NCBI GenBank assembly: GCA_965222525.1
Contig: OZ244955.1
Span: 640,140 to 704,139 of the forward strand
From: Rickettsiales bacterium
Lineage (GTDB): Bacteria; Pseudomonadota; Alphaproteobacteria; Rickettsiales; UBA8987
Length of the DNA stretch: 64,000 bases
Reading direction: 5' to 3'
Shown here: piece after piece, positions 1-64,000 of the stretch
Position numbering within the stretch: the first letter of the stretch is position 1
Layout of the letters: each line of letters starts with the position of its first letter
Translations under genes and position numbers: made by a program
The notes under the pieces: generated by a model
Databases searched by the model: none
The model's input: only the letters and a program-made list of their open reading frames with translations
Told to the model about the DNA's origin: nothing

Positions 1-968
1 TTTTTTCCAAGTTTATCAATTATATATTCCGTTTGTGAGATAATCTTATCACGGTTATTACTTGCAAGTAAAAATGGATCAAGATTACCCTGAACACATA
101 CATATGGTTGTAAATTTTCCGCTGCCCATTCAGGCGGAACCGTATAATCTATACCAACACCATCAACACCGGTTTCCCTAGCATAATCAACATACCTGAC
201 ACCTGCACCTTTGGGAAACCCGATAATCGGAACATCCGGATATTCTATTTTCAGTGAATCAACTATTTTGCGGGTAGGTTCTATAATAAAATTAGTAAAT
301 TCCGGTTCCGGAACCACGCCGGACCAGCTATCGAATATCTGTACCAAATCCGCTCCTGCCCTAATTTGCCCGCCGATATAACTAATGGTTGATTTAACAA
401 TAATATCTATAATTTTATTAAACAATTCAGGTTTGTTATATGTAAATCCCTTAACCTTTGCAAAATCCTTGCTACCTCCACCTTCAATCATATATGTGGC
501 CACCGTCCATGGAGCTCCGGCAAAGCCAATCAAGGCCGTTTCGTCAGGTAACTCATCCCTGACCATCCCTATCGTATCAAAGACCGGTTGCAGATGACCG
601 GAAATATTATCAACCCGCAAATTATCTATGTCTTTTTCATCGGAAATACTTTCCAGAACCGGCCCCTTACCCTCGATATAATCCAGCCCCATACCCATCG
701 CATGTGGAATAACCAGTATATCGGAAAATATTATCGCTGCATCAAACCCGAATCGCCTTATCGGCTGTAACGTAATTTCACTGGCTATTTCCGGGGTATA
801 ACACATCTTCAGAAACGAACCATATTCCTCCCTGATTTTCCGGTATTCCGGTAAATATCGGCCAGCCTGCCGCATCAGCCATATGGGAGGTCTGTTGTAA
901 TTTTTCCCTTTCAAAGCCCCAATGATTTTCCCGTTTACTGAAGGTTCCTGCTTTTCCGCTAATTCCAT
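1..968 (-). CDS. hemE: uroporphyrinogen decarboxylase (C-terminus runs off the window start)
   Basis: Manual translation from the ATG at 968-966 gives MELAEKQEPSVNGKIIGALKGKNYNRPPIWLMRQAGRYLPEYRKIREEYGSFLKMCYTPEIASEITLQPIRRFGFDAAIIFSDILVIPHAMG. The PIWLMRQAGRYLPEYR and AAIIFSDIL motifs are HemE signatures. The ORF is missing from the track because it has no in-window stop. Confidence 0.9.
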   Translation of the reverse strand, partial: MELAEKQEPSVNGKIIGALKGKNYNRPPIWLMRQAGRYLPEYRKIREEYGSFLKMCYTPEIASEITLQPIRRFGFDAAIIFSDILVIPHAMGMGLDYIEGKGPVLESISDEKDIDNLRVDNISGHLQPVFDTIGMVRDELPDETALIGFAGAPWTVATYMIEGGGSKDFAKVKGFTYNKPELFNKIIDIIVKSTISYIGGQIRAGADLVQIFDSWSGVVPEPEFTNFIIEPTRKIVDSLKIEYPDVPIIGFPKGAGVRYVDYARETGVDGVGIDYTVPPEWAAENLQPYVCVQGNLDPFLLASNNRDKIISQTEYIIDKLGK

Positions 969-1039
969 TGTTATCTTCTTTATGGTATTTTCGTTTAGAA
1001 AATAGTTAGTGATGCACAGACTTTCCATACCCCTTAAAT

Positions 1040-1370
1040 AAATAAAAATATATAAATATATTTTTGTAGTAGTTATTCGGCTTAATGATGTGGATTAAAA
1101 CTTATCCACATTATTTTCCACAATGATAAATATGTTTTTTTCATGTTTATAAAGCTGTTGATATAGAAAATTAACATATTGTATTTTCATAATAAATCCC
1201 GATATATATATTGCCTTGATAATATGAATAACCTGATTTTATATGAGAAAATCAACATATTGGTATAAGGTTATCAACATGTGGGAAAAACGGTTACTTC
1301 AGGTGAATTTCGGGGATATATTTTTCTTCTGTGGATAAGTAGAGAAGTTATTACCTGGTTATTCACAATA
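1040..1370. promoter_or_regulatory. candidate chromosomal replication origin: AT-rich intergenic region with a DnaA-box cluster
   Basis: Perfect TTATCCACA at 1102-1110 and perfect TGTGGATAA at 1330-1338. One-mismatch boxes at 1089-1097, 1114-1122, 1271-1279 and 1359-1367. A near-pure A/T tract lies at about 1040-1075. The region is directly upstream of hemE, the conserved oriC neighbour in Alphaproteobacteria. Confidence 0.55.
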
Positions 1371-1402
1371 AAGTTCAGAGTTCTGACTCCCGAGTTTATT
1401 AG

Positions 1403-1936
1403 TTATCTCTTTCTAACCCCCATAATCATCAATATGCTGATGCCGGCGGTGAATACCACGAAAACTTCGCCGAGTGTATCAAATCCCCTGTAGCTGGCCA
1501 GTACCGAGGTTACCACATTAGGAATACCTATTTCTCCGTATGATTTCTCCAGATAATGCGAAGCGACATGGCTGTTGGTAACCATATTCAAATCGCCGAA
1601 TGCCGGCATTCCCAGTGTTGCGTATATCAGAGCGCTGCCGGTGAGAAATATCACAACAAGCGGAAATACCAGATGTTTCGATGGTTTTTCCTCCTCGCCG
1701 GTGAGCAGCAATACCGCAAGGAACAATACCGTACTTATTCCGGCCCCGATAGCAGCCTCGGTGATTGCCACATCAGGTGCGTCCAGAACCAGATACATCA
1801 GCGCCATAAGCAGGCTGTATATGCCGAGCATTATGGTAGCGGTCATCAGGTTACGAGTGATTGCTACGGCTACCGCGGTTACGATAAGCAGTGCGAATAG
1901 TGAAATATCTATAACAATTTTCGGGTCGATTTCCAT
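1403..1936 (-). CDS. DUF4040 (MrpA C-terminal/MbhD-like) plus MnhB-like membrane protein, apparently truncated
   Basis: Contains LDAPDVAITEAAIGAGISTVLFLAVLL (DUF4040-like) and NVVTSVLASYRGFDTLGEVFVVFTAG (start of an MnhB domain). The ORF ends about 20 aa after that motif. No other mrp/mnh genes are adjacent. The start is taken at MEIDPK (1936), not the upstream M at 1987. Confidence 0.5.
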   Translation of the reverse strand: MEIDPKIVIDISLFALLIVTAVAVAITRNLMTATIMLGIYSLLMALMYLVLDAPDVAITEAAIGAGISTVLFLAVLLLTGEEEKPSKHLVFPLVVIFLTGSALIYATLGMPAFGDLNMVTNSHVASHYLEKSYGEIGIPNVVTSVLASYRGFDTLGEVFVVFTAGISILMIMGVRKR

Positions 1937-1961
1937 TATTATATCAAGTATATATAACCAT

Positions 1962-2549
1962 ATGAATACCCCATCATCACATAACAAATCAAGGAAAGCT
2001 TTCTATAAACATGCCGGTTTCTGGGTGGTTGCTGTGGTGTTTGCAGGGTTTATCGGACTCAGCCTTTATACATGGGAAGGGATAAAATGGGGGAAGGCCA
2101 AGGATACACCAAAAATAGGACAAGGATTCGGCAGGTCGGATTTTGATACGGCGTTTTCCATGCTTGATACGGATGATCAGGATGTTTTTGAGCGTGCAGT
2201 TTACAAGATGGAGCAGATGGGAGAGGCTGCAACGAACCGCCTGGTTGATATAATGGAGGATGGTGATTCAACTGACAAGCAGCGTATGGATGCAATATAT
2301 GTAACCGGCAGGATGGGTAAGGAAGCTTTGGGGAAGGCAGAAGTTCCGGTTATGAACTTTCTTCTGGATAATAATCCTGATTTACGGGCGGTTTCTGCAT
2401 CTGCTTTAGGAAAAATGAAGTCGAAAAACAGCGTATCCCGTTTGATAAATTTGCTTGATGATGAGGATGAGTGGGTAAGGAAAAGCGCAAAGAAAGCTTT
2501 GGAAAATATAGGAACCAGGCAGGCCAGAAAGGCTGTCAAGGGGAGATAG
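1962..2549 (+). CDS. HEAT-repeat (PBS-lyase-like) protein with an N-terminal TM helix
   Basis: The C-terminal half has repeated DxxVRxxAxxALGxxG-type units (NNPDLRAVSASALGKMKS, DEDEWVRKSAKKALENIG). The N-terminal half of ORF 1575..2549 is antisense to the Mrp-like gene and was discarded. The start at 1962 (MNTPSS) is tentative. Confidence 0.55.
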   Translation: MNTPSSHNKSRKAFYKHAGFWVVAVVFAGFIGLSLYTWEGIKWGKAKDTPKIGQGFGRSDFDTAFSMLDTDDQDVFERAVYKMEQMGEAATNRLVDIMEDGDSTDKQRMDAIYVTGRMGKEALGKAEVPVMNFLLDNNPDLRAVSASALGKMKSKNSVSRLINLLDDEDEWVRKSAKKALENIGTRQARKAVKGR

Positions 2550-2626
2550 TAGTGAATGTCTATACGGTCTGGGTCAATATCCCAAATTCATTGAGGGTTC
2601 ATGGGGGATTATGTATAATATAAAAT

Positions 2627-3028
2627 ATGATACGTCTGTTTTTAATAATATTACTGTGTTTTACGGCGGATATGGCTTATGCTCATAAATGGCGTGGATA
2701 TGGGGGAAAATATGCAGAATATCCTACCAGATTTGAAATTGCACAGGCAAGTGGCCTGTCTCCTGCGATAATTGCCAGGATACAGCGCAAATTTGACGGT
2801 CGTGTTGTTGGTGTGAGGAAGGCAGGGGGTGGGAAATGCCGTGAATACAGGCAGGATATAGTTGTCAATGGCAGGGCTGAGAAGGCTTCGGGAGCAGCCT
2901 GCCAGCAATCGGACGGCTCATGGCAAATAGGCTATAATTACGTAGTACAAATATTAAAAAGCAGCGGCAGGGTTATACTGGTAACGGTAAATGGCGTGAC
3001 CGGCGAGGTTGTTGAAGTGAGGAATTGA
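2627..3028 (+). CDS. small secreted protein with a surface-antigen-like Cys motif
   Basis: N-terminal signal-like MIRLFLIILLCFTADMAYA. The segment GGKCREYRQDIVVNGRAEKASGAACQQSDGSWQI resembles the CREY...G.AC.QPDGSW motif of 17-kDa-type surface antigens. Confidence 0.5.
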   Translation: MIRLFLIILLCFTADMAYAHKWRGYGGKYAEYPTRFEIAQASGLSPAIIARIQRKFDGRVVGVRKAGGGKCREYRQDIVVNGRAEKASGAACQQSDGSWQIGYNYVVQILKSSGRVILVTVNGVTGEVVEVRN

Positions 3029-3063
3029 TATATAGTGTTTATACCTGAAATATTTAATGAAAT

Positions 3064-3253
3064 GTCACCCCGGACGCATATTTTGTCCAAATCTATTGAT
3101 TTGGTTAACAAAATAGCGTTCTCGGGGTTATAAGCAAAAACACGTGCTGTTACTTATAACCCCGAGAATGGTGGTTTCTAAAACGAAATCATCCACCTTC
3201 GCTAAAGCTATGGTGGACAAGTAGATTTCGAGAAACCATCCATCCGGGGTGAC
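3064..3253 (+). repeat. structured palindromic repeat family A, copy 1 (190 bp, enlarged right arm)
   Basis: Termini GTCACCCCGGA...TCCGGGGTGAC. Inner stem TTCTCGGGGTTAT/ATAACCCCGAGAA. Two side hairpins. Homologous to 37278-37433 and, in inverted orientation, to 53205-53360. Confidence 0.85.
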
Positions 3254-3333
3254 AGGGGCTTAAATATACCAGGTTAAAATACTATAATATACTACCGCTA
3301 AAACCTGTAACCTGTCACTTAAAACCTGAAATA

Positions 3334-3855
3334 ATGAATATCCCGATCATAGACCAGATAGCAGCCAGACCCCGATACAGGGTGCCGTTGATGCTGTTTA
3401 TACTGGCAGGAGGGTCGCTGGCGGCTGCATTCATTGCACAATATGTGTTCGATATGCAGCCATGCATATTATGTATATATCAGCGCTATCCATATGCGAT
3501 AATTGCCGGACTGGCCGTGCTGGCCATGATGGTACCGGACAGGTATAATGTTGCAAAAGCCTTGCTTGTATTATGTTGCATGATATTCCTTGTTGAAGCT
3601 GGTATTGCGGTATTTCATATCGGTGTGGAGCAGAAATGGTGGAGTGGTACCGATGAATGCGGCGGAGAAGGATTTGCCGGAACCATAGAGGAAATAAGGG
3701 CTGCTATTTTCAATGCACCGATAAAGCGCTGCGACGAGCGTGAGGTATTTTTCCTAGGCCTTTCGATGGCCGACTGGAACGCATTATGGGCATTATTCCT
3801 GGCCGGATTATGTTTAATAACTTTTAACAGAATAGGAAAAAATGCTACCAGGTGA
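3334..3855 (+). CDS. dsbB: disulfide bond formation protein B family
   Basis: Four-TM profile. A CILCIYQRYPY (CxxC..QR) motif in the first loop and a second Cys pair (DECGG...KRCDE) in the second periplasmic loop. Confidence 0.75.
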   Translation: MNIPIIDQIAARPRYRVPLMLFILAGGSLAAAFIAQYVFDMQPCILCIYQRYPYAIIAGLAVLAMMVPDRYNVAKALLVLCCMIFLVEAGIAVFHIGVEQKWWSGTDECGGEGFAGTIEEIRAAIFNAPIKRCDEREVFFLGLSMADWNALWALFLAGLCLITFNRIGKNATR

Positions 3856-4372
3856 TAAATCGAAAAAGTCCCGTATAGAGCAGGTGATTAGGGTGAATCA
3901 TGCCGGTGAATATGGCGCGAAGCGAATTTATGCTGGCCAGCTTGCTGTATTAAAAAACCGCAAATGCGCACCGGTGATAGAACATATGGCCGAGCAGGAA
4001 GCAGAGCATCTGGCTGCTTTTGATGAAATGGTTGTCGACAGGAAAGTACGGCCGACTGCATTGATGCCGTTATGGCATATTGCCGGATTTGCACTTGGTG
4101 CCGGAACCGCATTACTTGGTGAGAAGGCTGCAATGGCCTGTACGGTTGCAGTTGAGGAGGTTATCGACGAGCATTATGCCGGCCAGCTTGAAGAACTGGA
4201 TGATGATGAAAAGGAACTGAAGCGTAATATAGAGAAATTCCGTGAGGAAGAGCTGGAACATCGTGATATAGGGATTGAGCATAATGCGGAGCAAACACCG
4301 GCCTATCCGCTGCTCACCTCTGCAATAAAATCCGCCAGCCGCACCGCAATCTGGCTTTCAACAAGAATTTAG
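3842..4372 (+). CDS. coq7: demethoxyubiquinone hydroxylase (Coq7 family di-iron protein)
   Basis: RVNHAGEYGAKRIYAGQ, EQEAEHL, VEEVIDEHY and EELEHRD match the Coq7 di-iron ligand pattern (E, ExxH, E, ExxH). Confidence 0.85.
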   Translation: MLPGDKSKKSRIEQVIRVNHAGEYGAKRIYAGQLAVLKNRKCAPVIEHMAEQEAEHLAAFDEMVVDRKVRPTALMPLWHIAGFALGAGTALLGEKAAMACTVAVEEVIDEHYAGQLEELDDDEKELKRNIEKFREEELEHRDIGIEHNAEQTPAYPLLTSAIKSASRTAIWLSTRI

Positions 4373-7300
4373 TTATCAGTTATCTCCATCACTTCCATAT
4401 TATTTGTCCACAATAACATGCAGGTTATCTGGTGGGTGGAGTAGATTTTTTCAAGCAGGGAACGGTAGGCGTTCATCTGGGAGATATATGCCCTAGGGAT
4501 TTTTGTGGGATTTTCGGGCGGGATAAGGTTGGTTTTATAGTCAATTATCAATACCTTATCATCGGTTACTATCAGCCTGTCGACCTGCCCTGATATAACC
4601 CTGTCACCGACAATACCCGATATTGGGACTTCTGCCTGCGAATTTACCCCGAAAATCTCAGCAAATTCAGGGTTATCAATAATATTGAACACTTCCTGTA
4701 TAATTTGCTGCTTGTCCGGGACTGCTATATCAGGAGCGTTCCTCTCGATAATCTCCTGTGCTGCTCCCTTGCGGGTTTCTGCCTCTATATCAGGTAATAT
4801 TTGCAGCAACAGGTGGATTAACCTGCCTCTCGAATAGGGATTATTGCGTTCCGTCGGGGAGATTCCTGCACTCTCCTCACCATCGGGCCGGGAAGGAGTT
4901 AGTGGTACAGCAATATCAGGTTCAGGTGCCGGTTCACATAAGGCAAATTCCGGCAGTTCAGGTGTTTCTGTCGTATCTGTAATATCCGTAACAACTTCCA
5001 CCGGACACCTCTGTTCAGAGCTAATCCGCAATATCCGCTCGTCACCATCATTAATAATATCGGCAATATCTACCAGATTTTCACAGATAATATTATACCA
5101 GCAATTTTTCGGTATATTCTTCTGTCCCTGCCAGCCGCAGATATATAACTCATCGGCTGCACGGGTCATCGCCACATAAAGCAGCCGCAGATACTCTTCA
5201 TACTGCGCCTGCCTTGCATCCTCCCGCAGATTTTCGCAATATCTGTTACGGTTCTCCGCCCCGCCCGTCCACAAAAACCCGCACTCCACATACCGCAATA
5301 CCTGCTTACGCAACACCGGCACCTGCGTTGTATCGGGCAGGAAAACTATCGGTGCCTGCAACCCCTTGGAGCCATGCACAGTCATTATCCGCACCTCATC
5401 CCTGCCATGCTCCATATCCCGCTTTATCACAGCCCCACCCGATTTTATCCATTGCAGAAAACCCTGCATCGAGGGTATATGAGTTGCTTCATATTGCGCT
5501 ATATAATTAAGAAACTCATCCAGTACATCTTCCACCTCATCACCAAGCCTTGCGATAAAATCCTTGCGCCCGCCCATAACCTCCAGCAGATAAGCATAAA
5601 ATTCCGAGGGCGGCATATAATCGGTTTTTGCAAGCAAACGGGATAGATAGTCATAAGCTTCTCCTGAATCCTCCCTAACCCGTTGCCACAGCGATTTCTG
5701 CCCACGATTATATGCAAGTTCAAATAACTCCTGCTCGGAAATGCCGATAAGCGGGGATTTCAATATGGTCGCAAGGGTTAAATCATCCTCCGGCAACAGC
5801 AGGAAATCACCAAGCGCAACCAGATCCATAATTGCTATATGCCGGGTAAGCGATAGCCTGTCCGTTCCGGCTACATTAATATTCTGCTCCTTGAGCGCCC
5901 GCATCATATGCTCGACAAATTCATCCCGCTTGCGTACCAGAATCATAATATCACCTTCGGTAGCCGCCCGTCCCTGTGACGGCAGAATACGCTTTTCATC
6001 CAGCCAACCCCTTATAGTAGCAGCGATTTTCCCCGCCAACACTGCCCTGCTGTTATCACTTTCCTTGCGCTCAAGCGGCAATTCCCAGGGAACAGGTTCC
6101 TCCTTTTCCTGCGAAGTGACAAGCGGCCATATCTCGACAATTCCCGCATCCTCGCTGCGATTTACATCATGCTTTATACTATCCTCGGTAACTGTAATCG
6201 CATCCAGAAGCTCACTATTGGAGAAAACCCTGTCTACGGCTTGCAGAACCGGTGCGGTAGAGCGAAAGGAGCGGTCAAGCAATACCGGCCGCCAGCTCTG
6301 TGCAAAAAACTGTTTCATCGCACCGAATACCGCCGGGTCGGCACCCTGAAAGCTGAATATAGACTGCTTTTCATCGCCTACTACAAAAAGCGTTCGCTTA
6401 ACTTCCCGCTTGCCCTCCCCGGCGAAAAAATCGGTGCATAAAGCCTCGATTATTGCCCATTGCTCAGGGCTGGTATCCTGTGCCTCATCAACAAGTATAT
6501 GGTCAATACCGTCATCCAGCTTGTACATAATCCACGGTGCTATATCAGGTCTGGTCAGGAGCCTGCGGGCAGCAGATATCAAATCGGTATAATCCAGAAA
6601 AGCACGGTTGGTCTTGAGATTACGATACAGTACCAGCAACTCCTCGGCGGTATGGACAAGGCTTGCAGTCAGGCCGGCTATATTAAGGGATTTGGTTTTA
6701 TCCAGAGTGGCAAGGATTCGCTCCTGCTCTGAGAGGATTGCAGACTCAACATCGGGATGACCTTCCAGCAGTTTCGCACGTACAACCCCGCCCGGCTTGC
6801 GCTTCTCATTTTTACCGGTCAGGAAAATACTGATATAGTCAGCAAAATACTGCTCCCCTCCCGGATTTTTCATATCATTGACAAGGCTCTTTATACGGGT
6901 GGACTTTTCCTTATCCTTCGTAGAACCGGACTGCAAAAGGCTTATAATCGGGCGCGGGGGGAAAATATTGGTAGCTTCAATAAATTCGGCAATTATTGAT
7001 TGTTTGCTCTCTTCCGGCCTAACTCCTAATTGCCGGTGAACCTTACCTACCAGCCCATCCGCTCCGTATTCACCCAGCAAATCTTCCAATATGCTGCGCT
7101 GTTCCATAATCTCATTCATGATACTGCGCAAAGTGGTGTCATGTGCAGCTTGTGCAAGATGGGCTATGCGGGTTGTGGTATCACTTGTCGATTGCGTACT
7201 GCCAAGCAGACGTAGCCATGCCTCCCTGATAAGCTCATGGGAAGTCTGCCCGTCAATCACCTGAAAATGCGGGATAATACCCGCCTCCAGCGGAAAGCGT

Positions 7301-7728
7301 TTCAAAAGCGACTGGCAGAATGAATGGATGGTCTGGATTTTCAAATCACCCGGATTATCCACCACATCCATAAACAGCCTGCGGGCGAGTGTCAGTATAT
7401 CCTTATCCGCAGGCACACCGGTCAGTTCCTCTATTTCCGATATGAGGCCAGCTTCATCCGAAATAGCCCAGCTTGCAAGCCGCCCATTTATCCGCTCCAC
7501 CATCTCGGCAGCAGCAGCATTGGTAAAGGTAAGGCAGAGGATTTTATTCGGAGCGGTTCCGGCCAGCATCAGCCGTAATACACGGTCAGTCAGAACCTTG
7601 GTCTTGCCGGTCCCGGCATTGGCCGAAACCCACACCGAATGCGCCGGATCCGCCGCCACTGCCTGCGGGTCAGTACCGATAGACTCATAATTTAAAGCAT
7701 TATAATTTTTTTCCAGTTCTGCATGCAT
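4369..7728 (-). CDS. addA: double-strand break repair helicase-nuclease AddA (UvrD/Rep helicase plus C-terminal PD-(D/E)XK nuclease)
   Basis: Walker A ANAGTGKTKVLT, helicase motifs (DEAQDTSP, VGDEKQSIFSFQGA, RIMTVHGSKGLQAP) and a C-terminal nuclease region (GQVDRLIV...IIDYKT). No addB is adjacent. Confidence 0.9.
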   Translation of the reverse strand: MHAELEKNYNALNYESIGTDPQAVAADPAHSVWVSANAGTGKTKVLTDRVLRLMLAGTAPNKILCLTFTNAAAAEMVERINGRLASWAISDEAGLISEIEELTGVPADKDILTLARRLFMDVVDNPGDLKIQTIHSFCQSLLKRFPLEAGIIPHFQVIDGQTSHELIREAWLRLLGSTQSTSDTTTRIAHLAQAAHDTTLRSIMNEIMEQRSILEDLLGEYGADGLVGKVHRQLGVRPEESKQSIIAEFIEATNIFPPRPIISLLQSGSTKDKEKSTRIKSLVNDMKNPGGEQYFADYISIFLTGKNEKRKPGGVVRAKLLEGHPDVESAILSEQERILATLDKTKSLNIAGLTASLVHTAEELLVLYRNLKTNRAFLDYTDLISAARRLLTRPDIAPWIMYKLDDGIDHILVDEAQDTSPEQWAIIEALCTDFFAGEGKREVKRTLFVVGDEKQSIFSFQGADPAVFGAMKQFFAQSWRPVLLDRSFRSTAPVLQAVDRVFSNSELLDAITVTEDSIKHDVNRSEDAGIVEIWPLVTSQEKEEPVPWELPLERKESDNSRAVLAGKIAATIRGWLDEKRILPSQGRAATEGDIMILVRKRDEFVEHMMRALKEQNINVAGTDRLSLTRHIAIMDLVALGDFLLLPEDDLTLATILKSPLIGISEQELFELAYNRGQKSLWQRVREDSGEAYDYLSRLLAKTDYMPPSEFYAYLLEVMGGRKDFIARLGDEVEDVLDEFLNYIAQYEATHIPSMQGFLQWIKSGGAVIKRDMEHGRDEVRIMTVHGSKGLQAPIVFLPDTTQVPVLRKQVLRYVECGFLWTGGAENRNRYCENLREDARQAQYEEYLRLLYVAMTRAADELYICGWQGQKNIPKNCWYNIICENLVDIADIINDGDERILRISSEQRCPVEVVTDITDTTETPELPEFALCEPAPEPDIAVPLTPSRPDGEESAGISPTERNNPYSRGRLIHLLLQILPDIEAETRKGAAQEIIERNAPDIAVPDKQQIIQEVFNIIDNPEFAEIFGVNSQAEVPISGIVGDRVISGQVDRLIVTDDKVLIIDYKTNLIPPENPTKIPRAYISQMNAYRSLLEKIYSTHQITCMLLWTNNMEVMEITDN

Positions 7729-7808
7729 GTCTTAGGTTACAGGTTGTAGGTTACAGGTTTAAGTTTTAATATATAATAACTAGGAATTTGGTCAAATCAC
7801 TTGTAACA

Positions 7809-8822
7809 ATGAAAAAACTTATAATCATATTGGTTACATTAACTTTGCAGGCCTGTTCCGGTGGCAGGCTGGCGGAGCCCGGGGATTTGATTGAAGCGGA
7901 GTGGGACAGGCTTGCAGAAATAATTGCAGAAGAGCAGGGGAAAGAGATATTGCAGCCCGAAGGAAGTATTCCGGAAAAAACGGAGGATAGCCCAGAGGTT
8001 TTCGACAGGATTGAAGAGGGTATTATAATAGAGGATAAGGAGGAAAAGCCTGCAACCGGCAATATAACCCCCCTTCCTGCAATAGTTGTAACTTCTCGGA
8101 AAATCGCAGCAGAACCGATAAACCAGGCACGTAAACATGTGGTATATTGGGGCTCAATACCGGTAGGGGAGCTGATTGCCGGTATAGAAACCGGGGAGGA
8201 TAAACATATATTCAAGGTGGCGATACGTTCTCGCAACCTGGCCAAGGTTGTAAGCAAATTCAGGAGCAACAGCAAAAGCGAGATACGCTATAATGGCAGG
8301 GGGAAATATACCCCGATATTGTGGGATACCAACTTCAGCCTGCGTAATAAAAAACGTACTATTAAGCTGGAATATTCCGATTCGGGGGAAGTTACCGGTG
8401 ATTACAACCAGCCTCCGGAGAAGCGCTGGAAACGCAAGGCGGTTGAGCAGAAACTCAAGGATGGTGCGTATGACCCGCTCACCATGGTTATGGTAGCCAG
8501 GCAGAAGGTCAGGGACAGCTTCAGGGGAGGCAAGCGGGAGTTTTCCCTGCCGCTGTATGATGGCCGCAGGCGGAGTAAATTTAACTTCAGGGTGCGTGGT
8601 ATTACTACCAATAAATTTATTCATGTCAGCGTTACTGAAACTGCGGTGGCCGGCTATACTGACAATGAACTGCGCCGTATGAAGGAGCGTGGTGCCGAGA
8701 TTCACCTCTATCTTTCCATCAAGGATTTCTGGCCGGTACAGGCTACCGGCAAATCCCTGCTCGGTACGGTGAAAGGGGTTATAGAAAAAACCTGTGATAG
8801 TTTCAACGAATGTCTTGAGTAG
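7809..8822 (+). CDS. lipoprotein, DUF3108-like
   Basis: MKKLIIILVTLTLQAC lipobox at the start chosen at 7809. The remainder resembles alphaproteobacterial DUF3108 proteins (recollection only, not searched). Confidence 0.5.
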   Translation: MKKLIIILVTLTLQACSGGRLAEPGDLIEAEWDRLAEIIAEEQGKEILQPEGSIPEKTEDSPEVFDRIEEGIIIEDKEEKPATGNITPLPAIVVTSRKIAAEPINQARKHVVYWGSIPVGELIAGIETGEDKHIFKVAIRSRNLAKVVSKFRSNSKSEIRYNGRGKYTPILWDTNFSLRNKKRTIKLEYSDSGEVTGDYNQPPEKRWKRKAVEQKLKDGAYDPLTMVMVARQKVRDSFRGGKREFSLPLYDGRRRSKFNFRVRGITTNKFIHVSVTETAVAGYTDNELRRMKERGAEIHLYLSIKDFWPVQATGKSLLGTVKGVIEKTCDSFNECLE

Positions 8823-8833
8823 AAGTCCGGAGT

Positions 8834-9265
8834 TCAGTGCTGCGGGTTTATTGAAACACAATCCACAACCAGTCTTTTGCCCAGGGCGGCAAATCCCCTG
8901 TCGAGCTGTTCTATCCTGGAGTTATGGGTAACATCAAGCAGCCGGTCAATCTGCTTCTGGTCACATGCCAGTTTTCTGGCAAGGGCGGCTTTCTTTATCC
9001 CCTGCTCCTGCATTTCCCAGTAAAGCAGCAGTTTGGCAGTTGTAACCGCATCTATTGCAACATAAGCCGTTCCTTTCTTTCTGCCGGGACGGGGTATTTC
9101 CTCCCGATGCGCTATCCTGGCAGCTATCACCTCGCTGAGGGCGTTCTGCGCATGAAAAACGGCGTCCTCCATGTCATCCCCGAAGGTAATAGCATCCGGG
9201 AAATGGGGAAATGTAACCATCAGGCTGCCATTATCATCCCTGGTTAATTTTACCGGATATTCCAT
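8834..9265 (-). CDS. hicB: type II antitoxin HicB family with C-terminal HTH
   Basis: N-terminal HicB fold pattern (YPVKLTRDDNGSLMVTFPHFPDAITFGDDMEDA) plus an HTH (GIKKAALARKLACDQKQIDRLLD). It lies directly downstream of hicA. Confidence 0.8.
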   Translation of the reverse strand: MEYPVKLTRDDNGSLMVTFPHFPDAITFGDDMEDAVFHAQNALSEVIAARIAHREEIPRPGRKKGTAYVAIDAVTTAKLLLYWEMQEQGIKKAALARKLACDQKQIDRLLDVTHNSRIEQLDRGFAALGKRLVVDCVSINPQH

Positions 9266-9275
9266 ATTATTTCCT

Positions 9276-9467
9276 TTATTTCAGTCCCAGCTGTTTCTTG
9301 ATAGCGTTAACCAAACCTGTTCCCAGTTCCTTTTTGCCATGCATCGGTAGCTGACTCTTTTTTCCATTTTTCGGGTTGATTACGGTCAAATGTCCGCTAC
9401 CTCCCTTATGTGTTTCGAACTCGCACCCCTGCTTTTTAAGCCACCTCTTGAGCTCGTTACTGTTCAT
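9276..9467 (-). CDS. hicA: type II toxin HicA (mRNA interferase)
   Basis: MNSNELKRWLKKQGCEFETHKGGSGHLTVINPKNGKKSQLPMHGKKELGTGLVNAIKKQLGL matches the HicA/YcfA pattern. The start is taken at the internal M at 9467. Confidence 0.8.
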   Translation of the reverse strand: MNSNELKRWLKKQGCEFETHKGGSGHLTVINPKNGKKSQLPMHGKKELGTGLVNAIKKQLGLK

Positions 9468-9565
9468 ATACGGCATTATGCGACATTTCTGTCGCATTGT
9501 CAATTGTATAACATACTCGGTAAAAAAATCTGGCAAAATCCGATTTTAGGCGGTAGGTTGCGGGG

Positions 9566-10549
9566 ATGGTTGAGGATTATTCAAAAGAGCTGGTGGCAAG
9601 GCTTTATCACTCGATGTTACTGATTCGTCGGGTTGAGGAAAAGGTTGCCGAGATATATCATACCGATGTTATAAAAAGTCCTGTGCATCTTTCTATCGGG
9701 CAGGAGGCGGTAGCCAGCGGCGTATGTGATGCGCTGGGGAGGGATGATTTCGTATCCAATACGTATCGCTGTCATGCGACGTATATTGCCAAGGGCGGGG
9801 ATTTAAACGCCATGATGGCCGAGCTTTATGGTAAAAGCGGCGGATGTGCCGGTGGCAAGGCCGGTTCGATGCATCTGATTGATATGACGCACGGGGTTAT
9901 GGGTGCGTCGGCGGTGGTCGGTACTACGATTCCGGTTGCAACCGGTTATGCACTGGCTCTCAGGCGCAAGGCACAGAAAAATAAAAGATCTCTTGGCCAC
10001 CAACCGGTGGTTACCACCATATTCGGTGATGGTGCTACCGAGGAGGGCTGTTTTAGTGAAAGTATCAATTTTGCCGCCCTGCACAAGCTCCCGCAGATAT
10101 TTATCTGTGAGAATAACAAGCTGGCGATACATGAGCCGATAGAAAAGCGCTGGGCTACGGACAGGATATGTGAACGTATGGAAACATACGGGCTCAAAAC
10201 ATACCGCATTACCGATGGTGATGTATTTAAAATCCGTGAAATAACCGCAGAAGCGGCTGAGTTCGCCCGCAATCCTGATAACCCGCCGGTATTTATCGAA
10301 TGTTTCACCTATCGTTATATGGAGCATGTCGGGCCTACAGAGGATCTGAATGAAGCATATCGTGATATGGATGAATATAAAAAATGGCGGGAGAATGACC
10401 AGATAGACCGGTTGGCTGCCATGCTTCCTGCTGCGGACAAGGAGAAAATCGACAAACAGGTTGAAGAGGAAATTGCGGCTGCACAGGATTTTGCCGAATC
10501 CAGCCCGTTCCCATCAGATGAGGAGTTAAAAACATATGTCTATGCTTAA
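9566..10549 (+). CDS. TPP-dependent 2-oxoacid dehydrogenase E1 component, alpha subunit
   Basis: SPVHLSIGQEAVASGV, a TPP-binding region (FGDGATEEGCFSESINFAAL) and a YRYMEH motif. Confidence 0.8.
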   Translation: MVEDYSKELVARLYHSMLLIRRVEEKVAEIYHTDVIKSPVHLSIGQEAVASGVCDALGRDDFVSNTYRCHATYIAKGGDLNAMMAELYGKSGGCAGGKAGSMHLIDMTHGVMGASAVVGTTIPVATGYALALRRKAQKNKRSLGHQPVVTTIFGDGATEEGCFSESINFAALHKLPQIFICENNKLAIHEPIEKRWATDRICERMETYGLKTYRITDGDVFKIREITAEAAEFARNPDNPPVFIECFTYRYMEHVGPTEDLNEAYRDMDEYKKWRENDQIDRLAAMLPAADKEKIDKQVEEEIAAAQDFAESSPFPSDEELKTYVYA

Positions 10550-11681
10550 ACTGGCTGAACGTCCTGCTTCCGGGAGCAATCTGCGACTGACCCGCTATGT
10601 TGATGCGATTGCCGAGGCGACTGCGCAGGAAATGGAGCGCGATGAGAATGTATTTGTGTTCGGTCTGGATGTTGATGACCATAAATCTATACAGGGTTCT
10701 ACTGCGGGTTTACTGGAGCGTTTCGGGGCGGAACGCTGCTTCACCACCCCGCTTTCCGAGGATGCAATGACTGGTGTGGCGATTGGCGCTGCAATGGCCG
10801 GTATGCGCCCGATTCATGTGCATATTCGCATGGATTTCATGCTGCTATGTATGAACCAGCTGGTGAATATAGCGGCCAAGTCGCATTACACCTATAACGG
10901 GGCGGTGAAGGTACCGCTGGTGGTGCGTACGATGATTGGCCGTAGCTGGGGACAGGGTGCACAGCATAGCCAGGCCTTGCATGCGATGTTCATGCATGTG
11001 CCGGGGCTGAAGGTGGTAGCACCTTCCAATGCGCATGATGCCAAGGGTTGCCTGATTGCAGCGATTCATGATGATAATCCGGTGATTTTCATGGAACACC
11101 GCCTGTTATGCAATATGGAAGCCTATATTTCTCCCGAGCCTTATATTGTGGAGCTGGGCAAGGGACGGATTATGCGTGAGGGCGATGACATAACCATTGT
11201 GGCGATTTCGCATATGGCGGTTGAGGCAATGCGTGCGGCGAAACATCTGGAAGGAGCGGGGATTTCGGCAGAGGTAATAGACCCGATTTCGCTGAGGCCG
11301 CTGGATATTGAACTGATTGCTGAATCCGTACGCAAGACCGGACGTTTGCTGGTGGTGGATAATGGCTGGCTGAATTGCGGCGCTTCGGCTGAAATTATAA
11401 CACAGATTATTGAAGCCTTCCCGCAGGGAATTGATGGAAAGCCGGTTGCAGTAAAACGTATGGGCTTTGCCGATACCACCTGCCCGACCACACGCTGTCT
11501 GGAGGATTTATTCTATCCCAATGGCCTGACCATCGCGCAGAATGTTTATGGAATGGTGAGAGGTGGTGTGGGCGATTCCGAAAGTAACAACCCGAACATT
11601 CCTGATATAACCGCTGATATGAGCTGGCTCCCCACCACCAACACCCGCACCGAAATCGACGAATTCAAAGGTCCGTTTTAA
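10536..11681 (+). CDS. 2-oxoacid dehydrogenase E1 component, beta subunit (transketolase-like)
   Basis: CFTTPLSEDAMTGVAIGAAMAGMRPI, SWGQGAQHSQ and a transketolase C-terminal region. It overlaps the alpha subunit gene by 14 nt. No E2 or E3 gene follows. Confidence 0.8.
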   Translation: MSMLKLAERPASGSNLRLTRYVDAIAEATAQEMERDENVFVFGLDVDDHKSIQGSTAGLLERFGAERCFTTPLSEDAMTGVAIGAAMAGMRPIHVHIRMDFMLLCMNQLVNIAAKSHYTYNGAVKVPLVVRTMIGRSWGQGAQHSQALHAMFMHVPGLKVVAPSNAHDAKGCLIAAIHDDNPVIFMEHRLLCNMEAYISPEPYIVELGKGRIMREGDDITIVAISHMAVEAMRAAKHLEGAGISAEVIDPISLRPLDIELIAESVRKTGRLLVVDNGWLNCGASAEIITQIIEAFPQGIDGKPVAVKRMGFADTTCPTTRCLEDLFYPNGLTIAQNVYGMVRGGVGDSESNNPNIPDITADMSWLPTTNTRTEIDEFKGPF

Positions 11682-11695
11682 GCACTCAGATATAT

Positions 11696-13675
11696 TTAGG
11701 CGGCTCTGATGTTTTTCAGGAAGCTGTCGATTTCATTCTTTAAGGTATTGGATTGTTTGGCAAGTTCGTCAACTGCATCATTCATGTTGGTTGCAGCTTC
11801 TCCGGTCTGGCTGGAGGCATCGGAAACGCCCCCTACGGTGGAAGACACCTCGTTTGTACTTTGCGCTGCATGCTGTATGGAACGAGCGATTTCCTGTGTA
11901 GCAGCTCCCTGCTCCTCCATAGCTGTAGAAATCGTTGTGGAAATACTACTCATTTCATCGATAGTTTTTCCTATCTCCTCCAGGGCTTCTGCGGTATTCT
12001 TGGTCTGATTTTGGGTTTCTGCAATATGACCTGCTATTTCCGACGTAGCATTGGCGGTCTGGGTGGCAAGATTCTTGACCTCACTAGCCACCACCGCAAA
12101 GCCTTTACCAGCCTCACCCGCACGTGCAGCTTCAATAGTGGCGTTGAGCGCAAGCAGGTTGATCTGCTCTGCAATGTCATTGATAAGCTCACTGACCTGC
12201 CCGATTTTCTCCGAACTTCCGACAAGACCACCTATAACCTCATTTGCGCTTTTAGCTTTATCCACGGCAGTTTGTGCTATTTCGCTGGAGCGGGATACCT
12301 GCTGGTTTATCTCACCAATAGACGCAGTCAGCTCTTCGGCTGCAGAAGCTACCGTATTAACATTATTGGAAGCGCTATCCGAAGCCGCAGACAACGTTCC
12401 GGCCTGTGATGAGCCTTTTTCCGCTATCGCTGAAAGGTTCCTGGCAGTGGACTGGAGATTCGACGTTGCACTGGAAACACTCTCTATAACACCACCAACC
12501 TTTTCCTCAAGATCCGTAGCCAGGTTTTCCATTGTTTCCCGTTTTTCCTGCTGTGCCCGCTTTTCACTTTCAACTTTTTCCTCTTCCAGTTTCCTGGCCT
12601 GGATGGCATTCTCCTTGAATATCTTTACATTATTGGCCATATCACCGATCTCGTCACCACGTCCCAGACCGGGAATTTCCACGTTCAGGTTGTTATCTGC
12701 CAGCGCATTCATACTTCTGGCTATCTGGGCAATCGGTCTGGAAAATGTCCTTGCAGCAAAAAAAGCTATTATTGCAATAACCGCTATAGCTATGGCCACA
12801 AAGGTAATTACGGTGTTCCGCATTGCCGAAATCGGCTTTTGAACTTCTGCCTCATCGATTTCCGCCAGAACAGCCCATCTCACCCCGTGAAAATCAATCG
12901 GACCATACGCGGAAACCACCGGTATTCCCCTGTAATCGGGAACTATTTGCACCCCTTCTTTTCCGGCTAATGCCAGTCTGACAGTTTCTCCATCCACTTT
13001 TGTCTTCAGTATAGTGGATTCATCTGAAAAACGTGAATCACTGCGCATCAGGAAGTCATCACCGACAAGATAGGTTTCGCCTGATTCACCCATACCGGCA
13101 GCCACCTGCATAACCCCGTTAATCCTGGCTATAGGCATCTGGAACACCAGAACACCCGCAAGCGACCCATCATCGTTGAGAACAGGCTGGGATATAAAAC
13201 TTGCCGCCGCCCCGTGACTTGGAGCATAAGGCCTGAAGTCGAAAAACGACTGGTTATCTATCTGCGGATTATCACGGGCTGCACGAAACGCATTGCCCAG
13301 ATCAGAATTTTTCCATTGTCCGCTATTAAGATTGGTAGCATAATCCAGCTCCTTGAATACCGTATAAACCAGATCTCCGTTGGTGTTAAACAGGAATATG
13401 TCGTAATAGTCCCTCTGCCTCAGGAAATGGCGGAACCACGGGTGATATTGCTTGTGGTACCGGCTATATGACGAACCATCATCCGCATAATCCAGCTCAT
13501 CCTTTGAGCCCGTAGGATGTGGGTTATTGTCTATATAAAGGCTTTGCAATTTTACAGTCTGGTTTTCCTTAAGGTCTTTCCAACCCGCATCAAAATCCTT
13601 TAATGCCTGCCGCACATATTCATTTCTGGAGAGGGAAGATAAATCCTGCTCGATAGAGCCGAGGTAATTTTCCAT
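11696..13675 (-). CDS. methyl-accepting chemotaxis protein (Cache-type sensor, TM, HAMP, MA domain), main reading frame lacking its N-terminal TM
   Basis: The highly conserved signalling hairpin [35 protein letters not shown], a HAMP region ([37 protein letters not shown]) and a periplasmic Cache-like domain. Confidence 0.85.
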
Positions 13676-13733
13676 GGCAGCCTTGCGTGATGCCTGTAAT
13701 GCTACCAGCTTTTTCTCCGCAGCAAGATGTACG

Positions 13734-13838
13734 TCACTGGAAGCCTGGTTTACATATTACTCCAGTAACAATTGCTGCCAGAATTGCCATACCTACTATC
13801 AGGATAGGCAATTTTTGTGATATTTTAAGATTTTTCAT
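13734..13838 (-). pseudogene. N-terminal TM segment of the same MCP, encoded in a different frame (frameshift)
   Basis: A GGAGGG Shine-Dalgarno sequence precedes the ATG at 13838, which encodes [34 protein letters not shown]. The main frame is open upstream only to a TAA at 13759-13757 ([32 protein letters not shown]). The frames overlap only within 13734-13757. Confidence 0.7.
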
Positions 13839-13972
13839 CTTACCCTCCGGGATTATGTATATGCGGATTTTTTCACCGGGAAACCCACTCCAGATGGCGC
13901 TAAACCAGAGTATTCCGGTAGGGTCTAGTATTCATTTTGGTGTAAACTGTTTTTCCATAATAACAGTGGTTT

Positions 13973-14926
13973 TTATGCATCAGGATTCTTTCGGGCTGCT
14001 TTCAGTTTTGCGAAATCATCTCCGGCGTGATAGGAGGAGCGGGTGAGGGGTGAGGCGGAAACCACAAGGAACCCCCTGGCATAGGCTATTTCCTCATAGC
14101 TGTGGAATTCATCGGGAGTTACATAGCGGTCAATGGGAGCATGGCGGGGAGTTGGTTGTAAATACTGTCCTATAGTCAGGAAATCCACATCTGCCGAACG
14201 CAAATCATCCATTACCTGATATACTTCTTCCTTTTTCTCTCCCAGACCTACCATAAGGCCGGATTTGGTAAATATCTGCGGGTCAGTCTGCTTTACCCTG
14301 TGCAGCAGGTTAAGCGAATGAAAGTAGCGTGCGCCGGGGCGAATTCGCGGATACAGGCTTGGTACTGTCTCAATATTATGGTTAAATACGTTGGGTTTTG
14401 CCGCCACTACAATCTCCAGCGCTCCCTCCTTGCGTAGAAAATCTGGGGTAAGTACCTCAATTGTCGTATCAGGCGCTGCATGGCGCAAACGCAGTATACA
14501 TTCAGCAAAATGCTGAGCCCCTCCGTCCGGCAAATCATCACGGTCAACCGAGGTAATCACCATATGTTTTAGTCCCAGCTCCTGCGCTGCTTTGGCCAGA
14601 TTTTCCGGTTCATGCGGGTCGAGCTTGTCAGGTTTGCCGGTAGCCACATTACAAAACGCACATGCACGGGTGCATATATCGCCCAGAATCATTACAGTCG
14701 CATGTTTCTGTTCCCAGCACTCACCGATATTGGGGCATGCGGCCTCCTCACACACCGTATGCAGATTATTGTTGCGGATAAGTTCACGGGTTTCATGATA
14801 GGCTTTGGACACCGGCGCTTTCACCCGAATCCAGTCAGGTTTCGGCAGTTTTTCACTCGGCTGGTTATTTGCCTTCTCCGGATGACGCAACTTCCCCGCA
14901 TCAAGATTATGTATTTTGTCGGTCAT
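13973..14926 (-). CDS. lipA: lipoyl synthase
   Basis: [13 protein letters not shown] and [10 protein letters not shown] Fe-S cluster motifs. Full-length radical SAM LipA pattern. Confidence 0.93.
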
Positions 14927-14999
14927 AGCAGAAATTATAACAAGTTAACATTTACTCAATTAAAAATAATGGCCCTGCAGAAACTTCATGTTGGACTTA

Positions 15000-16229
15000 T
15001 CAGGAGCGGTAGTCGACATTTATCCTGATATAATCATAGGTTAAATCCATAGTCCATACGGTAGCTTCTGCATCTCCGACCCCAACATTAACCGTAATGT
15101 CAATCTCGTCTCCTTTCATATATTCTGCGGCATCAGCCTCGATATAGTCAGGGTGTTTTGCACCATTCTCGGCAATTAAATGCCCTCCTGTCCATATGGA
15201 AGTTTTGTCCCGCATCGCAGGCTCACCGCACTTTCCAATAGCCATGACTATCCGCCCCCAGTTAGGGTCCCCACCAGCCACCGCAGTTTTCACCAGAGGA
15301 GAATTGGCAATCGACATAGCAATTTTATGTGCAGATTGGTAAGTCTCCGCTCCCTTGACATTTACCGTAATGAATTTGGTAATCCCCTCTCCATCACGGG
15401 CAACCAGCTTTGCCAGCTCTATATGAACTTCTCGTAATTTTTCCCTGAAATCAGCCAGTGCAGGTGCATCTATAGAGATAATATCCTCATGTTCCGCCTT
15501 TCCTGTGGCAAATACCAGAATCGTATCGCTGGTGGAAGTATCACTATCCACCGTCATGCAATTATAGGAATATTTCACATCCTCATCGAGTAATTCCTGT
15601 AGAACAACAGACGGAATTTTCGCATCGGTAAAGACATAGCCCAGCATGGTGGCCATATTTGGCGCTATCATACCGGAACCTTTAATAATGCCGTTTATAA
15701 TTATTTCCGTATCGCCGATTTTCGCCTTTCGGGTGATTCCCTTGGGGAAAGTATCGGTAGTCATTATCGCCCTGGCAGCTTCATACCAGTTGTTATCCGC
15801 AAGATTCTGCTGAAGAGCAGGCATGGTAGCCAGCAATTTATCCTCATCAATCAGCTCACCGATAACACCGGTTGAGGACACATATATTTCATTCTGTGTG
15901 CACCCCAGGATTTCTGCAGCCTTGCCGGCAGTGTTTTCGGTTATCTCTATTCCTCTTTGTCCGGTAAATACATTGGCAATGCCGGCATTAACCACCAGTC
16001 CCCTTGCCTTACCTTCCGGCAATATAGACCGGCACCAGTCCACCGGCATCCCACACATGGTGTTTTTGGTAAAAACCCCTGCTACACAACTTCCTTCGGC
16101 CAGTTCCACCAGTATAACATCATCCCTGTCCCTGTATTTCATCCCGCTATGCGCAGCAGCCAGCTTTACACCGGCAACAGCGGGCATATCAGGAAATTCG
16201 GATTTAAGTGGTGATATGTAGTCAACCAT
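15000..16229 (-). CDS. argJ: bifunctional ornithine acetyltransferase / N-acetylglutamate synthase
   Basis: The ATMLGYVFTDA autoprocessing site region, KGSGMIAPNMATML and a conserved C-terminus (YIRINVDYRS). Confidence 0.93.
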   Translation of the reverse strand: MVDYISPLKSEFPDMPAVAGVKLAAAHSGMKYRDRDDVILVELAEGSCVAGVFTKNTMCGMPVDWCRSILPEGKARGLVVNAGIANVFTGQRGIEITENTAGKAAEILGCTQNEIYVSSTGVIGELIDEDKLLATMPALQQNLADNNWYEAARAIMTTDTFPKGITRKAKIGDTEIIINGIIKGSGMIAPNMATMLGYVFTDAKIPSVVLQELLDEDVKYSYNCMTVDSDTSTSDTILVFATGKAEHEDIISIDAPALADFREKLREVHIELAKLVARDGEGITKFITVNVKGAETYQSAHKIAMSIANSPLVKTAVAGGDPNWGRIVMAIGKCGEPAMRDKTSIWTGGHLIAENGAKHPDYIEADAAEYMKGDEIDITVNVGVGDAEATVWTMDLTYDYIRINVDYRS

Positions 16230-16287
16230 AACTGCTTTGCGTTAGTACCCAGTAAAAAAGGACTACATATTTTAATAAATAAAAAAA

Positions 16288-16311
16288 GAGAGGGCATTTG
16301 CCCTCCCTTTT
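16288..16311 (-). terminator. rho-independent terminator downstream of the PG-binding repeat protein gene
   Basis: On the minus strand this reads GAGGGC-AAAT-GCCCTC followed by TCTTTTTTTA. It lies 30 nt downstream of the stop at 16339. Confidence 0.6.
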
Positions 16312-16338
16312 TAACAAAAAATACAGCCTTATCCTTAT

Positions 16339-17775
16339 CTACTGGGCCGTATCGGTTTTTGCGGCATCATCGGTCGTAGAAAGCGCGTCTTCAACCGCTT
16401 CCTTGGCAGATTCGGCTGCATCACCTACAGCATCAGCTGCATCTTTTGCCAGTTCCTTGGTTTTTGCTGCGGCTTTTTTGGCAGTATTCTTGATACTGCT
16501 ACCACCTGCTGCGGGTTTAATTTTGCCGAAATCCTCCTCAGCAGCCCTGGCACGGGAAATAGTATCAGACTTCAGAACAGTAATGCCGAGATGTTTTACT
16601 GTCTCCATAGTCAGATGACCGGTCGCCAGACCTTTTTTCTTCTGATAGGCGGAAACTGCATCCATAGTATCCTGGTCCAGAACGCCATCTGCAGCACCGG
16701 AATAGAAGTTCTCCCTTGCCAAAGCTTTCTGCACATTCTTGATTACATTGGGAGTAGCATTGGTTTCACACAATACAGAACTCCACTCTATGCGGCTCTG
16801 GGTAATCGGAACCCGCTTTTCAACCAGCTCATATTCCGGCTTGATGTTAATGGATTTACGCTGCGGAGGCTGTACCATACGCTTGACCTTCTTGGTTTCA
16901 TAGCGGGCTGGGATCTTGATACGCTCGACCCTTGAAGGCTGGTCAATCACCCGTTTCTCAACGGTTTCATACACAGCTTCCGTTGAAACTTTCTTGGTAG
17001 AAGCCGGCGCACGCAATACACGCTTGGTAACAGTCTTGTATTCCGCAGGAATTTCGACCAGACACATAATTTCACCGGTATCGCTATCCACACGCTCTAC
17101 GGTACCACGGCCTTTTTTCCATACTGTCTGGGCGGGCTTAACCAGCACACTTTCAGAAACAGTTTCATATTCGGCCGGAATACTGATCAGGTTGGACTCA
17201 GGCTCTTTTACCATCACCCTTTCCTTGACGTTTTTATAAGTAGCCGGAATAACTTTCAGCTCCTCACGCGGCTCTTCGACCATTACCTTGACATCCACCC
17301 ATTCATACTTGGCAGGAATGGTTTCATACTCAACACCACCTTTACGGGTTACTACCTTCTCCTTTACAATCTTGTAGGTAGCAGGTGTAGTAACACGGGC
17401 ATAGCATTCACCGGCCTTGGGTGAGGGAGGAAAGTCACCTGCTCCGGCTGCTGGTGCCTGATACGCATACTGCTGAGGTGCAGGCTGTGATTTTTGCTGC
17501 TTCCATGGCTGGGATTCCGACCTTGCTGCCTGCTGTCTGCTGGAAGATGCAGGTTTTGATGCAGTCTTCTCGGAACCGAAAGAAGGTACTTCCAGCCTGC
17601 GCTGATTGATACCGTGCTGTACATTGGTACGATCCTTGGGGTTTAAATAACCCACACTGTCACGCCAGGTTTTCCTTTGCGGGTTGGACCAGTCCGTATC
17701 ATCTGCAAATGCGGTGCCGCTTACTGATGATGCCAGCAACAGGGATATACCGGCAACTTTTATAGATTTATTCAT
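16339..17775 (-). CDS. secreted protein with tandem IPAxYxTV repeats and a peptidoglycan-binding (PG_binding_1-like) domain
   Basis: Signal peptide MNKSIKVAGISLLLASSVSGTAFA (start at 17775). About eight degenerate repeats of about 20 aa (IPAKYEWVDVKV, IPATYKNVKERV, IPAEYETVSESV, IPAEYKTVTKRV, IPARYETKKVKR, KPEYELVEKRV). PG-binding-like IKNVQKALARENFYSGAADGVLDQDTMDAVSAYQKKKGL. Confidence 0.6.
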   Translation of the reverse strand: MNKSIKVAGISLLLASSVSGTAFADDTDWSNPQRKTWRDSVGYLNPKDRTNVQHGINQRRLEVPSFGSEKTASKPASSSRQQAARSESQPWKQQKSQPAPQQYAYQAPAAGAGDFPPSPKAGECYARVTTPATYKIVKEKVVTRKGGVEYETIPAKYEWVDVKVMVEEPREELKVIPATYKNVKERVMVKEPESNLISIPAEYETVSESVLVKPAQTVWKKGRGTVERVDSDTGEIMCLVEIPAEYKTVTKRVLRAPASTKKVSTEAVYETVEKRVIDQPSRVERIKIPARYETKKVKRMVQPPQRKSINIKPEYELVEKRVPITQSRIEWSSVLCETNATPNVIKNVQKALARENFYSGAADGVLDQDTMDAVSAYQKKKGLATGHLTMETVKHLGITVLKSDTISRARAAEEDFGKIKPAAGGSSIKNTAKKAAAKTKELAKDAADAVGDAAESAKEAVEDALSTTDDAAKTDTAQ

Positions 17776-17883
17776 TATTAAAACTCCTCTAGTGGTTAAA
17801 AAAACGGATTGTAACTTATCTGCATAATTTTCAGAATGCAACTATTTATTTGATGTTTTTGCAACAGGTTGTGAGAAATTGTC

Positions 17884-18411
17884 CTACCTGTCAACTTCAC
17901 ACGGAATCGCCGGCCATTTTGCAAGCTGATGCCTGGATTTATCAATTTGCCTATCTGTCAGGCGAGTTTTTATTTTGTTCCGGTAACGCTTTGCATCCTC
18001 ATTACCTTCCTCCACGGCAAGCTGGTAGTAGGTATAGGCCAGCACATCATCACGCGGTATAATGTTGCCCTTCTGCTTATGGGCATTTTCGTACAGTTTG
18101 CCAATTTCCAGCATTGCGTCACGTTGTCCGACATTGGCCGCCTGGCACCACCAGTATAATGCTTTTACCGTATCCCGATAAGGACGCTCGCCGCAGCAAT
18201 AGAGCTTGCCGAGTTTATACTGGGCCTCAGCATCGCGGGCAAATGCCAGCTGTTTCCATATCTGCCGCTTGCCTTCAATACCGGTATATTCTGCCCCCCT
18301 GAACCCCCATTCGATACATGACGTCAGGGCTATAACCATTATAGCCGGTACTGCCAGCCACTTTCCGGCTAATTCTAGGGAGATGTAATTTAAGGGTTTT
18401 CTTGCAGGCAT
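17884..18411 (-). CDS. Sel1-like (TPR-type) repeat protein with an N-terminal TM anchor
   Basis: Sel1-type repeats AEAQYKLGKLYCCG...KALYWWCQAANVGQRDAMLEIGKLYENA...LAYTYYQLAVEEGNEDA. Confidence 0.7.
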   Translation of the reverse strand: MPARKPLNYISLELAGKWLAVPAIMVIALTSCIEWGFRGAEYTGIEGKRQIWKQLAFARDAEAQYKLGKLYCCGERPYRDTVKALYWWCQAANVGQRDAMLEIGKLYENAHKQKGNIIPRDDVLAYTYYQLAVEEGNEDAKRYRNKIKTRLTDRQIDKSRHQLAKWPAIPCEVDR

Positions 18412-18717
18412 GGGTAGGGTATTTTCAGCGTAACTGAAAGCAATTTAATAGGAATTTTTCATAACTGCAATATGTTACGGATAAATTTGCTGAAGCCAAC
18501 AGGCGATATATGGTATAATAACAGTAATTCAACCTGAAATATCTACCTGCCTACTGCTCCCCCGCTTTACAGGGGAGCAGATGAGACAAGGGCTTAAGCC
18601 CGCAGTCGAATCGCGGGGGGTAGTGAGTAAGTGGAAAATAGAAACAGGAATGAGTTAGCTTCTGTTCCAGTTTCTATTTTCCAGTTTCCACACCTCCCGC
18701 CAATTCGCCAAGATGAC

Positions 18718-19413
18718 ATGAAACACAATACAGCAAATCGGCAAAATGGGGTCACACTGATAGAGCTCAGTATTGTTATAGTTATACTGGGGCTACTGGT
18801 TGGTGTGGTTATGGGCGGGCAGTCATTGCTGCTTAGTATGAAAATTCGTTCCGTAGTTGCCAATGTTAAAGGATTCATGATTGCGACTGATAATTTTAGA
18901 GAGAAATATAATTCTCTGCCCGGTGATATGGTTGATGCTTCCGAATATTGGGCTGACTGCGACACCCCTGCAACGCTTTGCAATGGTAACGGCAATGAAC
19001 GGATTGAATCCGGCGGTGAGGATTTACGGGTATGGCAGCAGCTTGCCGATAGCGATATGATAGAGGGGGATTATACCGGCTCGGGCTCGTTTGAGGTTGA
19101 TGTTAATCTCCCGCCTTCAAGATTCACCGATAGCGGTTATATCATGTATTATAATTCGGCTCTCTATGGTAGTAGTAGCAATGCTATACAGTTTGGGGGT
19201 ATTTCATCTACTGACACCAGGCTACCAATATTAAATGCACGAGATGCAATGTCGGTTGATATATTAATGGATGACGGGCTGGCCGCCAGCGGTGATGTAG
19301 TTACCACCGATGCCAATGGTTACACCGGCTGTGTTGATACCTCTGCTACTCCCAACAAATACACTCCCGATGATGAAACCGCCCTCTGCATAATGTATTT
19401 CTGGCTTCAGTAA
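18718..19413 (+). CDS. prepilin-type N-terminal methylation-domain protein (type IV pilin / pseudopilin-like), paralog 1
   Basis: NGVTLIELSIVIVILGLLVGVVMGG is a class III signal / hydrophobic N-terminal helix. It shares F.EKY.SLPGDM.DAS..W and a GNGN-type motif with 30098..30811. No pilus assembly genes are nearby. Confidence 0.7.
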   Translation: MKHNTANRQNGVTLIELSIVIVILGLLVGVVMGGQSLLLSMKIRSVVANVKGFMIATDNFREKYNSLPGDMVDASEYWADCDTPATLCNGNGNERIESGGEDLRVWQQLADSDMIEGDYTGSGSFEVDVNLPPSRFTDSGYIMYYNSALYGSSSNAIQFGGISSTDTRLPILNARDAMSVDILMDDGLAASGDVVTTDANGYTGCVDTSATPNKYTPDDETALCIMYFWLQ

Positions 19414-19419
19414 TTTTTG

Positions 19420-20943
19420 TCAGACAACATTATGTAAAATAAGTTCTTCTTCCCTGTCTACCAGGCTGTTATATAAATCACGATAGGCGGAGTGCTGGTC
19501 GGTTTTGTTGTAATATTGCTTTACTCGCCTGCGGGTGTTTTCGCTGCATTTGGCATGATGCTCTGCATCGGTCAATAGCGGTAGTAATTCGCCGGCAATT
19601 GCACGTGCATTGGAAAGCGGGGTAATACCCCCGCCCGCACCAACAGGAGGATGCTCATCATCACGTCCCATGATCAGTTCGCGGCAGGAGCCTACATCAG
19701 TTGCAACACAGGGAATTCCCGCCGCTCCTGCCTCCAGTATTACCAATGGTTGTGCTTCACTTATACTGCTCAATACCAGCGCATCAACCTGCCCCAGATA
19801 TTCCAGCAGATTCACCTTGCCGGTAAATGTTACTACCGATTCCAGATTGTAGTTTTTTACCATAGCTACACATTCGTGGTAGTATTCTTCATCCTCATCA
19901 GTTCCTCCCATGATAAAAGCACGTAAATCCGGTATATCCTCGCACAGCCGCCACATCGCACGGATAAAAGTCTTGATATCCTTTATCGGAACTACTCTGC
20001 CTATCAGCGCAACCGTGGGCGGATGGTCATTCTCCCGCTTCACGGAAGAAAATTTCTCATAGTCAATCCCGTTGGGAATAACCCGCATCTTGGCCATATC
20101 AGCCCCGTCCATCGACTGGAAAGTCTGGTTACCACGGTATAATGTTACAATCTGTTCGCTGGCTTCATAGCACAACCTTGAATAGGCGGCGAACTCATCT
20201 ATCCAGAAATCGCGAAGTTCCCGCTTGGCATTATCTACCTGGCTTATCGAAAGGTTATATGCCTTCTGGTCGAGAAGCCAGTCGGCAGAGGCAATTTCTA
20301 TCCGGCGCTCATTGGTATAAATCCCGTGCTCGGTGACTATGCATGGCCTGCCTGTTTCCATATGGGCGCGGGCAAGGAACAGCCCGGCATAGCCGGTGCA
20401 CAGGGCATGATAGGCTTTTGCCTCGGGCAAATCCGCCAGCAGCACAGCATACAATCCGCCGAGTAATGCCCGCCATGACCAGAAATAGTCGATAAAGGCA
20501 GTATCCGGCATCGACTTCTCATACATGGAAAGCAGCATTTGCCAGGCATGTTCGGAATTGAGCAATATATCGGCATTAAGCTGGTGTTTATATTCTCCGA
20601 GCGCATCGATAACCTGTTTGAGCGATTCAAGCGTTACCCTGTTTTTCTGGATATCGAGCAGGGGGGCTTCAAGTTTTGTGAATAATTTCCTGAGTTTTTT
20701 CGCAGGGATAAATACCTTGTTATCCGGTAGCTGCTGCAGGAAAACATTGGTTATACCAACTACATTTTCCGGCAGTTCATAGCGCATTTCCAGTTCGGCA
20801 CCAGGTGCTACCAGTGCAACTATATGGAAATTCAGATGGTTCTGTTCGGCAATCAGCTCATGCGTCCAGCCCGATACCCCCCCCGGTACATAGGGGTATG
20901 TACCCTCCAAAAACAGGCATATATCTATGTTTTTGTCTTGCAT
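19420..20943 (-). CDS. PelF-like GT4 glycosyltransferase (DUF3492 N-terminal domain)
   Basis: The N-terminus ICLFLEGTYPYVPGGVSGWTHELI matches the DUF3492/PelF signature. The C-terminal GT4 region has an E(x7)E-like LVLSSISEAQPLVILEAGAAGIPCVATDVG. Confidence 0.7.
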   Translation of the reverse strand: MQDKNIDICLFLEGTYPYVPGGVSGWTHELIAEQNHLNFHIVALVAPGAELEMRYELPENVVGITNVFLQQLPDNKVFIPAKKLRKLFTKLEAPLLDIQKNRVTLESLKQVIDALGEYKHQLNADILLNSEHAWQMLLSMYEKSMPDTAFIDYFWSWRALLGGLYAVLLADLPEAKAYHALCTGYAGLFLARAHMETGRPCIVTEHGIYTNERRIEIASADWLLDQKAYNLSISQVDNAKRELRDFWIDEFAAYSRLCYEASEQIVTLYRGNQTFQSMDGADMAKMRVIPNGIDYEKFSSVKRENDHPPTVALIGRVVPIKDIKTFIRAMWRLCEDIPDLRAFIMGGTDEDEEYYHECVAMVKNYNLESVVTFTGKVNLLEYLGQVDALVLSSISEAQPLVILEAGAAGIPCVATDVGSCRELIMGRDDEHPPVGAGGGITPLSNARAIAGELLPLLTDAEHHAKCSENTRRRVKQYYNKTDQHSAYRDLYNSLVDREEELILHNVV

Positions 20944-21011
20944 TATATTGAGTGCTAAGTTCTGAGTCTCTGCTGTACCGTCTCAACACTTAACACTCAG
21001 CACTCAACACT
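20944..21011. repeat. intercistronic inverted repeat built from the GAGTGCTAAGT / GTGTTGAG word shared with repeat family B
   Basis: The sequence attgagtgctaagttctgagtc...caacacttaacactcagcactcaacac fills the whole gap between the NMO-like stop and the PelF-like start. The same words occur at about 45720-45770 and 51715-51780. Confidence 0.6.
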
Positions 21012-22418
21012 TTAACCTCCCGTCATAATCCGGTCCACCAGCTGCTTCACCGTCGGGATGAAGCCGTTTTTGTAAAACGGATCGCTGGCAAATTTGTAAG
21101 CGTTATGGCCGGAGAACATAAGGTTATCCTCAACCGAATCACCATGGGCAATATTCTGCAGGGTCTTCTGTATGCAATAGCTGCGCGGGTCGGTACGCCT
21201 GCCGGTCGTATAATCATCATGATCTTTCCAGTTGCTGAATTTGCAATGGCTCAGGCAGCCCATACATTCAATCTGATCCTTGGTAATCTGGTTAGCCTGC
21301 TCTTTCGATACAAAAATAAGCGTTGAATCCGGCGTTTTCATCGGCTCGTCATAGCCTTGTTTCTCCCATTCCTTTACCTGCGGCATATCATCCGGCGAAA
21401 TATATACATGACGCTGGCGTACACCCACCGGCAGAGGCTCGGTCAGATAACCTTCCGGCGCAGTGGCATATTGTATCTGGCGCTGCTCACGTCCCTGCAG
21501 TTCTTTCAGAAAAGCATTATCTACCGCTGAGGAATAAAAACCGGTCGGGCTGAAACGGTTAAGATAAACATCCCCCTCCTTGAGCGTTAATAACCTCTTC
21601 TTCCACTCATCAGATACCGGGCTTTCCTCGGTCAGTATGGGACGAGTGCCGAACTGGAATACAACCGGCCCTATATCCGGATTATCCAGCCAGTCCTGCC
21701 AATCCCTGATATGCCATACCCCGCCGGCCATAACTACCGGTACAGTCTCCAGCCCAACGCTGTTCATAAACTTGCGTAACTCCACCACCCGCGGATATGG
21801 ATTTTCCGGCCTTTTCGGGTCTTCATTGCTGGAAAGCCCGTTATGCCCGCCTGCAAGCCACGGGTCTTCATATACTACCCCGCCGAGCAAATCCCTGCTT
21901 TTATTATATGCCCGCTTCCATAATGCCCGAAACGCCCGCATTGAGGAGATTATCGGGTAATAATGCACATTATACTGTCCGGCGATTTCCCCTAGCCGGT
22001 AAGGCATCCCGGCACCACAGGTAATACCGTGAATCAGGCCTTTGGCTTTCTCCAGGATTCCGTGCAGTACCCGCTCGGCACCGCCCATCTCCCACAATAT
22101 GTTCATATGGATACGCCCCTTGCCGCCGGCAGTTTCATGGGCAATTTGCGCCTGTTCGACTCCGCCATCTATACCGTAACGAATCAACTCCTCATGACGG
22201 TCACGACGGGTCTTGCCCTTATATATTTGCGGAATTATATGGCCCTTTTCATCATATGAATCGGCATTGACGCCGGAGAATGTCCCCACCGCACCGGCAG
22301 CAGCAAATGCACCGGAACTCCTGCCGCTGGTAATGGAAATCCCCTTACCGCCCTCGATAATCGGCAGCACCTCCTTGCCGGAGATAATAACAGAATTTAA
22401 CCCTTTAAGTATCGACAT
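21012..22418 (-). CDS. nitronate monooxygenase / FabK-like FMN oxidoreductase family protein (long form)
   Basis: TIM-barrel FMN-binding pattern: PIIEGGKGISITSG, GITCGAGMPY and VVMAGGVWHIRDWQDW. The exact function cannot be read from the sequence. Confidence 0.6.
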   Translation of the reverse strand: MSILKGLNSVIISGKEVLPIIEGGKGISITSGRSSGAFAAAGAVGTFSGVNADSYDEKGHIIPQIYKGKTRRDRHEELIRYGIDGGVEQAQIAHETAGGKGRIHMNILWEMGGAERVLHGILEKAKGLIHGITCGAGMPYRLGEIAGQYNVHYYPIISSMRAFRALWKRAYNKSRDLLGGVVYEDPWLAGGHNGLSSNEDPKRPENPYPRVVELRKFMNSVGLETVPVVMAGGVWHIRDWQDWLDNPDIGPVVFQFGTRPILTEESPVSDEWKKRLLTLKEGDVYLNRFSPTGFYSSAVDNAFLKELQGREQRQIQYATAPEGYLTEPLPVGVRQRHVYISPDDMPQVKEWEKQGYDEPMKTPDSTLIFVSKEQANQITKDQIECMGCLSHCKFSNWKDHDDYTTGRRTDPRSYCIQKTLQNIAHGDSVEDNLMFSGHNAYKFASDPFYKNGFIPTVKQLVDRIMTGG

Positions 22419-22585
22419 GTTTTTTATGAGAATGGTGTTAATCGGTAACAGAAGTGCAAATACTTACATGCTGTCGTCTAATATTTTTGAAACGAAGCTT
22501 TTCATTTTTAGCATATACCAGCAAAGAGGCATAGTTGCTACAAAAAAGAACGTATATGTAAATATACCAGTTATAATATGCCAAG

Positions 22586-23353
22586 TTACTTATGCCTTGA
22601 GAATTTTTCCTTTTCTTTTTGATTTTTGGAGTCAATACCCATTTCTGGGAGAGTAGCAGGGTAGTAACTATATAATTGTTGTATACTTTCTATGGTAACG
22701 AAAGAGCCGTTCACCTTCACTCCGAATTTTTTCAGGTCATTAAGTACCCTCGACAGGGTTTCGGCCTTCATCCCCAGATAGCTGGCGGCAATTGATTTAT
22801 CATATGGCAGCAGGAAGGTCTTGTCCTTGCCGTTATATAGCTTCAGCAACAGTGATACAACCCGTTGCGGGGCCGACATAACCGTCAGCCGTTCTATATT
22901 GGAGCGCAGCTGATTAACACGCCTGGTGGTTACATCAAGCATATTCATCGTAATCTTGTGGTCGGAGGCCATAAGTTTGCGCATAATTCTAACCGGAATT
23001 TCCAGTACGGCCACCCTGCCATCCACGGCCTGGCCGCTGAAGGAAAATTGTGCAGAGTGGAAAACCGCCTCCTCACCCACTATATCACCACGGGTTATCA
23101 GATCCACTATCGACTCCTTGCCGTCGGTGGATTCACGAAACAGCCTCACCCAGCCGCTTAATATTATATAAAAGCATTCAATCGGCTCGCTATGGAAGAA
23201 TATTACGCTGCCCTTCTTATGCTCCTCTATATGCGCATTTTCAATCAGCAGCTCTTCCTGTGCTTTGGACAGGCGTCCCAGCAGCGGGGCGGATTTAAGG
23301 AATGCCAGTCCCCTGTCGCTTGCGGCCTTGTCGCTGCGTAGCTTTTTCTTCAT
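22586..23353 (-). CDS. Crp/Fnr family transcriptional regulator
   Basis: cNMP-binding beta-barrel (GSVIFFHSEPIECFYIILSGWVRLFRESTDGKESIVDLITRGDIVGE) and a C-terminal HTH (IAASYLGMKAETLSRVLNDLKKFG). Confidence 0.8.
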   Translation of the reverse strand: MKKKLRSDKAASDRGLAFLKSAPLLGRLSKAQEELLIENAHIEEHKKGSVIFFHSEPIECFYIILSGWVRLFRESTDGKESIVDLITRGDIVGEEAVFHSAQFSFSGQAVDGRVAVLEIPVRIMRKLMASDHKITMNMLDVTTRRVNQLRSNIERLTVMSAPQRVVSLLLKLYNGKDKTFLLPYDKSIAASYLGMKAETLSRVLNDLKKFGVKVNGSFVTIESIQQLYSYYPATLPEMGIDSKNQKEKEKFSRHK

Positions 23354-23469
23354 TATCTTCTCCCTTGAACTAACCTTATCACTTGTTTCCTTGCGGAAAA
23401 GTGCAGAAGTTAATTAACGGTTAATAATATAAGAAAATTGAGCCAGATCAAGTGCTTTTTAAGATTTTG

Positions 23470-24297
23470 TTAACTTTTTGGAGGGGAGAGAGGAGAAGCT
23501 ACGACAGATTTTGTAACGTTTTTGCGTAAAATCAGCCAGATTCCACCCAGAATCATGGGAATAGACAGTAATTGTCCCATAGTCAGGCTGCCGAATAAAA
23601 AGCCGATATGTTCATCAGGTTCGCGGTATAATTCAACAAACATACGGGAAATTGAATATCCGATCAGGAAAACACCCGATAATGCACCGGTTTTGTCACG
23701 CAATTTGCTCCTGAAGGCTATCAGCATGATGAAGAACAATAATATTCCTTCCAGCCCTGCCTCATATAGCTGGCTGGGATGACGTGCAAACGGGTCGTCA
23801 GGGAATATCACCGCCCAGGGAACATCGGTGGGGCGGCCATATAATTCACCATTGATGAAATTGGCAATCCGCCCGAAAAACAACCCTATCGGCGTTACAC
23901 AAGCGCATAAATCCATGAAGGACAGGAACCTCATCTTGTAGCGCCTGCACATCAGCCATGCGGCAACCATGGCGCCAAGCAACCCGCCATGGAAGGACAT
24001 CCCGCCATTCCATACCGCCAGTATCTGCGAGGGGTTTTTCAGGAAGAATTCCAGCCCGTAAAACAGCACATAGCCGAGCCTGCCCCCGACCATAATTCCC
24101 AGCACCGCCCATATGATAAAATCATCATAAGCCTTCTGGGACATAACCTTTGGCTCACGCCGGTCTAGCCTCCCCAGATACCACCATCCGAGAAATATCC
24201 CGACCACATAACTGAGCGCATACCAGCGTATATCCAGCCCGCCGACACTGAACAGTACAGGGTCTATATCAGGAAACGGAATACCAACATTTGCCAT
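23470..24297 (-). CDS. lgt: prolipoprotein diacylglyceryl transferase
   Basis: IRWYALSYVVGI, GGRLGYVLFY, GGMSFHGGLLG and HPSQLYEAGLEGILLF are Lgt signatures. Confidence 0.9.
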   Translation of the reverse strand: MANVGIPFPDIDPVLFSVGGLDIRWYALSYVVGIFLGWWYLGRLDRREPKVMSQKAYDDFIIWAVLGIMVGGRLGYVLFYGLEFFLKNPSQILAVWNGGMSFHGGLLGAMVAAWLMCRRYKMRFLSFMDLCACVTPIGLFFGRIANFINGELYGRPTDVPWAVIFPDDPFARHPSQLYEAGLEGILLFFIMLIAFRSKLRDKTGALSGVFLIGYSISRMFVELYREPDEHIGFLFGSLTMGQLLSIPMILGGIWLILRKNVTKSVVASPLSPPKS

Positions 24298-24387
24298 AAT
24301 TTTAGGTTGCAGGTTACAGGTTTTAGGTTACAGAAGGAGCCTGACCTGTTTATTATATGTTTTGATAGTAATGTGCAAGTTGTATGG

Positions 24388-25197
24388 ATGATGCCCCAGA
24401 AATTCCCCATATCAGTATTTATAATTGCCAGAGACGAGGCGGACAGGATTGGCAGGGCGATTGCCAGTGTATCCGGCCGGGTGGATGAGATTATAGTAAT
24501 TGACAGCGGTAGCGAGGATAATACGGTTGAGGTGAGTGAAAAGCTGGGTGCGAAGGTGGTTTATAATGAATGGCAGGGTTATGGCCGGCAGAAGATTTTC
24601 GGGCAGGATTTATGCCGCAATGACTGGATTCTCAATCTCGATGCCGATGAGGAATTGTCTCCGAAACTGGCGGAGACCATAAAAGAGCTGTTTTCCAAAA
24701 ATAAACAGGAGCAATATTCCGCATATAAAATGCGATGGAAAATGCTGTTTATGTCGGATGAAAAACCGCCGTTATTTGCTCCCGGTTCAACATTTATCCG
24801 GCTTTATAACCGCCAATATGCCGGTTTTCGCGATAGTACAATACATGATTCTGTTGTAGTGCATAAGGGAGATACGGGCAATCTGGCCGGCTGGGGGGAC
24901 GGGGTGGTGTATCACCGCTGTTTCCGCAATCTCCGGCACTGGGTAGAGAAAATCAACGCCTACTCAACCATGCAGGCCGAAGATATGGCCAGGAAAGGCC
25001 GTAAAATCAGCCGCTTGCGTATAATTTTCGAGCCGCCGCTGACCTTCCTCAAGGCATATTTCCTGCGCCGCTACTTCCTCTACGGTATAAATGGCTTTAT
25101 CGGCAGCTTCCTCTATTCCTATGCCAGGCTGTTGCGCCTTGCAAAAGCCCGTGAAATATGTCAGAATAAGCCCCTACAGGGCAGTATAAGTGACTGA
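24388..25197 (+). CDS. family 2 glycosyltransferase (LPS-core type)
   Basis: ISVFIIARDEADRIGRAIASV...DEIIVIDSGSEDNT...NLDADEE (DxD). The start is chosen at MMPQKF (24388). Confidence 0.75.
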   Translation: MMPQKFPISVFIIARDEADRIGRAIASVSGRVDEIIVIDSGSEDNTVEVSEKLGAKVVYNEWQGYGRQKIFGQDLCRNDWILNLDADEELSPKLAETIKELFSKNKQEQYSAYKMRWKMLFMSDEKPPLFAPGSTFIRLYNRQYAGFRDSTIHDSVVVHKGDTGNLAGWGDGVVYHRCFRNLRHWVEKINAYSTMQAEDMARKGRKISRLRIIFEPPLTFLKAYFLRRYFLYGINGFIGSFLYSYARLLRLAKAREICQNKPLQGSISD

Positions 25198-26206
25198 AAA
25201 TAATATAGAAAAAATAATGGTAATAAATCTCGGCGGTACCCGTGAAATGGCGCTGGGGACTGCCGCTTTTGCCGCTATCCGCGAGTTTCATCCCAATGCG
25301 CATATAATCCTGCTTACCACCGCCAGATATGCTGAATTCGGCCAGCAATCGGGTTATTTCAATGAAATCTGGGTTGACCCGCTGCTCAACTGGTATGATG
25401 TACCGCAAGTCTTACATTTTCTGAAAAAGCTGCGCAACTCCGGTATTCAACTGGTATATGATTTGCAGAATGTCCGTCGCAGTAATATGTATTTCCGTTG
25501 CATGGGACGCAACAAACCCCTGTGGAACAGCAGCAATATTAACTGGTGTTCGCATTATTATGACAATCCCGATGCCCATCTGATGCATTTTCTCGACCGG
25601 CAGGCCGAACAGCTTATGGTTACGGGTATGGAATTTATACCGCCGCCCGATATATCATGGCTGCAGGCGGATATATCGAAATTTTCCTTTCTGGAGACAG
25701 GGCAGCCTTATGCATTGCTGGTGGCAGGCGGGCTTGAGGATGAGAAACAAAGCCGCTGGCCGGAGTCCGGCTATGTCGAGGTGGCGGAATGGCTGGCGGA
25801 GATTGGTGTATTGCCGGTATTTATCGGGGATGAAGCAGACAAGGCGCTGATAAAATCGATAGACCGTTCCTGTGTGCATATTGACATTGCCAATCTGGCC
25901 GGACGAACGAGTCTGGCCGATATTGCCGAACTGGCCAGGGGTGCGGTATTTGCTATAGGTGCCGGTGACGGTTACATGCATCTGATGGCACTGACCGGCT
26001 GTCCGTCGATTTTTCTTTATTCCGGCTATTTCGTACAGGAAATCCACACCCCGATAGGTGATGCGATAAATATCATGTATCAGCGCGAACCCTCGCAAAT
26101 CCTCCCCAGCACGGTTATAGACAGGCTGATTGAGATGTTCGGCCTTAACGAGGGGGAGGAGGCGCAAGATAATGAAGATGAGGAAGCCGAAAATGACAGT
26201 GCCTAA
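25190..26206 (+). CDS. family 9 glycosyltransferase (heptosyltransferase-like) with an acidic C-terminal tail
   Basis: IMVINLGGTREMALGTAAFAAIREFHPNAHIILLT and ...ELARGAVFAIGAGDGYMHLMALTGCPSIFLY fit the GT9 pattern. It overlaps the GT2 gene by 8 nt. Confidence 0.65.
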   Translation: MTENNIEKIMVINLGGTREMALGTAAFAAIREFHPNAHIILLTTARYAEFGQQSGYFNEIWVDPLLNWYDVPQVLHFLKKLRNSGIQLVYDLQNVRRSNMYFRCMGRNKPLWNSSNINWCSHYYDNPDAHLMHFLDRQAEQLMVTGMEFIPPPDISWLQADISKFSFLETGQPYALLVAGGLEDEKQSRWPESGYVEVAEWLAEIGVLPVFIGDEADKALIKSIDRSCVHIDIANLAGRTSLADIAELARGAVFAIGAGDGYMHLMALTGCPSIFLYSGYFVQEIHTPIGDAINIMYQREPSQILPSTVIDRLIEMFGLNEGEEAQDNEDEEAENDSA

Positions 26207-29200
26207 TGTCTTGGTGCTGGGCTGCGGCTGGAGTGGTCGTGGTTATGTTTATCATGCCCGTTTTTGCGGGGGAGGAGGCCGTTGTTCCTGGAGGCCAGGT
26301 CGTTATTGTCAGCATCAAGGCCGAGGTCACGCAGACCATCCACTATATTCTGCATTTCCTGTTCCTGTCTGGTGAGTGGCTTGTCTTTTTCGGCAGATTT
26401 TTCCTCGGACTTTTCAATATTTTTATTCTCTGCAATTCTCTGGTCAACATATTCCTGTATCCTGACCATATTGCGTTTCTTTTCTTCATCCGTATCGCCC
26501 AGCGGCAACAGCCCCTTTTCTATGAAAGGCTCCAGATTCTGCTCATTGAGGGATTGCAGGCCGGTTACATTACGCAACCTGTCATAGTTAAATTTATGGC
26601 CTTCTTCCTTCAGCTCCTTGATATCATCAAGCAATTCACGTTTGGCAGGGTCGAGGTCGATTATCCTGTCACGGCCGGATTCGGGCAGTTCAACCCCCAT
26701 ATCCCTGGCAACCCGCTCGGCGTTTTCCTTGATTACCGCCACTTGTGCGATCATCATATTGGAAATATGCATTTTCTTCTCGGCATCCTTACCTTCCGTT
26801 TTGAAAACCTTGCCATCGGAAAACTCCAATTTGTCCCTTTCCTCGGGGTTAAGCGGATTGACAAAACTCACATGTTCGGCAGATTTTTTCAGCACTTCCG
26901 CAGCCTTGTCATCACCATCCTTTTCGGCAATTTTGCCAAGCAGATATTCAGCCTCACGGGATGTGGCAAAATGGTTTAATTCCTCAAGCTGCTGCGCATC
27001 CATCCTTATATCACGTAATTCGTCCAGATTAACCGACTGGCCTTTTTCCAGCTTCAGCCCAAGCTTTTCCTGCAATTCCGCATCTGATATACTTTCCTCT
27101 GGCAGTGCGGCAAGCCGTTCCACCAAATCTTGCATATGCTGTGAACGGTTATCCTGATTGGCCAGATGTTGCGATGTTAGCTGGAACACATCCTCTGCAT
27201 CAGATGGAATCAGGTAGCGTGCGGCACTGACTTCCTTACCATCCACATCGGCATAAAACTCAATGGTTTTCCTGGCTTTGCCGTCATGGCCAAACGCACC
27301 GTCCGCACGCTCCACCTCACGATATTTCAGCTCACCCTCCATGCCGAAACCATCAGAATCATCCTGCAGCGCCCTGTTGATTTCCGTCATGGCCTGTTTA
27401 CGCTCCTGTTCTCCCAGTGCGATGAATTTATTCTCGGCCTCGGCCAGGGTACTCATCTTGAACACACCCCATGCAACCCTGCTGTACGCCTTGTCATCCT
27501 TCACCAGAACCGACCACACATCTTCCCCCCTGGCAAACTGCATATTACCCTGCTCGACAACCTCAAACAGGGTCGGGGCAATCCTGCCGGTAGTATTCTC
27601 ATCGCCGGTCACCAGAACCGCCATCTCATGGTCACTGATTGCCTTGCCGTGATCGGTCAGGTAGTCCATATTATAAAGAATATCCTCCTTCCTGGCCGCG
27701 ATATTACGCTGGTTATGCAGATGCTCATCCACTTCTTCGGCACGCCGGCCAACCGCCATCAATGCCGCAGCCGACATACCGCTCAGATAACCCTGCTCGA
27801 TATATTCCTGCGGAGACATCTCAACCTCACCAAAACCGTCATCAAATTTAACCCTGATTTCGCCGGAACTATCACCGCCCTCACTATCGCCCTTCGCAAG
27901 CTGTGCAGCATCTTTCTCACGTTTTTCCTCATCACCGAACAGGATAAAGGCCAGCCATGCCGCATCCATACCCGCCTGCTGCATAAGCTTGTCGATTTTC
28001 TCCCTGGTTTCGGTTGCCAGCCTGGTTTTCTCCTTCTCCTGACCGGGAGTTTTGGTTTGCTCGGGAGTAATTTCCGCATCATATATATTGTCATTAACCT
28101 GCTCCAGCACATCTTTATCAAATTTGTGCCTGCGCCATAAATGGGTCGATACCAGAGCAGTACCAATACCGCCCTCCACAGCGTCATCCCTGTATTGTGC
28201 AACCACCATACCGCTGTCATTGCGGAACACATCGGTAATACCACTGCCGGGTGCAAGATTGTTGATAGTATCCGTTATCCGCTTGCCTGCCTCCTCGGCG
28301 CTCATGCCGCTGCGCTCGGCCTCACGCATAAGGAAATCCGCACGATACTGGATATCATCGGCAATATCGGCATTTTCGAAAACCTCACCCATCTTCTGAA
28401 GTGAACGGTAATGGCTCTCCTCACGGCCAACATCCTTATGCGCAACCCACAGGAATTCCTTCAGCCCGTAAACGGTGGCAACCGTCTGGGCGGTTTCATT
28501 GGCCTCAACCAGAAAACCATGACTGTCACTATGCCAGATATCCTTGATATACCCCTCGCCAAGCGCAGGGTCCTTATCCAGCACCGACTTGATATCATCA
28601 CCCGTAATCCCGATCTTCCGCTCGGCATTGATAATATTGCGCTCTAACGCTGCCGCATCCTCCATCGCCGGAGCCTCATGCGGCATCATCATCCGCCATT
28701 TGGGGTGATATTGCGAATTAAACACCCGTACCAGATCATCTTTATTGTAAAGCTGGAGGTCAACTTTCTCGGTCTTGCCGAAATCATTGGTTATCGGTAC
28801 CTGATGCGCTACACCAATCTCAAAGTCAAATTTGTAATCCTTGTTTTTGGCAATTTGCTGCAAATCCCTGCCATGCATATTCATGGTCTGGGCAAGCTTG
28901 TCGAAAAATATCTTATTCTCGTCGGAACTGTTCTTGGGGTCAATGCCGCTATCCTGCATTATCATCGAGCCGGCCTCCTCTCCCATATTAACCATATTGG
29001 CCAGCATGAGGTTATATCTATGCTCCTGTTCCGACTCCATCGCAGCGGTAAGCTGCCTGACCTCATCCTTGCTTTTGCCTTCCTTCTTCAGGGATTTCTC
29101 GTATTGTTTGAGTTCCTTCTTCTGATGCTCCTTTAAATCCTTGCCGAATGTATTATCAAACTGCTCCTTTACGACACCAAACACAGTAGTGTGCTCGTCA

Positions 29201-37450: not shown

Positions 37451-37870
37451 CTACTTATTATCCGCTTCGGCGATGAAGGCATCGATCACCGACTGGGCTA
37501 TGTCAACCTCGCCCTGGGCGGCTTCCTTTTCCTTCTCGGTTTTTGCCTGCTGATGGAGCTTCTTGGTGGCCTCCAGACGCTTTTCCATGGCCTCTCTGGT
37601 ATGATTGGCAAAATCATAGGCCTCGGTAGCCAGTACCGTGCAGCGTTCATTGGTTATCTCGGCCACACCGCCGGCCACCAGATAGCGTGCCACTATCTCA
37701 TTGCCCTGATATGAGCGTATCACCCCCGGACGCAGATTGGATATCACCGGCGCATGTCCGGCCAGAACACCCATATCTCCCTCAGCCCCCGGCACAACCA
37801 CCATCTCCACCTCATCGGAGGAGAGAAGCTTCTCGGGTGTAACCAGGTCGAATTTTAATGACTGCGTCAT
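37451..37870 (-). CDS. atpC: F1 ATP synthase epsilon subunit
   Basis: LVTPEKLLSSDEVEMVVVPGAEGDMGVLAGHAPVISNLRPGVI is the epsilon beta-sandwich pattern. It is the last gene of the atp F1 set. Confidence 0.9.
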   Translation of the reverse strand: MTQSLKFDLVTPEKLLSSDEVEMVVVPGAEGDMGVLAGHAPVISNLRPGVIRSYQGNEIVARYLVAGGVAEITNERCTVLATEAYDFANHTREAMEKRLEATKKLHQQAKTEKEKEAAQGEVDIAQSVIDAFIAEADNK

Positions 37871-38335
37871 GATAATAGATGATAGATTATGGATGATAGA
37901 ATTAAATCTTTATTTTGCTTCGTAAATTTTGCAACATCCTTATTATAATTTCGTATTCATTATTCCAGTTATTAAAGGTTTTGGTATCTATATACCCCAA
38001 GTCAACACAATAGCACAACCAGATTTGCATTTCACTTGCGGAACCTATTGCTATGGAAATAAACCGCTTGAATTCTGCCTTTGAATGAGATTGTTTTACG
38101 AACCCCTCGGCCAGATTTGCACAAACAGACTTACTCGCCCTGCGCACCTGCTTGGCAAGGTCATACTGCTCTATCTGCGGAAATTCAAGACTTGCCTTAT
38201 GAATTTCCAGGGAGACAGCATAGGCTTTTTTAAAAACATCAAGGTCTCTTGCACTTTTAACCAGTCTTGAAGTTATATCCGTAACGTCTGCCATATTTTC
38301 CCCTCCATCATCCATCATCTATAATCCATCATCTG
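37871..38335 (-). mobile_element. IVS-like cassette 1: four-helix-bundle ORF bracketed by inverted repeats
   Basis: Arms at 37878-37899 (gatgatagattatggatgatag) and 38312-38333 (reverse complement gatgatggattatagatgatgg) match at 19 of 22 positions. All three differences are A/G. The cassette abuts the atpC start codon. Confidence 0.45.
37902..38294 (-). CDS. four-helix-bundle protein (23S rRNA intervening-sequence protein / Avd-like family)
   Basis: ARDLDVFKKAYAVSLEIHKASLEFPQIEQYDLAKQVRRASKSVCANLAEGF...AIGSASEMQIWLCYCVDLGYI matches the family pattern (F.vw..A..l...iy..t..fP..E.y.L..Q.rRAa.Si..NIAEG). The start is taken at MADVTD. The upstream MMDDGGEN is encoded by the repeat arm. Confidence 0.75.
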   Translation of the reverse strand: MADVTDITSRLVKSARDLDVFKKAYAVSLEIHKASLEFPQIEQYDLAKQVRRASKSVCANLAEGFVKQSHSKAEFKRFISIAIGSASEMQIWLCYCVDLGYIDTKTFNNWNNEYEIIIRMLQNLRSKIKI

Positions 38336-38360
38336 TTTATAGAACATATAATCGCCAGAT

Positions 38361-38735
38361 TCAATATGGTAAATTATCGGGAGCGACTCCGATATAGTCA
38401 GGCTCGGGGTTGGTGGTAAACTGAACGGCTTTTATTTGCTCCTCTCCCTGCAGAAATGCCTTGCCAACCCGGTGCATGCCGTCCATTACACGGCCATCCG
38501 AGGCAAGAATTATAGGAAAACTCAAGTCAGCGTCCCGGATTAGACCTGCATGCTCAAATACGCTTCTGCATGTAGGTGTTTTGCCATCAAGGAACCAGAA
38601 TGGTTCGTCAATTTCCCTTATTTCAGAAAGAGGAACCATCTTTGGTACGAACCCGCCGGAAAGCTCTATCAGACGGTCGATATCCCACGCTTTCAACCCC
38701 GCCCCGGACGGCTGGAAGTGATATTGCTTTCTCAT
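38361..38735 (-). CDS. small ParB/sulfiredoxin-like (ParB N-terminal domain) protein
   Basis: PIILASDGRVMDGMHRVGKAFLQG resembles the DGxHR core of ParB-N/Srx-fold proteins. This assignment is from memory of the motif only. Confidence 0.45.
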   Translation of the reverse strand: MRKQYHFQPSGAGLKAWDIDRLIELSGGFVPKMVPLSEIREIDEPFWFLDGKTPTCRSVFEHAGLIRDADLSFPIILASDGRVMDGMHRVGKAFLQGEEQIKAVQFTTNPEPDYIGVAPDNLPY

Positions 38736-38769
38736 GATGGTTGGGTGTTACAACTGTTTTTGTATTCCC

Positions 38770-39414
38770 TTAAAATCCTAAAGCACGTTCAGCACTTTTT
38801 AGCTCCTTAAGCTGGTTCTTAACACCAAGAGCTTCTCCGATTTTATTAGTGATAATACCTTCAATGATTTCTCTGGTTGATCTATCAGAAACCTGTTCTG
38901 CTTTATCATATGCCTCACCTATTGTTTTGCTCGGCAGTAGAGCTCCTAAAATTGTCGCAATGTTTTTATTGGTTCTATGCTCATATGTAACTTTCGCCTT
39001 CATTTCATTGTTATCAATTTCTAATGAACGTAGATTATCTCTATTCTTGTTTATGAAGTTGAACTGGGTTTCATAAGCACGAGCTCCTTCACCATACTTG
39101 GCTATAAACTCATTAAGCTTACCTTGTGTATTAGTTATAACTGCGCCAGGGTCTACTCTTGAAGCGCCATCAAAGGTATGCAAAGCGTTGCTTTCTATAA
39201 TGTTATAGTTGCCTCTTTCTCCGTATTCTTCTTTTGCTTTCTTGATAATCTGGTTTCTTGTAAGACTTTTTTCATTTTCCAAAGCAGAAGCAATTGAATA
39301 AATCGCAGCATTAACACCGGGTTGGATTTCATCAAAAGATGGATCCCCTGTTGCTAAATCTTTAGTGGACTGCGCCCAAGCTTTCACCTGATTGTTTTCT
39401 AGTTTGTCTGACAT
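38770..39414 (-). CDS. orphan protein (214 aa), cysteine-free, no signal peptide
   Basis: The start is chosen at MSDKLENNQ, preceded by AAGGAG with a 7 nt spacer. I recognise no family motif. It has its own promoter-like motif at 39489-39521. Confidence 0.5.
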   Translation of the reverse strand: MSDKLENNQVKAWAQSTKDLATGDPSFDEIQPGVNAAIYSIASALENEKSLTRNQIIKKAKEEYGERGNYNIIESNALHTFDGASRVDPGAVITNTQGKLNEFIAKYGEGARAYETQFNFINKNRDNLRSLEIDNNEMKAKVTYEHRTNKNIATILGALLPSKTIGEAYDKAEQVSDRSTREIIEGIITNKIGEALGVKNQLKELKSAERALGF

Positions 39415-39488
39415 TTCTCTCTCCTTAAAGTTAAAACCTGCCACCAATCCCCCCATGGAAAAGGTAGGCTGTTTTGTTTATGGGAGGG

Positions 39489-39521
39489 AGTATAGCAGAG
39501 AAATGTTAAAGTTTTATGACA
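39489..39521 (-). promoter_or_regulatory. extended -10 promoter-like motif shared with 29761-29793
   Basis: The minus strand reads TGTCATAAAACTTTAACATTTCTCTGCTATACT (TGnTATACT), about 70 nt upstream of the 39414 start. Confidence 0.45.
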
Positions 39522-39653
39522 GGATTACATTTTTTTGAAAAAATTTTCAGGAGGAGCCTAACCAGTTGGAATATATAGTTTTATTTTTGCAAAAATAATT
39601 TTGACAATCTGTCACTAGCAGTAAATATACCTGTATTTCCTTAAATAGTGTCG

Positions 39654-39872
39654 TCAAATTCTACCATTATGCGCTTCCACATAAGAGCGCAGAACGGCAT
39701 TCATATAGGACTGATAACCTTTTCCCTGTGATTTAAACCAGTCAACAACCTCTTTATCTGCACGGAAGGATATCATCTGCTTGGGAGAAGTATTGTGTAA
39801 TATCTTCAAATATTTCCAGAAATCACCGGTCAGGTCAGGAATATCGGAATAATCAATTTCGGAATCAGGCAT
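39654..39872 (-). CDS. BrnA-family antitoxin-like protein (no BrnT partner adjacent)
   Basis: MPDSEIDYSDIPDLTGDFWK...ISFRADKEVVDWFKSQGKGYQSYMNAVLRSYVEAH matches the BrnA pattern (DSEIDYSDIPE...ISIRLD.DVL.WFK..G.GYQT.IN..LR). The longer ORF start (39917, MMDDRGE) lies inside the repeat. Confidence 0.65.
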   Translation of the reverse strand: MPDSEIDYSDIPDLTGDFWKYLKILHNTSPKQMISFRADKEVVDWFKSQGKGYQSYMNAVLRSYVEAHNGRI

Positions 39873-39901
39873 CTCAGCCAATTCCCTAGCTGTTTTTTCT
39901 C

Positions 39902-39932
39902 CTCTATCATCCATCATCTATAATCCATCATC
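39902..39932. repeat. third copy of the GATGATGGATTATAGATGATGG word, abutting the atpD stop
   Basis: ctctatcatccatcatctataatccatcatc is identical to 38303-38333 except at one base. It is inverted relative to 37878-37899. Confidence 0.8.
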
Positions 39933-39938
39933 CAGCAG

Positions 39939-41372
<1,434 letters not shown>

Positions 41373-41386
41373 TTACTCCTTGAAAA

Positions 41387-41857
41387 GAAACTGGAAACTG
41401 GAAATTAGAAACTGGAATTTAATTACTTTCTGTCTTTAATCTTACTTCTGAGATTTTGCAGCATCCTGGATACGATATTATATTCCTCAACCCACTTGTT
41501 ATGCTTGTTTTTATCGATATAACCGAGATCAAGGCAATATTTTATCCATATTTTCATCTCTCCGCATGAACCTATCGACATAGAAACGAATCGCCGAAAT
41601 TCCGGAGTAGAATGCACTTGCTTATAAAAACCTTCTGCTAAATTTGCGCATACAGACTTGCTAGCCCTGCGCATCTGTTTAGCAAGGTCATATTGTTCTA
41701 CCTGTGGAAATTTAAGGCTAGTTCTGTGAATGTCCAGAGAAACAGCGTATGCTCTTTTGAAAACTTCCAAATCCTGAGGCTCTCTGACGTAACTGGAGAT
41801 GCTCTCAACATTACCCTCTTCCATACTTCCGGCTTCTAGTTTCCAGTTTCCAGTTTC
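41387..41857 (-). mobile_element. IVS-like cassette 2: four-helix-bundle ORF bracketed by a 24 nt inverted repeat
   Basis: 41387-41410 is gaaactggaaactggaaattagaa. The reverse complement of 41834-41857 is gaaactggaaactggaaactagaa. They match at 23 of 24 positions. The unit is 471 bp. Confidence 0.55.
41423..41824 (-). CDS. four-helix-bundle protein (23S rRNA intervening-sequence protein / Avd-like family), paralog of 37902..38294
   Basis: PQDLEVFKRAYAVSLDIHRTSLKFPQVEQYDLAKQMRRASKSVCANLAEGF...SIGSCGEMKIWIKYCLDLGYI is roughly two-thirds identical by eye to the other copy. The start is taken at MEEGNV. The upstream METGNWKLEAGS is encoded by the repeat arm. Confidence 0.75.
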   Translation of the reverse strand: MEEGNVESISSYVREPQDLEVFKRAYAVSLDIHRTSLKFPQVEQYDLAKQMRRASKSVCANLAEGFYKQVHSTPEFRRFVSMSIGSCGEMKIWIKYCLDLGYIDKNKHNKWVEEYNIVSRMLQNLRSKIKDRK

Positions 41858-41865
41858 CATATTTA

Positions 41866-42600
41866 TTATCCTTTCTCCGCAACCACCATCAATGACACCC
41901 CGAATGGAAATCTTATCTTTCCTATAAAAAACCTCTCGCTGCCAAAAATTTTTATCAGCAGGCTGTTAACGAAATTTCCCGGCAGGGTCAGGTTCGATAC
42001 CTTGCTTTTTTTATTTCTGAATTTCTCCACCATCCTCACCAGTGCTATCGGTGGAAACAGCCAGAAATTAAAATAGCTGGCATATTTTATATTAAAGCCC
42101 TCCGCTTTTAGCAATCCGGTCAGTCCCGCCCTGTTGTAGCGACGGAAATGATGATGGTCCGTATCATGTGCCGACCATAAAAACTGAAATGCCGGAACGG
42201 TCAGGAAAATCATACCATTATCTTTTAGCTGCCCTTTCAGTACCTCCAGTGTTTTCTGGTCATGTTCTATATGCTCAAGCACATCAAATGCAACAATTAA
42301 ATCGAACTTTTTATCCGCAAATGCAGTATTATCAGGCAATTCGATAGATTCGACATTTTCAGCAACTCCTTTTTCCCTTGCCACCTGTCTTGCGGTTGCA
42401 TCATATTCCGCTGCATAAACCCTGCCATATTGCGACAGCATCTCCAGATTGCCGCCACTACCGCAGCCTACTTCCAGAATTTCCGCATCCTGCGGAAGCT
42501 GCAACCTGTCAAGCATACGCCTGATTATCTTCCTGCGGGCAACAAACCACCAGTGCCTGCCCTCCAGCTCCGCCATCTTTATGTAGGCCTCGCGCTCCAT
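41866..42600 (-). CDS. class I SAM-dependent methyltransferase
   Basis: HWWFVARRKII plus SAM motif I ILEVGCGSGGNLEML and a post-I acidic residue. A GGGGAG Shine-Dalgarno sequence lies 5 nt upstream. It sits between atpG and atpD on the same strand. Confidence 0.8.
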   Translation of the reverse strand: MEREAYIKMAELEGRHWWFVARRKIIRRMLDRLQLPQDAEILEVGCGSGGNLEMLSQYGRVYAAEYDATARQVAREKGVAENVESIELPDNTAFADKKFDLIVAFDVLEHIEHDQKTLEVLKGQLKDNGMIFLTVPAFQFLWSAHDTDHHHFRRYNRAGLTGLLKAEGFNIKYASYFNFWLFPPIALVRMVEKFRNKKSKVSNLTLPGNFVNSLLIKIFGSERFFIGKIRFPFGVSLMVVAEKG

Positions 42601-42622
42601 TACGCTCCCCTATTATAAAAGT

Positions 42623-43525
42623 CTACAATGCCTCTGCGCCCGAGATGATCTCGGTCAGTTCGGTTGTAATAGCAGCCTGGCGGGTACGGTTATATTGCAG
42701 GGTTAAATCCTTTATCATCTCACCCGCATTGCGAGTGGCGTTATCCATCGCAGTCATCCGTGCCCCCTGCTCGCTTGCCGCATTCTCCAGCTGGGCGTGG
42801 AAAATCTGCACCGCAATATTTCTGGGCAGAAGCGCAGATAAAATCTCCTCCTCGCCAGGTTCATATTCATATACGGCGGCTACACCATCCTCGGCCTCTT
42901 CCGCAAGAACCCCATCCATCTCCAATGGAATCAATTGCTGGAAGGTTACTTTCTGGGTAAGTGCCGATTCAAACTTGTTATACACAACCGAGCAGGAATC
43001 AATATCACCAGCCTCAAACATGGTAATAACCTGATTCGCAACCGCTTCCGACTGCACATATTCCGGCTTTGCCTGACTGGAAGTATCTATACGTTCCGAC
43101 ACATTATTCTCATAACCATGTTTTAGCTGTTCCCAGCCTTTCTTACCGACTATCATCAGTCTGGCCAGCTTGCCCTTGCCTTCCATTTCGGTGATTTTCT
43201 GCTTTATCGCCCGCACCAGAGAACTGTTCAGCCCGCCGCAAAGCCCGCGGTCAGAAGTAACCGCTATAATCAGATGATTTTTATCGGCAATATCTCCCGC
43301 CGCATCACGCCTGCCCGAAAGAAGCGCAGGGGAATTTTCCGGATCAGCCTTGGTCGCCAGAGCCGCAAGCATACGCTCCATCTTTTCGGTATATGGCCGT
43401 GCCGCCTCCGCACGCTCCTGCGCACGCTTGAGCTTGCTCGCAGCCACCATCTTCATCGCCTTGGTGATTTTCTGCGTAGACTTAACACTACTTATACGGT
43501 TTTTCAGGTCCTTGAGATTTGCCAT
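42623..43525 (-). CDS. atpG: F1 ATP synthase gamma subunit
   Basis: MANLKDLKNRISSVKSTQKITKAMKMVAASKLKRAQ and the C-terminal QAAITTELTEIISGAEAL are gamma signatures. Confidence 0.93.
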   Translation of the reverse strand: MANLKDLKNRISSVKSTQKITKAMKMVAASKLKRAQERAEAARPYTEKMERMLAALATKADPENSPALLSGRRDAAGDIADKNHLIIAVTSDRGLCGGLNSSLVRAIKQKITEMEGKGKLARLMIVGKKGWEQLKHGYENNVSERIDTSSQAKPEYVQSEAVANQVITMFEAGDIDSCSVVYNKFESALTQKVTFQQLIPLEMDGVLAEEAEDGVAAVYEYEPGEEEILSALLPRNIAVQIFHAQLENAASEQGARMTAMDNATRNAGEMIKDLTLQYNRTRQAAITTELTEIISGAEAL

Positions 43526-43758
43526 CAGATATGTAGTTCCGTAGTCTGGTTGCTTTCCTCGTTAACTACCAAAAGGCTGGGTTCATCCTTACCTTTCAGT
43601 TGTTCATTAGCATTAAGCAACTCAATTCCATATATTTTCCCATCAGGAGACAGGTCAATATTCAACTCGCTACTGACCGATATGGTATCTACCATCCCGT
43701 CTTTCTCACGTAGTTTCATATACGCAATATTATGTTTTGGGTCGTATGTCAGTTTCAT
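43525..43758 (-). CDS. DUF2283-family protein (putative antitoxin partner)
   Basis: MKLTYDPKHNIAYMKLRE...DLSPDGKIYGIELLNANE fits the DUF2283 pattern (YD.E.D.LYI.L...D....G...GIEIL.AS). Its TGA overlaps the atpG ATG (TGATG). Confidence 0.65.
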   Translation of the reverse strand: MKLTYDPKHNIAYMKLREKDGMVDTISVSSELNIDLSPDGKIYGIELLNANEQLKGKDEPSLLVVNEESNQTTELHI

Positions 43759-43765
43759 CTTATCC

Positions 43766-44029
43766 TCAGAAGTATTTTACTATAACAGTGATAACCAGCC
43801 AATTTTCTTCCTCCTCTACTGCAAAAACCTCAAGCTGCTTATTATCATAAAACTTCCTGTTCCAGTGAGAGGAAAAATTAAAAGTTCTGCGGAAACCTAT
43901 TCTACCATACTTTGCAGAAAATTGCTCTCCATTTTCAACTGTAGATATAACCTCTTCTCTGGTTGCACCCCTTTCAACCATTCTTGCTTCAGCATGGGGA
44001 TGAAATTTCACATCCATGATTCTTTCCAT
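43766..44029 (-). CDS. DUF4258-family protein (putative toxin partner)
   Basis: FHPHAEARMVERGATREEVISTVENGE fits the DUF4258 N-terminal pattern (H...RM..R.I....V). Its ATG at 44029-44027 overlaps the atpA TGA (TGATG). Confidence 0.6.
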   Translation of the reverse strand: MERIMDVKFHPHAEARMVERGATREEVISTVENGEQFSAKYGRIGFRRTFNFSSHWNRKFYDNKQLEVFAVEEEENWLVITVIVKYF

Positions 44030-45564
44030 CAACTTTTCGCAAACACCTTAACAAATTTATCCAACGCGCTGCGGAGTTCCTTTTCGCTGTCTTCGGATAA
44101 TTTGCCTTCATTGCGGATTACATCCAGCAACCCCTGGTGTTTGCCATGCATTTCGCTCAGGAATTCCTTTTCAAAACGGGTTACATCCTTTGCATCTATA
44201 TCATCGAGATAACCATTTACACCGGCAAAGATGGAAACCACCTGCTCCTCCACCAGCAGCGGTGAATACTGGTCCTGCTTGAGCAGTTCCACCAGACGTG
44301 AACCGCGTGCCAGAAGTTTTTGCGTAGCCGCATCAAGGTCGGAGCCGAATTGTGCAAATGCCTCCATTTCACGGAACTGCGCCAGTTCCAGCTTAATCTT
44401 GCCTGCCACCTGTTTCATACCCTTGATTTGCGCTGCCGAACCTACCCTCGATACCGACAGTCCAACATTTACCGCCGGACGTACACCCTTATAAAACAGC
44501 TCGGTTTCAAGGAATATCTGGCCGTCGGTAATTGAAATCACATTAGTCGGGATATAGGCGGATACGTCACCGGCCTGGGTTTCGATAACCGGCAGGGCGG
44601 TAAGTGAACCGGCACCTTCTTCATCCGACATTTTAGCAGCCCGCTCAAGCAGCCGCGAGTGCACATAGAATACATCGCCCGGATAAGCCTCACGCCCCGG
44701 CGGACGGCGCAGCAATAGCGACATCTGACGATAGGCCACCGCATGTTTGGACAAATCATCATATGCAATCAGCGCATGCTTGCCGTTATCACGGAAATAC
44801 TCACCCATTGCACAGCCGGTATATGGTGCGAGGAACTGCAGCGGCGCCGATTCGGATGCGGTTGCGGCAACTATAATTGAATATTCAAGCGCACCTTCCT
44901 CCTCCAGCTTTTTGGCTATCTGCGCTACAGTCGAGCGCTTTTGCCCGATACACACATAGATACAGTAAAGTTTTTTACTTTCATCATCGCCTGCATTGAT
45001 GGATTTCTGGTTGAGGAATGTATCAAGAATCACGGCGGTCTTGCCGGTCTGACGGTCGCCGATAATCAACTCACGCTGGCCGCGCCCTACCGGAATCAGC
45101 CCGTCAATCGCCTTGATACCGGTCTGCACCGGCTCATGCACCGATTTACGTGCGATAATACCGGGAGCCTTTACCTCGATACGGGAACGGTTTTCGGTTA
45201 TCACCGGCCCCTTACCGTCGATAGGATTACCCAGCGCATCCACTACGCGGCCAAGCAGTTCGGGTCCTACCGGTACATCAACAATCCGGCCGGTACGCTT
45301 GACCGTATCGCCCTCCTTGATTTCCTTCTCGCCACCGAACAGCACTACCCCGACATTGTCCTCCTCGAGATTCAGCACCATCCCCACATTACCGCCGGGA
45401 AACTCCACCATCTCACCGGCCTGCACCTGGTCCAGCCCATATACGGTTGCAATACCGTCACCGACCGACACCACCTGCCCGATTTCTGCCAGTTCCGCCT
45501 CGGTTGAGAAATTGGCAATCTGCTTCTGCAAAATGCTTGATATTTCCGCTGCCTGAATTTGCAT
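44029..45564 (-). CDS. atpA: F1 ATP synthase alpha subunit
   Basis: [19 protein letters not shown] (P-loop) and [23 protein letters not shown]. Confidence 0.96.
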
Positions 45565-45617
45565 ATTATTCTCCTTTTATTACGTGTTTCTACCCGTTTT
45601 TCTTCGACTGTCGAGCG

Positions 45618-45842
45618 CCTCCCCCGCTTGCGGGGGAGGTAAGAAATTCTAGAAATCCATGTCCTCCGTAGCTTTAGCGCAGGAGGATTGATTTCAGAAT
45701 TTCTGGTGGGGGAATGTGTAAGTGTAAAGTGTTGAGTGCTAAGTCTCCTGCTGCAAACTCTCAGCACTTTAACCATTCCCTCCCCGAAAATCTGGCAATC
45801 AAAGATTGCTCAGATTTTCTCCCCTCCCGCAAGCGGGAGGGG
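45618..45842 (+). repeat. hairpin-terminated structured repeat family B, copy 1 (225 bp)
   Basis: Left terminus CCTCCCCCGC-TT-GCGGGGGAGG and right terminus CCCCTCCCGC-AA-GCGGGAGGGG are each perfect 10 bp hairpins. Internal hairpins include AGAAATTCT..GAATTTCT and GAAAATCTG..CAGATTTTC. It is collinear with 51643-51858. Confidence 0.85.
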
Positions 45843-45854
45843 TAGCTCCAGCTA

Positions 45855-46412
45855 TTACCCGGCTTTCTTCAAATAAACCTTTACCCTGTCCAGTTTTCCG
45901 CTCAGCGAGTCATCCAGCATTTGTGAGCCGATTTTTACAATCATCCCGCCGAGTATATCTTCGTCAAGCTTTTCCTCAACAGCCACTTCCTTGCCGGTCA
46001 TTTCTTTAAGTTCATTACCTATGCGGGTTATATCTGCCTTATCAAGCTTGTTTGCAACCGTAATTTCCGCCTGAACCTCCCCGCGCGCATTTGCAGCAAG
46101 CTCGGAGAAAGACGCACATATATCCGGCAAAAGCGATAACCTGCGGTTTTCCCCCAGTAATGCACAAAACTGGCCAATCAGTTTATCCGCCTTGATTTTC
46201 TTTACAATATCACCAATAGCAGCAGAAAGCTCTGACCTGGAAGTAGTCGGATTGCTCAAGGTTTTCTGTAATTCCTGCGATGACGCAATCACCGAATCAA
46301 GTTCATTTAATCCGGCTTCGATTTCTTCCAGCTTTCCCCCGGCCTTGCCAATCTCGAACAGCGCCTTTGCATAACGCCTGCCCAATACCAATTTCCCGAC
46401 TTTCCTTGCCAT
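45855..46412 (-). CDS. atpH: F1 ATP synthase delta subunit (OSCP)
   Basis: GRRYAKALFEIGKAGGKLEEIEAGLNEL... and the C-terminal GGMIVKIGSQMLDDSLSGKL fit the delta/OSCP pattern. It is the first gene of the F1 operon. Confidence 0.85.
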   Translation of the reverse strand: MARKVGKLVLGRRYAKALFEIGKAGGKLEEIEAGLNELDSVIASSQELQKTLSNPTTSRSELSAAIGDIVKKIKADKLIGQFCALLGENRRLSLLPDICASFSELAANARGEVQAEITVANKLDKADITRIGNELKEMTGKEVAVEEKLDEDILGGMIVKIGSQMLDDSLSGKLDRVKVYLKKAG

Positions 46413-46523
46413 AAACCCAGCCCGTATAACCAGTTGCGAGCGTCACTTAGCATATGAATCCCCGCTTTGCAACTCATAAAGTTGGTAAATTATCTGGGCA
46501 ACGGTTATCTATTTACATATTTT

Positions 46524-46553
46524 ATTATAACACCTATTTTGCTTGCTATACAA
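46524..46553 (-). promoter_or_regulatory. candidate sigma-70 promoter for the atpH operon
   Basis: The minus strand reads TTGTAT-18 nt-TATAAT with a TGt extended -10 (ggtgttataat), about 110 nt upstream of the atpH ATG. Confidence 0.35.
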
Positions 46554-46611
46554 ATCTGGCGTGACACGACAATAACTCACCAGACTCCAGACTCTAATCA
46601 CCAGCCACTAA

Positions 46612-48684
46612 ATGCCCGATTCTTCAGTACAGAATGAAAAACCCAAGGCAGCTTTCAGCAAGGAAAAGCTGGTTGAGATGAAGAAGGGTAATCTTGATCC
46701 TAACTATAAAATAAAATTCAATAGTGTAATTTCAGATTTGAGTTCTGATTTTGCCAATGCCTATGAGGCGGAGAATATCCATGCAACCAGGGACTCAGCC
46801 CCGCTTTATGCACTGGTATTCAACGTCAATTTCCCGATACGGATGAAGGCAATTGAGACGCTGCGCAAGATACAGCATCCCAGCCTGGTACAGGTGGTGG
46901 CTTTCGGCAAGACGATAACCGCCGGCACCAAGGCCGAGCGTTTTGCGGTGATTCTTGAGCGCCCGCAAGGGGTAAGGCTTTCACAGGCGCTTAAGGACAG
47001 TTCTCCTTTCAATGAGCTTTATGTTGCGGATAAGGTGATGGAGCAGCTTGCTGGGGCGCTGGCACTGCTGGCGGAGAATCGCATAACCCATGGTCGGATT
47101 AACCCTGATAATATCTTTTACAACAAGGCTGCCGCACGCCTGATTATCGGCGAGCCGATATCGGAATTCTGTGGCTATAGCCAGATGGCGGCGTATGAGG
47201 ATATTGACCGTGTTGTAGCGCATCCTGCCGGCAAGGGTGACAGCGACCCCAAGGCGGATTACTTCGCCCTCGGCATGGTGCTGCTATTCATGCTCACCGC
47301 CAGACAGCCATTTGCCGGCAAGGATAATGACAGCATTATCGACACCCGCTTTGAGCATGGCTCACATGAGGCGGCGATATCCGAGACCCTCGCACTCACT
47401 AAAATCCGCCTGTCGACCCGCATCCATACTCTGCTCAAAGGCCTGCTTTCCGATAATTCGGCGGAGCGATGGGGCAGGGATGAGCTGGATTCATGGATGA
47501 AGAAGTTTGAGATTATCGCCCAGGCATCGAAGATGCACAAGCTTGCCGCTACCGGATTTATGTTTGATGACAAGGAGTATTTCGGCATCCGCTATCTGGC
47601 ATATGACATAGGGCGCAAATGGAATATAGCCAAGCGCACATTGAAGATAGCCGATTTATCGCGCTGGTTCAGCCTGTCACTCAAGCGCCCCGACCTGTCG
47701 GAGAAGGTGGAATATCTTCTTGACCACACCGGCAACAGCGAGGTTATTCTGCCTGACCATAAAATCACCCGCATAATCTCGATTCTGGACCCATCCGGCC
47801 CGATTCGCCATAATGAGCTTTCCTGTCGTATTTCCGGCTTCGGCAATATGCTTGCCAGTTGTTATATGGGCAAGGACAAGGCGAATATCCAGAATATCGG
47901 TGCGGTATTTGCCGAGGGTCTGGTGGAGAACTGGATACGCCAGCAGCCTGATCCGGAATTATTCAGCTATAGTATGCTTGGCTGGAGCCCTGCCAAGATA
48001 CGGGTATATATGCGGCGTTCCTCGATGGGATTTGGTATGGAGCGTGCGTTATACGAGTTTAATAAATTTCTGCCCTGCCAGAGTAAATTGATGGCCGATA
48101 AATATGTATCGAACCTGGCGGATTTGCTGGTTACGCTGGATAAATCGGCGGAGAGCCTGGGCGAGAAGGATGCGCAGGATCGTCATCTTGCGGCTTTTAT
48201 CGCCAGCCATATTAATCTGACCGATGAGATGAAAATCAAGAGCCTGCAGAATTTCCCGCGGATAGCCAAGCATCCGGGGGTTATGATGCTGGGATTGCTG
48301 ACGGTTGCGCAATCGGAAGCGAGGGTTAAGTCGGTCAAGGGTGTTACCGAATGGATGAAGGGTCTGATATCGGCTTTCTCCGAGGATCTGCACAGCAAAT
48401 TCATCCGCAAGGAGATGCAGGGGAAACTGCGGGTAGCGGCAAAGGATGGCAAGCTGGCCACGTTATTTCAGGCGATATCGAATCCGGTATTTATCCAGCG
48501 TGATGCATCGGGTTTTCGTGAGGCCAGGATGCAGTACAAGGCGCTTGGTGCGCAGATACAGCAGCTCAAAACCCAGGGACATATCAGGCGGGTGGCCTAT
48601 CAGCTCGGCCTGCGCATATCGGTCACCATCTCATACCTGGTCTGCATAGCCTCGGCGTTGTATGTGTATTTCGTGAGCGGCTAA
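46612..48684 (+). CDS. protein-kinase-fold protein lacking catalytic residues (predicted pseudokinase) with a long C-terminal region and a C-terminal TM anchor
   Basis: ITHGRINPDNIF stands in place of HRDLKPxN, so the catalytic Asp and Lys are absent. LIIGEPIS stands in place of DFG. A subdomain IX-like DYFALGMVLLFMLTARQPF is present. The terminal segment ISVTISYLVCIASALYVYFVSG is hydrophobic. Confidence 0.55.
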   Translation: MPDSSVQNEKPKAAFSKEKLVEMKKGNLDPNYKIKFNSVISDLSSDFANAYEAENIHATRDSAPLYALVFNVNFPIRMKAIETLRKIQHPSLVQVVAFGKTITAGTKAERFAVILERPQGVRLSQALKDSSPFNELYVADKVMEQLAGALALLAENRITHGRINPDNIFYNKAAARLIIGEPISEFCGYSQMAAYEDIDRVVAHPAGKGDSDPKADYFALGMVLLFMLTARQPFAGKDNDSIIDTRFEHGSHEAAISETLALTKIRLSTRIHTLLKGLLSDNSAERWGRDELDSWMKKFEIIAQASKMHKLAATGFMFDDKEYFGIRYLAYDIGRKWNIAKRTLKIADLSRWFSLSLKRPDLSEKVEYLLDHTGNSEVILPDHKITRIISILDPSGPIRHNELSCRISGFGNMLASCYMGKDKANIQNIGAVFAEGLVENWIRQQPDPELFSYSMLGWSPAKIRVYMRRSSMGFGMERALYEFNKFLPCQSKLMADKYVSNLADLLVTLDKSAESLGEKDAQDRHLAAFIASHINLTDEMKIKSLQNFPRIAKHPGVMMLGLLTVAQSEARVKSVKGVTEWMKGLISAFSEDLHSKFIRKEMQGKLRVAAKDGKLATLFQAISNPVFIQRDASGFREARMQYKALGAQIQQLKTQGHIRRVAYQLGLRISVTISYLVCIASALYVYFVSG

Positions 48685-48685
48685 A

Positions 48686-48830
48686 GGACATATTGATATT
48701 TGCTACTATCATGGGCTGCAAATGGCCGTTTTCTACGCTTCCGTTGCGCATGTACCCTTAAGTACACTTACGCTACGGGTCTCGAAAACAGCCATTTTCG
48801 CCACATGCTAGCGCAAATCTCAATATGTCC
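48686..48830. repeat. 145 bp imperfect palindrome between convergent genes
   Basis: The left end is GGACATATTGATATTTGC. The reverse complement of the right end is GGACATATTGAGATTTGC. Arm similarity continues inward (AAATGGCCGTTTTC / AAATGGCTGTTTTC) to a central ttaa. Confidence 0.65.
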
Positions 48831-48846
48831 TGGGTATTCCGTGCGT

Positions 48847-49512
48847 CTATACACTTATCAATATAAACTGCGTACCACCTTCCGTGGCTTTGAATTGCAG
48901 GTTGTCACCATATATCAGATGGCCGTCCGTAACCTGCTTTCCGTTCAGAATTCCGCTACCTTTAGTGATATAGACCATAAACTCTCCCTCTGCGGAGATT
49001 TCCTGCCCGTCATTAAATAACCCCACCTCCATTATAGTGTGGCTGTCAAAAGTATCATCCTGCTCTTTAGACCCGCCATAAATTCTGGTAAGCGCACCAT
49101 TTTCAAGGTCATAGAATTTATATCCGGCACATTCTCCCTGAGTATCCGGCAGTACCCAAATCTGAATCATACGGTTAGGCTTGTCATCAGGGTTAATCTC
49201 GTTATGTTTAAAACCCTCGCCGCCTGCCCTTTGTACCTGCACCTGATTGGCCTCCATATTTTTCCCATGCTCCAGCGAACCTTCATGGGCAATACGGCCT
49301 TCCACCATTACCGAAATAACATCAATTTCCTTATGGGGATGCATACGGGTTTCGCCATGAGGCAGGAATCTGGCATCAGCAAGATAGACGAAGCTGCCAA
49401 TGCCGTCCCAGGTATCCGGTTGGCCGCCGACTTTGGCATCAACCACCAGACGGTGTTCCTTTAACCCGGCAAAGCCTCCCAGAGGCAAATCATCTCTGTG
49501 CAGGATTTTCAT
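48847..49512 (-). CDS. pirin-family (cupin) protein
   Basis: GETRMHPHKEIDVISVMVEGRIAHEGS is a cupin metal-site pattern. The size and layout fit short pirin/YhaK-like proteins. Confidence 0.75.
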   Translation of the reverse strand: MKILHRDDLPLGGFAGLKEHRLVVDAKVGGQPDTWDGIGSFVYLADARFLPHGETRMHPHKEIDVISVMVEGRIAHEGSLEHGKNMEANQVQVQRAGGEGFKHNEINPDDKPNRMIQIWVLPDTQGECAGYKFYDLENGALTRIYGGSKEQDDTFDSHTIMEVGLFNDGQEISAEGEFMVYITKGSGILNGKQVTDGHLIYGDNLQFKATEGGTQFILISV

Positions 49513-49517
49513 ATCCG

Positions 49518-50012
49518 TTATTCTTCCTGCTTGCCATCATTCCTCGGTGGGAAGCCGGCATCGTCGAGTACCTTGCGGCTGCCATATATATCCACCCCTT
49601 CCTTATCCCCCTGCATCAGCACATAAGTCTGGGTGACACAACGGCCATTCAGGCAGATTAATTCCGGCTTCTCTCCGCATTCAACCCTTGCTACAAGCTG
49701 ATTGAAATCATCATATGGTTTCTTCAAATCGGGCAGGAGAGCGGTACATTGTTTGTTATAAATATCAATTTTCGCCAGAACCGCTTTATTTTCATCCTCT
49801 TCGTCGGTACTGATGATATGGGAGATACAGGGCGAAGTCTGCCACGGATAGCCAAAATCATACCAGCCGCAATCCTTGTTACCCCAGCATGTGCCAAGTT
49901 CCCTGATATCCTCGGTAATTTCCTGTTTATACGCACCGCACTCCACAGGACTCTCCGCCATCGCACCGGTTGCGATAAAAAATGCAGGGATTAGTAGTAA
50001 CAACTTTCTCAT
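49518..50012 (-). CDS. secreted Cys-rich hypothetical protein
   Basis: The start is taken at MRKLLLLIPAFFIATGAMA (signal peptide). The mature part has 9 Cys. No recognisable family. Confidence 0.45.
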   Translation of the reverse strand: MRKLLLLIPAFFIATGAMAESPVECGAYKQEITEDIRELGTCWGNKDCGWYDFGYPWQTSPCISHIISTDEEDENKAVLAKIDIYNKQCTALLPDLKKPYDDFNQLVARVECGEKPELICLNGRCVTQTYVLMQGDKEGVDIYGSRKVLDDAGFPPRNDGKQEE

Positions 50013-50127
50013 GATTTTCTCCTCGTTTTTGTGCTCGGTGTTCAGTGTACGGTGTACGGAATACCAGCATAAAAACCCGAACACTGATAACAGAACACCG
50101 AACACCATAATACCCCTTTTCCGGTGA

Positions 50128-51618
50128 TTATGCAAATTTTATGGCATTCTGTGCGGCGGCAATCAATGCACCGGCCTTGTTTTCGGTCTCCATAAACTCA
50201 GCTTCGGCATCACTATCGGCCACAACGCCACCACCTGCCTGTACATATAACACACCGTCCCTGATCAGCCCTGTACGCAATGCAATACAGCTATCCATAT
50301 CACCACCGGCGGAAAAATACCCCACAGTACCGCCGTAAAAGCTACGTTTCTCCTGCTCAAGCTCGTCTATAATTTCCATCGCCCGTATCTTGGGCGCACC
50401 GCTTACCGTACCAGCCGGAAACCCTGCTATCAGCGCATCAATCGCATCCTTATCCGTAGCAATCCTGCCCTCAACATTGGAAACTATATGCATCACATGC
50501 GAATAGCGCTCCACCACCATCCGCTCGGTTACTTGAACACTGCCGGTCTGCGCCACACGCCCGACATCATTACGCCCCAGATCAAGCAGCATAAGATGCT
50601 CGGCCAGCTCCTTCTCATCAGCCAGTAAATCCTGCTCCAGCGCCTTGTCCTCGGCCGGATTGGAGCCGCGCTTGCGAGTGCCGGCCAGCGGACGGATAGT
50701 AACCGTATCATCCTGCAACCGTACCAGTATCTCCGGACTCGAGCCGATAAGCGAAAAGTCCTTGAGATGCACATAAAACAGATATGGCGATGGATTCAGA
50801 TGACGCAGCGAGCGGTAGAAAGCAAATGGATGCAGGTCAAATTTCGCCGAAAGCCGGCGGGAAGGCACCACCTGAAATATATCACCGGCAATTATATACT
50901 CCTTCGCCTTCTCTACGATTTTATGATAGTCATCCCTGCCGGTGTGGGAGTTAAATTCAAGCTTCCCTACCGCATCTGCTGCATAATATTTGGAAAATAT
51001 CGAACGTTTCAGGCTTATATTAAGCGCTTCAACAATCGCGGAAATCCGTTCCTGCGCCTGTTTATATGCTGTTTCTGCATCTTCACCGCCACCCCATACC
51101 GGTGTGATGATAATAGCCTGGTCCTTTACCGAATCAAATATGACAGTGATTTTCGGGCGGATATATATGCTCTGCGCTATGCCGATATTGTCAGGGTTTT
51201 CATCCGGCAGCTTCTCCATCAGCTTGACCATATCATACCCCATATAGCCAAACAGACCGGCAGCCATAGGAGGCAGCGCATCCGGTATATCAATTTGTGA
51301 CTCGCTGACCAGCCTGCGCAGGGATGCAAATACATCCTCCGCTTCCGGTGCAAACTCACCGTCCCCACGCTTAATCTCGGCCTTACCATCAACACAGCGC
51401 CATATTATATCGGGATCGAGGGCGATTATCGAATAGCGGGCACGGGTCTCGCCACCCTCCACCGACTCAAACAACAGGTGATACTCACTCTCCTCCATAA
51501 GCTTGAGCATGGCGGTAACCGGGGTCTCCAGGTCAGTCAGGAGCTCCGCCCATACCAGTTGCGCCTGCCCCCTGGCATGTTTTACGGAGAATTCATCTAT
51601 TTCAGGAAAGAATTTCAT
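50128..51618 (-). CDS. trpE: anthranilate synthase component I
   Basis: LLFESVEGGETRARYSII, the chorismate-binding region GTRKRG...LLADEKELAEHLMLLDLGRNDVGRV and GAPKIRAMEIIDELE. Confidence 0.93.
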   Translation of the reverse strand: MKFFPEIDEFSVKHARGQAQLVWAELLTDLETPVTAMLKLMEESEYHLLFESVEGGETRARYSIIALDPDIIWRCVDGKAEIKRGDGEFAPEAEDVFASLRRLVSESQIDIPDALPPMAAGLFGYMGYDMVKLMEKLPDENPDNIGIAQSIYIRPKITVIFDSVKDQAIIITPVWGGGEDAETAYKQAQERISAIVEALNISLKRSIFSKYYAADAVGKLEFNSHTGRDDYHKIVEKAKEYIIAGDIFQVVPSRRLSAKFDLHPFAFYRSLRHLNPSPYLFYVHLKDFSLIGSSPEILVRLQDDTVTIRPLAGTRKRGSNPAEDKALEQDLLADEKELAEHLMLLDLGRNDVGRVAQTGSVQVTERMVVERYSHVMHIVSNVEGRIATDKDAIDALIAGFPAGTVSGAPKIRAMEIIDELEQEKRSFYGGTVGYFSAGGDMDSCIALRTGLIRDGVLYVQAGGGVVADSDAEAEFMETENKAGALIAAAQNAIKFA

Positions 51619-51642
51619 TATTTGTCAAGTTTTGTTGGAAAT

Positions 51643-51858
51643 CCTCCCCCGCTTGCGGGGGAGGCAAGAAATCCAGGGATTTTCAATCCTTAGGATTTCT
51701 GGTGGGGGAATAAATAAGTGCAAAGTGTTGAGTGCTAGGTCTCCTGTTGCAAACTCTCAGCACTAAACACACAGCACTCGGCACCTCATCATTCCCTCCC
51801 CGAAAATCTGGAAAGCATAGCTTTCTCAGATTTTCTCCCCTCCCGCAAGCGGGAGGGG
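51643..51858 (+). repeat. hairpin-terminated structured repeat family B, copy 2 (216 bp)
   Basis: It has the same termini and order of hairpins as 45618-45842. It fills the gap between the M16 peptidase stop (51860) and the trpE start (51618). Confidence 0.85.
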
Positions 51859-51859
51859 G

Positions 51860-53191
51860 TTACTCCGGATACAATTTCCCGGTCACGGAGCGTTCGGGTT
51901 TGAAGATATATTCTGCGGCAGCGGTAATTTGCGCAGAAGTTACATTATCAACCATAACAGGCCAGTTTTCAATATATGATGTATCCAGGCCGGAGACCAG
52001 TACCCTGCCATATATATGTGCCATATTCTGCAATCCATCCTGCGCATAGATAGCCTCTGCTTTCAGCTTTTTCTGCGCACGCTGTAATTCCTTATTTGTA
52101 ACCCCCTCATCCAGAATTGCCTTTAATTCCTGTTTTACCGCTGCTTCCACCCTGGCAAAATCAACATCCTTTGCCGGCACGACATACAGTGTAAATGAAG
52201 TCGGTCCCAGTGAAATATCATCATAATAAGCATAGGCCTGCAATGCCAGTTTCTTTTCCACTACCAGCGATTGATACAGCCTGCCGGTTTCGCTGCCACC
52301 CAGCACTTCCGCCAGCAATACCAGCGGCAGCGCATGTTCGCTCTTGCCATATGTACTGCTCGGTGCCAGATACATCCTTATCCATTCCGGCTCCCTTACC
52401 TTCTCATCCTGCACTGTAACCTCACGAAATGCCGAAGGTTGTGGCTCCATGGGGATTTCCCTTGGCGGGGTATCCTGCGCCGGGATATTGCCGTAATATC
52501 TCTCCGCCAGCGGACGCAATTCCTCTGCCGTAATATCGCCTGCAACAATAAGCACTGCATTATTCGGTGCATAATATTTACGGTAAAATGCCCCGGTATC
52601 ATGCAGTGTAAATTGCTCTATCTCATGCCGCCAGCCGATTGTAGGCTTGTTATATGGATGGTTGAGGTAAAGTGCCGCCCGCATCTGCTCGGTGAGCTTG
52701 TTGCGCGGCTTGTTATCAATCCGCGAACTGCGCTCCTCCAGCACAACATCACGCTCACGGGTAACCAGCTCTTCATCAAGCTGTAGGCCGGTCATCCGGT
52801 CAGCCTCCAGCATCATCGCAAGTGCCAGATTCTCCCGCGCAATATTCTGGAAATAGGTGGTGTTATCCTGTGTGGTGAATGCATTATCATTACCGCCGAA
52901 ATTGGCTATCAGTGAGGAGAATTCACCAGGCTGCAGATTTTCCGTCCCGCGAAACATCAGATGCTCCAGAAAATGCGCTATACCGGATTTGCCAGGCTCT
53001 TCGTCAATTGCCCCGACCTTGTACCATAACATATGCGAAACCGCCGCCACCCTGGGATTGGGAATCACATAAACCTCCAGCCCGTTACCCAGCGTAAAAT
53101 TCTCCACCCTGGGCGGATTGGCATGGGCAGGCGACAGGCAGACCAGTAACAGTACGAGAATCGGGAGGATGTTTGTTATGATTTTGTTCAT
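51860..53191 (-). CDS. M16 family zinc peptidase (pitrilysin-like)
   Basis: The HFLEHLMF (HxxEH) zinc site, then ...E...NAFT. Signal peptide MNKIITNILPILVLLLVCLSPAHA from the start at 53191. Confidence 0.85.
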   Translation of the reverse strand: MNKIITNILPILVLLLVCLSPAHANPPRVENFTLGNGLEVYVIPNPRVAAVSHMLWYKVGAIDEEPGKSGIAHFLEHLMFRGTENLQPGEFSSLIANFGGNDNAFTTQDNTTYFQNIARENLALAMMLEADRMTGLQLDEELVTRERDVVLEERSSRIDNKPRNKLTEQMRAALYLNHPYNKPTIGWRHEIEQFTLHDTGAFYRKYYAPNNAVLIVAGDITAEELRPLAERYYGNIPAQDTPPREIPMEPQPSAFREVTVQDEKVREPEWIRMYLAPSSTYGKSEHALPLVLLAEVLGGSETGRLYQSLVVEKKLALQAYAYYDDISLGPTSFTLYVVPAKDVDFARVEAAVKQELKAILDEGVTNKELQRAQKKLKAEAIYAQDGLQNMAHIYGRVLVSGLDTSYIENWPVMVDNVTSAQITAAAEYIFKPERSVTGKLYPE

Positions 53192-53204
53192 AGTTACGAT
53201 TACT

Positions 53205-53360
53205 GTCACCCCGGATGGTATGTTTTCTCCAAATTTTAATTTGGTAAGAAAACACCATTCCCGGGGTTATTATATAAGTCACGGAATTGTACAGGTAACC
53301 CCGAGAACGTTATTTTGTTACCAAATCACAGATTTGGACAAAATATACGTCCGGGGTGAC
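53205..53360 (-). repeat. structured palindromic repeat family A, copy 3 (156 bp, inverted orientation)
   Basis: Its reverse complement aligns along its full length with 37278-37433. The right-arm apical stem is CCAAAT/ATTTGG instead of CTGAATC/GATTCAG. Confidence 0.85.
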
Positions 53361-53368
53361 ATACATTA

Positions 53369-54019
53369 TCATCCGTTTTCGTAAAACTCCTCACCTGTTC
53401 GGATTTTATCGCGGCCGGTTTGTTCACGCCAGTTATTGGTGTCGCGCAGGGAGTAGATACAGCCGCAATATTCCTGTTTGTAGAAATTCTCATCCTTGGC
53501 GATTTCATACATGCGCTGAGAACCACCATTCTTGCGCCAGTTATATGTCCAGTAGGTTACGCCCGGATAGTGCGCAGCCGCACGCACACCGCAATCATTT
53601 ATCTGCGCCATATTCTTCCAGCGTGAGATGCCCAGACTGCTGGTTATGGTATTAAACCCGTTTTCATATGCGTAAAGCGCGGTGCGCTCGAAGCGCATAT
53701 CAAAACACATGGTGCAGCGGATACCGCGTTCTGGCTCGTTCTCCATACCACGGGCGCGGGCAAACCAGTTTTGTACATCATAATCGGCGTCAATAAAGGG
53801 AATACCAAGCTTCTCGGCATAGCGGATATTCTCGCTCTTGCGGATTTCATATTCCTTTTTGGGGTGGATATTGGGGTTATAGAAGAAAATCGTCAGGTCA
53901 ATGCCGGAATATACCATAGCCTCAATCAGCTCACCCGAACACGGCGCGCAGCAGCTATGCAGCAATACCCTGTTATCCCCATCCGGCGGGGTAAGTATGG
54001 TTCGGTTCTGTGCGAACAT
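53369..54019 (-). CDS. queH: epoxyqueuosine reductase QueH (DUF208)
   Basis: [21 protein letters not shown] and EYCGCIYS Cys motifs are characteristic of QueH. Confidence 0.85.
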
Positions 54020-54121
54020 AAGGGAGAAAATAACACAGGGGCGCACGGTTGGCTACTGGTATTTAGCCATGGTCATTATGACCATTCACTAGACTCTAGA
54101 CTCCAGATTCTAACCACTCAA

Positions 54122-55630
54122 CTACCGACTCACCAGCATCTTGCTTGGCGTATCCTTGAGCAGGGCGATAACTTCCTGCTGTTTTTCCTTGAAGGCGGAG
54201 AGTTCGGTTTTATTGAGCTTGCGTCCAGGCGGGATATTGACCTTCTGCGGATTGACCTGCTTGCCGTTACGGTGAATTTCATAATGCAGATGCGGTCCGG
54301 TAGATGCTCCGGTGCTGCCGACATATGCAACAACCTGCCCCTGTTTTACCCTGCGCCCCTTTTTCATACCGCGGGCAAACCGGCTGGCATGGGCATAGGC
54401 GGTGGAATATTCGGCATTATGCTTGATTTTGACATATTTACCATAGCCGCCATTGCGTCCGATAAATACAATCCGCCCGTCACCGGCGGCATAAATCGGT
54501 GTGCCGGTGGGAGCGGCAAAATCAGTGCCCTTATGCATTCTGGTATAGCCGGATATCGGATGTTTGCGCACCCCGAAATGCGATGAAATTATCGCACCAT
54601 TTATCGGGGTTTTCATCAGCGCCTTACGTATCGAGCGCCCTTCCCCGGTAAAGTAATCGGCGTCCTCATCCTTGCCGGTGGGGGAGAAGCGGTACAGTTT
54701 GATATCTCGCCCGCGCACGGTCAGGGAGGCATATATCATATTGCCGTCCTGTACTTTCTCACCTTCATTATCATAATGCTCCTCATAGAGAATCTCAAAC
54801 TTGTTACCTTTCCTTATATCACGCTGGAAATCGACATCAAAACTCAGGAACTTTACCGCTTCCTGTAATATATTGGGTGGAATCTTGAGGCTATCGGCCA
54901 GTTGTGCCAGACTGTTTTCAATCTCGCCCTCGGCACGGAAAGTGCGTTTTTCCAGTTCCTTATCTACAATCCGTGACTCAAACTTCTCTTCATCATTTCT
55001 GAAAACTTCGATATATCTGGTTGGCTCCTCGATACGCAATGATACAAATTCAGCCTCCCCTTCGGATTCCTTTGTGTCTTTTTCCGTGCCCGCTTCACCT
55101 ATATTTTCCTTGAATATAACCGCAACCTCATGTCCTGCACGCAAATTTTTCGGGTTAAAGGTCTTGGCCAGTGCCTTGCCGGCGAAAAATGCTTCCCTGC
55201 GGTCAACACCGGCCCTGGTCAGGATATTGGTGAAATTATCCCCCTTTTTCACCACTGTATCATAGATATATTCAGAATAATCAGGGGCGGCAAGCTCCTC
55301 TATCTTGTTGTTGCCATTGGTATAATTCTCCGGTTCGGTATTCTCTTCCGACAGGTTTTTGTCCGCTGCCGCACCTTCAGGAAGTTCGGATGGCAGGAAA
55401 CCAAGGCTCACCGCAGAGTGCTCCGCATCGCTTGCACCAACGGCAGGCTCAGCCTGATTCGCCTGGGCAGCAAGCATTTCCTCACGCAGTTGTTGGCGTA
55501 AATCCTCTCTGGAGGGGGTAATCAGGTAGTTCAGCCCGATACCCAGCAGGAACATCGCCACCCCGTAGAGTACAAGCAGCTTCTTATTCTTGTGCAGGGA
55601 GGAGATATGATTGCCGACCCGTTTAATCAT
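54122..55630 (-). CDS. M23 family metallopeptidase (murein endopeptidase-like) with an N-terminal TM anchor
   Basis: HKGTDFAAPTGTPIYAAGDG and STGPHLHYEI are the M23 zinc-site motifs. Confidence 0.85.
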   Translation of the reverse strand: MIKRVGNHISSLHKNKKLLVLYGVAMFLLGIGLNYLITPSREDLRQQLREEMLAAQANQAEPAVGASDAEHSAVSLGFLPSELPEGAAADKNLSEENTEPENYTNGNNKIEELAAPDYSEYIYDTVVKKGDNFTNILTRAGVDRREAFFAGKALAKTFNPKNLRAGHEVAVIFKENIGEAGTEKDTKESEGEAEFVSLRIEEPTRYIEVFRNDEEKFESRIVDKELEKRTFRAEGEIENSLAQLADSLKIPPNILQEAVKFLSFDVDFQRDIRKGNKFEILYEEHYDNEGEKVQDGNMIYASLTVRGRDIKLYRFSPTGKDEDADYFTGEGRSIRKALMKTPINGAIISSHFGVRKHPISGYTRMHKGTDFAAPTGTPIYAAGDGRIVFIGRNGGYGKYVKIKHNAEYSTAYAHASRFARGMKKGRRVKQGQVVAYVGSTGASTGPHLHYEIHRNGKQVNPQKVNIPPGRKLNKTELSAFKEKQQEVIALLKDTPSKMLVSR

Positions 55631-55771
55631 CCCGCCGAGTATATGGATTGATTTCCTTGATGCAAATCAATTTTACATATGAAGGTTAAATATAGTGTTA
55701 TACTGGGTGTGTGTGGATTTTCTGCTACTGTCCATGTCATGTTGAGATTTTCTACTAGCATGGTCTGGTGG

Positions 55772-64000: not shown

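Follow-up and report, generated by a model that had tools for sequence, protein, structure and literature searches.

A probable hemE-linked, DnaA-dependent replication origin on the chromosome of an isolated alphaproteobacterial lineage

Does the AT-rich spacer in front of hemE mark the place at which replication of this chromosome starts, or does it preserve an origin that has gone out of use? The question is raised by positions 969–1402 of the window, by which the whole analysed stretch of 64,000 nucleotides is meant. A first-pass annotation had recognised there a cluster of DnaA boxes and an A/T tract beside hemE and proposed the chromosomal origin or a relic of it, with a hint of rearrangement on the other flank. 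This proposal is supported by the excess of boxes, far beyond chance, by the position directly upstream of a hemE gene that is read outwards, and by a box core whose order, orientation and spacing are conserved in canonically flanked gaps of relatives. On these grounds, the gap is probably the functional DnaA-dependent oriC of a ~2.1-Mb alphaproteobacterial chromosome, as far as can be read from the sequence, and an orthologue of the hemE-linked origins found in other Alphaproteobacteria; it would thus be an element of an already known kind. A well-founded position is thereby offered for annotating and orienting the genome of a poorly sampled alphaproteobacterial lineage.

The gap upstream of hemE and its DnaA boxes

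The intergenic gap between hemE and an MbhD/MbhE gene spans 969–1402 and measures 434 bp, a size that presupposes the start of hemE at ATG 968, and its GC content of 27% is the lowest among the 21 intergenic regions of at least 150 bp in the 64-kb window. The presence of hemE (uroporphyrinogen decarboxylase; 1–968, minus strand, with the 3' end off the window) beside the gap was confirmed by the Pfam URO-D domain (E = 2e-110); the gene is read outwards, away from the candidate origin, and the gap lies directly upstream of it. ATG 968 is likely its start, being the most plausible one, whereas the database gene call P0001 (371 aa, 100% identical), which belongs to a contig of 2,114,217 bp, begins at 1028, 20 codons further upstream, with a 20-residue N-terminal extension that has no counterpart in the six HemE homologues compared. 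On the other side, the gap is bounded by a DUF4040 membrane subunit gene with an MbhD and an MbhE domain (1403–1936, minus strand; Pfam MbhD/MbhE; NCBIfam NF009159), which is transcribed into the candidate origin and occupies the place of the PDRP gene in relatives. This gene had been taken for a truncated Mrp fragment; the assignment to an Mrp/Mbh-type subunit holds, and the truncation does not, since the ORF matches positions 4–172 of the 178-residue NF009159 (202 bits, cutoff 141), that is, the family from end to end. No other Mrp/Mbh subunits were found near the gene, which is therefore an orphan. Rfam and tRNA scans of the window returned nothing, and promoter and terminator scans of 900–2100 gave no excess over shuffles.

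Six DnaA boxes with at most one mismatch were observed in the gap, all of them where the first-pass annotation had placed them. Two are perfect copies of TTATCCACA, located at 1102–1110 on the plus strand and at 1330–1338 on the minus strand. The four one-mismatch boxes are box A (TAATCCACA, 1089–1097, minus strand), which points towards the A/T tract and is separated by 4 nt from the perfect box at 1102–1110; TTTTCCACA (1114–1122, plus strand), which stands in tandem with the same perfect box across a 3-nt gap; TTATCAACA (1271–1279, plus strand), which doubles as a third, weaker copy of a direct repeat; and TTATTCACA (1359–1367, plus strand). Three of the boxes are indeed packed within 1089–1122, and alignment with the four-box template given below places a degenerate "box B" position next to them (TCATTAAGC, 1080–1088, minus strand, 5 mismatches). 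On the hemE-sense strand, the left cluster thus reads TGTGGAAAA-taa-TGTGGATAA-gttt-TAATCCACA-TCATTAAGC, with the last position degenerate, and the four-position array comprises two boxes in one orientation and two in the opposite one.

The two perfect boxes are the only ones in the whole 64 kb and both lie inside the gap; at least two perfect boxes per 64 kb were reached in 17 of 100 shuffles, so this count alone is not significant. The clustering is of a different order, with 6 boxes of at most one mismatch observed in the 434-bp gap against 0.23 expected and a maximum of 4 in 20,000 dinucleotide-preserving shuffles of the gap itself, none of which reached five or more. None of the other intergenic regions of at least 150 bp in the window contains more than one box.

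A core shared with related hemE loci and its unwinding architecture

The best HemE match besides the gene's own, among ~5.8 billion proteins, is 60% identical, indicating an isolated lineage, and the named matches belong to Alphaproteobacteria, comprising Rhodospirillales-type genera and one "Rickettsiales" MAG. The hemE loci of relatives (HemE 53–60% identical; loci of ~13–21 kb, designated by L numbers) were drawn from genome and metagenome collections, and the Rhodobacterales loci (L003–L011 and L013–L015), which have no boxes adjoining hemE, were left out as comparators. A gap directly upstream of an outward-read hemE is the layout of all the relatives examined, and the densest DnaA-box cluster of each locus sits in this gap. 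Eight distinct loci come from outside the Rhodobacterales, and in seven of these a PDRP/DUF299 gene (PF03618) diverges from hemE across the gap; L012 is without PDRP and has kept the box cluster at hemE. Beyond PDRP follow, to varying extents, maf, aroE, coaE, dnaQ and secB, and beyond hemE follow hemH, hemJ and rho in most relatives, with trmE-gidA-gidB-parA seen there in L021 only.

The four-box template TGTGGATAA-N3-TGTGGATAA-N4-TTATCCACA-TTATCCACA (36 positions; spacings of 3, 4 and 0) is matched with 7 mismatches in the window, 4 in L017, 5 in both L001 and L016, 11 in L002 and 13 in L020, and in each of these cases the match is the best of its locus and lies 130–270 bp upstream of hemE. 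Among unrelated sites of the window, none comes closer than 13 mismatches, compared with 7 at the gap. The template core is absent from L003–L005, L012–L015, L019 and L021, where the best match anywhere has 13–17 mismatches, and its three-box part (←←→) gave no match in viral contigs. The box B position is occupied in relatives by a recognisable box abutting box A, with the sequence TTATCCACA, TTATTCACA, CTATTCACA, TAATTCACA or TCATTCACC, and is weak also in the canonically flanked L019, L020 and L021; box A is usually TATCCCCA in relatives versus TAATCCACA in the window. The window's own complement of two perfect and four further boxes lies near the top of the relatives' range, so that neither the number nor the quality of the boxes gives a sign of decay. 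As the core is common to the window and to canonically flanked gaps, the gap of the window is considered orthologous to the canonical alphaproteobacterial origin gap.

Beyond the array, on the hemE side, lies the candidate DNA-unwinding element, a pure A/T run of 32 nt at 1034–1065. This is the longest A/T run of the window, the next longest measuring 21 nt, and its position also gives the lowest nearest-neighbour stability of any 30-mer or 40-mer in the 64 kb; the near-pure tract described earlier at about 1040–1075 is accordingly real and slightly longer than stated. Box A faces the run from a distance of 23 nt, and this polarity matches that of E. coli, in which box R1 points at the DUE. 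The hemE promoter probably overlaps the run as well. Between box A and the run stands a DnaA-trio-like motif, GTAGTAG (1066–1072, plus strand; CTACTAC on the hemE-sense strand), which is read 3'-GAT GAT-5' away from box A and so gives two canonical trios; the hemE-sense strand continues after the array as cgaataa-CTACTAC and then enters the A/T run. ACTACT followed by an A/T tract was observed after the core in five of nine loci, namely the window, L001, L016, L019 (CTACTACTAC) and L021, whereas chance would place ACTACT in such a 30-nt slot at ~0.002 per locus. Two of these loci, L019 and L021, have 61–63% GC. The core of four boxes, ACTACT and A/T tract therefore recurs upstream of hemE across distant uncultured Alphaproteobacteria, high-GC ones included. 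For locating origins, it could offer a sharper signature than the counting of boxes or GC skew, both of which fail in this case.

The architecture resembles the BUS of B. subtilis and other bacteria in its co-oriented abutting boxes, short spacer, 3'-GAT-5' trios and A/T-rich DNA (PMC8287927; PMC10721633). According to the BUS search rule, a box may have up to two mismatches and the spacer may be up to 16 nt long, and no fewer than three DnaA-trios (3'-NAN-5') must follow (PMC8287927); on the conserved hemE-proximal side the rule fails, as the spacer is 16 nt but the canonical trios are two instead of the three required (GAT GAT, then GTT). The arrangement differs from the BUS further in that the proximal box is degenerate. 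Across the box array from the A/T run, a second AT-rich stretch was found at 1123–1160, in which the A/T tract is imperfectly repeated over 25 nt (1126–1150 versus 1052–1076, 76% identical). The tandem boxes 1102 and 1114 on this side, with an 11-nt spacer and a T-run at 1134–1151, formally fit a lenient BUS pattern; this match is without any GAT and is unspecific.

Comparison with known origins and a possible course of initiation

Two copies of a 17-nt direct repeat (AGAAAATYAACATATTG), 94% identical to each other, were observed on the plus strand of the gap at 1165–1181 and 1246–1262. The first copy is one base off the IHF consensus (WATCAANNNNTTR), and the second holds a perfect match to it, AATCAACATATTG at 1250–1262, a predicted site identified by consensus match alone and one of four perfect matches in the 64 kb; no perfect IHF consensus was found in the hemE gaps of relatives. 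CtrA sites (TTAA-N7-TTAA) are absent from 969–1402 and from the gaps of eight relatives, and GATC sites are absent from 969–1402, so that the gap encodes neither CtrA repression of the Caulobacter type nor sequestration of the Dam/SeqA type; one GANTC is present in the gap. The parS consensus gave no match in the window.

In Caulobacter crescentus, the mapped origin Cori lies between hemE and CC0001/duf299 (COG1806), and the predicted origins of Rickettsia and Wolbachia are likewise hemE-linked (PMC1914354; PMC6393856). The gap of the window agrees with Cori in its place directly upstream of an outward hemE, its DnaA boxes, its A/T-rich opening region, its IHF site and its size of ~400 bp (PMC1914354; PMC6393856). 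Cori contains two moderate G-boxes and five weak W-boxes, both kinds of tuned low affinity, together with five CtrA sites (PMC6393856), whereas the window displays two perfect and four near-perfect boxes of the E. coli type, no CtrA site and no DUF299/PDRP flank. Such strong boxes in a gap free of CtrA sites are a data point on how widely initiation is under CtrA control of the Caulobacter style. In Wolbachia, a distance of >600 kb separates hemE from COG1806, and the predicted origin has remained beside hemE, in a hemE-COG1253 gap; the window shares with it the split hemE pair, a ~400-bp gap that is AT-richer than the genome, the DnaA and IHF sites and a GC skew that is unhelpful (PMC1914354). 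The two differ in that Wolbachia has 3 DnaA boxes, 2–7 CtrA sites and a CBS-domain gene as neighbour, compared with 6 boxes, 0 CtrA sites and the DUF4040 gene in the window. The oriC of Azospirillum, located between yqfL and hemE, contains six boxes, of which four form a group (bioRxiv 10.64898/2026.09.14.751567). Among the relatives, the PDRP-hemE gaps of L001, L016, L017 and L019–L021 resemble the window in the four-box core and in an A/T tract at the same distance from hemE, with ACTACT in several of them, whereas the window is without the PDRP(-maf)-aroE-coaE-dnaQ flank and without genes that diverge from the gap. The oriC of E. coli has perfect R-type TTATCCACA anchors near the ends of its array, IHF between them and the DUE beside an outward-pointing box, and the window is alike in these respects; it differs in that its gap has neither GATC nor 13-mer repeats, that its flanking genes are others and that gidA is 55 kb off.

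If E. coli and B. subtilis are taken as models, initiation at the gap might proceed as follows. DnaA would occupy the perfect boxes at 1102–1110 and 1330–1338 as high-affinity anchors, after which ATP-DnaA would cooperatively fill the one-mismatch boxes, and an oligomer could extend from box A over the box B position (1080–1088) onto GTAGTAG and melt the run at 1034–1065. A bend introduced by IHF at 1250–1262, between the left array and the boxes at 1271, 1330 and 1359, could bring the right-hand DnaA complex into contact with the opened region and help the loading of the helicase. Outward transcription of hemE through or beside the A/T tract may also aid opening, as has been reported in Caulobacter (PMC6393856).

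Gene orientation, rearrangement and other readings of the locus

The genes to the right of the gap stand mostly against the direction expected of an outgoing fork, with 40 of 55 on the minus strand, that is, towards the origin, and 15 of 55 co-oriented with the fork. The pattern changes along this side: of the first ten genes, seven point away from the origin, and beyond 11.7 kb 37 of 45 genes (atpHAGDC, glnA and gidA among them) point towards it and eight away. The minus-strand genes would be head-on to a rightward fork leaving the gap, and the gene orientation argues against long-standing rightward replication. Bulk GC skew on the plus strand is negative across 12–58 kb. It was rejected as evidence in either direction, because the partition at four-fold sites assigns it to the coding strand (coding c = +0.044; replication r = -0.007, bootstrap 95% interval -0.048 to +0.032); the skew covers the right side of the gap, with only 968 bp of the window lying to its left. 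Since the bulk skew tracks the coding strand, the GC skew within the window says nothing on fork direction. The KOPS-like GGGNAGGG was likewise rejected as a direction marker, with 11 sites versus 9 expected, four on the plus and seven on the minus strand, in step with the coding strand.

The rearrangement beside the origin that the first-pass annotation had suspected is independently borne out by the missing PDRP cluster and by a trmE stump at gidA. A tblastn search of the whole window found no PDRP, maf, aroE, coaE, dnaQ, secB, hemH, hemJ or rho. An intact gidA lies at 55772–57742 on the minus strand, 55 kb to the right of the origin and on the same strand as hemE, and directly upstream of it, at 57780–57872, are the last ~34 codons of trmE, which end in the FCIGK terminus of the family and share 58% identity with TrmE from L021 (E = 2e-7). 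Ahead of the stump stand stop codons and an ORF of 181 aa, low in GC, membrane-like and without a family match, and gidA is followed by an M23 peptidase in place of gidB-parAB; the ancestral origin-side cluster is therefore broken on both sides of gidA. The trmE-gidA pair is to the right of the origin in the window versus on the hemE side in L021, the one relative locus that reaches these genes. It would appear that the origin has kept hemE and lost its PDRP-maf-aroE-coaE-dnaQ flank by rearrangement, as has been proposed for Wolbachia as well. The hemE-origin block may, in addition, have been displaced relative to genes of the former left replichore. Such a displacement would account at once for the surplus of minus-strand genes, for an orphan gene at the junction and for the loss of the PDRP cluster. 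The more specific reading, in which the block has moved ~56 kb from its ancestral neighbours, both flanks now being non-canonical, and represents a natural origin relocation if it still fires, is tentative and rather doubtful. If it holds and the origin fires, a formerly co-directional block of 45–55 kb, the atp operon included, now meets the fork head-on, and a recent switch in the direction of replication would have left its mark in the replication skew close to zero. The features of the locus that go beyond the routine are only the conserved four-box/ACTACT core and this head-on gene context; an origin active in such a context would be a useful natural example of relocation, and the locus would otherwise be routine.

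The same breakpoints also bear on the possibility that the gap is a retired or secondary origin, in which, after a split or duplication, initiation now takes place at another copy elsewhere on the 2.11-Mb chromosome and the hemE-linked copy is a recent relic that fires seldom or not at all. The excess of minus-strand genes fits right-to-left replication, the canonical partner cluster is gone, breakpoints are marked nearby by the trmE stump and the orphan DUF4040 gene, and box B has lost its consensus. Decay would, however, be expected in a spacer of 27% GC, yet the perfect boxes, the N3/N4/0 spacing, the trio motif and the A/T tract have all been kept, and box B is weak also in relatives with canonical flanks. 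Moreover, no second box cluster was found in the 64 kb, and long leftward replication predicts a negative four-fold-site skew, while r is close to zero. Retirement is thus unlikely, and a functional oriC is the preferred reading.

A DnaA-binding locus other than an origin, either a DnaA-controlled hemE promoter or a titration or recycling site of the datA or DARS kind, is less likely still and would be a surprise. The boxes sit in the promoter region of hemE, and DnaA boxes together with an IHF site, here a consensus one, are the ingredients of datA and DARS in E. coli; to our knowledge, no datA or DARS equivalent is known in Alphaproteobacteria. A box that faces a 32-nt A/T tract with a trio-like motif in between is an architecture for unwinding and not for titration, and the gap is orthologous to the canonical origin gap of relatives, both of which speak for the oriC reading. 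Chance build-up of box-like 9-mers in an AT-rich spacer can safely be set aside, as it agrees with the number of perfect boxes per 64 kb only if their clustering is ignored, against a box excess never reached in composition-matched shuffles and an architecture conserved in relatives.

The region adjacent to gidA (57.7–58.6 kb) was also considered as an origin, for its low GC, a local switch of gene strand and the precedent of E. coli. It was rejected, as its gaps hold one and zero boxes and the strand switch reverts at 60.6 kb. At the orientation boundaries of 11.7 and 58 kb, no long inverted repeats or IS elements were found, and the sole repeats observed there are small dispersed intergenic ones.

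Flanks of the candidate origin

The public gene call for hemE (database protein P0001, 371 aa) begins at 1028, whereas homologues support a start at 968, 20 codons downstream, which leaves 969-1028 as a disputed N-terminal stretch; with the start at 1028, the 5' end of the gene would stand 6 nt from the A/T tract, the candidate DNA-unwinding element. On the non-hemE side, the sole synteny detected is an overlapping DsbB-COQ7 gene pair, located at 3334-4372 (+) in the window and at 2260-3325 in the 'Rickettsiales' MAG locus L020; the pair lies on the non-hemE side in both but in opposite orientation, and at a distance from the origin of 2 kb in the window versus 7 kb in the MAG. No DnaA-box cluster adjoining hemE was found in the Rhodobacterales loci, which comprise the hemE loci of Sulfitobacter, Halocynthiibacter, Thalassobius and Yoonia (L003-L011, L013-L015), so that either the hemE-origin link is not universal in Alphaproteobacteria or the Rhodobacterales boxes differ.

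Disruption of the gidA neighbourhood

The gidA/mnmG gene (55772-57742, -) adjoins a trmE/mnmE remnant (57780-57872, -), of which just the final ~34 codons are left, ending …VEDILDKVFSSFCIGK-stop, preceded by stop codons and displaying 58% identity to the TrmE C-terminus of one relative. As trmE is cut to this C-terminal stump and gidB-parAB was not found downstream of gidA in the window, the canonical trmE-gidA-gidB-parAB cluster is disrupted at both flanks of gidA. The trmE breakpoint is the site of a low-GC ORF of 181 aa (57921-58466, -), hydrophobic and resembling a membrane protein, without match in Pfam or NCBIfam, which may represent an insertion of foreign DNA.

Insertions, repeats and genome plasticity

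Five additional genes split the atpH-A-G-D-C region (37451-46412, -); among these five are a methyltransferase gene (41866-42600) and a pair of paralogues, at 37902-38318 and 41423-41860, of the '23S rRNA-intervening sequence protein' family (PF05635). The insertions are bordered by short repeats, at 38296-38333/39895-39932 and, inverted, at 41387-41417/41827-41857. Two dispersed intergenic repeat families were also observed. The first, MITE/REP-like, internally palindromic and ~130-160 bp long, has three copies in both orientations (3062-3187, 37277-37437 and 53201-53362), the nearest 1.7 kb from the origin, and these are possible substrates for rearrangements. The second (~225 bp, copies 90-97% identical) carries GC-rich hairpins (CCTCCCCCGCTTGCGGGGGAGG) and is located between atpA and atpH (45618-45842) and between trpE and an M16 peptidase gene (51643-51858). 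The genes at 8834-9265 (-) and 60381-60707 (+) give HicB-like and MazE-like antitoxin matches and, taken with the repeats and insertions, suggest a plastic genome. An ORF of 1150 aa (26203-29655, -), to which Pfam gives no match, adjoins genes (30098-30811 and 18631-19413) whose products carry the prepilin-type N-terminal methylation motif.

Follow-up and report, generated by a model that had tools for sequence, protein, structure and literature searches.

The F1 ATP synthase operon of an uncultured Rickettsiales-like alphaproteobacterium carries extra same-strand DNA at all four of its junctions, as an earlier reading made from the letters alone (the sequence-only reading) had claimed. Three kinds of insert are present: a hairpin-bounded repeat, toxin-antitoxin-type and accessory ORFs, and two elements resembling the intervening sequences (IVSs) of 23S rRNA genes. 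We think it probable (about 60%) that the highly transcribed atpHAGDC operon was colonised repeatedly and independently by such co-oriented selfish or accessory elements, whose read-through is tolerated. The window referred to below is the whole 64-kb stretch of DNA that was analysed.

Enlarged junctions and their accessory ORFs

As shown in Table 1, the five genes lie in the order atpH-A-G-D-C on the minus strand, and their junctions measure 290 bp (atpH-atpA), 503 bp (atpA-atpG), 1253 bp (atpG-atpD) and 2068 bp (atpD-atpC). Gene order, strand and the four lengths match the sequence-only reading exactly. The identities of atpA, atpD, atpH and atpC are backed by NCBIfam and Pfam profiles. All five genes are intact, with AtpA and AtpD 75-86% identical to relatives, and the closest available relatives are distant (best atpG 63%, best atpH 40% identity).

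Table 1. Features of the atp region, in the direction of transcription.
Feature	Position in window	Strand	Evidence or remark
atpH (delta/OSCP), first gene of the F1 cluster	45855..46412	-	PF00213 OSCP, E 1e-49
225-bp dispersed repeat, most of atpH-atpA junction	45618..45842	-	bounded by two GC-rich hairpins
atpA (alpha)	44029..45564	-	TIGR00962, E 1e-251; SD AAGGAG
DUF4258 ORF, predicted toxin, RelE/ParE superfamily	43766..44029	-	PF14076, E 1.7e-7
DUF2283 ORF, predicted antitoxin partner	43525..43758	-	PF10049, E 3.5e-11
atpG (gamma)	42623..43525	-	closest relatives 63% identical
Class I SAM-dependent methyltransferase, atpG-atpD	41866..42600	-	Methyltransf_23, E 3e-19
IVS-type element 2, 471 bp, atpG-atpD	41387..41857	-	PF05635, E 2e-30
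atpD (beta)	39939..41369	-	TIGR01039, E 3e-253; SD AGGAG
Outer second copy of element 1 left arm	39895..39932	-	36/38 identical to 38296-38333
BrnA-like antitoxin ORF, atpD-atpC	39654..39917	-	PF14384, E 1e-13
214-aa orphan ORF, atpD-atpC	38770..39414	-	no family match
124-aa ParB-N/sulfiredoxin-fold protein, atpD-atpC	38361..38735	-	predicted fold
IVS-type element 1, 463 bp, atpD-atpC	37871..38333	-	PF05635, E 8e-32
atpC (epsilon)	37451..37870	-	PF02823, E 2e-26
Palindromic dispersed repeat, one long hairpin, just 3' of atpC	37277..37437	-	inverted-repeat pair I1

We compared these junctions with 462 junctions of 160 other atp loci, 80 alphaproteobacterial and 80 metagenomic. The median was 2 bp in the alphaproteobacterial loci (4 of 307 junctions above 200 bp) and 29 bp in the metagenomic loci (9 of 155), and none of the 91 complete operons among them had all four junctions longer than 200 bp. 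The junctions had been called abnormally long; against medians of 2-29 bp they are extreme outliers, far beyond chance. The inserted ORFs, each co-oriented with atp, number eight on recount (two, two and four over the atpA-atpG, atpG-atpD and atpD-atpC junctions) and not nine as first counted, while profile searches and a predicted fold agree with the identities first given to them (DUF4258, DUF2283, methyltransferase, BrnA-like, ParB-like and two four-helix-bundle ORFs). Most inserts are compositionally foreign: GC3 is 0.29-0.42 in six of the eight ORFs against 0.50-0.64 in the atp genes.

The DUF4258 and DUF2283 ORFs form a predicted toxin-antitoxin-type cassette. The DUF4258 family is listed among the BECR-fold toxins (PMC11980606). 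Like type II cassettes of the RelE/ParE (BECR) superfamily, the pair comprises two short neighbouring genes in the same orientation, with the expected Pfam domains. Unlike free cassettes, it cannot accommodate an autoregulated promoter, since the DUF4258 ATG overlaps the atpA stop as TGATG. It is also inserted into the chain of translational coupling in an essential operon, the DUF2283 stop overlapping the atpG ATG in the same TGATG arrangement. Both overlaps can be read directly in the sequence.

The methyltransferase has its own SD and a host-like GC3 of 0.51, and found generic matches only in NCBIfam, PDB and PADLOC. Unlike BrnTA systems, the BrnA-like gene is without BrnT, no PF04365 ORF being found in the atpD-atpC junction. 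The 214-aa orphan has a strong SD, a GC3 of 0.29 and a 197-bp AT-rich spacer upstream. Searched against 1.84 billion representative proteins, it recovered itself and one weak 29% match only; no Pfam, PHROG or PADLOC match was found, and its single-sequence structure model (pLDDT 45) was unusable. The 124-aa ORF has a predicted ParB-N/sulfiredoxin fold, based on a model of pLDDT 83 whose top Foldseek matches were all ParB-N or Srx. Its GC3 is host-like and it has no Pfam domain, but it belongs to a large unnamed family with an invariant DGMHR motif, in which over 3,700 homologues are 60-69% identical to it.

IVS-type elements and dispersed repeats

The two four-helix-bundle ORFs are 23S-rRNA-IVS-type elements, which goes beyond the sequence-only reading. 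Both belong to PF05635/TIGR02436 and are flanked by 30-31-nt inverted repeats. In element 2 the 31-nt arms (left 41857-41827, with GGAAACT heptamers; right 41417-41387) are 90% complementary, the IVP ORF runs from 41860/41824 to 41423, the MFE fold is closed by the arm stem (z -5.1), and the right arm is followed by the atpD SD. In element 1 the left arm (38333-38296), of GATGATG-like heptamers, holds the SD of the IVP ORF (38294-37902), and the right arm (37900-37871) directly abuts the atpC ATG; its arms are the I4/I5 repeats, and its fold is also closed by the arm stem. When 61 window genes were ranked by flanking-helix score, element 2 came first and element 1 second, with scores of 22 and 15 for the IVP ORFs and no more than 9 for any other gene. 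The outer copy of the element 1 left arm starts 6 nt past the atpD stop, and the BrnA-like ORF begins within it. The right arm pairs with the outer copy at -35.7 kcal/mol and with the inner copy at -35.6 kcal/mol.

Like the 23S rRNA IVSs with an S23p/IVP ORF from Coxiella burnetii, Leptospira and Brucella, the atp elements encode PF05635/TIGR02436 proteins, are of similar size (463 and 471 bp against 428-444 nt), hold the ORF in the loop of a terminal stem of about 30 bp, and have tandem-heptamer arms before the start codon with the SD inside the left arm (PMC4990558). The Coxiella IVS measures 444 nt, with a 28-bp stem and GACAGAT heptamers, and is excised by RNase III (PMC4990558). In contrast to these IVSs, the atp elements lie in intercistronic spacers of a protein operon and not in helix 25 or 45, their IVP ORFs are intact and conserved while that of Coxiella is decaying (PMC4990558), and the duplicated left arm of element 1 encloses 1.56 kb of extra cargo. 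The DGR accessory protein Avd is of the same four-helix-bundle superfamily (weak matches to NF033474, E 2e-3, and phrog_3206, E 2e-6), but the atp IVPs score far under the Avd family cut-off, and neither a reverse transcriptase nor a template/variable repeat pair adjoins either IVP.

We sampled eight IVP contexts, chosen by closest homology to an atp-borne IVP, a relatedness that may bias the sample: four lay in 23S rRNA genes, three in atp junctions and one after rpsA (L173). The homologues in 23S rRNA genes are 58-65% identical and have heptamer arms of 35-44 nt. IVPs in atp form no atp-specific clade and occupy a different junction in each genome (atpG-atpD in L168, atpA-atpG in L171, atpD-atpC in L174), and those of elements 1 and 2 come from different element lineages. 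Arm sequences vary between IVS elements with pairing maintained; element 2 and L174 show compensatory changes (GGAAACT/AGTTTCC versus GGTAACT/AGTTACC).

The 225-bp hairpin-terminated filler already described for the atpH-atpA junction was borne out in position, size and hairpins, and a second, 82% identical copy was found at about 51643-51864. Its terminal hairpins are the inverted-repeat pair I11, and its RNA fold reaches -125.8 kcal/mol (z -8.9). Further copies of the palindromic repeat lie at 53201-53361 and 3063-3255; the one after atpC (fold z -9.7) is possibly a 3' end structure of the operon. Like REP/BIME and MITE-type repeats such as Rickettsia palindromic elements and E. coli REP, both repeats are short, non-coding, multi-copy and strongly hairpinned, and lie between co-transcribed genes. 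Intercistronic REP-like elements of E. coli can stabilise mRNA segments upstream. Unlike the described REP/MITE families, to which they bear no sequence relation, they occur in two to three copies within the 64-kb window, and an Rfam search of the window's repeats gave no match.

Origin of the inserts

The proposal that atp has been a repeated landing site is supported by foreign GC3, by the two IVP lineages, by an AtpD tree in which compact and insert-bearing operons are interleaved, and by junction cargo that differs between genomes: Rap1a and MntA/HepT in L003, DUF433 pairs and HicA in L133, L146 and L147, and IVPs in L168, L171 and L174. In the comparison with relatives that had been suggested as a check, the operons of sister taxa L061, L010 and L002 proved compact, and L003 was found to have a DUF4258-DUF2283 pair at atpA-atpG.

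An ancestral, functionally integrated arrangement is unlikely; in it the inserts would be long-standing, co-evolved parts of atp in the clade, and the methyltransferase, for example, would regulate or modify ATP synthase. The DUF4258-DUF2283 pair of L003 has the same 1-nt stop/start overlap onto atpG and could equally reflect old inheritance; seamless TGATG overlaps imply long co-adaptation; GC3 is host-like in two ORFs (methyltransferase and ParB/Srx-like); and four genomes of one broad clade have IVPs in their atp operons. However, the nearest homologues of the window's DUF2283 lie in free-standing DUF4258-DUF2283 pairs in unrelated contexts, and it is 60-72% identical to many such copies against 53% to that of L003, which ranks 38th of 120. 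The compact sister operons, the IVP junction that changes from genome to genome, the variable cargo and the foreign GC3 of most inserts also argue against an ancestral arrangement.

An improbable explanation, too, is that atp is nothing special in a genome saturated with toxin-antitoxin cassettes, MITEs and IVS-type stems, which accumulated neutrally there as in many other places. The window does hold HicAB (8834-9536), ParDE directly after tamB (31311-31799) and an ORF-less hairpin with heptamer arms (18629-18691), and both dispersed-repeat families recur at 3.1, 51.7 and 53.3 kb. Part of the atp load is therefore a genome-wide trait, and since the genome is generally rich in toxin-antitoxin modules and MITEs, atp is enriched and not unique. 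Yet of the accessory ORFs in the window, eight are packed into the 9-kb atp region and about four are spread over the remaining 55 kb, and neither IVP ORF lies outside atp. IVP homologues recur in atp, rRNA and rpsA operons, and atp junctions are loaded in unrelated lineages as well. All atp inserts share the orientation of the operon, while HicAB runs opposite to the genes next to it. The sequence-only interpretation is partly supported, as regards the landing site, but it missed the IVS nature of two inserts, the kept coupling signals and this genome-wide richness.

We regard as very unlikely a set of several independent transcripts, in which the inserts bring promoters, the stems process or terminate RNA and nothing hitch-hikes. 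Strongly structured RNA in atpH-atpA and after atpC would fit it, as would several minus-strand promoter-like matches and the AT-rich spacer before the orphan, which could hold a promoter. In our scans, which used crude consensus sequences (sigma-70 for promoters), the minus-strand matches numbered 23 against a shuffle expectation of 16 ± 4, not clearly above it; no match fell in that spacer, where a promoter-like motif had been described; and from atpH to atpC the coding strand yielded no terminator-like site. The 1-nt overlaps of atpA/DUF4258 and DUF2283/atpG and gaps of 5-31 nt leave no promoter room at most boundaries. An assembly artefact is hardly credible: junction repeats (arms, MITEs) can confuse assemblers into chimeric joins or collapsed repeats, but the contig is 2.11 Mb, boundaries are codon-precise (TGATG overlaps, an arm ending at an ATG), the atp genes are intact, with AtpA and AtpD at 75-86% identity to relatives, and independently assembled genomes have similar inserts.

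Expression of the interrupted operon

Under repeated colonisation, the inserts would persist because the operon stays unbroken. They are co-oriented and without terminators, and we therefore infer that they are read through, transcription from the atp promoter passing through all of them; this arrangement is consistent with hitch-hiking on atp transcription. Coupling signals are not simply lost. The SD duplexes are -8.7 kcal/mol (strong) for atpA, -8.0 for atpD, -3.5 (weak) for atpG and +1.8 for atpC. A TGATG overlap or an SD is retained at atpA, atpG and atpD; atpC has neither, and its ATG abuts the G-less right arm of element 1. Downstream atp genes would thus keep or regain translation signals, through the TGATG overlaps around DUF4258-DUF2283 and through the SDs before atpA and after the right arm (atpD). 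From its overlap, atpG appears to be translationally coupled to DUF2283.

A concrete processing model follows from the IVS nature of the four-helix-bundle ORFs. The long stems are probably cut by RNase III, by analogy with rRNA IVSs; this would free the IVP segment and break the transcript between atpG and atpD and between atpD and atpC, with the cistrons unharmed. Such putative excision would split an mRNA, unlike that of rRNA IVSs, which fragments an rRNA held together in the ribosome. Two modes of atpC translation seem most likely, both speculative: coupling to the stop of the IVP ORF, which lies 31 nt upstream, or initiation without an SD on an unstructured AU/C-rich leader left by cleavage. 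Subunit stoichiometry would in that case depend on the translation initiation and segment stability of each gene separately, and not on uninterrupted coupling.

Junction sizes and contents of the atp operon

The five F1 genes of the window lie in the canonical order atpH-A-G-D-C on the minus strand, and each junction between them is filled, as shown in the table. Gene order, coordinates and family matches confirmed the junction sizes and contents claimed by the sequence-only reading, in which every F1 junction carries inserted same-strand DNA. Its nine inserted ORFs came to eight when recounted, and all eight are co-oriented with atp as it had claimed. The promoter-like motif that it placed before the 214-aa orphan was not found by consensus scan.

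Features of the atp operon and of its surroundings in the window
Feature	Position	Strand	Remarks
atpH	46412-45855	minus	confirmed by family model
atpH-atpA junction			290 bp; 225-bp segment between two GC-rich hairpins
225-bp segment (filler)	45618-45842		copy at about 51643-51864, fragment near 3185-3234
atpA	45564-44029	minus	confirmed by family model
atpA-atpG junction			503 bp; DUF4258 and DUF2283 ORFs
atpG	43525-42623	minus	F1 gene
atpG-atpD junction			1253 bp; Methyltransf_23 SAM methyltransferase and PF05635 ORF (IVP2)
IVP2 arms	41857-41827 / 41417-41387		31 nt, 90% complementary; GGAAACT heptamers (x3)
atpD	41369-39939	minus	confirmed by family model
atpD-atpC junction			2068 bp; BrnA-domain ORF, 214-aa ORF, 124-aa ORF, second PF05635 ORF (IVP1)
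Outer left-arm copy, element 1	39932-39895		starts 6 nt past the atpD stop
124-aa ORF	38361-38735		homologues P0244-P0362
IVP1 arms	38333-38296 / 37900-37871		about 30 nt, 83-87% complementary; GATGATG-like units
atpC	37870-37451	minus	confirmed by family model
Palindromic repeat	37277-37437		about 160 bp; copies at 53201-53361 and 3063-3255
Methyltransf_28 (PF02636) gene	36193-37185		downstream of the operon
Protein-kinase-domain gene	46612-48684		690 aa; upstream of the operon, divergent
HicA/HicB pair	8834-9536		between two plus-strand genes
Heptamer hairpin	18629-18691		22-nt arms, 14-nt loop
Pilin-like gene	18712-19413		N_methyl motif
1150-aa ORF	26203-29655		no Pfam match at E up to 0.001
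ParD-like and ParE ORFs	31311-31799		74 and 87 aa, complete, co-oriented

The same four junctions were measured in GTDB representatives, where 80 alphaproteobacterial atp loci gave 307 junctions with a median of 2 bp, 4 of them longer than 200 bp. A second set of 80 metagenomic atp loci gave 155 junctions with a median of 29 bp, 9 of them longer than 200 bp. All four junctions were enlarged in none of the 91 operons where all four were measured. The atp operon of the window is an extreme outlier in junction size. Close relatives were found neither among the GTDB representatives (best atpG 63% identical, in uncultured Rickettsiales MAGs) nor in the JGI metagenome collection (best atpH 40% identical), so that a comparison with empty junctions of relatives is possible only at long range.

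Intervening-sequence-type elements

Both four-helix-bundle ORFs of the operon, IVP1 and IVP2, fall in PF05635/TIGR02436, the 23S rRNA intervening-sequence protein family (PF05635 E 2e-30 and 8e-32; TIGR02436 above cut-off); identity between the two is 63-64%. The MFE fold of each element of roughly 500 nt is closed by exactly the arm stems listed in the table. An ungapped-helix score took the place of flank-to-flank duplex energy in 95-nt windows, by which the IVP ORFs rank 2 and 4 of 61 and are poorly separated from GC-rich genes. By the helix score, a long contiguous flanking helix is present only at the two IVP ORFs among the 61 window genes (22 and 15; others at most 9, median 6).

The left arm of element 1, the element in the atpD-atpC junction, is duplicated, and 36 of 38 positions are identical between the copies. 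The right arm pairs equally well with both (-35.6 and -35.7 kcal/mol), which gives the insert the order arm, 1.56 kb of cargo, arm, IVP, arm. With the outer pairing, the stop of atpD and the start of atpC meet at the foot of a single helix. Just upstream of the pilin-like gene, the GGAAA(C/A)T heptamers of the IVP2 arms recur in an ORF-less hairpin, perhaps a "mini-IVS" devoid of cargo, perhaps a remnant.

Like Coxiella burnetii's 23S intervening sequence (IVS), which is 428-444 nt long with a stem of 28 bp and with GACAGAT heptamers and which RNase III excises (PMC4990558), the window elements combine a similar size (463 and 471 bp) and stem length with heptamer arms beside the start codon and an SD inside the left arm. 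Compared with the rRNA-borne elements of loci L164, L169 and L170, they likewise have tandem heptamer arms. Unlike 23S rRNA IVSs, they lie outside any 23S gene (helix 25 or 45): there is no rRNA in the window, and they sit in the atpG-atpD and atpD-atpC spacers. Rfam gave no match, the window being searched at the gathering threshold and the operon at E up to 1. By analogy, the window elements are built like 23S rRNA IVSs and would work like them, except for their location. On the same analogy we infer that RNase III would cut the stems, free the IVP segment and divide the mRNA. A reading of the IVPs as the Avd component of a DGR was rejected, with no RT, no TR/VR pair and no long direct repeats in 37000-47000, and with an Avd model score of 18 bits against a cut-off of 80.

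The context of IVP genes elsewhere was sampled from eight homologues, 58-65% identical, on the longest contigs, a small and possibly biased sample. At comparison loci L164-167, L169 and L170 the element lies inside the 23S rRNA gene, with an Rfam LSU match spanning the insertion, arms of 35-44 nt and GTCAGAT/GACAGAA heptamers; L175 was placed there by flank sequence only. IVP genes were also found in mRNA operons, at atpG-atpD (L168), atpA-atpG (L171 and L172) and atpD-atpC (L174), and between rpsA and sppA (L173). Each of these mRNA-borne copies has flanking arms and runs in the direction of its neighbours. The L168 stem is weak in the energy/shuffle test (z +1.0), yet a 26-nt, 73% inverted repeat was found there. 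No IVP was present in the remaining 160 atp loci. The four-helix-bundle ORFs are IVS-type elements, then, and several genomes have such elements in mRNA operons.

Arm sequences vary between elements while pairing is retained. Between the two most similar atp-borne elements, every left-arm heptamer change is compensated (GGAAACT/AGTTTCC in the window vs. GGTAACT/AGTTACC in L174), which argues that selection acts on the helix and not on a terminal sequence recognised by a protein. In the IVP tree, rRNA-borne copies cluster together and mRNA-borne copies stand on long separate branches. IVP2 is nearest L174, and IVP1 is nearest the rpsA-borne L173, with which it has the GATGATG-type arm in common. 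Since their nearest relatives differ, the two elements of the window are separate acquisitions rather than a local duplication. In the AtpD tree, the insert-bearing window, L003, L168, L171 and L174 fall in one broad Rickettsiales-like group, interleaved with the compact operons L061, L010, L002 and L008.

Some of these loci carry further small ORFs. L170, whose 23S gene carries an IVP-type IVS, has a small GIY-YIG-domain ORF (640-879) between the tRNA genes of the 16S-23S spacer of that operon. Co-oriented small ORFs with no Pfam match occupy other atp junctions of L171 (4375-4797) and L174 (441-719, 852-1061 and 4495-4872); the 140-aa ORF of L171 overlaps the atpG stop by 4 nt.

Toxin-antitoxin-type cassettes and other inserts

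The DUF4258 (PF14076) and DUF2283 (PF10049) ORFs are adjacent and co-oriented, with a 7-nt spacer. DUF4258 is catalogued as a toxin family of the RelE/ParE superfamily (BECR fold), its activity being listed as unknown (PMC11980606). Many metagenomic copies share 60-72% identity with the window DUF2283, and the two inspected among them (L081 and L082) belong to free-standing DUF4258-DUF2283 pairs in unrelated neighbourhoods. In the window, 1-nt stop/start overlaps join both cassette ends to the operon (atpA-TGATG-DUF4258 and DUF2283-TGATG-atpG). There is no room for a cassette promoter because the DUF4258 ATG overlaps the atpA stop and the DUF2283 stop overlaps the atpG start, and no intergenic DNA lies upstream that could hold the promoter/operator of a type II toxin-antitoxin (TA) system. 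Compared with such systems, the window pair has the gene content without an own promoter region, and its toxicity is predicted.

L003, a Rickettsiales MAG whose atpG is 56% identical, has a DUF4258-DUF2283 pair at the same atpA-atpG junction, with TAATG at atpG. An old shared insertion would account for the common position, but identity between the two pairs is no more than 51% and 53%, and the window copy comes 38th among 120 when ranked for that of L003. Independent capture therefore seems to fit better, and inheritance is the less likely explanation. The atpG-atpD junction of L003 contains a Rap1a-like ORF and MntA/HepT. In the related contigs L133, L146 and L147 (metagenome Ga0247727), a DUF433-containing pair occurs in atpH-atpA as one, two or a decayed copy, and HicA lies in atpG-atpD. 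Their sequences indicate copy-number turnover of TA cassettes inside the atp operon of an unrelated lineage.

The BrnA-like ORF of the atpD-atpC junction has only the BrnA domain; no BrnT (PF04365) lies beside it, its neighbours being atpD upstream and the orphan downstream. The 214-aa orphan belongs to no family in Pfam, PHROGs or PADLOC, its relatives are limited to one weak match (29%, E 6.5e-5), and its single-sequence AlphaFold model had a pLDDT of 45, too low to be usable. The 124-aa ORF belongs to an unnamed family of over 3,700 members (60-69% identity) across phyla, highly conserved and with an invariant DGMHR motif (GxxR-type). Its model (pLDDT 83) is predicted to have a ParB-N/sulfiredoxin-like fold, the top Foldseek matches being all ParB-N or Srx with probability up to 1.00 and a TM of only about 0.4; no Pfam match, ParB-type or other, appeared up to an E of 5. 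The methyltransferase is a class I enzyme of generic type, and PADLOC gave a generic methyltransferase match only. GC3 is 0.29-0.42 in 6 of the 8 inserted ORFs vs. 0.50-0.64 in the atp genes, which is consistent with a foreign origin of these six; in the methyltransferase and the ParB/Srx-like ORF it is host-like, about 0.50.

The atpH-atpA filler is non-coding with terminal hairpins, and its copies behave like REP or MITE repeats. The palindromic dispersed repeat, one long hairpin (z -9.7), stands directly after atpC, and its copies are in intergenic spacers. ParD/ParE, 72 nt downstream of tamB, likewise form a TA cassette attached to a housekeeping operon. HicA/HicB are anti-oriented to the genes on either side, in contrast to the strictly co-oriented atp inserts.

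Operon expression and probable recurrent insertion

Along the coding strand from atpH to atpC, the consensus scan found no terminator-like site, and promoter-like matches in the operon were not clearly above expectation. Strong SDs are retained at atpA and atpD, and atpG has a weak SD and is coupled to DUF2283. The downstream atp gene has its SD placed after the right arm and before its own start codon in the window, in L168 and in L171. The exception is atpC, with no SD (duplex +1.8 kcal/mol) and an ATG directly after the G-less right arm. Hitch-hiking of the inserts on atp transcription is consistent with this arrangement. An essential, stoichiometry-sensitive operon can bear about 4 kb of foreign DNA across every junction with its genes intact, by a route legible in the operon itself: co-orientation, lack of terminators, rebuilt stop/start overlaps and retained SDs.

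The suggestion that the operon has been a repeated landing site is supported by the comparative evidence. The genome is rich in TA and repeat elements generally, for outside atp the window also has HicAB, ParDE after tamB, additional copies from each of the two repeat families and the heptamer hairpin; to that extent atp is only partly special. Real enrichment in atp is nevertheless favoured by its density of eight ORFs within 9 kb, by the location of both IVP genes in it, and by IVP and TA genes that recur in atp junctions of other genomes. Neither IVS-type elements nor TA cassettes were reported from atp operons in the literature searched, of which coverage was partial.

A bolder reading, to which we give a probability of roughly 0.3, is that IVS-type elements, each an Avd-like IVP ORF within a heptamer-repeat stem, are no oddity of rRNA but a distinct mobile class specialised in operons with the highest transcription (23S rRNA, atp, rpsA) and tolerated via removal by RNase III. 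They would then in effect be the "intervening sequences" of polycistronic mRNAs, and could take up cargo between two arm copies and alter how essential genes, atpC among them, are expressed. As a further step, an Avd-like protein might bind the repeated heptamers and mobilise the excised RNA by a retro-type pathway.

The 23S rRNA IVSs and their conserved four-helix-bundle ORF, long unexplained, are now tied to protein-coding operons: at least four distant genomes have elements of this architecture in atp junctions, and such an element also follows rpsA. With an mRNA as host, two questions become testable: the nature and mode of movement of IVSs, and whether it is excision by RNase III that renders them harmless. 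The atp junctions also seem to be places where TA cassettes settle repeatedly in several lineages, a point of relevance to where selfish modules can reside safely and be well expressed.

Follow-up and report, generated by a model that had tools for sequence, protein, structure and literature searches.

What is the stretch of about 2 kb that separates atpD from atpC in this genome, and why does the same repeat stand at both of its ends and once more inside it? An earlier note on this DNA had described it as an insertion of 2068 bp bounded by inverted copies of an arm, with one internal copy, and had proposed that it contains an IVS-like cassette. For about 35 years, intervening sequences (IVSs) have been familiar as a curiosity by which 23S rRNA is fragmented. 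In this study, we show that the layout of the insertion (37871-39938) is as described and that its relationship to the IVS family is strongly supported by its closest homologs. Our preferred reading, to which we assign a probability of roughly 0.6, is that an IVS-type selfish cassette of the 23S rRNA family has settled in a spacer of the atp mRNA operon, that foreign cargo was recombined into its 5′ arm, and that the resulting stems would be substrates of RNase III. Positions are those of the window, by which we mean the whole stretch of DNA analyzed (64 kb).

Results

In the closest relatives, just 9-79 nt lie between atpC and the upstream gene, which is atpD where it can be identified, and therefore the 2 kb found in the window is an insertion; this comparison of junctions had been proposed in the earlier note. 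The nearest atpC is 60% identical to that of the window, and the window atpD is 80-86% identical to the atpD of alphaproteobacterial MAGs. The insert of 2,068 nt reaches to the atpD stop codon (39939-41), is bounded by arms and has a 463-nt cassette with a PF05635 gene (IVP-B) nested inside it (cassette B; Table 1). The GC content of the inserts is 0.35-0.46, compared with 0.50-0.60 for the atp genes. Cassette B is not located in helix 45 or helix 25 of 23S rRNA, the usual IVS site, but between atpD and atpC; IVP-B is on the minus strand, as are atpD and atpC, and is in sense orientation to the host transcript. No intrinsic terminator was found on the minus strand from atpH to atpC, and Rfam and tRNA scans of the 64 kb window gave no match and no rRNA. 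The insert is probably co-transcribed with the atp genes.

Table 1. Features of the atpG-atpC region of the window
Feature	Position	Strand	Remarks
atpC (F1 epsilon subunit)	37451..37870	(-)	Host gene downstream of insert; 139-aa ORF; PF02823 in homologs
Single 3′ arm	37871..37900	(-)	Complementary to both 5′ copies; TRF period 7, 4.3 copies
IVP-B, four-helix-bundle "23S rRNA intervening sequence protein"	37902..38294	(-)	PF05635, TIGR02436; 130 aa from MADV
Proximal 5′ arm copy with Shine-Dalgarno GGAGG	38296..38333; heptamer array 38304-38333	(-)	Shine-Dalgarno 8 nt before IVP start codon
Cargo gene 3, conserved hypothetical, 124 aa	38361..38735	(-)	Weak ParB-N / sulfiredoxin-like fold, MDGMHR motif
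Cargo gene 2, orphan ORF, 214 aa	38770..39414	(-)	GC 0.38
Cargo gene 1, BrnA-antitoxin-like ORF	39654..39917	(-)	PF14384 E 1.1e-13, residues 43-80 only
Distal (third) copy of 5′ arm with Shine-Dalgarno	39895..39932; heptamer array 39903-39932	(-)	6 nt past atpD stop; TRF period 7, 4.1 copies
atpD (F1 beta subunit)	39939..41369	(-)	Host gene upstream of insert; 476-aa ORF
Sister cassette A	41387..41859	(-)	atpG-atpD spacer; arms 41387-41417 and 41827-41859, (GAAACTG)n; IVP-A 41423-41860

IVP-B, which had been recognized beforehand as a paralogous four-helix-bundle ORF, matches the profiles PF05635 (E 8e-32) and TIGR02436 (E 5e-30) as well as the solved structure 2gsc (five identical chains in the entry; E 1.4e-10), and is 63% identical to IVP-A, its paralog in the atpG-atpD spacer. 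We compared the 80 loci that encode the closest homologs of the window IVPs (55-63% identity): 70 of them are within 23S rRNA, and the other 10 occupy spacers in housekeeping operons (atp, sucCD, accBC, rpsI-rpoZ). Nearly all of these loci have inverted arrays on both sides of the ORF, with a period of 7 nt or, in some operon-borne ones, of 8 nt, and the two arrays are complementary to each other in about 72 of the 80 loci and in 10 of 10 non-rRNA loci, with a word that varies by locus. The arrays around the rRNA-borne ORFs are 22-45 nt long, show a 7-nt spacing of CAG in 185 of 191 intervals, and have a period-7 self-match of 0.72 as against 0.27 in controls.

Operon-borne IVS cassettes recur in other Alphaproteobacteria. 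The contexts of the non-rRNA loci are atpD/atpC, atpG/atpD (twice), atpA/atpG, sucC/sucD (twice), accB/accC, rpsI/rpoZ and tolB/?. All 10 non-rRNA loci are co-oriented with the upstream host gene, and a co-oriented downstream cistron was identified in 8 of them; the arms start 0-6 nt past the upstream stop codon and end 0-17 nt before the downstream ATG where one is present. In a neighbor-joining tree, drawn without bootstrap support, the rRNA-borne IVPs form a clade that does not include the operon-borne ones. Searches of the open-access literature brought up no account of IVS-type cassettes from mRNA operons, and an earlier description elsewhere is possible. Among more distant relatives, an rmlD/IVP/rmlB cassette (L091) has the three-arm layout arm+ / IVP / arm+ / arm- and the GATGATR word of cassette B, yet its IVP is only 25-28% identical, whereas IVP-A and IVP-B are 63% identical and have different words. 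Sequence-specific binding of the arm word by the IVP was also considered and is thought unlikely, as the word is decoupled from the phylogeny of the protein.

The orientation of the cassettes bears on whether the element could be a DNA transposon, MITE-like or composite, with the arms as its terminal inverted repeats and the third copy as the solo end of a second insertion that was only partial. An origin as transposition remnants was proposed early on for IVSs (discussed in PMC4990558), and the inverted terminal repeats, the foreign AT-rich content and the multicopy arm families of the window would all fit a transposon. However, every cassette examined is co-oriented with its host transcript (70/70 rRNA-borne, 12/12 operon-borne), which cut-and-paste would not require, and the arms are tandem arrays of locus-specific words, differing between A and B too, rather than a conserved terminal repeat. 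Moreover, the four ORFs of the insert include no transposase or recombinase family, and a target-site duplication is lacking: when the two outer flanks (ACTGCGTCAT and CAGCAGTTAA) and the one at the inner right (TGTTTATAGA) are compared, none repeats another. We regard a transposon origin as highly improbable.

The arms themselves were delimited from the 22-mer GATGATGGATTATAGATGATGG, which occurs at exactly three places in the 64 kb window if ≤3 mismatches are allowed, namely 37878-37899 (+, three mismatches, all A/G), 38312-38333 (-) and 39911-39932 (-), so that the two arms of cassette B are where the earlier note had placed them. The census of the arm word covered metagenomes as well as the 64 kb window. 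Since the arms are simple in sequence, rich in purines and repetitive within themselves, one might take the repeats for a chance or low-complexity coincidence; the probability of this is close to nil, as 100 shuffles gave 0 matches against the three observed and the architecture is repeated in dozens of independent loci. Extended to 30 nt, the arm at 37871-37900 (+) has a complementarity of 83% with 38304-38333 and of 87% with 39903-39932, both of which are in reverse complement. The full 3′ arm directly adjoins the atpC ATG (37870) at a distance of 0 nt and not of 8 nt as had been thought, and there is no Shine-Dalgarno sequence between the two.

Each arm consists of about 4.3 tandem heptamers (TRF: period 7, 4.1-4.3 copies), and period 7 is enriched in the window, with seven runs compared with 0-1 for each of the periods 5, 6 and 8-11. 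The word of arm B is GATGATR/GATTATR and lacks the CAG core typical of rRNA-borne arms. It had been claimed that cassettes A and B share one architecture and size and differ in their words; the words do differ and the sizes are close (473 nt for A, 463 nt for B), but the arms are tandem heptamer arrays and not arbitrary words. Arrays of this kind belong to dispersed families: a copy of arm A that matches at 23/24 positions is found 22.7 kb from it in the window, and the arm-B word is present in 65 metagenome contigs. The heptamer build of the arms, the dispersed array families and the recurrence of operon-borne cassettes are absent from the earlier note.

There are also solo heptamer arrays without a partner. 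In the window they are found at 7733-7759 and 24304-24333, directly upstream of start codons, and a further one is present in the atpD-atpC spacer of the closest relative (L081); heptamer arrays need not act only as stems. It may then be asked whether all of these arrays are leaders, in which case their inverted placement around the ORF would be secondary and the third copy would be just another leader array, before the BrnA-like gene. Besides the solo arrays, the position of the 3′ arm against the atpC ATG without a Shine-Dalgarno sequence would be expected of a leader, and there is a precedent in the TAACTGA repeats of Beggiatoaceae, Cyanobacteria and Bacteroidetes (MacGregor 2015, PMC4679880). 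A test for selection at the level of the sense RNA, in which G-U and A-C mismatches of 63 distinct stems were compared on the sense strand, gave no significant excess (49 vs. 39, p = 0.34), which also suits this reading. On the other hand, complementarity of the flanking arrays is kept while the word changes from locus to locus, which is what is expected of a stem and not of one binding protein, and the decoupling of the word from IVP phylogeny in IVP-A, IVP-B and L091 argues in the same direction. The Coxiella IVS, which has an S23p ORF, a 28-bp stem and GACAGAT heptamers, is cut by RNase III, and its published stem thus counts against a role as leaders only (PMC4990558). In our estimate, this explanation of the locus is distinctly unlikely.

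The third copy lies near atpD, as claimed, and the direct duplication to which it belongs is longer than had been noted: 38296-38333 and 39895-39932 are identical at 36 of 38 positions (95%). The duplicated segment consists of the 5′ arm, the Shine-Dalgarno sequence and the four A's that follow, has sharp edges, and lies on either side of the AT-rich cargo of 1.56 kb. The N-termini MMDDGGE and MMDDRGE, which had rightly been taken for artifacts, arise where the duplicated arm is read through; the public gene call of IVP-B, an exact match of 130 aa, starts at MADV, and the first seven codons of cargo gene 1 (MMDDRGE) come from the arm, its true start being likely at 39872. This gene (GC ~0.37-0.40) has no adjoining partner toxin. 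The 214-aa ORF belongs to no Pfam, NCBIfam or PADLOC family, and among 1.84 billion representative proteins it finds only itself and one weak match (E 6.5e-5). The 124-aa ORF likewise belongs to no Pfam, NCBIfam or PADLOC family, but has 3,766 homologs at ~60-69% identity, which occur elsewhere in unrelated genomic contexts; its GC content of 0.50 is unlike that of the neighboring cargo genes, and its AF2 model (pLDDT 81) has as best PDB matches the ParB N-domain, Noc and Srx, all of them weak (E 5e-3, TM 0.37).

Two histories may be considered for this arrangement. In the preferred reading the cargo entered the 5′ arm of the IVP cassette. Alternatively, two independent cassettes with the same arm word could have stood in tandem, the upstream one, with the BrnA-like, orphan and ParB-like genes, having later lost its 3′ arm. 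The distal arm follows the atpD stop codon as the 5′ end of a normal cassette does, arrays of the same word are common in the vicinity of IVSs (32 of 75 loci), and the layout of L091 (arm+ / IVP / arm+ / arm-) would be in keeping with tandem cassettes. Nevertheless, no second complementary (3′) arm, not even a degenerate one, is present in the 1.56 kb of cargo, where the best duplex is -16 kcal/mol as against a shuffled mean of -13.9; the sharp-edged 36/38 duplication, which includes the Shine-Dalgarno sequence and the four A's, is a better fit to one duplicated template; and no heptamer-armed cassette with non-IVP genes was found among the homolog loci. We consider tandem cassettes rather unlikely. 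Upstream of cassette A, the methyltransferase gene (41866-42600) is not enclosed by the arms of the cassette and has no arm copy on its own upstream side.

The two pairings open to the single 3′ arm were predicted in silico, as the earlier note had suggested. The outer stem, formed with the distal copy, is predicted at -43.1 kcal/mol and the inner stem, formed with the proximal copy, at -36.9 kcal/mol. In the fold of the full 2,121-nt sense RNA the outer stem dominates the ensemble, the distal copy and the 3′ arm being paired in the MFE with 27.3 expected base pairs, and the sense RNA folds with better pairing than the antisense RNA. When the arms are folded alone the two pairings are almost equal (-34.5 vs. 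-34.2), and the advantage of the outer stem is therefore due to flanking bases. In the 483-nt inner cassette the proximal arm forms the terminal stem in both MFE and centroid, with a fold only modestly better than those of shuffles (z = -1.73); cassette A also folds with a terminal stem (z = -4.27). Co-transcriptional folding or translating ribosomes could favor the inner stem or neither. The earlier note had posed a nested insertion and alternative RNA pairings as two options; we think that they are compatible and that both hold.

Discussion

In the mechanism that we favor, the core of the insert is a promoter-less PF05635 gene, IVP-B, held in the loop of a stem of about 30 bp whose strands are inverted arrays of some four tandem heptamers. 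An AT-rich, mosaic cargo of 1.56 kb with three unrelated genes would then have been recombined into the 5′ arm, leaving the 38-nt direct duplication on either side of it and one complementary 3′ arm, which is the layout expected from a single crossover (Campbell-type) or from unequal exchange at a repeat-rich arm. In the atp transcript the single 3′ arm could pair with either 5′ copy to give two alternative stems, of which the proximal would loop out 0.46 kb, that is the IVP only, and the distal all 2.07 kb. If the analogy with rRNA IVSs holds, the long, near-perfect duplex would be cut by RNase III. Such cleavage would remove the foreign RNA, part the atpD message from the atpC message, and free the atpC start codon, which is located right at the base of the stem and lacks a Shine-Dalgarno sequence.

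These findings indicate that the IVS element, ORF and heptamer stem together, also lives between the cistrons of essential mRNA operons and can carry extra genes. Since the start codon of atpC is at the foot of the stem, we reason from this position that the insert must affect expression of the downstream gene. The atp locus offers a tractable non-ribosomal system in which excision by RNase III, the role of the protein, and the origin and recombination of the arms can be approached, and it links IVSs to the heptamer repeats of Beggiatoaceae, Cyanobacteria and Bacteroidetes. There are practical lessons for annotation as well: the arms lead to N-termini that are falsely extended, and they are places where assemblies are prone to break.

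A much broader proposal, which we put forward tentatively and do not at present favor, is that heptamer stems may be a general platform colonizing the transcribed spacers of operons with the highest expression (rRNA, atp, suc, acc, rml, ribosomal-protein). Solo arrays, ORF-less hairpins, IVP cassettes and cargo-bearing three-arm cassettes might then be stages of one life cycle, in which the arms would capture promoter-less foreign genes by recombination and RNase III would remove the parasite at the RNA level. If true, this would unify two puzzles, the nature of 23S IVSs and that of the bacterial heptamer repeats of the STRR/TAACTGA type.

Comparison with known systems

The cyanobacterial STRR sequences precede start codons and consist of heptamers in direct repeat. 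TAACTGA repeats consist of two to six tandem 7-mers, are intergenic, and lie a few nucleotides from a start codon, often without a canonical RBS (MacGregor 2015, PMC4679880). A similar behavior is seen in the window for the 3′ arm, whose 4.3 copies directly adjoin the atpC ATG (0 nt), and for the two solo arrays (7733 and 24304). However, TAACTGA repeats have been described as direct arrays that hardly ever have an inverted partner and have no link to PF05635 genes or IVSs, whereas the GATGATR/GATTATR array of the window has two complementary partners. RNase III sites lie between the cistrons of phage T7 early mRNA and in the processing stems of rRNA operons. With these the window stem would share its proposed action, in which a long intercistronic duplex is cut, messages are parted and a start codon is exposed; the T7 and rRNA stems are nevertheless short local hairpins or pairings of rRNA flanks, whereas the loop here holds 0.4-2 kb of foreign genes and two 5′ strands compete for one partner.

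Integron gene cassettes, with their attC hairpins, are likewise promoter-less foreign ORFs in one orientation behind a host promoter with imperfect inverted repeats between them. In contrast, the arms of the window are tandem heptamers without GTTRRRY core sites, there is no integrase or recombinase among the ORFs of the insert, and the direct duplication points to homologous and not site-specific exchange. The accessory protein Avd of DGRs belongs to a related four-helix-bundle fold family, and PF22296 (bAvd-like) appears among the precomputed matches of some homologs, two distant IVPs matching it below the gathering cut-off. IVP-B differs in scoring 14.3 bits against the Avd equivalog model NF033474 (cut-off 80), and no reverse transcriptase or template/variable repeat was seen beside it, its neighbors being atp and cargo genes.

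In the 23S rRNA IVSs of the Coxiella burnetii, Leptospira, Brucella and Xanthomonas type there is an S23p / PF05635 ORF, as in the window, and the window proteins are 55-63% identical to ORFs within 23S rRNA. The elements are of similar size (~0.46-0.6 kb), and in both the 23S IVSs and cassette B a terminal stem of ~22-36 bp made of 3-5 tandem heptamers encloses an ORF in its loop, in sense to the host transcript. They differ in the host RNA, which is an mRNA operon spacer for cassette B and helix 45 or helix 25 for 23S IVSs, and in the extra 1.56 kb of non-IVP cargo and the duplicated arm of cassette B, from which RNase III would, by analogy with the rRNA elements, excise the foreign RNA.

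Results

Comparison with relatives upholds the earlier view that the 2 kb between atpD and atpC is inserted DNA: the stop codon of the one and the start codon of the other are 2,068 nt apart, the spacers before atpC are short in the three nearest relatives (9–79 nt), and GC content agrees, being 0.50–0.60 in the atp genes and 0.35–0.46 in every inserted block. On this evidence from sequence, the 2,068 nt are an insertion. The databases hold no close relative of the organism, the nearest atpC being 60% identical, and its atpD is 80–86% identical to those of alphaproteobacterial MAGs. The spacers of the three relatives are so varied that the junction before atpC is a hot spot with a series of states (Table); the word of the solo array in one of them (L081) resembles the arms of the atpD/IVP/atpC cassette of L003, and that of the hairpin in another (L083) is the word of two solo arrays in the window. 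A palindromic repeat family of ~160 nt (76–84% identity, 52–66-nt arms, core ATAACCCCGAGAA) was also seen, a candidate REP/MITE-like element or terminator.

Table. Features of the window and of loci in other genomes and metagenomes (coordinates without a locus label refer to the window; IVP, PF05635 four-helix-bundle gene)
Feature	Position	Description
atp operon	37451-46412	minus strand; foreign DNA at every junction, all AT-richer than atp genes
atpD stop codon	39939-41	minus strand
atpC start codon	37870	minus strand
22-mer copy	37878-37899	plus strand; three A/G differences
22-mer copy	38312-38333	minus strand
22-mer copy	39911-39932	minus strand
30-nt arms	37871-37900; 38304-38333; 39903-39932	3'; proximal 5'; distal 5'
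38-nt direct duplication	38296-38333; 39895-39932	36/38 identical
IVP-B	37902-38294	gene of cassette B
IVP-A	41423-41860	gene of cassette A
214-aa ORF	38770-39414	preceded by good Shine-Dalgarno sequence
atpH-atpA junction	45618-45842	~225-nt element, G-rich hairpin ends, bounded by CCTCCCCCGCTTGCGGGGGAGG-type palindromes
second copy of ~225-nt element	51640-51861	79% over 167 nt
atpA-atpG junction	43525-44032	DUF4258 + DUF2283 gene pair
atpG-atpD junction		methyltransferase gene + IVP cassette A
atpD-atpC junction		cargo + IVP cassette B
~160-nt palindromic repeat	37277-37434; 53201-53361; 3063-3254	first copy just downstream of atpC
mini-IVS hairpins	18629-18690; 20940-21012; 50031-50106; 54089-54112	tandem heptamers, ORF-less
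solo heptamer arrays	7733-7759; 24304-24333	word AACCTGT/AACCTAC/AACCTAA; no inverted partner
atpD-atpC spacer	L081:1836-1870	35 nt; solo array TAGTGAT TAGTAAC TAGTAAT TGGTAAT
atpD-atpC spacer	L083:436-514	79 nt; ORF-less heptamer-armed hairpin, -37.4 kcal/mol
spacer before atpC	L082:205-213	9 nt; DUF2283-type gene, not atpD, directly upstream
hairpin between spacer tRNAs	L001:775-865	-69 kcal/mol
hairpin between 23S and 5S	L001:4665-4860	-101 kcal/mol
other atp junctions	L003:335-1024; L007:3875-4297; L069:407-1270	more unrelated ORFs or long spacers
PF05635 gene	L091:6214-6760	between rmlD and rmlB
operon-borne IVP	L003	atpD / IVP / atpC; flanks by tblastn
operon-borne IVP	L006, L069	atpG / IVP / atpD
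operon-borne IVP	L007	atpA / IVP / atpG
operon-borne IVP	L012, L018	sucC / IVP / sucD; L018 from ORF map alone
operon-borne IVP	L050	accB / IVP / accC
operon-borne IVP	L062	rplM-rpsI / IVP / rpoZ
operon-borne IVP	L057	tolB / IVP
operon-borne IVP	L064	periplasmic-binding protein gene / IVP

Across the whole window, the 22-mer of the earlier note has three copies, where that note had placed them, and no others; 100 shuffles of the sequence gave no match. The arms are inverted copies as described, but the repeat comparison extends them from 22 to 30 nt, with the plus-strand arm 83% complementary to the proximal and 87% to the distal copy. Both minus-strand copies lie in the 38-nt direct duplication, the homology of which ends abruptly at both edges; in mRNA sense the duplicated unit runs from an arm into GGAG(G/A)GAAAA and so comprises the arm and the Shine-Dalgarno sequence of the IVP-B gene. 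Along the mRNA, the stop codon of atpD is followed by 6 nt, distal 5' arm, the cargo (BrnA-like, 214-aa and 124-aa ORFs), proximal 5' arm, IVP-B, 3' arm and atpC, with 0 nt between the 3' arm and the atpC ATG. Tandem Repeats Finder resolves each arm of cassette B into 4.1–4.3 copies of a 7-mer (GATGATA / TCCATCA), and those of cassette A, in the atpG-atpD spacer, into 3.7–4.4 copies of GAAACTG. Within the window the enrichment is specific to period 7, which has seven runs as against 0–1 for periods 5, 6 and 8–11. Since the arms are tandem repeats, pairing is also possible in registers slipped by 7 nt, and slipped pairs were found in the repeat comparison.

The product of IVP-B matches PF05635 (E 8e-32) and TIGR02436 (E 5e-30), as well as the solved structure 2gsc (E 1.4e-10; XCC0516, an entry of five chains), and is 63% identical to its paralogue IVP-A. 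As a DGR Avd protein it was rejected, scoring 14.3 bits with the Avd equivalog model (cut-off 80). A public database entry holds the exact 130-aa product with MADV as its first residues, so that the additional N-terminal MMDDGGEN of the mechanical ORF results from read-through of the arm and is an artefact; the MMDDRGE start of the BrnA-like ORF likewise derives from the duplicated arm, and the suspicion that the N-termini MMDDGGE and MMDDRGE are repeat artefacts was thus well founded. In the cargo, the BrnA-like ORF matches PF14384 at residues 43–80 only, and no toxin partner was found for it; the 214-aa ORF matches no family and has one weak match, otherwise none, among 1.84 billion representative proteins. 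The family of the 124-aa ORF is large and well conserved (3,766 matches, in unrelated genomic contexts) and has no Pfam model; the structural model of the ORF product (pLDDT 81) weakly resembles the ParB N-domain/sulfiredoxin fold (E 5e-3, TM 0.37). No link to mobility is suggested by any of the three cargo genes. In composition the cargo is a mosaic, with a GC content of 0.38–0.40 in the BrnA-like and 214-aa genes and 0.50 in the 124-aa gene.

With an alignment of both window proteins and their homologues as the query, a search of a genome set that has one member per species yielded 80 homologue loci (identity 55–63%). Rfam placed 15 of the 20 loci tested inside bacterial LSU rRNA, on the rRNA strand, and comparison with one of these Rfam-placed 23S genes put 70 of the 80 inside 23S rRNA. 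Nearly all of these rRNA-borne intervening sequences (IVSs; 473–605 nt) lie ~1,185 nt into the 23S gene, which we infer to be the Coxiella site named helix 45 (PMC4990558); one, L010, has its IVS at another site, nearer the 5' end. Inverted repeats of tandem heptamers, 22–45 nt long, flank the ORF in about 72 of the 80 loci. Averaged over 43 distinct 5' arms from rRNA-borne loci, the self-match at period 7 is 0.72, as against 0.16–0.26 at neighbouring periods and 0.27 in random 32-mers. In rRNA-borne 5' arms, CAG spacing is exactly 7 in 185 of 191 intervals. Further arrays of the same word occur within 2.5 kb of the IVS in 32 of 75 loci, L001 included. In genomes with a helix-45 IVS, of which L001 is an example (Table), the rRNA operon has long hairpins of the same word in its other transcribed spacers as well.

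At the non-rRNA loci (10 of 10), the IVP gene occupies a spacer within a conserved operon and points the same way as the host gene upstream of it; eight of the 10 also have an identified downstream cistron in the same orientation. These contexts were read from ORF maps, with flanks confirmed by Pfam for seven loci and by tblastn for L003, and L018 known from its map only. All of these loci carry inverted tandem-repeat arms, with a period of 7 or 8, and each uses its own word. Between the upstream stop codon and the 5' arm there are 0–6 nt, and the 3' arm ends 0–17 nt before the start codon of the downstream cistron, where there is one, directly adjoining the atpC ATG in L003 as in the window. 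In a neighbour-joining tree (no bootstrap; indicative), 12 operon-borne IVPs fall outside the clade that holds all rRNA-borne ones. Scanned for in metagenomes, the arm-B word occurs in 65 contigs, nearly all with longer GATGATA/GATTATA arrays; in two of them, distant PF05635 genes (25–28% identical) are flanked by such arms. One of these two, L091, with the GATGATR word as in cassette B, has a three-arm layout of arm+ / IVP / arm+ / arm-, the last two arms forming a local hairpin. Other atp junctions of L003, L007 and L069, also Alphaproteobacteria with operon-borne cassettes, hold further unrelated ORFs or long spacers (Table).

All ORFs are co-oriented with the atp operon and the stretch from atpH to atpC has no predicted intrinsic terminator on the minus strand, so the three arms probably lie on a single RNA. 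The earlier note had proposed alternative pairings that loop out about 0.45 or 2 kb. The duplex energies in the sense RNA are -36.9 kcal/mol for the proximal and 3' arms (antisense, -30.1) and -43.1 kcal/mol for the distal and 3' arms (antisense, -37.3). The predicted fold of the 2,121-nt RNA gives the outer stem alone (28 bp, 27.3 expected pairs; proximal/3' stem, 0.0). Reduced to their bare 30 nt, the arms give two pairings of equal energy (-34.5 and -34.2 kcal/mol); what favours the outer stem is a set of five additional pairs that join the 6 nt behind the atpD stop to codons 2–4 of atpC. Folded alone, the inner cassette forms its terminal stem (z = -1.73), as does, more convincingly, cassette A (z = -4.27). 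By analogy with rRNA IVSs, a stem of about 28 bp would be an RNase III substrate. If the outer stem were cut, all four foreign ORFs would come off the transcript; if the inner stem were cut, IVP alone would, and the cargo would stay attached to the atpD message at its 3' end. In both cases the start codon of atpC would be freed; in the uncut RNA it is predicted to lie at the stem foot, without a Shine-Dalgarno sequence. As a sign of selection on the sense RNA, the excess of G-U over A-C stem mismatches (49 vs 39) was not significant.

Heptamer arrays are also dispersed in the window. Three of the four mini-IVS hairpins lie between the stop and next start codon of co-oriented minus-strand genes, and that at 18629-18690, upstream of a pilin-like gene, carries a 23/24 copy of the cassette A arm, 22.7 kb away; the solo arrays end 4–6 nt before the ATG of minus-strand genes. 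This distant copy and the same-word arrays near IVSs indicate that arms belong to dispersed, genome-specific families, which would provide many recombination substrates. That the cargo is a second complete cassette, begun by the distal arm, was rejected, since the cargo holds no second complementary arm: its best duplex with the distal arm (-16 kcal/mol) is no better than in shuffles (mean -13.9). The insert has neither a target-site duplication nor a transposase. The duplication of arm and Shine-Dalgarno sequence around foreign DNA is most likely the footprint of a single crossover, which would have joined the resident 5' arm to a homologous arm on incoming DNA, or of unequal exchange at the repeat. 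The two direct copies agree at 29/30 positions of the arm, and with the complement of the 3' arm at 26/30 and 25/30, a pattern consistent with homogenisation or with a duplication that postdates the cassette.

Discussion

In the one well-studied case, the IVS of Coxiella burnetii, the terminal stem that encloses an S23p ORF has 28 bp, three to four heptamers (GACAGAT) stand immediately 5' of the ATG, RNase III cuts at the first repeat, and heptamer copy number differs among strains (PMC4990558). Cassette B has the same anatomy, an S23p-family ORF and a terminal heptamer stem, and together with the rRNA-borne homologues and their like arms this bears out its description as an IVS-like cassette. 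As far as sequence can tell, it is an IVS-type element in every respect except location: each testable defining feature of S23p-type IVSs is present, apart from residence in 23S rRNA. The cargo-bearing cassette with its third arm is a real instance of an IVS-type element in an mRNA operon, and the third arm makes it an instructive case of an IVS variant outside 23S rRNA.

Full-text searches of the open-access literature turned up no account of IVS-type cassettes in mRNA operons, nor one of heptamer arms as a family-wide trait of IVSs. Membership of the integrons, MITE/IS elements or DGRs was rejected, their defining features having been looked for and not found. Heptamer direct repeats upstream of start codons have been described in Beggiatoaceae, Cyanobacteria and Bacteroidetes (PMC4679880), and the window element shares their array form and position; the repeats in that paper have almost no inverted partners and are not linked there to IVSs.

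Follow-up and report, generated by a model that had tools for sequence, protein, structure and literature searches.

The window analysed here, a 64-kb stretch of DNA, is drawn from a 2.1-Mb contig in which toxin-antitoxin genes, heptamer repeats and cassettes abound. Its minus strand carries an atpHAGDC row of ATP synthase genes that is broken three times, between atpH and atpA, between atpG and atpD, and between atpD and atpC. Pfam matches place atpH at 45855-46412, atpA at 44029-45564 and atpG at 42623-43525; atpD occupies 39939-41369 and atpC 37451-37870. The break between atpH and atpA is a 290-nt gap with a repeat element. Between atpG and atpD lie a methyltransferase gene (41866-42600) and a gene of the 23S-rRNA-IVP family (41423-41860), both on the minus strand and both identified by Pfam; the members of this family are proteins encoded in 23S rRNA intervening sequences. 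The AtpD protein shares about 85-90% identity with proteins labelled Rhodospirillaceae, Rickettsiales, Dongiaceae and Stellaceae, which places the source organism in the Alphaproteobacteria. Among the contigs used for comparison, the atp operon is compact in one (L238) and contains two small inserted ORFs in another (L239).

In two other alphaproteobacterial contigs, the spacing between atpD and atpC is 12 and 120 nt, so the approximately 2 kb found between these genes here (37871-39932, minus strand) is taken to be an insertion. Its ends are inverted arms of heptamer repeats (37871-37900 and 39903-39932; repeat families I17 and D18) that are 87% complementary. Reading away from atpD on the minus strand, the insertion contains a BrnA-like ORF (39654-39917; Pfam), a promoter-like site termed site 2 below, a gene for a 214-aa orphan protein (38770-39414) preceded by the Shine-Dalgarno sequence AAGGAGAGAG, an ORF of 124 aa (38361-38735) with no Pfam match at E<=0.001, and a second gene of the IVP family (37902-38318; Pfam). 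Gaps of 31-42 nt separate the 214-aa gene, the 124-aa ORF, the IVP-family gene and atpC from one another, and no terminator-like site is predicted on the minus strand from 39489 to 37451. The short gaps, together with the lack of a predicted terminator, suggest that site 2 may also feed atpC, and the 124-aa ORF, the IVP-family gene and atpC (37451-38735) are probably co-transcribed from it. A stretch of the 124-aa ORF, ...DGRVMDGMHR..., recalls by eye the DGxHR motif of ParB/sulfiredoxin-like proteins.

Both IVP-family genes of the atp row are flanked by inverted arms of about 30 nt composed of heptamer tandem repeats (GATGGAT/GATGATA, or GAAACTG). The arms are found at 37871-37900, 38296-38333 and 39895-39932, also at 41387-41417 and 41827-41866, and at 18665-18690. 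By pairing, the arms could create a long stem that holds the gene in its loop, in the manner of 23S rRNA intervening sequences, and the sense-strand arm also provides a ribosome-binding site, GGAGG, immediately ahead of the ATG. The third copy of the arm lies past the atpD stop codon, so that the entire atpD-atpC insertion is bracketed.

The 214-aa protein has no homologue among 5.8 billion clustered proteins and no match in Pfam or the PDB. Its gene has a GC content of 37% and a GC3 of only 29%, against 52-62% for the GC3 of neighbouring genes, and this low value makes it look foreign and recently acquired. A single-sequence AlphaFold2 model is all-helical and poor (pLDDT 45). A second orphan, of 1150 aa, is encoded some 10 kb away at 26203-29655, also on the minus strand. 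This ORF stands alone, as a monocistronic gene 442 nt downstream of a pilin-like gene, and a site termed site 1 lies ahead of it. It too is without homologues, whether in the 5.8 billion clustered proteins or in 1.84 billion representatives (full HMMER search), and without matches in Pfam or the PDB; its GC3 of 56% is native-like and its single-sequence AlphaFold2 model is unreliable (pLDDT 39). The ORFs of 113 genome-derived loci (L127-L239) include no homologue of either protein, and pairwise comparison finds no similarity between the two. They resemble each other in character only: as an earlier note on this DNA had remarked, both are free of cysteine and leaderless, and both are in addition acidic, hydrophilic and devoid of any hydrophobic segment or signal peptide. 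Neither has a recognisable phosphate-related function.

The same note drew attention to two minus-strand 33-mers, one ahead of each orphan gene, and these are present exactly as it quoted them. Site 1 (TGTCATAAAGCTGTAACATTTCTATGGTATAAT, 29793-29761) and site 2 (TGTCATAAAACTTTAACATTTCTCTGCTATACT, 39521-39489) are identical at 28 of 33 positions, and each ends in an extended -10 element (TGnTATAAT and TGnTATACT, respectively). The hexamer CTGAAA, said to recur some 28 nt further upstream, begins 28 nt before TGTCAT at site 1 and 29 nt before it at site 2; the two copies are out of register by one base, and each is followed by a run of A. The -10 ends 105 nt before the ATG of the 1150-aa gene and 74 nt before that of the 214-aa gene. 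A start assumed to lie about 7 nt past the -10 gives leaders of about 99 and 68 nt, close to the 100 and 70 nt originally estimated. The leaders give no sign of being an RNA element: there are no Rfam matches in the window, the fold z-scores are -1.2 and -2.0, and nothing is common to both.

The resemblance of the two sites is well above chance and sharply bounded. A degenerate form of the 33-mer, allowed up to three mismatches, matches these two sites only in the window, where none would be expected. The intergenic DNA, defined by a greedy ORF cover, comes to 7,074 bp; when all its 33-mers were compared on both strands, the direct-repeat pairs with at least 28 of 33 identities were sites 1 and 2 and members of two longer repeat families. 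When the same DNA was shuffled 60 times, the best pair of 33-mers reached 22-27 identities and never 28. Alignment of the 320-340 nt of upstream DNA shows identity collapsing on either side of the 33-nt block, and a repeat finder extends the likeness to about 46 nt at 76% (family D17). A larger duplication including coding sequence, which had been named as a finding that would speak against a shared motif, is absent, the likeness being confined to these 46 nt or so and lying outside coding DNA. Nor do two copies in the window amount to a dispersed repeat, a long element present many times. No further site with up to two half-site mismatches and a TAnnnT hexamer was found in the 64 kb.

The motif is best read with an 11-bp period, as (C/T)TGTCATAAA(A/G) / CT(T/G)TAACATTT / CTnTGnTATAmT, in which two direct-repeat units of 11 bp, (C/T)TGTCATAAAn and CTkTAACATTT, precede the extended -10. 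At site 2, the first 18 bp of this repeat, CTGTCATAAAACTTTAAC (39505-39522, minus strand), agree with the E. coli PhoB consensus at all but one position (17 of 18). Unit 1 consists of CTGTCAT+AAAA; unit 2 begins with CTTTAAC and has an A/T tail, ATTT, that runs to 39501. The extended -10, TGCTATACT, follows at 39489-39497, with its hexamer TATACT at 39494-39489. The corresponding box at site 1, TTGTCATAAAGCTGTAAC (29777-29794, minus strand), agrees at 16 of 18 positions, has an ATTT tail that runs to 29773 and is followed by the extended -10 TGGTATAAT at 29761-29769 (hexamer 29766-29761). Site 1 has in addition a third unit upstream, ATTCATAAAAT (tATTCATAAAA-T, 29795-29805), in 11-bp phase with the other two and covered in part by an overlapping PHO-box match with one mismatch at 29788-29804. 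Transcription would be expected to start near 39482 at site 2 and near 29754 at site 1.

Three published descriptions of the PhoB-binding site bear on this reading. In E. coli, the consensus reads CTGTCAT-A(AT)A(TA)-CTGT(CA)A(CT) (PMC3465305), and it explicitly allows the odd second half of the motif, TAAC. The PHO-box unit has been defined as 11 bp made up of seven conserved and four A/T-rich bases (PMC4415409); both sites contain two tandem 7+4 units, as this definition demands, and the unit structure explains why ATTT is conserved after TAAC. A cross-species PHO box, TKTMAYHWWHYNKTMAY / NTKTMAYHWWHYNKTMAY, has been described around the -35, and placing it at the -35 of a constitutive sigma-70 promoter brought that promoter under phosphate control (PMC8601176). 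In the 128 kb given by the two strands of the window, the cross-species box is matched exactly by site 2 and nowhere else; site 1 differs from it at one position. When one mismatch is allowed, the window holds 10 matches against 5.5 expected. Of these, two lie close together at 23420-23436 (minus) and 23458-23474 (plus), in the AT-rich spacer that separates the Crp-like gene from lgt, and another at 36089-36105 (minus), about 130-150 nt upstream of tamA; with a total so little above chance, such additional matches may be meaningless.

The position of the box relative to the -10 is equally regular. Exactly 10 nt separate the 18-bp box from TATACT at site 2 and from TATAAT at site 1, and the distance is also 10 bp in the E. 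coli phoA and pstS promoters. A scan for sigma-70 promoters found no -35 hexamer paired with either -10 (at site 2, a TTGACA-like hexamer at 16-18 nt was sought); the nearest match at site 1 (TTGTCA, 17 nt, TATGGT) uses another -10, 5 nt upstream. The absence of a -35 is expected of activator-dependent promoters. The conservation over 33 nt is thus accounted for by a putative 22-bp site for a PhoB dimer and the extended -10, with about four shared bases left unexplained.

The same pattern occurs elsewhere, and the genes downstream of it are informative. One genome from each of 185,579 species was scanned for TGTCATWWWNNTNTAACW-N9-TATANT with fixed spacings, and at least 111 stretches matched; downstream genes were counted for the 80 matches listed that have an ORF starting within 400 nt on the same strand. 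Among these 80, a PBP_like_2 protein of the PstS family is encoded downstream in 12, PHO4 transporters in two, PPK1 and PPK2 in one each, BPD_transp_1 permeases in two (of which one is a PstC carrying DUF3708) and OmpR-type regulators in four, all by Pfam. Individual look-ups among the matches listed added a phytase-like protein, an OprO/P phosphate porin and another porin, and PstB was identified by eye downstream of the match at locus L140. Genes of the PstS type are estimated to make up about one per thousand genes or fewer, so their occurrence at 15% of the matches listed represents an enormous enrichment. The association extends to the Alphaproteobacteria, with PstS in the acetobacterial genus Bombella (L210) and PstC in a metagenome-assembled genome (MAG; L213).

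At the positions that the pattern leaves free, the 22 Pho-linked matches have a pyrimidine at position 0, C at 11 (14 of 22), G at 13 (21 of 22), A at 18 (all 22) and A or T at 19-21, and both sites in the window follow these preferences save for T at 13 in site 2. The distance from the -10 to the ATG in the Pho-linked matches is mostly 20-100 nt; the 74 and 105 nt of the window fall at the upper limit of this range or slightly beyond it. Neither the TG of the extended -10 nor the CT in the spacer that follows the box is general among these matches. As the two sites share these bases beyond what PhoB would need, common descent of the promoters may contribute to the 28 of 33 identities, and they hint either at such descent or at a lineage-specific variant of the promoter. 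Among the matches inspected, the external 33-mer closest to the two sites is TGTCATATTAATGTAACATTTCTCCGCTATAGT (6095-6127 of locus L189), which precedes the gene for a phytase-like protein in a MAG of the Methylococcaceae; its presence there indicates that the ATTTCT after the box recurs independently. In an unclassified MAG (L230), the motif occurs three times within 8 kb, at 1801, 3796 and 6477 on the plus strand, ahead of genes for a TPR protein, a TonB-dependent receptor and an ExbB-like protein; the cluster may be a phosphate-controlled TonB uptake system.

Taken together, these observations argue that the shared motif is a PhoB-type Pho-box promoter, a reading to which we give a probability of roughly two in three. 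Each 33-mer would be a complete activator-dependent sigma-70 promoter, with a Pho box at the -35 position and 10 bp before the extended -10. When phosphate is scarce, PhoR would phosphorylate PhoB; each 11-bp unit would then be bound by one winged-helix domain of the phosphorylated dimer, and the dimer, lying head-to-tail on the box, would recruit RNA polymerase in place of the -35 contact, transcription beginning about 7 nt past the -10. The 1150-aa and 214-aa orphans would thereby be inducible by phosphate starvation, as probably would the small genes down to atpC. From the sequence we infer the existence of PhoB/PhoR in this organism, as we do the binding of PhoB, the start sites, the induction and the read-through into atpC. 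No pst or pho genes are recognised by Pfam within the 64-kb window. Many good PhoB sites of E. coli are transcriptionally inert, most of these being intragenic (PMC10294691); unlike them, the two sites described here sit correctly ahead of a -10. Two strong sites per 64 kb would be a high density if maintained genome-wide.

The promoter type itself is ordinary, even textbook; it is the targets that are unusual. The PHO boxes of E. coli phoA, pstS and ugpB and those of Sinorhizobium and Rhizobium likewise consist of two 11-bp units, CTGTCAT, an A/T spacer and CTGT(C/A)A(C/T), and in proteobacterial Pho promoters the box stands in for the -35 at a distance of 10 bp from the -10 and may be extended by further in-phase units. 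The promoters of the window differ from these in serving orphans without phosphate function, in that one of them lies in a cassette within atpHAGDC, and in having an extended -10 TG that is atypical of Pho-linked matches. More distant relatives of the box are also recognisable. The boxes of Bacillus PhoP are repeats of TT(A/T/C)ACA and those of cyanobacterial SphR have the form PyTTAAPyPy(T/A); the promoter-proximal unit of the window, (T)TTAACA(T), fits both, which reflects a recognition mode that PhoB-family regulators would have in common, whereas the upstream unit, TGTCAT, is of the proteobacterial form.

What the earlier note had proposed, namely that two genes 10 kb apart belong to one regulon with a shared operator, is supported by the sequence as far as a shared type of regulated promoter ahead of two unlinked orphans is concerned, as is the suggestion that the orphan inside the atp row has a promoter of its own. 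The operator is probably not the dyad that had been described, and the two genes would presumably form one regulon.

Orphan targets are not peculiar to this window. In MAGs labelled Rickettsiales or Alphaproteobacteria, the pattern precedes ORFs without a Pfam match in nine of the 11 cases examined, two of these MAGs were matched twice (L159/L162 and L148/L163), and several of the sites carry a TGn extended -10, as do those of the window. In the Rickettsiales-labelled MAG CAYGTX01, locus L162 has a divergent pair of motifs, at 4422 (minus) and 4472 (plus), with three ORFs lacking Pfam matches downstream, wedged between dnaX-recR and ribBA; L159 is a further site on a different contig of the same MAG.

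These targets could be taken to indicate some other regulator of the OmpR/PhoB family, one with PhoB-like half-sites that controls lineage-specific and possibly secreted orphans. The Cys-free, hydrophilic orphans without signal peptides, the Sel1, HEAT and eukaryote-like Ser/Thr kinase proteins encoded in the window and the MAG sites just described, with their Pfam-less ORFs, double matches, divergent pair and common TGn, would all suit such a regulator. We nonetheless consider it unlikely: TGTCA(T) is the signature half-site of PhoB, the same pattern marks alphaproteobacterial pstS and pstC (L210 and L213), and this consensus is not known for any other regulator of the OmpR family. PhoB controls virulence and accessory genes as well, so that orphan targets need no other regulator, and their prevalence in the MAGs is equally compatible with a PhoB that has many lineage-specific targets. 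A parallel in logic for a separate regulator is provided by the effector promoters controlled by PmrA in Legionella and Coxiella, where a tandem repeat bound by an OmpR-family protein also lies immediately before the -10 and the genes are likewise lineage-specific and poor in homologues. The PmrA system differs in belonging to Gammaproteobacteria and serving Dot/Icm type IV secretion, whereas the window shows no genes for type IV secretion, and the PmrA half-site, cTTAATatT, is unlike those found here.

It is also quite unlikely, in our estimation, that the two sites are merely constitutive extended -10 promoters, one copied from the other by promoter capture or on a mobile element, and that their resemblance to a Pho box is incidental. 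An extended -10 can function without a -35; the 28 of 33 identities include positions that are unconstrained in other Pho promoters (CT and TG, at 22-26); there is weak additional likeness upstream, in the A-run and CTGAAA; and the 214-aa gene, foreign in composition and sitting in a mobile-looking cassette, could have received its promoter second-hand. Against this, the block agrees at 16-17 of 18 positions with an independent, experimentally derived consensus and stands at the right distance from the -10, and chance agreement is improbable when the one exact match to the degenerate box in 128 kb, both strands counted, is site 2 itself. Nor is there any other copy in the window, and neither the promoter motif nor the promoter together with the 214-aa gene finds a match in plasmids or phages. 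A scan of metagenomes with the strict pattern gave two matches, one of them on the contig of L206, which argues that the motif is not a spreading element.

The reading of TGTCA-N8-TAACA as an imperfect dyad stands to the extent that an inverted match of 4/5 is present; this parsing is probably wrong all the same, and the best reading is a direct repeat. Internal symmetry by itself gives the direct reading no advantage over the inverted one, and it is external evidence that favours the former. In the pstS promoters of L166 and L190, the units run three or four head-to-tail in 11-bp phase, and four such units argue for a direct repeat over a dyad in this class of motif. A palindromic operator common to both genes, bound by a dimeric helix-turn-helix repressor or activator, is therefore highly improbable, for although the inverted match is 4/5 at both sites and a Crp/Fnr-family gene lies within the window, the dyad spacing differs from the N6 of Crp and from the N4 of Fnr, three or four head-to-tail units, as in L166, L190 and site 1, would not follow from a palindrome, and the association with pst genes points to PhoB. 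The original reluctance to link the motif to the Crp/Fnr-type gene (22586-23353) was well judged, as it fits neither TGTGA-N6-TCACA nor TTGAT-N4-ATCAA.

Other operators were considered and rejected. As a CRP/FNR-type operator, the motif would have arms of TGTCA and TAACA, N8 spacing and a symmetry of 4/5 only. The CtrA consensus is TTAA-N7-TTAA(C); site 1 reads GTCA-N7-GTAAC and site 2 GTCA-N7-TTAAC, with the first half mismatched in both. The consensus of PmrA is CTTAAT-N5-CTTAAT and that of CpxR GTAAA-N5-GTAAA. Half-site mismatches with the respective consensus sequences dispose of the alternative-sigma, CtrA, Crp/Fnr, ArcA and PmrA readings.

If the assignment to PhoB is correct, phosphate starvation would be the first functional handle on two proteins without relatives. 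The inserted cassette would bring a regulated promoter into the middle of an ATP synthase row and could uncouple atpC from its operon. The analysis also illustrates how a motif known from two sites can be assigned to a regulator through the genes found downstream of the same pattern across sequenced species. A broader proposal, which we regard as doubtful, is that a poorly sampled alphaproteobacterial lineage has recruited its strongest PhoB-type promoters to lineage-specific orphans, possibly secreted or host-directed, one of them on a mobile cassette that splits atpD from atpC and makes expression of the epsilon subunit partly dependent on phosphate starvation. The same recruitment would then appear independently in Rickettsiales-like MAGs.

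Several further elements of the window deserve mention. A gene for a 690-aa eukaryote-like Ser/Thr kinase (46612-48684, plus strand) lies directly upstream of atpH and is divergent from it, and proteins with Sel1 and HEAT repeats are encoded at 17884-18411 (minus) and 1575-2549 (plus); such features are often found in host-associated bacteria. A palindromic intergenic element of about 160 nt, with nested inverted repeats (GTCACCCCGGA...TCCGGGGTGAC; families D1, D5, D8 and I1-I14), occurs at 3031-3286, 37276-37437 and 53201-53362 and has no Rfam match. One copy immediately follows atpC and may serve there as a terminator or a processing site. Another element, of about 150-165 nt and ending in CCCCTCCCGCAAGCGGGAGGGG, is present at 45696-45842, between atpH and atpA, and at 51692-51858, between the gene for an M16 peptidase and trpE; its copies are 90-93% identical (families D2 and D3). 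A second family of heptamers, AGGTTAC/AGGTTGT, is found in intergenic DNA at 7727-7766, 24304-24329 and 3283-3327 (families D13, I9 and I24), and short tandem heptamers seem typical of the genome in general.

Follow-up and report, generated by a model that had tools for sequence, protein, structure and literature searches.

We examined the atp region of a 64,000-nucleotide window (the whole stretch of DNA analysed here), in which a cassette with the architecture of a 23S rRNA intervening sequence (IVS) had been proposed from the letters alone. The element, here called cassette A, lies in a spacer between cistrons of the atpHAGDC operon, with a methyltransferase gene on one side and atpD on the other, as the sequence-only reading had placed it. 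Cassette A is not unique, as we found a second cassette, B, at the atpD–atpC junction (37871-38333). We also detected a hairpin without an ORF, with arms of the cassette A type, 23 kb from cassette A in the same window. The features are as follows.

42623-43525, minus strand: atpG, encoding the F1 gamma subunit, upstream of both the methyltransferase gene and cassette A
41866-42600, minus strand: SAM-dependent methyltransferase gene, between atpG and cassette A, without an inverted repeat of its own
41387-41859, minus strand: cassette A, whole element, in the intercistronic spacer
41827-41859, minus strand: cassette A 5' arm, GGAAACUGGAAACUGGAAACUAGAAGCCGGAA, a tandem heptamer array
41423-41860, minus strand: cassette A ORF, PF05635/TIGR02436 four-helix-bundle protein
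41387-41417, minus strand: cassette A 3' arm, UUCCAGUUUCUAAUUUCCAGUUUCCAGUUUC
39939-41369, minus strand: atpD, F1 beta subunit, downstream of cassette A
39903-39934, minus strand: extra copy of the cassette B 5' arm and SD region, 4 nt past the atpD stop codon
38304-38333, minus strand: cassette B 5' arm, (GAUGAUG/GAUUAUA)n
37902-38318, minus strand: cassette B ORF, PF05635 (8e-32), annotated as a 130-aa form from 38294
37871-37900, minus strand: cassette B 3' arm, directly adjoining the atpC start codon (37870)
18629-18690, no strand assigned: ORF-less hairpin, arms TGGAAACTGGAAAATAGAAACTGGAA of the cassette A sequence family, loop of ~9-12 nt

Cassette A is on the same strand as the operon and fills the gap from the upstream stop codon to the native 17-nt Shine-Dalgarno (SD) spacer of atpD. 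Its 5' arm begins 6-8 nt past the methyltransferase stop codon (41866-41868), and its 3' arm is followed by the 17-nt spacer, which contains the atpD SD AAGGAG (41376-41381), and then by the atpD ATG at 41369; the empty junctions of relatives were SD spacers of 15-17 nt. The operon strand showed nothing resembling a terminator between atpH and atpC, and the search for a promoter of the cassette's own returned only weak 9/12 promoter-like matches, near the shuffle expectation. Rfam gave no match at the gathering score in the whole window, and cassette A thus lies outside any 23S helix.

Read from the ATG at 41860, the cassette A ORF encodes 145 aa, and read from Met13 at 41824 it encodes 133 aa; since the 5' arm covers 12 codons at the beginning of the longest ORF, Met13 may be the true start. 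The repeat arm encodes N-termini such as METGNWKLE or MTEDRK, which are an annotation artefact. The assignment of this ORF to the IVS-protein family was borne out by HMM searches, in which it exceeded the cutoffs of both PF05635 (2e-30; 105.6 bits, cutoff 33.8) and TIGR02436 (7.5e-28; 96.9 bits, cutoff 24). The predicted structure agrees with the fold that had been proposed for it: the AlphaFold model (pLDDT 88.7) has four long helices forming a four-helix bundle, and Foldseek ranked 2GSC (TM 0.79/0.9) and 2RLD best, with DGR Avd next. The match of the cassette A protein to 2GSC in phmmer had a value of 4e-11. An anti-phage defence reading was dropped, as neither PF05635 ORF matched any defence model in PADLOC; the methyltransferase was a weak mad2 match.

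The cassette B protein is 66% identical to that of cassette A, and its 5' arm holds an equivalent position relative to the ORF, with a heptamer unlike that of cassette A. The 5' arm of cassette B is present twice, and its inner copy and the copy past the atpD stop codon enclose a 1.57-kb segment with three ORFs, and the latter copy pairs with 37871-37900 slightly better than the inner copy (inverted-repeat scores of 20 and 17.5, respectively). Solitary heptamer arrays adjoin start codons elsewhere in the window (7733-7759 and 24304-24333).

Inverted heptamer arrays around the PF05635 ORFs

The letters at 41387-41410 are GAAACTGGAAACTGGAAATTAGAA and the reverse complement of 41834-41857 is GAAACTGGAAACTGGAAACTAGAA; the two are identical at 23 of 24 positions, so that the 24-nt inverted repeat described around the ORF was reproduced from the sequence. 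With the repeat finder, the arm pairing extended to 41387-41417 and 41827-41857, which gives 31 nt on each side, 28/31 (90%) complementary, with 409 nt between them. According to TRF, the arms are tandem heptamers, (GAAACTG)n, with a period of 7. The 14-mer GAAACTGGAAACTG was present seven times in the window when up to 2 mismatches were allowed (0.32 expected; no shuffle reached 7), and all seven matches were confined to the two arms of cassette A and one hairpin (18668-18688). The ungapped inverted-repeat score of cassette A was 23.5, compared with 8.2 ± 1.15 (99th percentile 11) when this geometry was placed at random in the window 400 times. Among the 14 genes of the atp region, inverted repeats flanked the PF05635 ORFs only (23.5 and 17.5), and the rest scored 7.5 or less.

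These controls bear on the reading of the inverted repeat as a coincidence beside an ordinary gene, in a genome where simple heptamer repeats abound. The window is enriched in period-7 arrays (7, against 0-1 each for periods 5, 6, 8 and 9), and metagenomes commonly contain (GGAAACT)n arrays, so the objection that the arm word is a ubiquitous repeat stands in part. It fails, however, where it denies preferential pairing around PF05635 ORFs, because the arm-pairing and atp-region controls show specificity. The arm-ORF-arm layout also recurs in ~70 independent relatives, and in unrelated contigs retrieved by arm sequence alone, 3/3 ORF-sized loops encoded distant PF05635 proteins. A chance repeat was rejected by the 14-mer shuffles, the random placements, the gene survey of the atp region and the partner-swap pairing (see below). 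The coincidence reading of the cassette A arms is effectively refuted, and we hold it to be extremely improbable.

Relatives in 23S rRNA genes and in core operons

Classical IVS sites in 23S rRNA are helix 9, 25 or 45. IVSs were discovered in 23S rRNA in 1990, and their mobility, their origin and the role of their ORF are still open questions (PMC4990558). The Coxiella IVS carries tandem GACAGAT heptamers, and RNase III cuts its stem in the middle in vitro (PMC4990558); cutting of rRNA IVSs by RNase III was also reported for Leptospira, Salmonella and alphaproteobacteria in the cited literature.

Among the best 80 relatives of cassette A in species-representative genomes, ~66 lay within genuine 23S rRNA genes, every one of them co-oriented with the rRNA. 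Insertion points were mostly ~1.2 kb into the gene, and three were at ~0.55 kb. Nearly all these relatives had inverted arms of 25-45 nt, with 7 as the best internal period. The P0005 protein shares 64% identity with the protein of cassette A and is present in two 23S-embedded copies on one 2.2-Mb contig; its element has 35-nt arms, 91% complementary and made of (CAGAAGA)n heptamers, with an ATG within the 5' arm. The proposed 23S-IVS architecture was therefore well founded, since the closest relatives are mostly 23S-encoded and have the same arm-ORF-arm layout. Cassette A is homologous, arms included, to elements in genuine 23S rRNA genes, and the survey shows that heptamer-array stems are a family-wide trait.

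The rest of the best 80 lay between cistrons in core operons (atp, sucCD, coxBA and rpoBC) and upstream of fmt. The element type recurs at core-operon intercistronic junctions in other Alphaproteobacteria, with the following copies.

atpG–atpD junction: L009 and L085, co-oriented with the operon
atpA–atpG junction: L077, co-oriented with the operon
atpD–atpC junction: L008, L083 and L084, co-oriented with the operon
sucC–sucD junction: L006, L007 and L010, co-oriented with the operon
coxB–coxA junction: L016, co-oriented with the operon
rpoB–rpoC junction: L086, co-oriented with the operon
upstream of fmt: L033 and L064, co-oriented with the operon

The non-rRNA copy L014 and the 23S copy L017, which belong to two genomes, are ~91-93% identical from arm to arm, and the homology stops at the outer edges of the arms. 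This pair directly supports a mobile IVS captured outside rRNA, one of the options that had been raised for cassette A. In addition, L006/L010 and L016 are 81% identical including the arms and occupy different operon junctions. Array length changes in whole-heptamer steps, with at least 16 units in L014 and ~5 in L017. In a NJ tree, cassette A of the window grouped with B, other operon copies were placed near, and rRNA copies were interleaved (L039; L014/L017; L022/L040); as the tree is based on ~113 columns without bootstrap, it was used only for close pairs confirmed at the DNA level. Family members have moved between rRNA and non-rRNA sites, and our results suggest that IVS-type elements are mobile and not confined to rRNA. 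Homology, architecture and mobility are thus demonstrated here.

Stem maintenance and the possible role of the arms

In the predicted fold of the transcribed-strand RNA, the terminal stem of cassette A was present in both the MFE and the centroid structures (-139.9 kcal/mol, z = -3.95), in line with the stem that had been predicted for the minus-strand RNA. The cassette B fold also contained the stem, with an unremarkable z-score (-1.39). Within each copy the arms remain complementary though the arm sequences diverge between copies. Over 18 non-rRNA copies, the mean score of an arm was 16.2 with its own partner, compared with 8.1 with the arms of other copies. Cassettes A and B, which are saturated at synonymous sites and have a dN of 0.26, both keep complementary arms with unrelated sequences. 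The PF05635 protein is itself subject to purifying selection. About 1/3 of the operon-located relatives had weak or absent arms (L009, L077, L064, L084, L085 and L086), and the stem is thus not required for the persistence of the ORF in an operon.

We consider it probable that cassette A is an element of the rRNA-IVS family that was relocated into the atp mRNA operon, where it would be co-transcribed and form a stem of ~31-35 bp, a plausible RNase III substrate. The family is defined by a promoter-less PF05635 four-helix-bundle ORF between inverted tandem-heptamer arrays. In the proposed sequence of events, cassette A would be transcribed within the atp polycistronic RNA, and its arms would pair into an A/U-rich stem enclosing the ORF as a 409-nt loop. 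We infer RNase III cleavage of this stem by analogy with rRNA IVSs; the cut would set free the RNA that carries the ORF and divide the transcript in two, an atpHAG(+methyltransferase) part and an atpD(C) part, and the ribosome-binding site of atpD would stay accessible. The element may persist by being near-neutral at such sites, and its own expression would rely on strong host transcription.

The arms could instead act at the DNA level only, as terminal inverted repeats or as the hairpin of a MITE-like non-autonomous element, being used in insertion, excision or recombination, so that an RNA stem or its cleavage would be incidental. Complementarity would then be kept by slippage and template switching at replication, and template switching between the arms at the DNA level could alone preserve it, without RNA function. 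The exact end of the homology at the outer edges of the arms in differently sited copies is compatible with such a role, but no target-site duplication was visible at 14 inspected junction pairs, and no transposase or recombinase was found in association with the element (for cassette A, among the neighbouring genes examined). Further points in its favour are the whole-heptamer variation between L014 and L017 and the 1.57-kb segment between the two cassette B 5' arm copies, an arrangement that would fit recombination at the array. Hairpins that have such arms but no ORF also occur in the window and on many metagenome contigs; (GGAAACT)n arrays and hairpins are widespread without ORFs, and the arms may thus lead an independent existence. 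Arm sequences vary widely among copies, however, which argues against sequence-specific recognition by a single enzyme. Moreover, all the ~66 rRNA copies and the listed operon copies are co-oriented with the host transcript, and this uniformity points to transcription dependence. A comparison of G.U with A.C arm mismatches gave no sense-strand bias for the non-rRNA copies (9 vs 18), as the DNA-level role would have it, though true rRNA IVSs were likewise signal-less (51 vs 45), and we gave the comparison no weight. The rRNA stem is known to work as RNA (PMC4990558). On balance, we regard an exclusive DNA-level role as rather unlikely.

We also weighed heptamer arrays as translation or 5'-UTR control elements and not cleavage sites: the 3' array would serve the downstream gene, in the manner of the TAACTGA direct repeats described below, and its pairing with the 5' array would hide the ORF start, tuning expression without cleavage. 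The 3' arms finish 0-25 nt ahead of the downstream start codon, and in cassette B and L008 the arm adjoins the ATG without a separate SD, but cassette A retains a normal AAGGAG SD outside its arm. The candidate start codons of the ORF lie at both ends of the 5' arm, and the solitary arrays of the window adjoin start codons; the same arms are found within 23S rRNA, however, which offers no downstream gene for translation. Heptamer repeats adjacent to start codons have been described and left unexplained (PMC4679880), but the units of the window cassettes differ from TAACTGA. Control of this kind therefore seems to us quite improbable as the role of the arms.

Beyond the relocation of a single rRNA-IVS-family element into the atp operon, it is conceivable, although we judge it unlikely, that IVS elements, each a heptamer-array hairpin whose loop may or may not hold an Avd-like PF05635 ORF, form a widespread, unrecognised class of mobile intercistronic elements, whose pentamer may act on the element's own repeat stem and whose footprints would be the unexplained heptamer arrays beside start codons in many bacteria. 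Such elements would travel between helices of rRNA and spacers in those operons that are transcribed most heavily. Their PF05635 pentamer could bind the periodic heptamer duplex, or could work with RNase III or with a reverse transcriptase in trans, and its action would promote the spread of the element or maintain its arms.

Searches of the open-access literature did not turn up IVS modules described from mRNA operons, which is weak evidence of absence. The full arm-ORF-arm module also resides in mRNA operons, heptamer-array stems run through the family, and closely related copies occupy rRNA in one genome and a non-rRNA site in a second; together, these findings make IVS mobility a testable statement. 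Intercistronic spacers are non-essential and genetically tractable sites at which to study excision, RNase III and the PF05635 protein. Such elements may be where the intercistronic RNA processing sites of core operons such as atp, suc, cox and rpoBC come from, and the enigmatic heptamer repeats of Beggiatoaceae and Cyanobacteria could have arisen from them.

Comparison with known systems

XCC0516 (PDB 2GSC) and BT_0352 (PDB 2RLD) belong to the same family according to HMM and predicted fold; both are chromosomal genes of unknown function outside rRNA, and the searched literature treats them as ordinary genes that stand alone. Unlike them, cassette A retains the complete arm-ORF-arm module and is precisely positioned between cistrons. 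DGR Avd of Bordetella phage (PDB 4DWL and 8UB7) shares the four-helix-bundle fold (TM ~0.7-0.85 with the cassette A model), and the PHROG search gave a weak Avd match (1.9e-6). A DGR identity was rejected, as the Avd equivalog model NF033474 was missed (18.2 bits, below the cutoff of 80) and no reverse transcriptase was present among the genes within ~5 kb, which were all atp subunits, toxin-antitoxin-like genes, the methyltransferase or unknowns; no template or variable repeats were seen among the neighbours examined. A MITE or IS identity was also rejected, because the arms differ between copies, the 14 junction pairs carry no duplication and no transposase is nearby. ORF-less hairpin derivatives exist, and the resemblance to MITEs is thus one of behaviour only.

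In phage T7 early mRNA, intercistronic stems are cleaved by RNase III to give separate mRNAs; these sites are short local hairpins with internal loops and are not mobile, whereas in cassette A a 409-nt ORF-bearing loop would be closed by repeat arrays. In the 5'-UTR of H. influenzae hmw1A, a heptamer-array hairpin is processed by RNase III, and changes in repeat number show a dependence on transcription, the hairpin and RNase III alike (PMC12721329). As proposed for cassette A, a transcribed tandem heptamer array there forms one arm of a long mRNA hairpin, which is an RNase III substrate. The hmw1A hairpin differs in being a 5'-UTR regulator of one adhesin gene and not a dispersed element, in its right arm, which is G-rich and not an inverted heptamer array, and in its loop without an ORF.

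TAACTGA heptamer direct repeats are found in Beggiatoaceae, Cyanobacteria and Bacteroidetes and often end shortly upstream of start codons (PMC4679880). Both these repeats and the cyanobacterial STRR share with the cassettes the tandem 7-nt units in intergenic DNA, and TAACTGA is the reverse complement of TCAGTTA, the unit in several 23S IVS arms (L019 and L072). The TAACTGA arrays have no reported link to IVSs or PF05635 and are mostly direct and unpaired (1/170 inverted), whereas those of the window cassettes are inverted pairs around an ORF.

Finally, 23S IVSs with an S23p/PF05635 ORF (the helix-45 IVS of Coxiella burnetii and those of Leptospira) share with cassette A a unit of ~430-470 nt, terminal inverted repeats of ~28-35 bp and the same protein family, the cassette protein being up to 64-69% identical to real 23S IVS proteins. 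As in the Coxiella IVS (GACAGAT; PMC4990558), the arm that lies upstream of the ORF contains tandem heptamers, and in both cases the ORF starts in or beside the 5' arm, has no promoter of its own and is co-oriented with the host transcript. Cassette A differs from 23S IVSs in its location between protein-coding genes of an mRNA operon and not in a 23S helix, in its excision, which would sever a polycistronic mRNA and not fragment an rRNA, and in the heptamer units of the window, GAAACTG or GATGATA against the NCAGRRN type.

Cassettes A and B in the atp region

All the genes from atpH to atpC lie on the minus strand, in the atp order atpHAGDC, and no terminator-like site was found on that strand between atpH and atpC; thus, one transcription unit is a reasonable inference. 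The window has a GC content of 47.6%, and its atp proteins are up to 86% identical to those of Alphaproteobacteria MAG loci; together with the atp gene order, this identity points to an alphaproteobacterium.

Features of the atp region (coordinates, strand, description)
45855-46412, minus, atpH
44029-45564, minus, atpA
43525-44032, minus, DUF4258/DUF2283 pair, toxin-antitoxin-like, between atpA and atpG
42623-43525, minus, atpG
41866-42600, minus, SAM methyltransferase, between atpG and cassette A
41423-41860, minus, ORF of cassette A (arm-ORF-arm unit, 41387-41859); PF05635 2e-30, TIGR02436 7.5e-28
39939-41369, minus, atpD
between atpD and the second PF05635 ORF, minus, BrnA-like ORF, 228-aa ORF and 124-aa ORF
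37902-38318, minus, second PF05635 ORF (cassette B, 37871-38333); 8e-32
37451-37870, minus, atpC

Cassette A begins 6-8 nt past the methyltransferase stop codon and ends 17 nt before the atpD ATG, with AAGGAG within that spacer. The cassette-less atpG-atpD and atpD-atpC junctions of the related loci L084 and L009 are Shine-Dalgarno (SD) spacers of 15-17 nt, therefore cassette A fills exactly the interval from the upstream stop codon to the native spacer. Only the two PF05635 ORFs, among 14 genes of the region, have flanking inverted repeats (simple ungapped score of 7.5 or less for the others). The methyltransferase and the DUF4258/DUF2283 pair are atp-operon inserts without inverted repeats, which overlap or adjoin atp genes at their start and stop codons. 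The atpH-atpA spacer (45565-45854) is unusually long (~290 nt); a pair of GC-rich hairpins (CCCCTCCCGCTTGCGGGAGGGG; CCTCCCCCGCAAGCGGGGGAGG) lies in it, along with a short stretch resembling a heptamer array.

The sequence-only reading had described inverted arms at 41387-41410 and 41834-41857 that match at 23 out of 24 nt; this holds, and the pair extends to 31 nt (41387-41417 and 41827-41857, 90% complementary, spacing 409 nt). Both arms are tandem arrays of the heptamer GAAACTG (TRF period 7), and their score is 23.5, against 8.2 +/- 1.15 (99th percentile, 11) for 400 random placements of identical geometry. With up to 2 mismatches, GAAACTGGAAACTG occurs 7 times in the window (0.32 expected), confined to the two arms and one hairpin near 18.67 kb. 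The same reading had assigned the enclosed ORF to the four-helix-bundle protein family of 23S rRNA intervening sequences (IVSs), and the HMM search bore this out, with both matches far over the cutoffs. The AlphaFold model (pLDDT 88.7) predicts a four-helix bundle, whose best solved-structure matches are XCC0516 (2GSC), BT_0352 (2RLD) and then Avd, the DGR accessory protein. Codons 1-12 of the longest ORF (METGNWKLEAGS) lie in the 5' arm, and alignment with paralogues suggests that the real start may be Met13 (41824). The annotated N-terminus (window 41825-41860) is thus arm-encoded, as are the MTEDRK N-termini of many rRNA-IVS proteins, therefore start-codon calls are unreliable for the PF05635 IVS-protein family.

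Cassette B, with atpC on one side and atpD plus an inserted segment on the other, has inverted arms at 38304-38333 and 37871-37900 (score 17.5) built from (GATGATG/GATTATA)n, a heptamer unlike that of cassette A; its 3' arm abuts the atpC ATG, without a separate Shine-Dalgarno. The two cassettes share 66% protein identity and 65% DNA identity in the codon alignment, with dN = 0.26 and saturated synonymous sites; therefore, their split is old, with purifying selection acting on the protein. Each has kept complementary arms despite this old split. The 5' arm of cassette B and its SD region are duplicated (38304-38345 and 39895-39934; 27 nt exact, ~41 nt with 2 mismatches). The 1.57-kb segment between the copies carries the BrnA-like antitoxin ORF, which starts inside the heptamer array (MMDDRGEK) and for which no BrnT partner was seen, and the 228-aa and 124-aa ORFs; this layout suggests that an insertion or a recombination event took place inside the array.

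Relatives in 23S rRNA genes and operon spacers

The protein search recovered 799 relatives at E <= 1e-10. Among these, P0005 (64% identical to the cassette A protein) has two gene copies on a single 2.2-Mb contig, both inside 23S rRNA genes. There the Rfam LSU match spans 4785-8157 (3373 nt against a 2925-nt model), the ORF is on the rRNA strand, and the arms are 35 nt, 91% complementary, of (CAGAAGA/CAGAGGA)n, with the ATG inside the 5' arm. When each species was represented by a single genome, 454 relatives were confirmed; the top 80 were retained and compared by BLAST with the two halves of the P0005-bearing 23S gene. Approximately 66 of these best 80 lie inside 23S genes, all co-oriented, mostly ~1.2 kb into the gene and in three cases ~0.55 kb; by coordinates alone, these sites fall in the regions of helix 45 and helix 25, respectively. 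Nearly every locus among the 80 has inverted arms of 25-45 nt at the ORF ends, with 7 as the best internal period in almost all. The Coxiella IVS arm also contains heptamer repeats, with RNase III cleavage at mid-stem (PMC4990558); heptamer arms as a family-wide IVS trait were not found in the literature searched.

Another 13 of the best 80 loci had no rRNA within 4 kb. Their placement was based on ORF calls, Pfam and four further look-ups.

Placement of related loci outside rRNA
atpG-atpD: L009, L085
atpA-atpG: L077
atpD-atpC: L008, L083, L084
sucC-sucD: L006, L007, L010
COX2-COX1 (coxB-coxA): L016
rpoB-rpoC: L086-L089
upstream of fmt: L033, L064
in front of a 1124-aa ORF: L022

The placement is precise and recurs in core operons: the PF05635 ORF points the same way as its neighbours in the operon, most loci have the 5' arm starting 0-9 nt past the upstream stop codon, and the 3' arm leads into the SD and ATG of the gene that follows. 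Clear inverted repeats were present in 12 of 18 copies (scores 14-31) and weak or absent in L009, L077, L064, L084, L085 and L086. The mean pairing score was 16.2 with the own partner arm versus 8.1 with arms of other copies, with exceptions within related groups only; so the arm sequences are idiosyncratic, yet each pair is complementary. Other ORFs at such junctions include a GIY-YIG ORF between mdh and sucC (L006/L007, 2460-2789), a divergent PF05635 ORF between atpA and atpG with no room for arms (L008, 566-946), and an arm-less PF05635 ORF between rpoB and rpoC, on 21 contigs (L086, 5001-5465).

The elements have moved between rRNA and non-rRNA sites, in line with one of the options in the sequence-only reading, a mobile IVS captured outside rRNA. 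L014 (non-rRNA) and L017 (23S, ~0.55-kb site) share ~91-93% identity over the ORF and both flanking heptamer arrays, and similarity ends at the outer arm ends (dN/dS = 0.12, dS = 0.33). Their 5' arrays hold at least 16 units (L014, 3880-4010) versus ~5 (L017, 3968-4007); the 3' array is (TTTCCGA)n and has (TCAGAAA/TCTGAAA)n as its pairing partner, with one mismatch per heptamer. L022 and L040 showed a weaker form of this pattern. L006/L010 (sucC-sucD) and L016 (coxB-coxA), at different junctions in different genomes, share 81% identity including octamer arms.

Arms and heptamer arrays without ORFs

The exact 25-mer GGAAACTGGAAACTGGAAAYTAGAA was present in 90 metagenome stretches, 80 of which were retrieved and examined; none of these 80 had it inside rRNA. 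An inverted partner was present in ~41 of the 80: ~36 were short ORF-less hairpins (loops of 13-240 nt), 3 had ORF-sized loops (437, 512 and 772 nt), L161 was a single very long array, and L130 was ambiguous. Each of the three ORF-sized loops carries a PF05635 gene (1e-20 to 4e-35) whose product is just 36-44% identical to the subfamily query set; therefore, the association of hairpin and PF05635 holds both ways. The objection that the arm word is a ubiquitous repeat is thus right in that arrays are common without an ORF, but it fails in the atp region, where inverted pairing flanks the two PF05635 ORFs only, and for the ORF-sized loops. In L134 and L146, the hairpin follows a stop codon and precedes the next gene's SD and ATG. 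The long (GGAAACT)n arrays of L161 (contig Ga0265292_1000395, ~7950-8400) translate to pseudo-ORFs, e.g. METGNWKLEIGNWKLE.

The hairpin at 18629-18690 in the window, with cassette-A-family arms and a short loop only (z = -5.4), is an ORF-less copy. It sits in the divergent region that precedes a type IV pilin-like gene, with small GC-rich hairpins just upstream (~18556-18620). Two more ORF-less hairpins, 50036-50106 and ~20945-21011, consist of inverted arrays of different heptamers (CGGTGTT/CAGTGTA and CTCAACA/CTTAACA; z about -4.4 and -4.6), each between co-directional minus-strand genes, e.g. downstream of trpE. The window is enriched in period-7 arrays (7, against 0-1 each at periods 5, 6, 8 and 9). 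Solitary tandem heptamer arrays occur at 7733-7759, 24304-24333, 46580-46594 and 54089-54112; the first two (AGGTTAC units) directly adjoin the minus-strand start codons of a UvrD/PD-(D/E)XK helicase-nuclease and lgt, and resemble the start-codon-adjacent TAACTGA repeats reported from Beggiatoaceae and Cyanobacteria (PMC4679880).

RNA fold and comparison with known systems

The minus-strand RNA of 41375-41870 folds at -139.9 kcal/mol (z = -3.95), and the stem expected from the arms is recovered as a terminal stem of ~31-35 bp in both the MFE and centroid structures. The terminal stem of cassette B also appears in both, with an overall z of just -1.39. Cassette A would be co-transcribed with the atp genes, its arms would pair in the RNA, and the stem may be cut by RNase III by analogy with rRNA IVSs; the cut would free the ORF RNA and divide the transcript, leaving the atpD SD free. 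A parallel is the heptamer hairpin in the H. influenzae hmw1A 5'-UTR, whose RNase III processing is experimentally documented (PMC12721329). Arm complementarity is maintained, but arms have decayed in one third of the operon copies, which speaks against the RNase III reading, and complementarity could instead be kept by DNA-level template switching, without any RNA function. Counts of G.U versus A.C mismatches in the arms, a strand test for selection on the RNA, showed no sense-strand signal in the non-rRNA copies (9 vs 18), nor in true rRNA IVSs (51 vs 45).

No IVS modules in mRNA operons were found in the open-access literature searched. A DGR was rejected (the cassette A protein does not fit the Avd model, and there is no RT nearby), as was a classical MITE or IS (no TSD, conserved TIR or transposase). 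Arms included, cassette A resembles, and is homologous to, the 23S IVS with an S23p ORF, from which it departs in the defining trait of location because it lies outside rRNA.

Follow-up and report, generated by a model that had tools for sequence, protein, structure and literature searches.

Two copies of an inverted hairpin doublet past stop codons in an alphaproteobacterial genome: probably a non-autonomous palindromic repeat

REPINs are REP doublets that form hairpins and are mobilised by RAYT transposases (Bertels and Rainey; PMC3116915, PMC3337134). The doublet is inverted in a TT-AA configuration, its poorly conserved spacer is still hairpin-forming, and decaying singlets are known (PMC3337134). 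The REPINs of SBW25 measure about 89 bp, with listed spacings of about 35-72 nt (PMC3337134). In the REP superfamilies, one end of the palindrome bears a tetranucleotide tag, GTAG or CGTC (Di Nocera et al., PMC3733652). The BIMEs of enterobacteria and the RIMEs, Sm-repeats and AB-C palindromes of rhizobia are intergenic mosaic elements (cited in PMC2573895, PMC2873474).

The window, by which we mean the whole 64-kb stretch of DNA analysed, contains two copies of an intergenic element, referred to here as repeat family B (Table 1). Judging from AtpA, whose best named matches are those of Kordiimonas and Futiania (79-80% identity; other relatives reach at most 87%), the window belongs to the Alphaproteobacteria; the host is deep-branching and has a GC content of 48%. 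The coordinates, termini and flanking genes assigned to both copies in the initial annotation of this DNA were borne out, the genes by Pfam, and pairwise alignment confirmed that the copies are collinear and identically oriented relative to the minus-strand genes around them. They are 82% identical across the aligned stretch including flanks, and the repeat finder returned two blocks in common, one of 73 nt (90%) and one of 69 nt (93%). Two indels separate them, namely 29 extra nt in the H2 apex of copy 1 and 20 extra nt in the core of copy 2. The earlier statement that the element exactly fills its two gaps was too strong: copy 1 occupies 225 of 290 nt (12 nt from the atpH stop and 53 nt, with AAGGAGA, from the atpA ATG) and copy 2 takes up 216 of 241 nt (at 1 nt from the stop of the peptidase and 24 nt from the trpE side). 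Both copies start 1-12 nt past a stop codon, and neither intrudes on the downstream start region. The sole ORF found in a search of the element for a small-peptide gene was an out-of-frame overlap with atpA.

GGAG(N)TA stands directly before the element on the sense strand in both copies; with n = 2, it was set aside as a shared target motif. No Shine-Dalgarno sequence was recognisable for trpE in the 24 nt (51619-51642) between copy 2 and the ATG, and the GGAGG nearest to this ATG, 24 nt upstream, is locked inside the terminal hairpin of copy 2.

Table 1. Coordinates of the element, of its parts and of neighbouring features in the window
Feature	Position	Strand	Remarks
Copy 1	45618-45842	+	225 nt; from the atpH stop side to the atpA start side
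Copy 1, terminal hairpin T1	45618-45639	+	CCTCCCCCGC-TT-GCGGGGGAGG
Copy 1, hairpin H2	45642-45704	+	Base AGAAATTC...GAATTTCT; additional 29-nt paired apex
Copy 1, central hairpin H3	45705-45785	+	GGTGGGGGAAT (45705-45715) pairs with ATTCCCTCCCC (45775-45785); heptamer-rich core inside
Copy 1, hairpin H4	45786-45819	+	GAAAATCTG...CAGATTTTC
Copy 1, terminal hairpin T5	45821-45842	+	CCCCTCCCGC-AA-GCGGGAGGGG; inverted counterpart of T1, 82% complementary
Copy 2	51643-51858	+	216 nt; from the M16 peptidase stop side to the trpE start side
Copy 2, left unit	51643-51711	+	T1 (51643-51664), H2 (51667-51700), G-block GGTGGGGGAAT (51701-51711)
Copy 2, heptamer-rich core	51712-51790	+	Exceeds the core of copy 1 by 20 nt
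Copy 2, right unit	51791-51858	-	T5 (51837-51858), H4, G-block GGGGAGGGAAT; collinear with the left unit
OSCP/atpH (ATP synthase delta)	45855-46412	-	Pfam
atpA (ATP synthase alpha)	44029-45564	-	Pfam
M16 peptidase	51860-53209	-	Pfam
trpE (anthranilate synthase I)	50128-51618	-	Pfam
Free-standing heptamer-repeat hairpin	20944-21011	.	Akin to the core word; without T, H2 or H4 modules
atpH-atpA junction			Family B element (copy 1)
atpA-atpG junction	43525-44032		DUF4258/DUF2283 toxin-antitoxin-like pair
atpG-atpD junction	41866-42600; 41423-41860		Methyltransferase; 23S_rRNA_IVP gene
atpD-atpC junction	37902-39456		Two unknown ORFs and a second 23S_rRNA_IVP gene
Past atpC			Repeat family A

The element is built from a unit of ~68 nt, which consists of a 22-nt GC-rich hairpin with a CTTG/CAAG loop, an AGAAAT...ATTTCT hairpin whose base is conserved and whose apex is free-running, and a G-rich 11-mer (GGnGGGGGAAT block). 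The left terminus T1 is CCTCCCCCGCTTGCGGGGGAGG and the right terminus T5 is CCCCTCCCGCAAGCGGGAGGGG, with TT and AA, respectively, as their loop centres (inverted TT...AA). Because the left unit (T1, H2 and GGTGGGGGAAT) aligns collinearly with the reverse-complemented right unit (T5, H4 and GGGGAGGGAAT), the element is an inverted doublet of this unit, arranged around a core of 57-77 nt, and is more regular than first described. The core is made of GTGYTGA-like heptamers, and the G-rich and C-rich 11-mers pair across it to give five hairpins in a row; the pairing of GGTGGGGGAAT with ATTCCCTCCCC around the middle, which had been proposed at the outset, holds with one G-U and one mismatch. Taken as terminal inverted repeats, the termini show 82% complementarity over 22 nt, or 80% over 25 nt in copy 2.

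Searched with a profile of the unit, the window yielded four matches and no more (E 1e-15 to 1e-17). The terminal hairpin pattern CCYCYCCCGCWWGCGGGRGRGG, with up to 3 mismatches, likewise matched only four times in the 64 kb (0.01 expected by chance), namely at both ends of both copies, and exact matches of the internal junction words CATTCCCTCCCCGAAAATCTGG and ATTTCTGGTGGGGGAAT within the window were confined to the two copies. The central word does recur elsewhere, as had been claimed, at 20945-20959 (2 mismatches) and on the opposite strand at 20996-21010 (1 mismatch). This is the site of a free-standing heptamer hairpin that occupies the entire 68-nt gap between the stop of an NMO-like gene and the start of a PelF-like gene; a second such hairpin lies past trpE at 50026-50110.

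Like REPINs, the element has inverted palindromes in TT...AA with a sequence between them that is poorly conserved yet folds, and it pairs as a whole, given the complementarity of T1 and T5, the inverted units and a folding centroid in which T1 pairs with T5 in both copies. It also resembles REPINs in that a solitary unit exists in another genome, and in being intergenic, non-coding and able to fold as DNA or RNA alike. Unlike REPINs, the window element is 216-225 nt long with 172-181 nt between the palindromes, and is thus two to three times larger; its unit is a composite of two hairpins and a G-block; and its termini are perfect 10+10 palindromes without a consistent GTAG/CGTC tag. The termini read CCTC.../...GAGG and CCCC.../...GGGG, and GTAG was seen at a single place, spanning the right junction of copy 1 (GGGG followed by TAG), where copy 2 reads GGGGG followed by TTAC. 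RAYT genes are typically flanked by repeats, and REPIN copies number tens to hundreds per genome; the 64-kb window holds two copies of the element, and no gene for RAYT (Y1 HUH transposase) was found in it. The architecture fits that published for REPINs, but membership cannot be claimed in view of the absence of a RAYT from the window, the absence of the tags and the larger composite unit.

Each copy folds on either strand into T1, H2, the long central H3, H4 and T5. The predicted energies of the RNA plus strand were -120.6 kcal/mol (z -11.6) for copy 1 and -108.8 kcal/mol (z -9.5) for copy 2, those of the minus strand were -115.7 kcal/mol (z -11.6) and -114.6 kcal/mol (z -10.9), respectively, and the plus strand folded as single-stranded DNA gave z -11.7 and -9.0. 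In the two-copy alignment all 69 of 69 consensus pairs are kept, none being broken, and the substitutions in shared stems keep pairing in 10 of 10 cases. The covariation check yielded four double compensatory pairs (U-A to C-G in H2, G-C to A-U in H3, C-G to A-U and U-A to G-C in H4) and two further pairs altered on one side, via G-U. The compensation between the apices CAATC/GATTG and GAAAGC/GCTTTC, pointed out in the initial annotation, proved to be real (alignment columns 199/211 and 202/208). Pairs kept without exception and compensatory substitutions indicate a real pressure to remain palindromic. The preference for the better-folding strand is small and is reversed between the copies, and G-U positions occur on both strands, so that the mRNA strand is not singled out.

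That last point bears on whether the element is a functional cis-acting RNA module of a polycistronic mRNA, one that would block exonucleases or be processed by RNase III/E and so make neighbouring cistrons independent of each other in stability or translation. Some REP sequences have been shown to act as exonuclease barriers or in processing. The sense-strand structure of the element is very stable (z -11.6 and -10.9), and every stem substitution preserves pairing. Both copies lie just past a stop in the same orientation relative to transcription, which carries little weight at n = 2, and the solitary unit in the relative's locus L125 is likewise just past a stop codon in the atp operon. We nevertheless consider such a role unlikely. 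Folding is just as good for the antisense strand and for single-stranded DNA, the difference between strands flips its sign from one copy to the other, and the hairpin apices are swapped wholesale, including the 29-nt indel, rather than conserved. In addition, the element is missing from the same operon junction in seven relatives, the adjacency of M16 and trpE is missing in the one relative examined, and the ATP synthase and peptidase/tryptophan synthesis loci share no regulatory logic. There is no Rfam family either: the window had no match at gathering thresholds, a search at E up to 1 returned only sub-threshold matches to miRNA or whalefall-1 hairpins, which we attribute to chance, and no match fell on the hairpins in the loci of hairpin-bearing relatives. 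A known RNA family was accordingly rejected for want of an Rfam match. The strands and single-stranded DNA folding alike, the lack of an Rfam match and of a sense terminator, and the functionally unrelated host loci also leave the original description as a structured intercistronic RNA element unsupported in so far as it implied function.

The terminal stems are GC-rich, 9-10 bp long and closed by stable CUUG/CAAG tetraloops, and they belong to elements directly past stop codons, as would suit a terminator or attenuator, perhaps acting in both directions, that apportions transcription to the genes on either side. Formal matches to a terminator do occur on the plus (antisense) strand, at 45794-45810 and 51810-51826, but each is the apex of H4, whose own 3' arm serves as the 'tail'. 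No terminator-like site was found on the sense (minus) strand within either copy, none of the sense hairpins has a U-tract after it, and the candidate was rejected on this account. Moreover, a stop between atpH and atpA would cut off the remainder of an essential operon, while the 53 nt before atpA hold no convincing promoter, the sole candidate being a 9/12 match. Termination is therefore highly improbable in our judgement.

The atpH-atpA spacer is 290 nt long here versus 20, 34, 26, 109, 46, 65, and 15 nt in seven relatives, all of them distant (AtpA 82-87% identical), from which it follows that copy 1 is an insertion; as the relatives with the empty site are no closer than 87% in AtpA, the insertion is not dated. 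The native ribosome-binding segment AATAAAAGGAGA before the atpA ATG is kept downstream of the insert and is common to the relative L122, which places the insertion point of copy 1 upstream of that native site. The C-terminus of the M16 peptidase beside copy 2 is intact and has the same end point as its homologues, so that copy 2 caused no truncation. The element was inserted into short spacers between genes, directly past stop codons. Both copies had been placed inside probable operons, and this stands for atpHAGDC; for M16-trpE it does not, since in GCA_054015435.1, the one relative examined (M16 peptidase 54% identical), the next gene is a second M16 gene and not trpE, which leaves the operon context of copy 2 unsupported.

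The M16 homologues were also considered as a second empty-site test and rejected as uninformative on insertion, in the longest ORF; the extra N-terminal codons enter a copy of repeat family A (53203-53361), and the true start is therefore probably downstream.

Judging from two full copies in the 64-kb window and one solitary unit, we think it likely that this is a palindromic repeat, non-coding and non-autonomous, of the REP/REPIN/BIME/RIME/MITE kind, inserted past stop codons and passively co-transcribed. It is best read as a common and well-documented sort of bacterial repeat, not as a new type of RNA regulator. Such a repeat would spread in trans with the help of an enzyme whose gene lies elsewhere in the genome, most plausibly a hairpin-recognising single-strand transposase of the IS200/IS605-RAYT type; alternatively, recombination or replication acting on the hairpins might mobilise it. 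The selection seen on the stems would then be selection for the DNA palindrome that spread needs. Within the atp operon, copy 1 must be transcribed along with the genes, as a very stable, non-terminating mRNA structure upstream of the kept atpA ribosome-binding site, and any effect of the element on mRNA processing or stability is probably incidental. Small palindromic repeats are markers of genome plasticity and a frequent source of annotation errors (spurious ORFs, false sRNA or terminator calls). The present element shows a clean anatomy of unit, inverted doublet and nested core, and it is tolerated within an essential, stoichiometry-sensitive operon of a poorly known alphaproteobacterial lineage.

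As to the alternative offered in the initial annotation, a MITE, the term holds in the broad sense of a non-coding palindromic repeat with inverted termini and without a counterpart in the atpH-atpA spacer of seven relatives; a target-site duplication and a parent transposase were not found in the 64-kb window. The flanks are GAGCG and TAGCT at copy 1 and GAAAT and GTTAC at copy 2, with no duplication. No Y1_Tnp or other transposase was detected among the 54 ORFs of >=90 aa in the window, and no parent IS with the same termini in the window, plasmids, phages or viral contigs. Like the MITEs (Correia/NEMIS, ERIC, RUP, BOX, and the Rickettsia palindromic elements), the element lies within 100-400 nt, is non-coding, has terminal inverted repeats and forms a long imperfect palindrome that is co-transcribed with its neighbours and inserted relative to orthologous sites. 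Unlike them, it has no target-site duplication, an IS with matching termini did not turn up in the sequences searched, and its termini are self-complementary hairpins instead of simple inverted repeats. No sequence similarity to any Rfam, plasmid or phage record was seen. A CRISPR, an integron attC and a DGR were also rejected, as the architecture differs and no Cas, integrase or reverse transcriptase is nearby.

With BIMEs and RIMEs, compared by description, the element shares palindromic units and linkers in a mosaic, an intergenic and often intra-operon position, and an alphaproteobacterial host. It differs from the rhizobial repeats in that plasmid BLAST, rhizobial plasmids included, was negative and in its deep-branching host of 48% GC; the search covered 72,556 plasmids and returned nothing at E up to 1e-3. 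Work of 1995 by Osteras and colleagues reportedly first found RIME1 between chvI and chvG, as two large palindromes. To our knowledge, neither the AGAAAT hairpin nor the heptamer core is known from RIMEs. The nested small dispersed repeats and heptamer (STRR-type) hairpins of cyanobacteria, which Elhai and colleagues are said to have described in 2008, offer a further likeness: the element has a GTGYTGA-type heptamer core that also occurs as free-standing hairpins (20944-21011 and 50026-50110), and its modules are nested, e.g., H2 between hairpin and G-block, a nesting that we infer from three or four arrangements (window, L125, L128, and L092). The phylum and the sequences are other than those of the cyanobacterial repeats.

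Outside the window, a solitary unit was found at positions 11565-11632 of L125 (GCA_054015435.1; E 1.8e-15), 28 nt past the atpA stop and 79% identical to the left unit of copy 2; the unit profile detected no further units in 43 kb of this genome or in the loci of six other relatives. A scan of the genome collection with the junction 20-mer ATTCCCTCCCCGAAAATCTG gave one chance match, within a coding region of Muribaculaceae. The scan of viral contigs gave no match, nor did BLAST against phages, and a literature search on the hairpin sequence retrieved only papers on unrelated eukaryotic or viral subjects. By itself, the 22-nt hairpin is present in at least 120 metagenome contigs (median GC 65% among the matches listed), as judged by a permissive scan pattern of terminal hairpin plus AGAAA; since this pattern demanded AGAAA, the AGAAA flank is biased and provides no independent evidence. 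Among the matches listed, the contigs have only the 22-nt hairpin in common with the window element, 77 of 168 hairpins adjoin a G-block or C-block (G-rich or C-rich), and there are 35 adjacent hairpin pairs 8-174 nt apart. Some of these hairpins form arrays, or doublets around a central hairpin. The lower-GC contigs L092 and L093 carry the hairpin followed by AGAAA and GGTGGGGG, and the hairpin followed by AGAAATCTTAT...ATAAGATTTCT, AGAAA having been required by the scan. In the relative GCA_028282625.1, two tandem elements of ~240 nt lie past atpC (L128 12440-12830), each with a GC hairpin and then TTAGGG(T/A)G(A/G)GGGG; this hairpin is a variant in the first element and the T hairpin itself in the second, and both elements are without the AGAAAT hairpin.

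Tandem arrays of the 22-nt hairpin were also observed in high-GC metagenome contigs (L002 944-1085, L075 1069-1180, and L007 558-707), with periods of 40, 45, and 64 nt, respectively, and bounded by CCCTCACCC / GGGTGAGGG blocks. The combination of GC-rich hairpin and GGGTGAGGG-type block in high-GC contigs presumably resembles that of rhizobial intergenic repeats.

Recurrence of the hairpin with an adjacent G-block across many contigs might be expected of a DNA-level host motif, that is, a site for a nucleoid, gyrase or replication protein, a role proposed for some BIMEs, or of a G-quadruplex/hairpin switch formed by the G-rich arm and the G-block. The hairpin arm and block of L128 make up GGGGGAGGGTTAGGGAGGGGG, a canonical four-tract G-quadruplex motif, and the right unit in the window has four G3+ tracts on the minus strand, with H4 as a long loop. 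The left unit, however, is without four G3 tracts, so that the potential is not conserved even inside one element, and the G-arm is locked in a perfect hairpin of 9-10 bp. We know of no binding protein for the motif, and its absence from the orthologous sites of relatives argues against a required host function. We give very little credence to this explanation. Doubtful, too, is the reading that the window element belongs, as one lineage, to a large and so far undescribed superfamily of modular hairpin repeats in alphaproteobacteria, built on a CCYCYCCCGC-NN-GCGGGRGRGG hairpin plus a G-rich block with nested hairpins and heptamer cores, served by a non-GTAG/CGTC machinery, and with some copies, e.g., that of the atp operon, co-opted as mRNA insulators that adjust subunit stoichiometry. 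If hairpin and G-block did form one mobile superfamily with its own enzyme, the REPIN/RAYT picture would reach beyond gammaproteobacteria.

The non-autonomous palindromic repeat that we favour has company in the window. Foreign DNA was found at every junction of the atpHAGDC operon (37451-46412; Table 1), extra ORFs lie between atp genes in the relatives L125, L128, and L130 too, and further palindromic repeats and heptamer hairpins fill gaps nearby. Small selfish insertions are clearly tolerated by this genome.

Repeat family A has three copies (3031-3286, 37276-37434, and 53203-53361) with termini TGTCACCCCGGA / TCCGGGGTGACA and internal arms of 52-66 nt. One copy lies just past the atpC stop, and another lies between the QueH stop and the M16 start, which gives the M16 gene a family A copy on its upstream side and a family B copy on its downstream side. 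Heptamer hairpins or short arrays of the GTGYTGA, TTTCCAG, and AGGTTRY types occur in intergenic gaps at 20944-21011, 50026-50110, 18629-18686, 41827-41866, 7727-7766, and 24304-24329; we take them to resemble the STRR-type repeats of cyanobacteria. At 4165-4332 of L125, in the relative GCA_054015435.1, a 6S RNA gene (Rfam RF00013, 56 bits) was noticed next to zapA. The 38-nt direct repeat TTTTCCCCTCCATCATCCATCATCTATAATCCATCATC, at 38296-38333 and 39895-39932 (95% identical), brackets a 1.6-kb block with two unknown ORFs past atpD and may represent the boundaries of an inserted cassette. Directly past the stop of a 690-aa Ser/Thr kinase gene, a 19-nt inverted-repeat pair (48685-48703 / 48813-48831), 95% complementary and 109 nt apart, may be another small MITE-like element.
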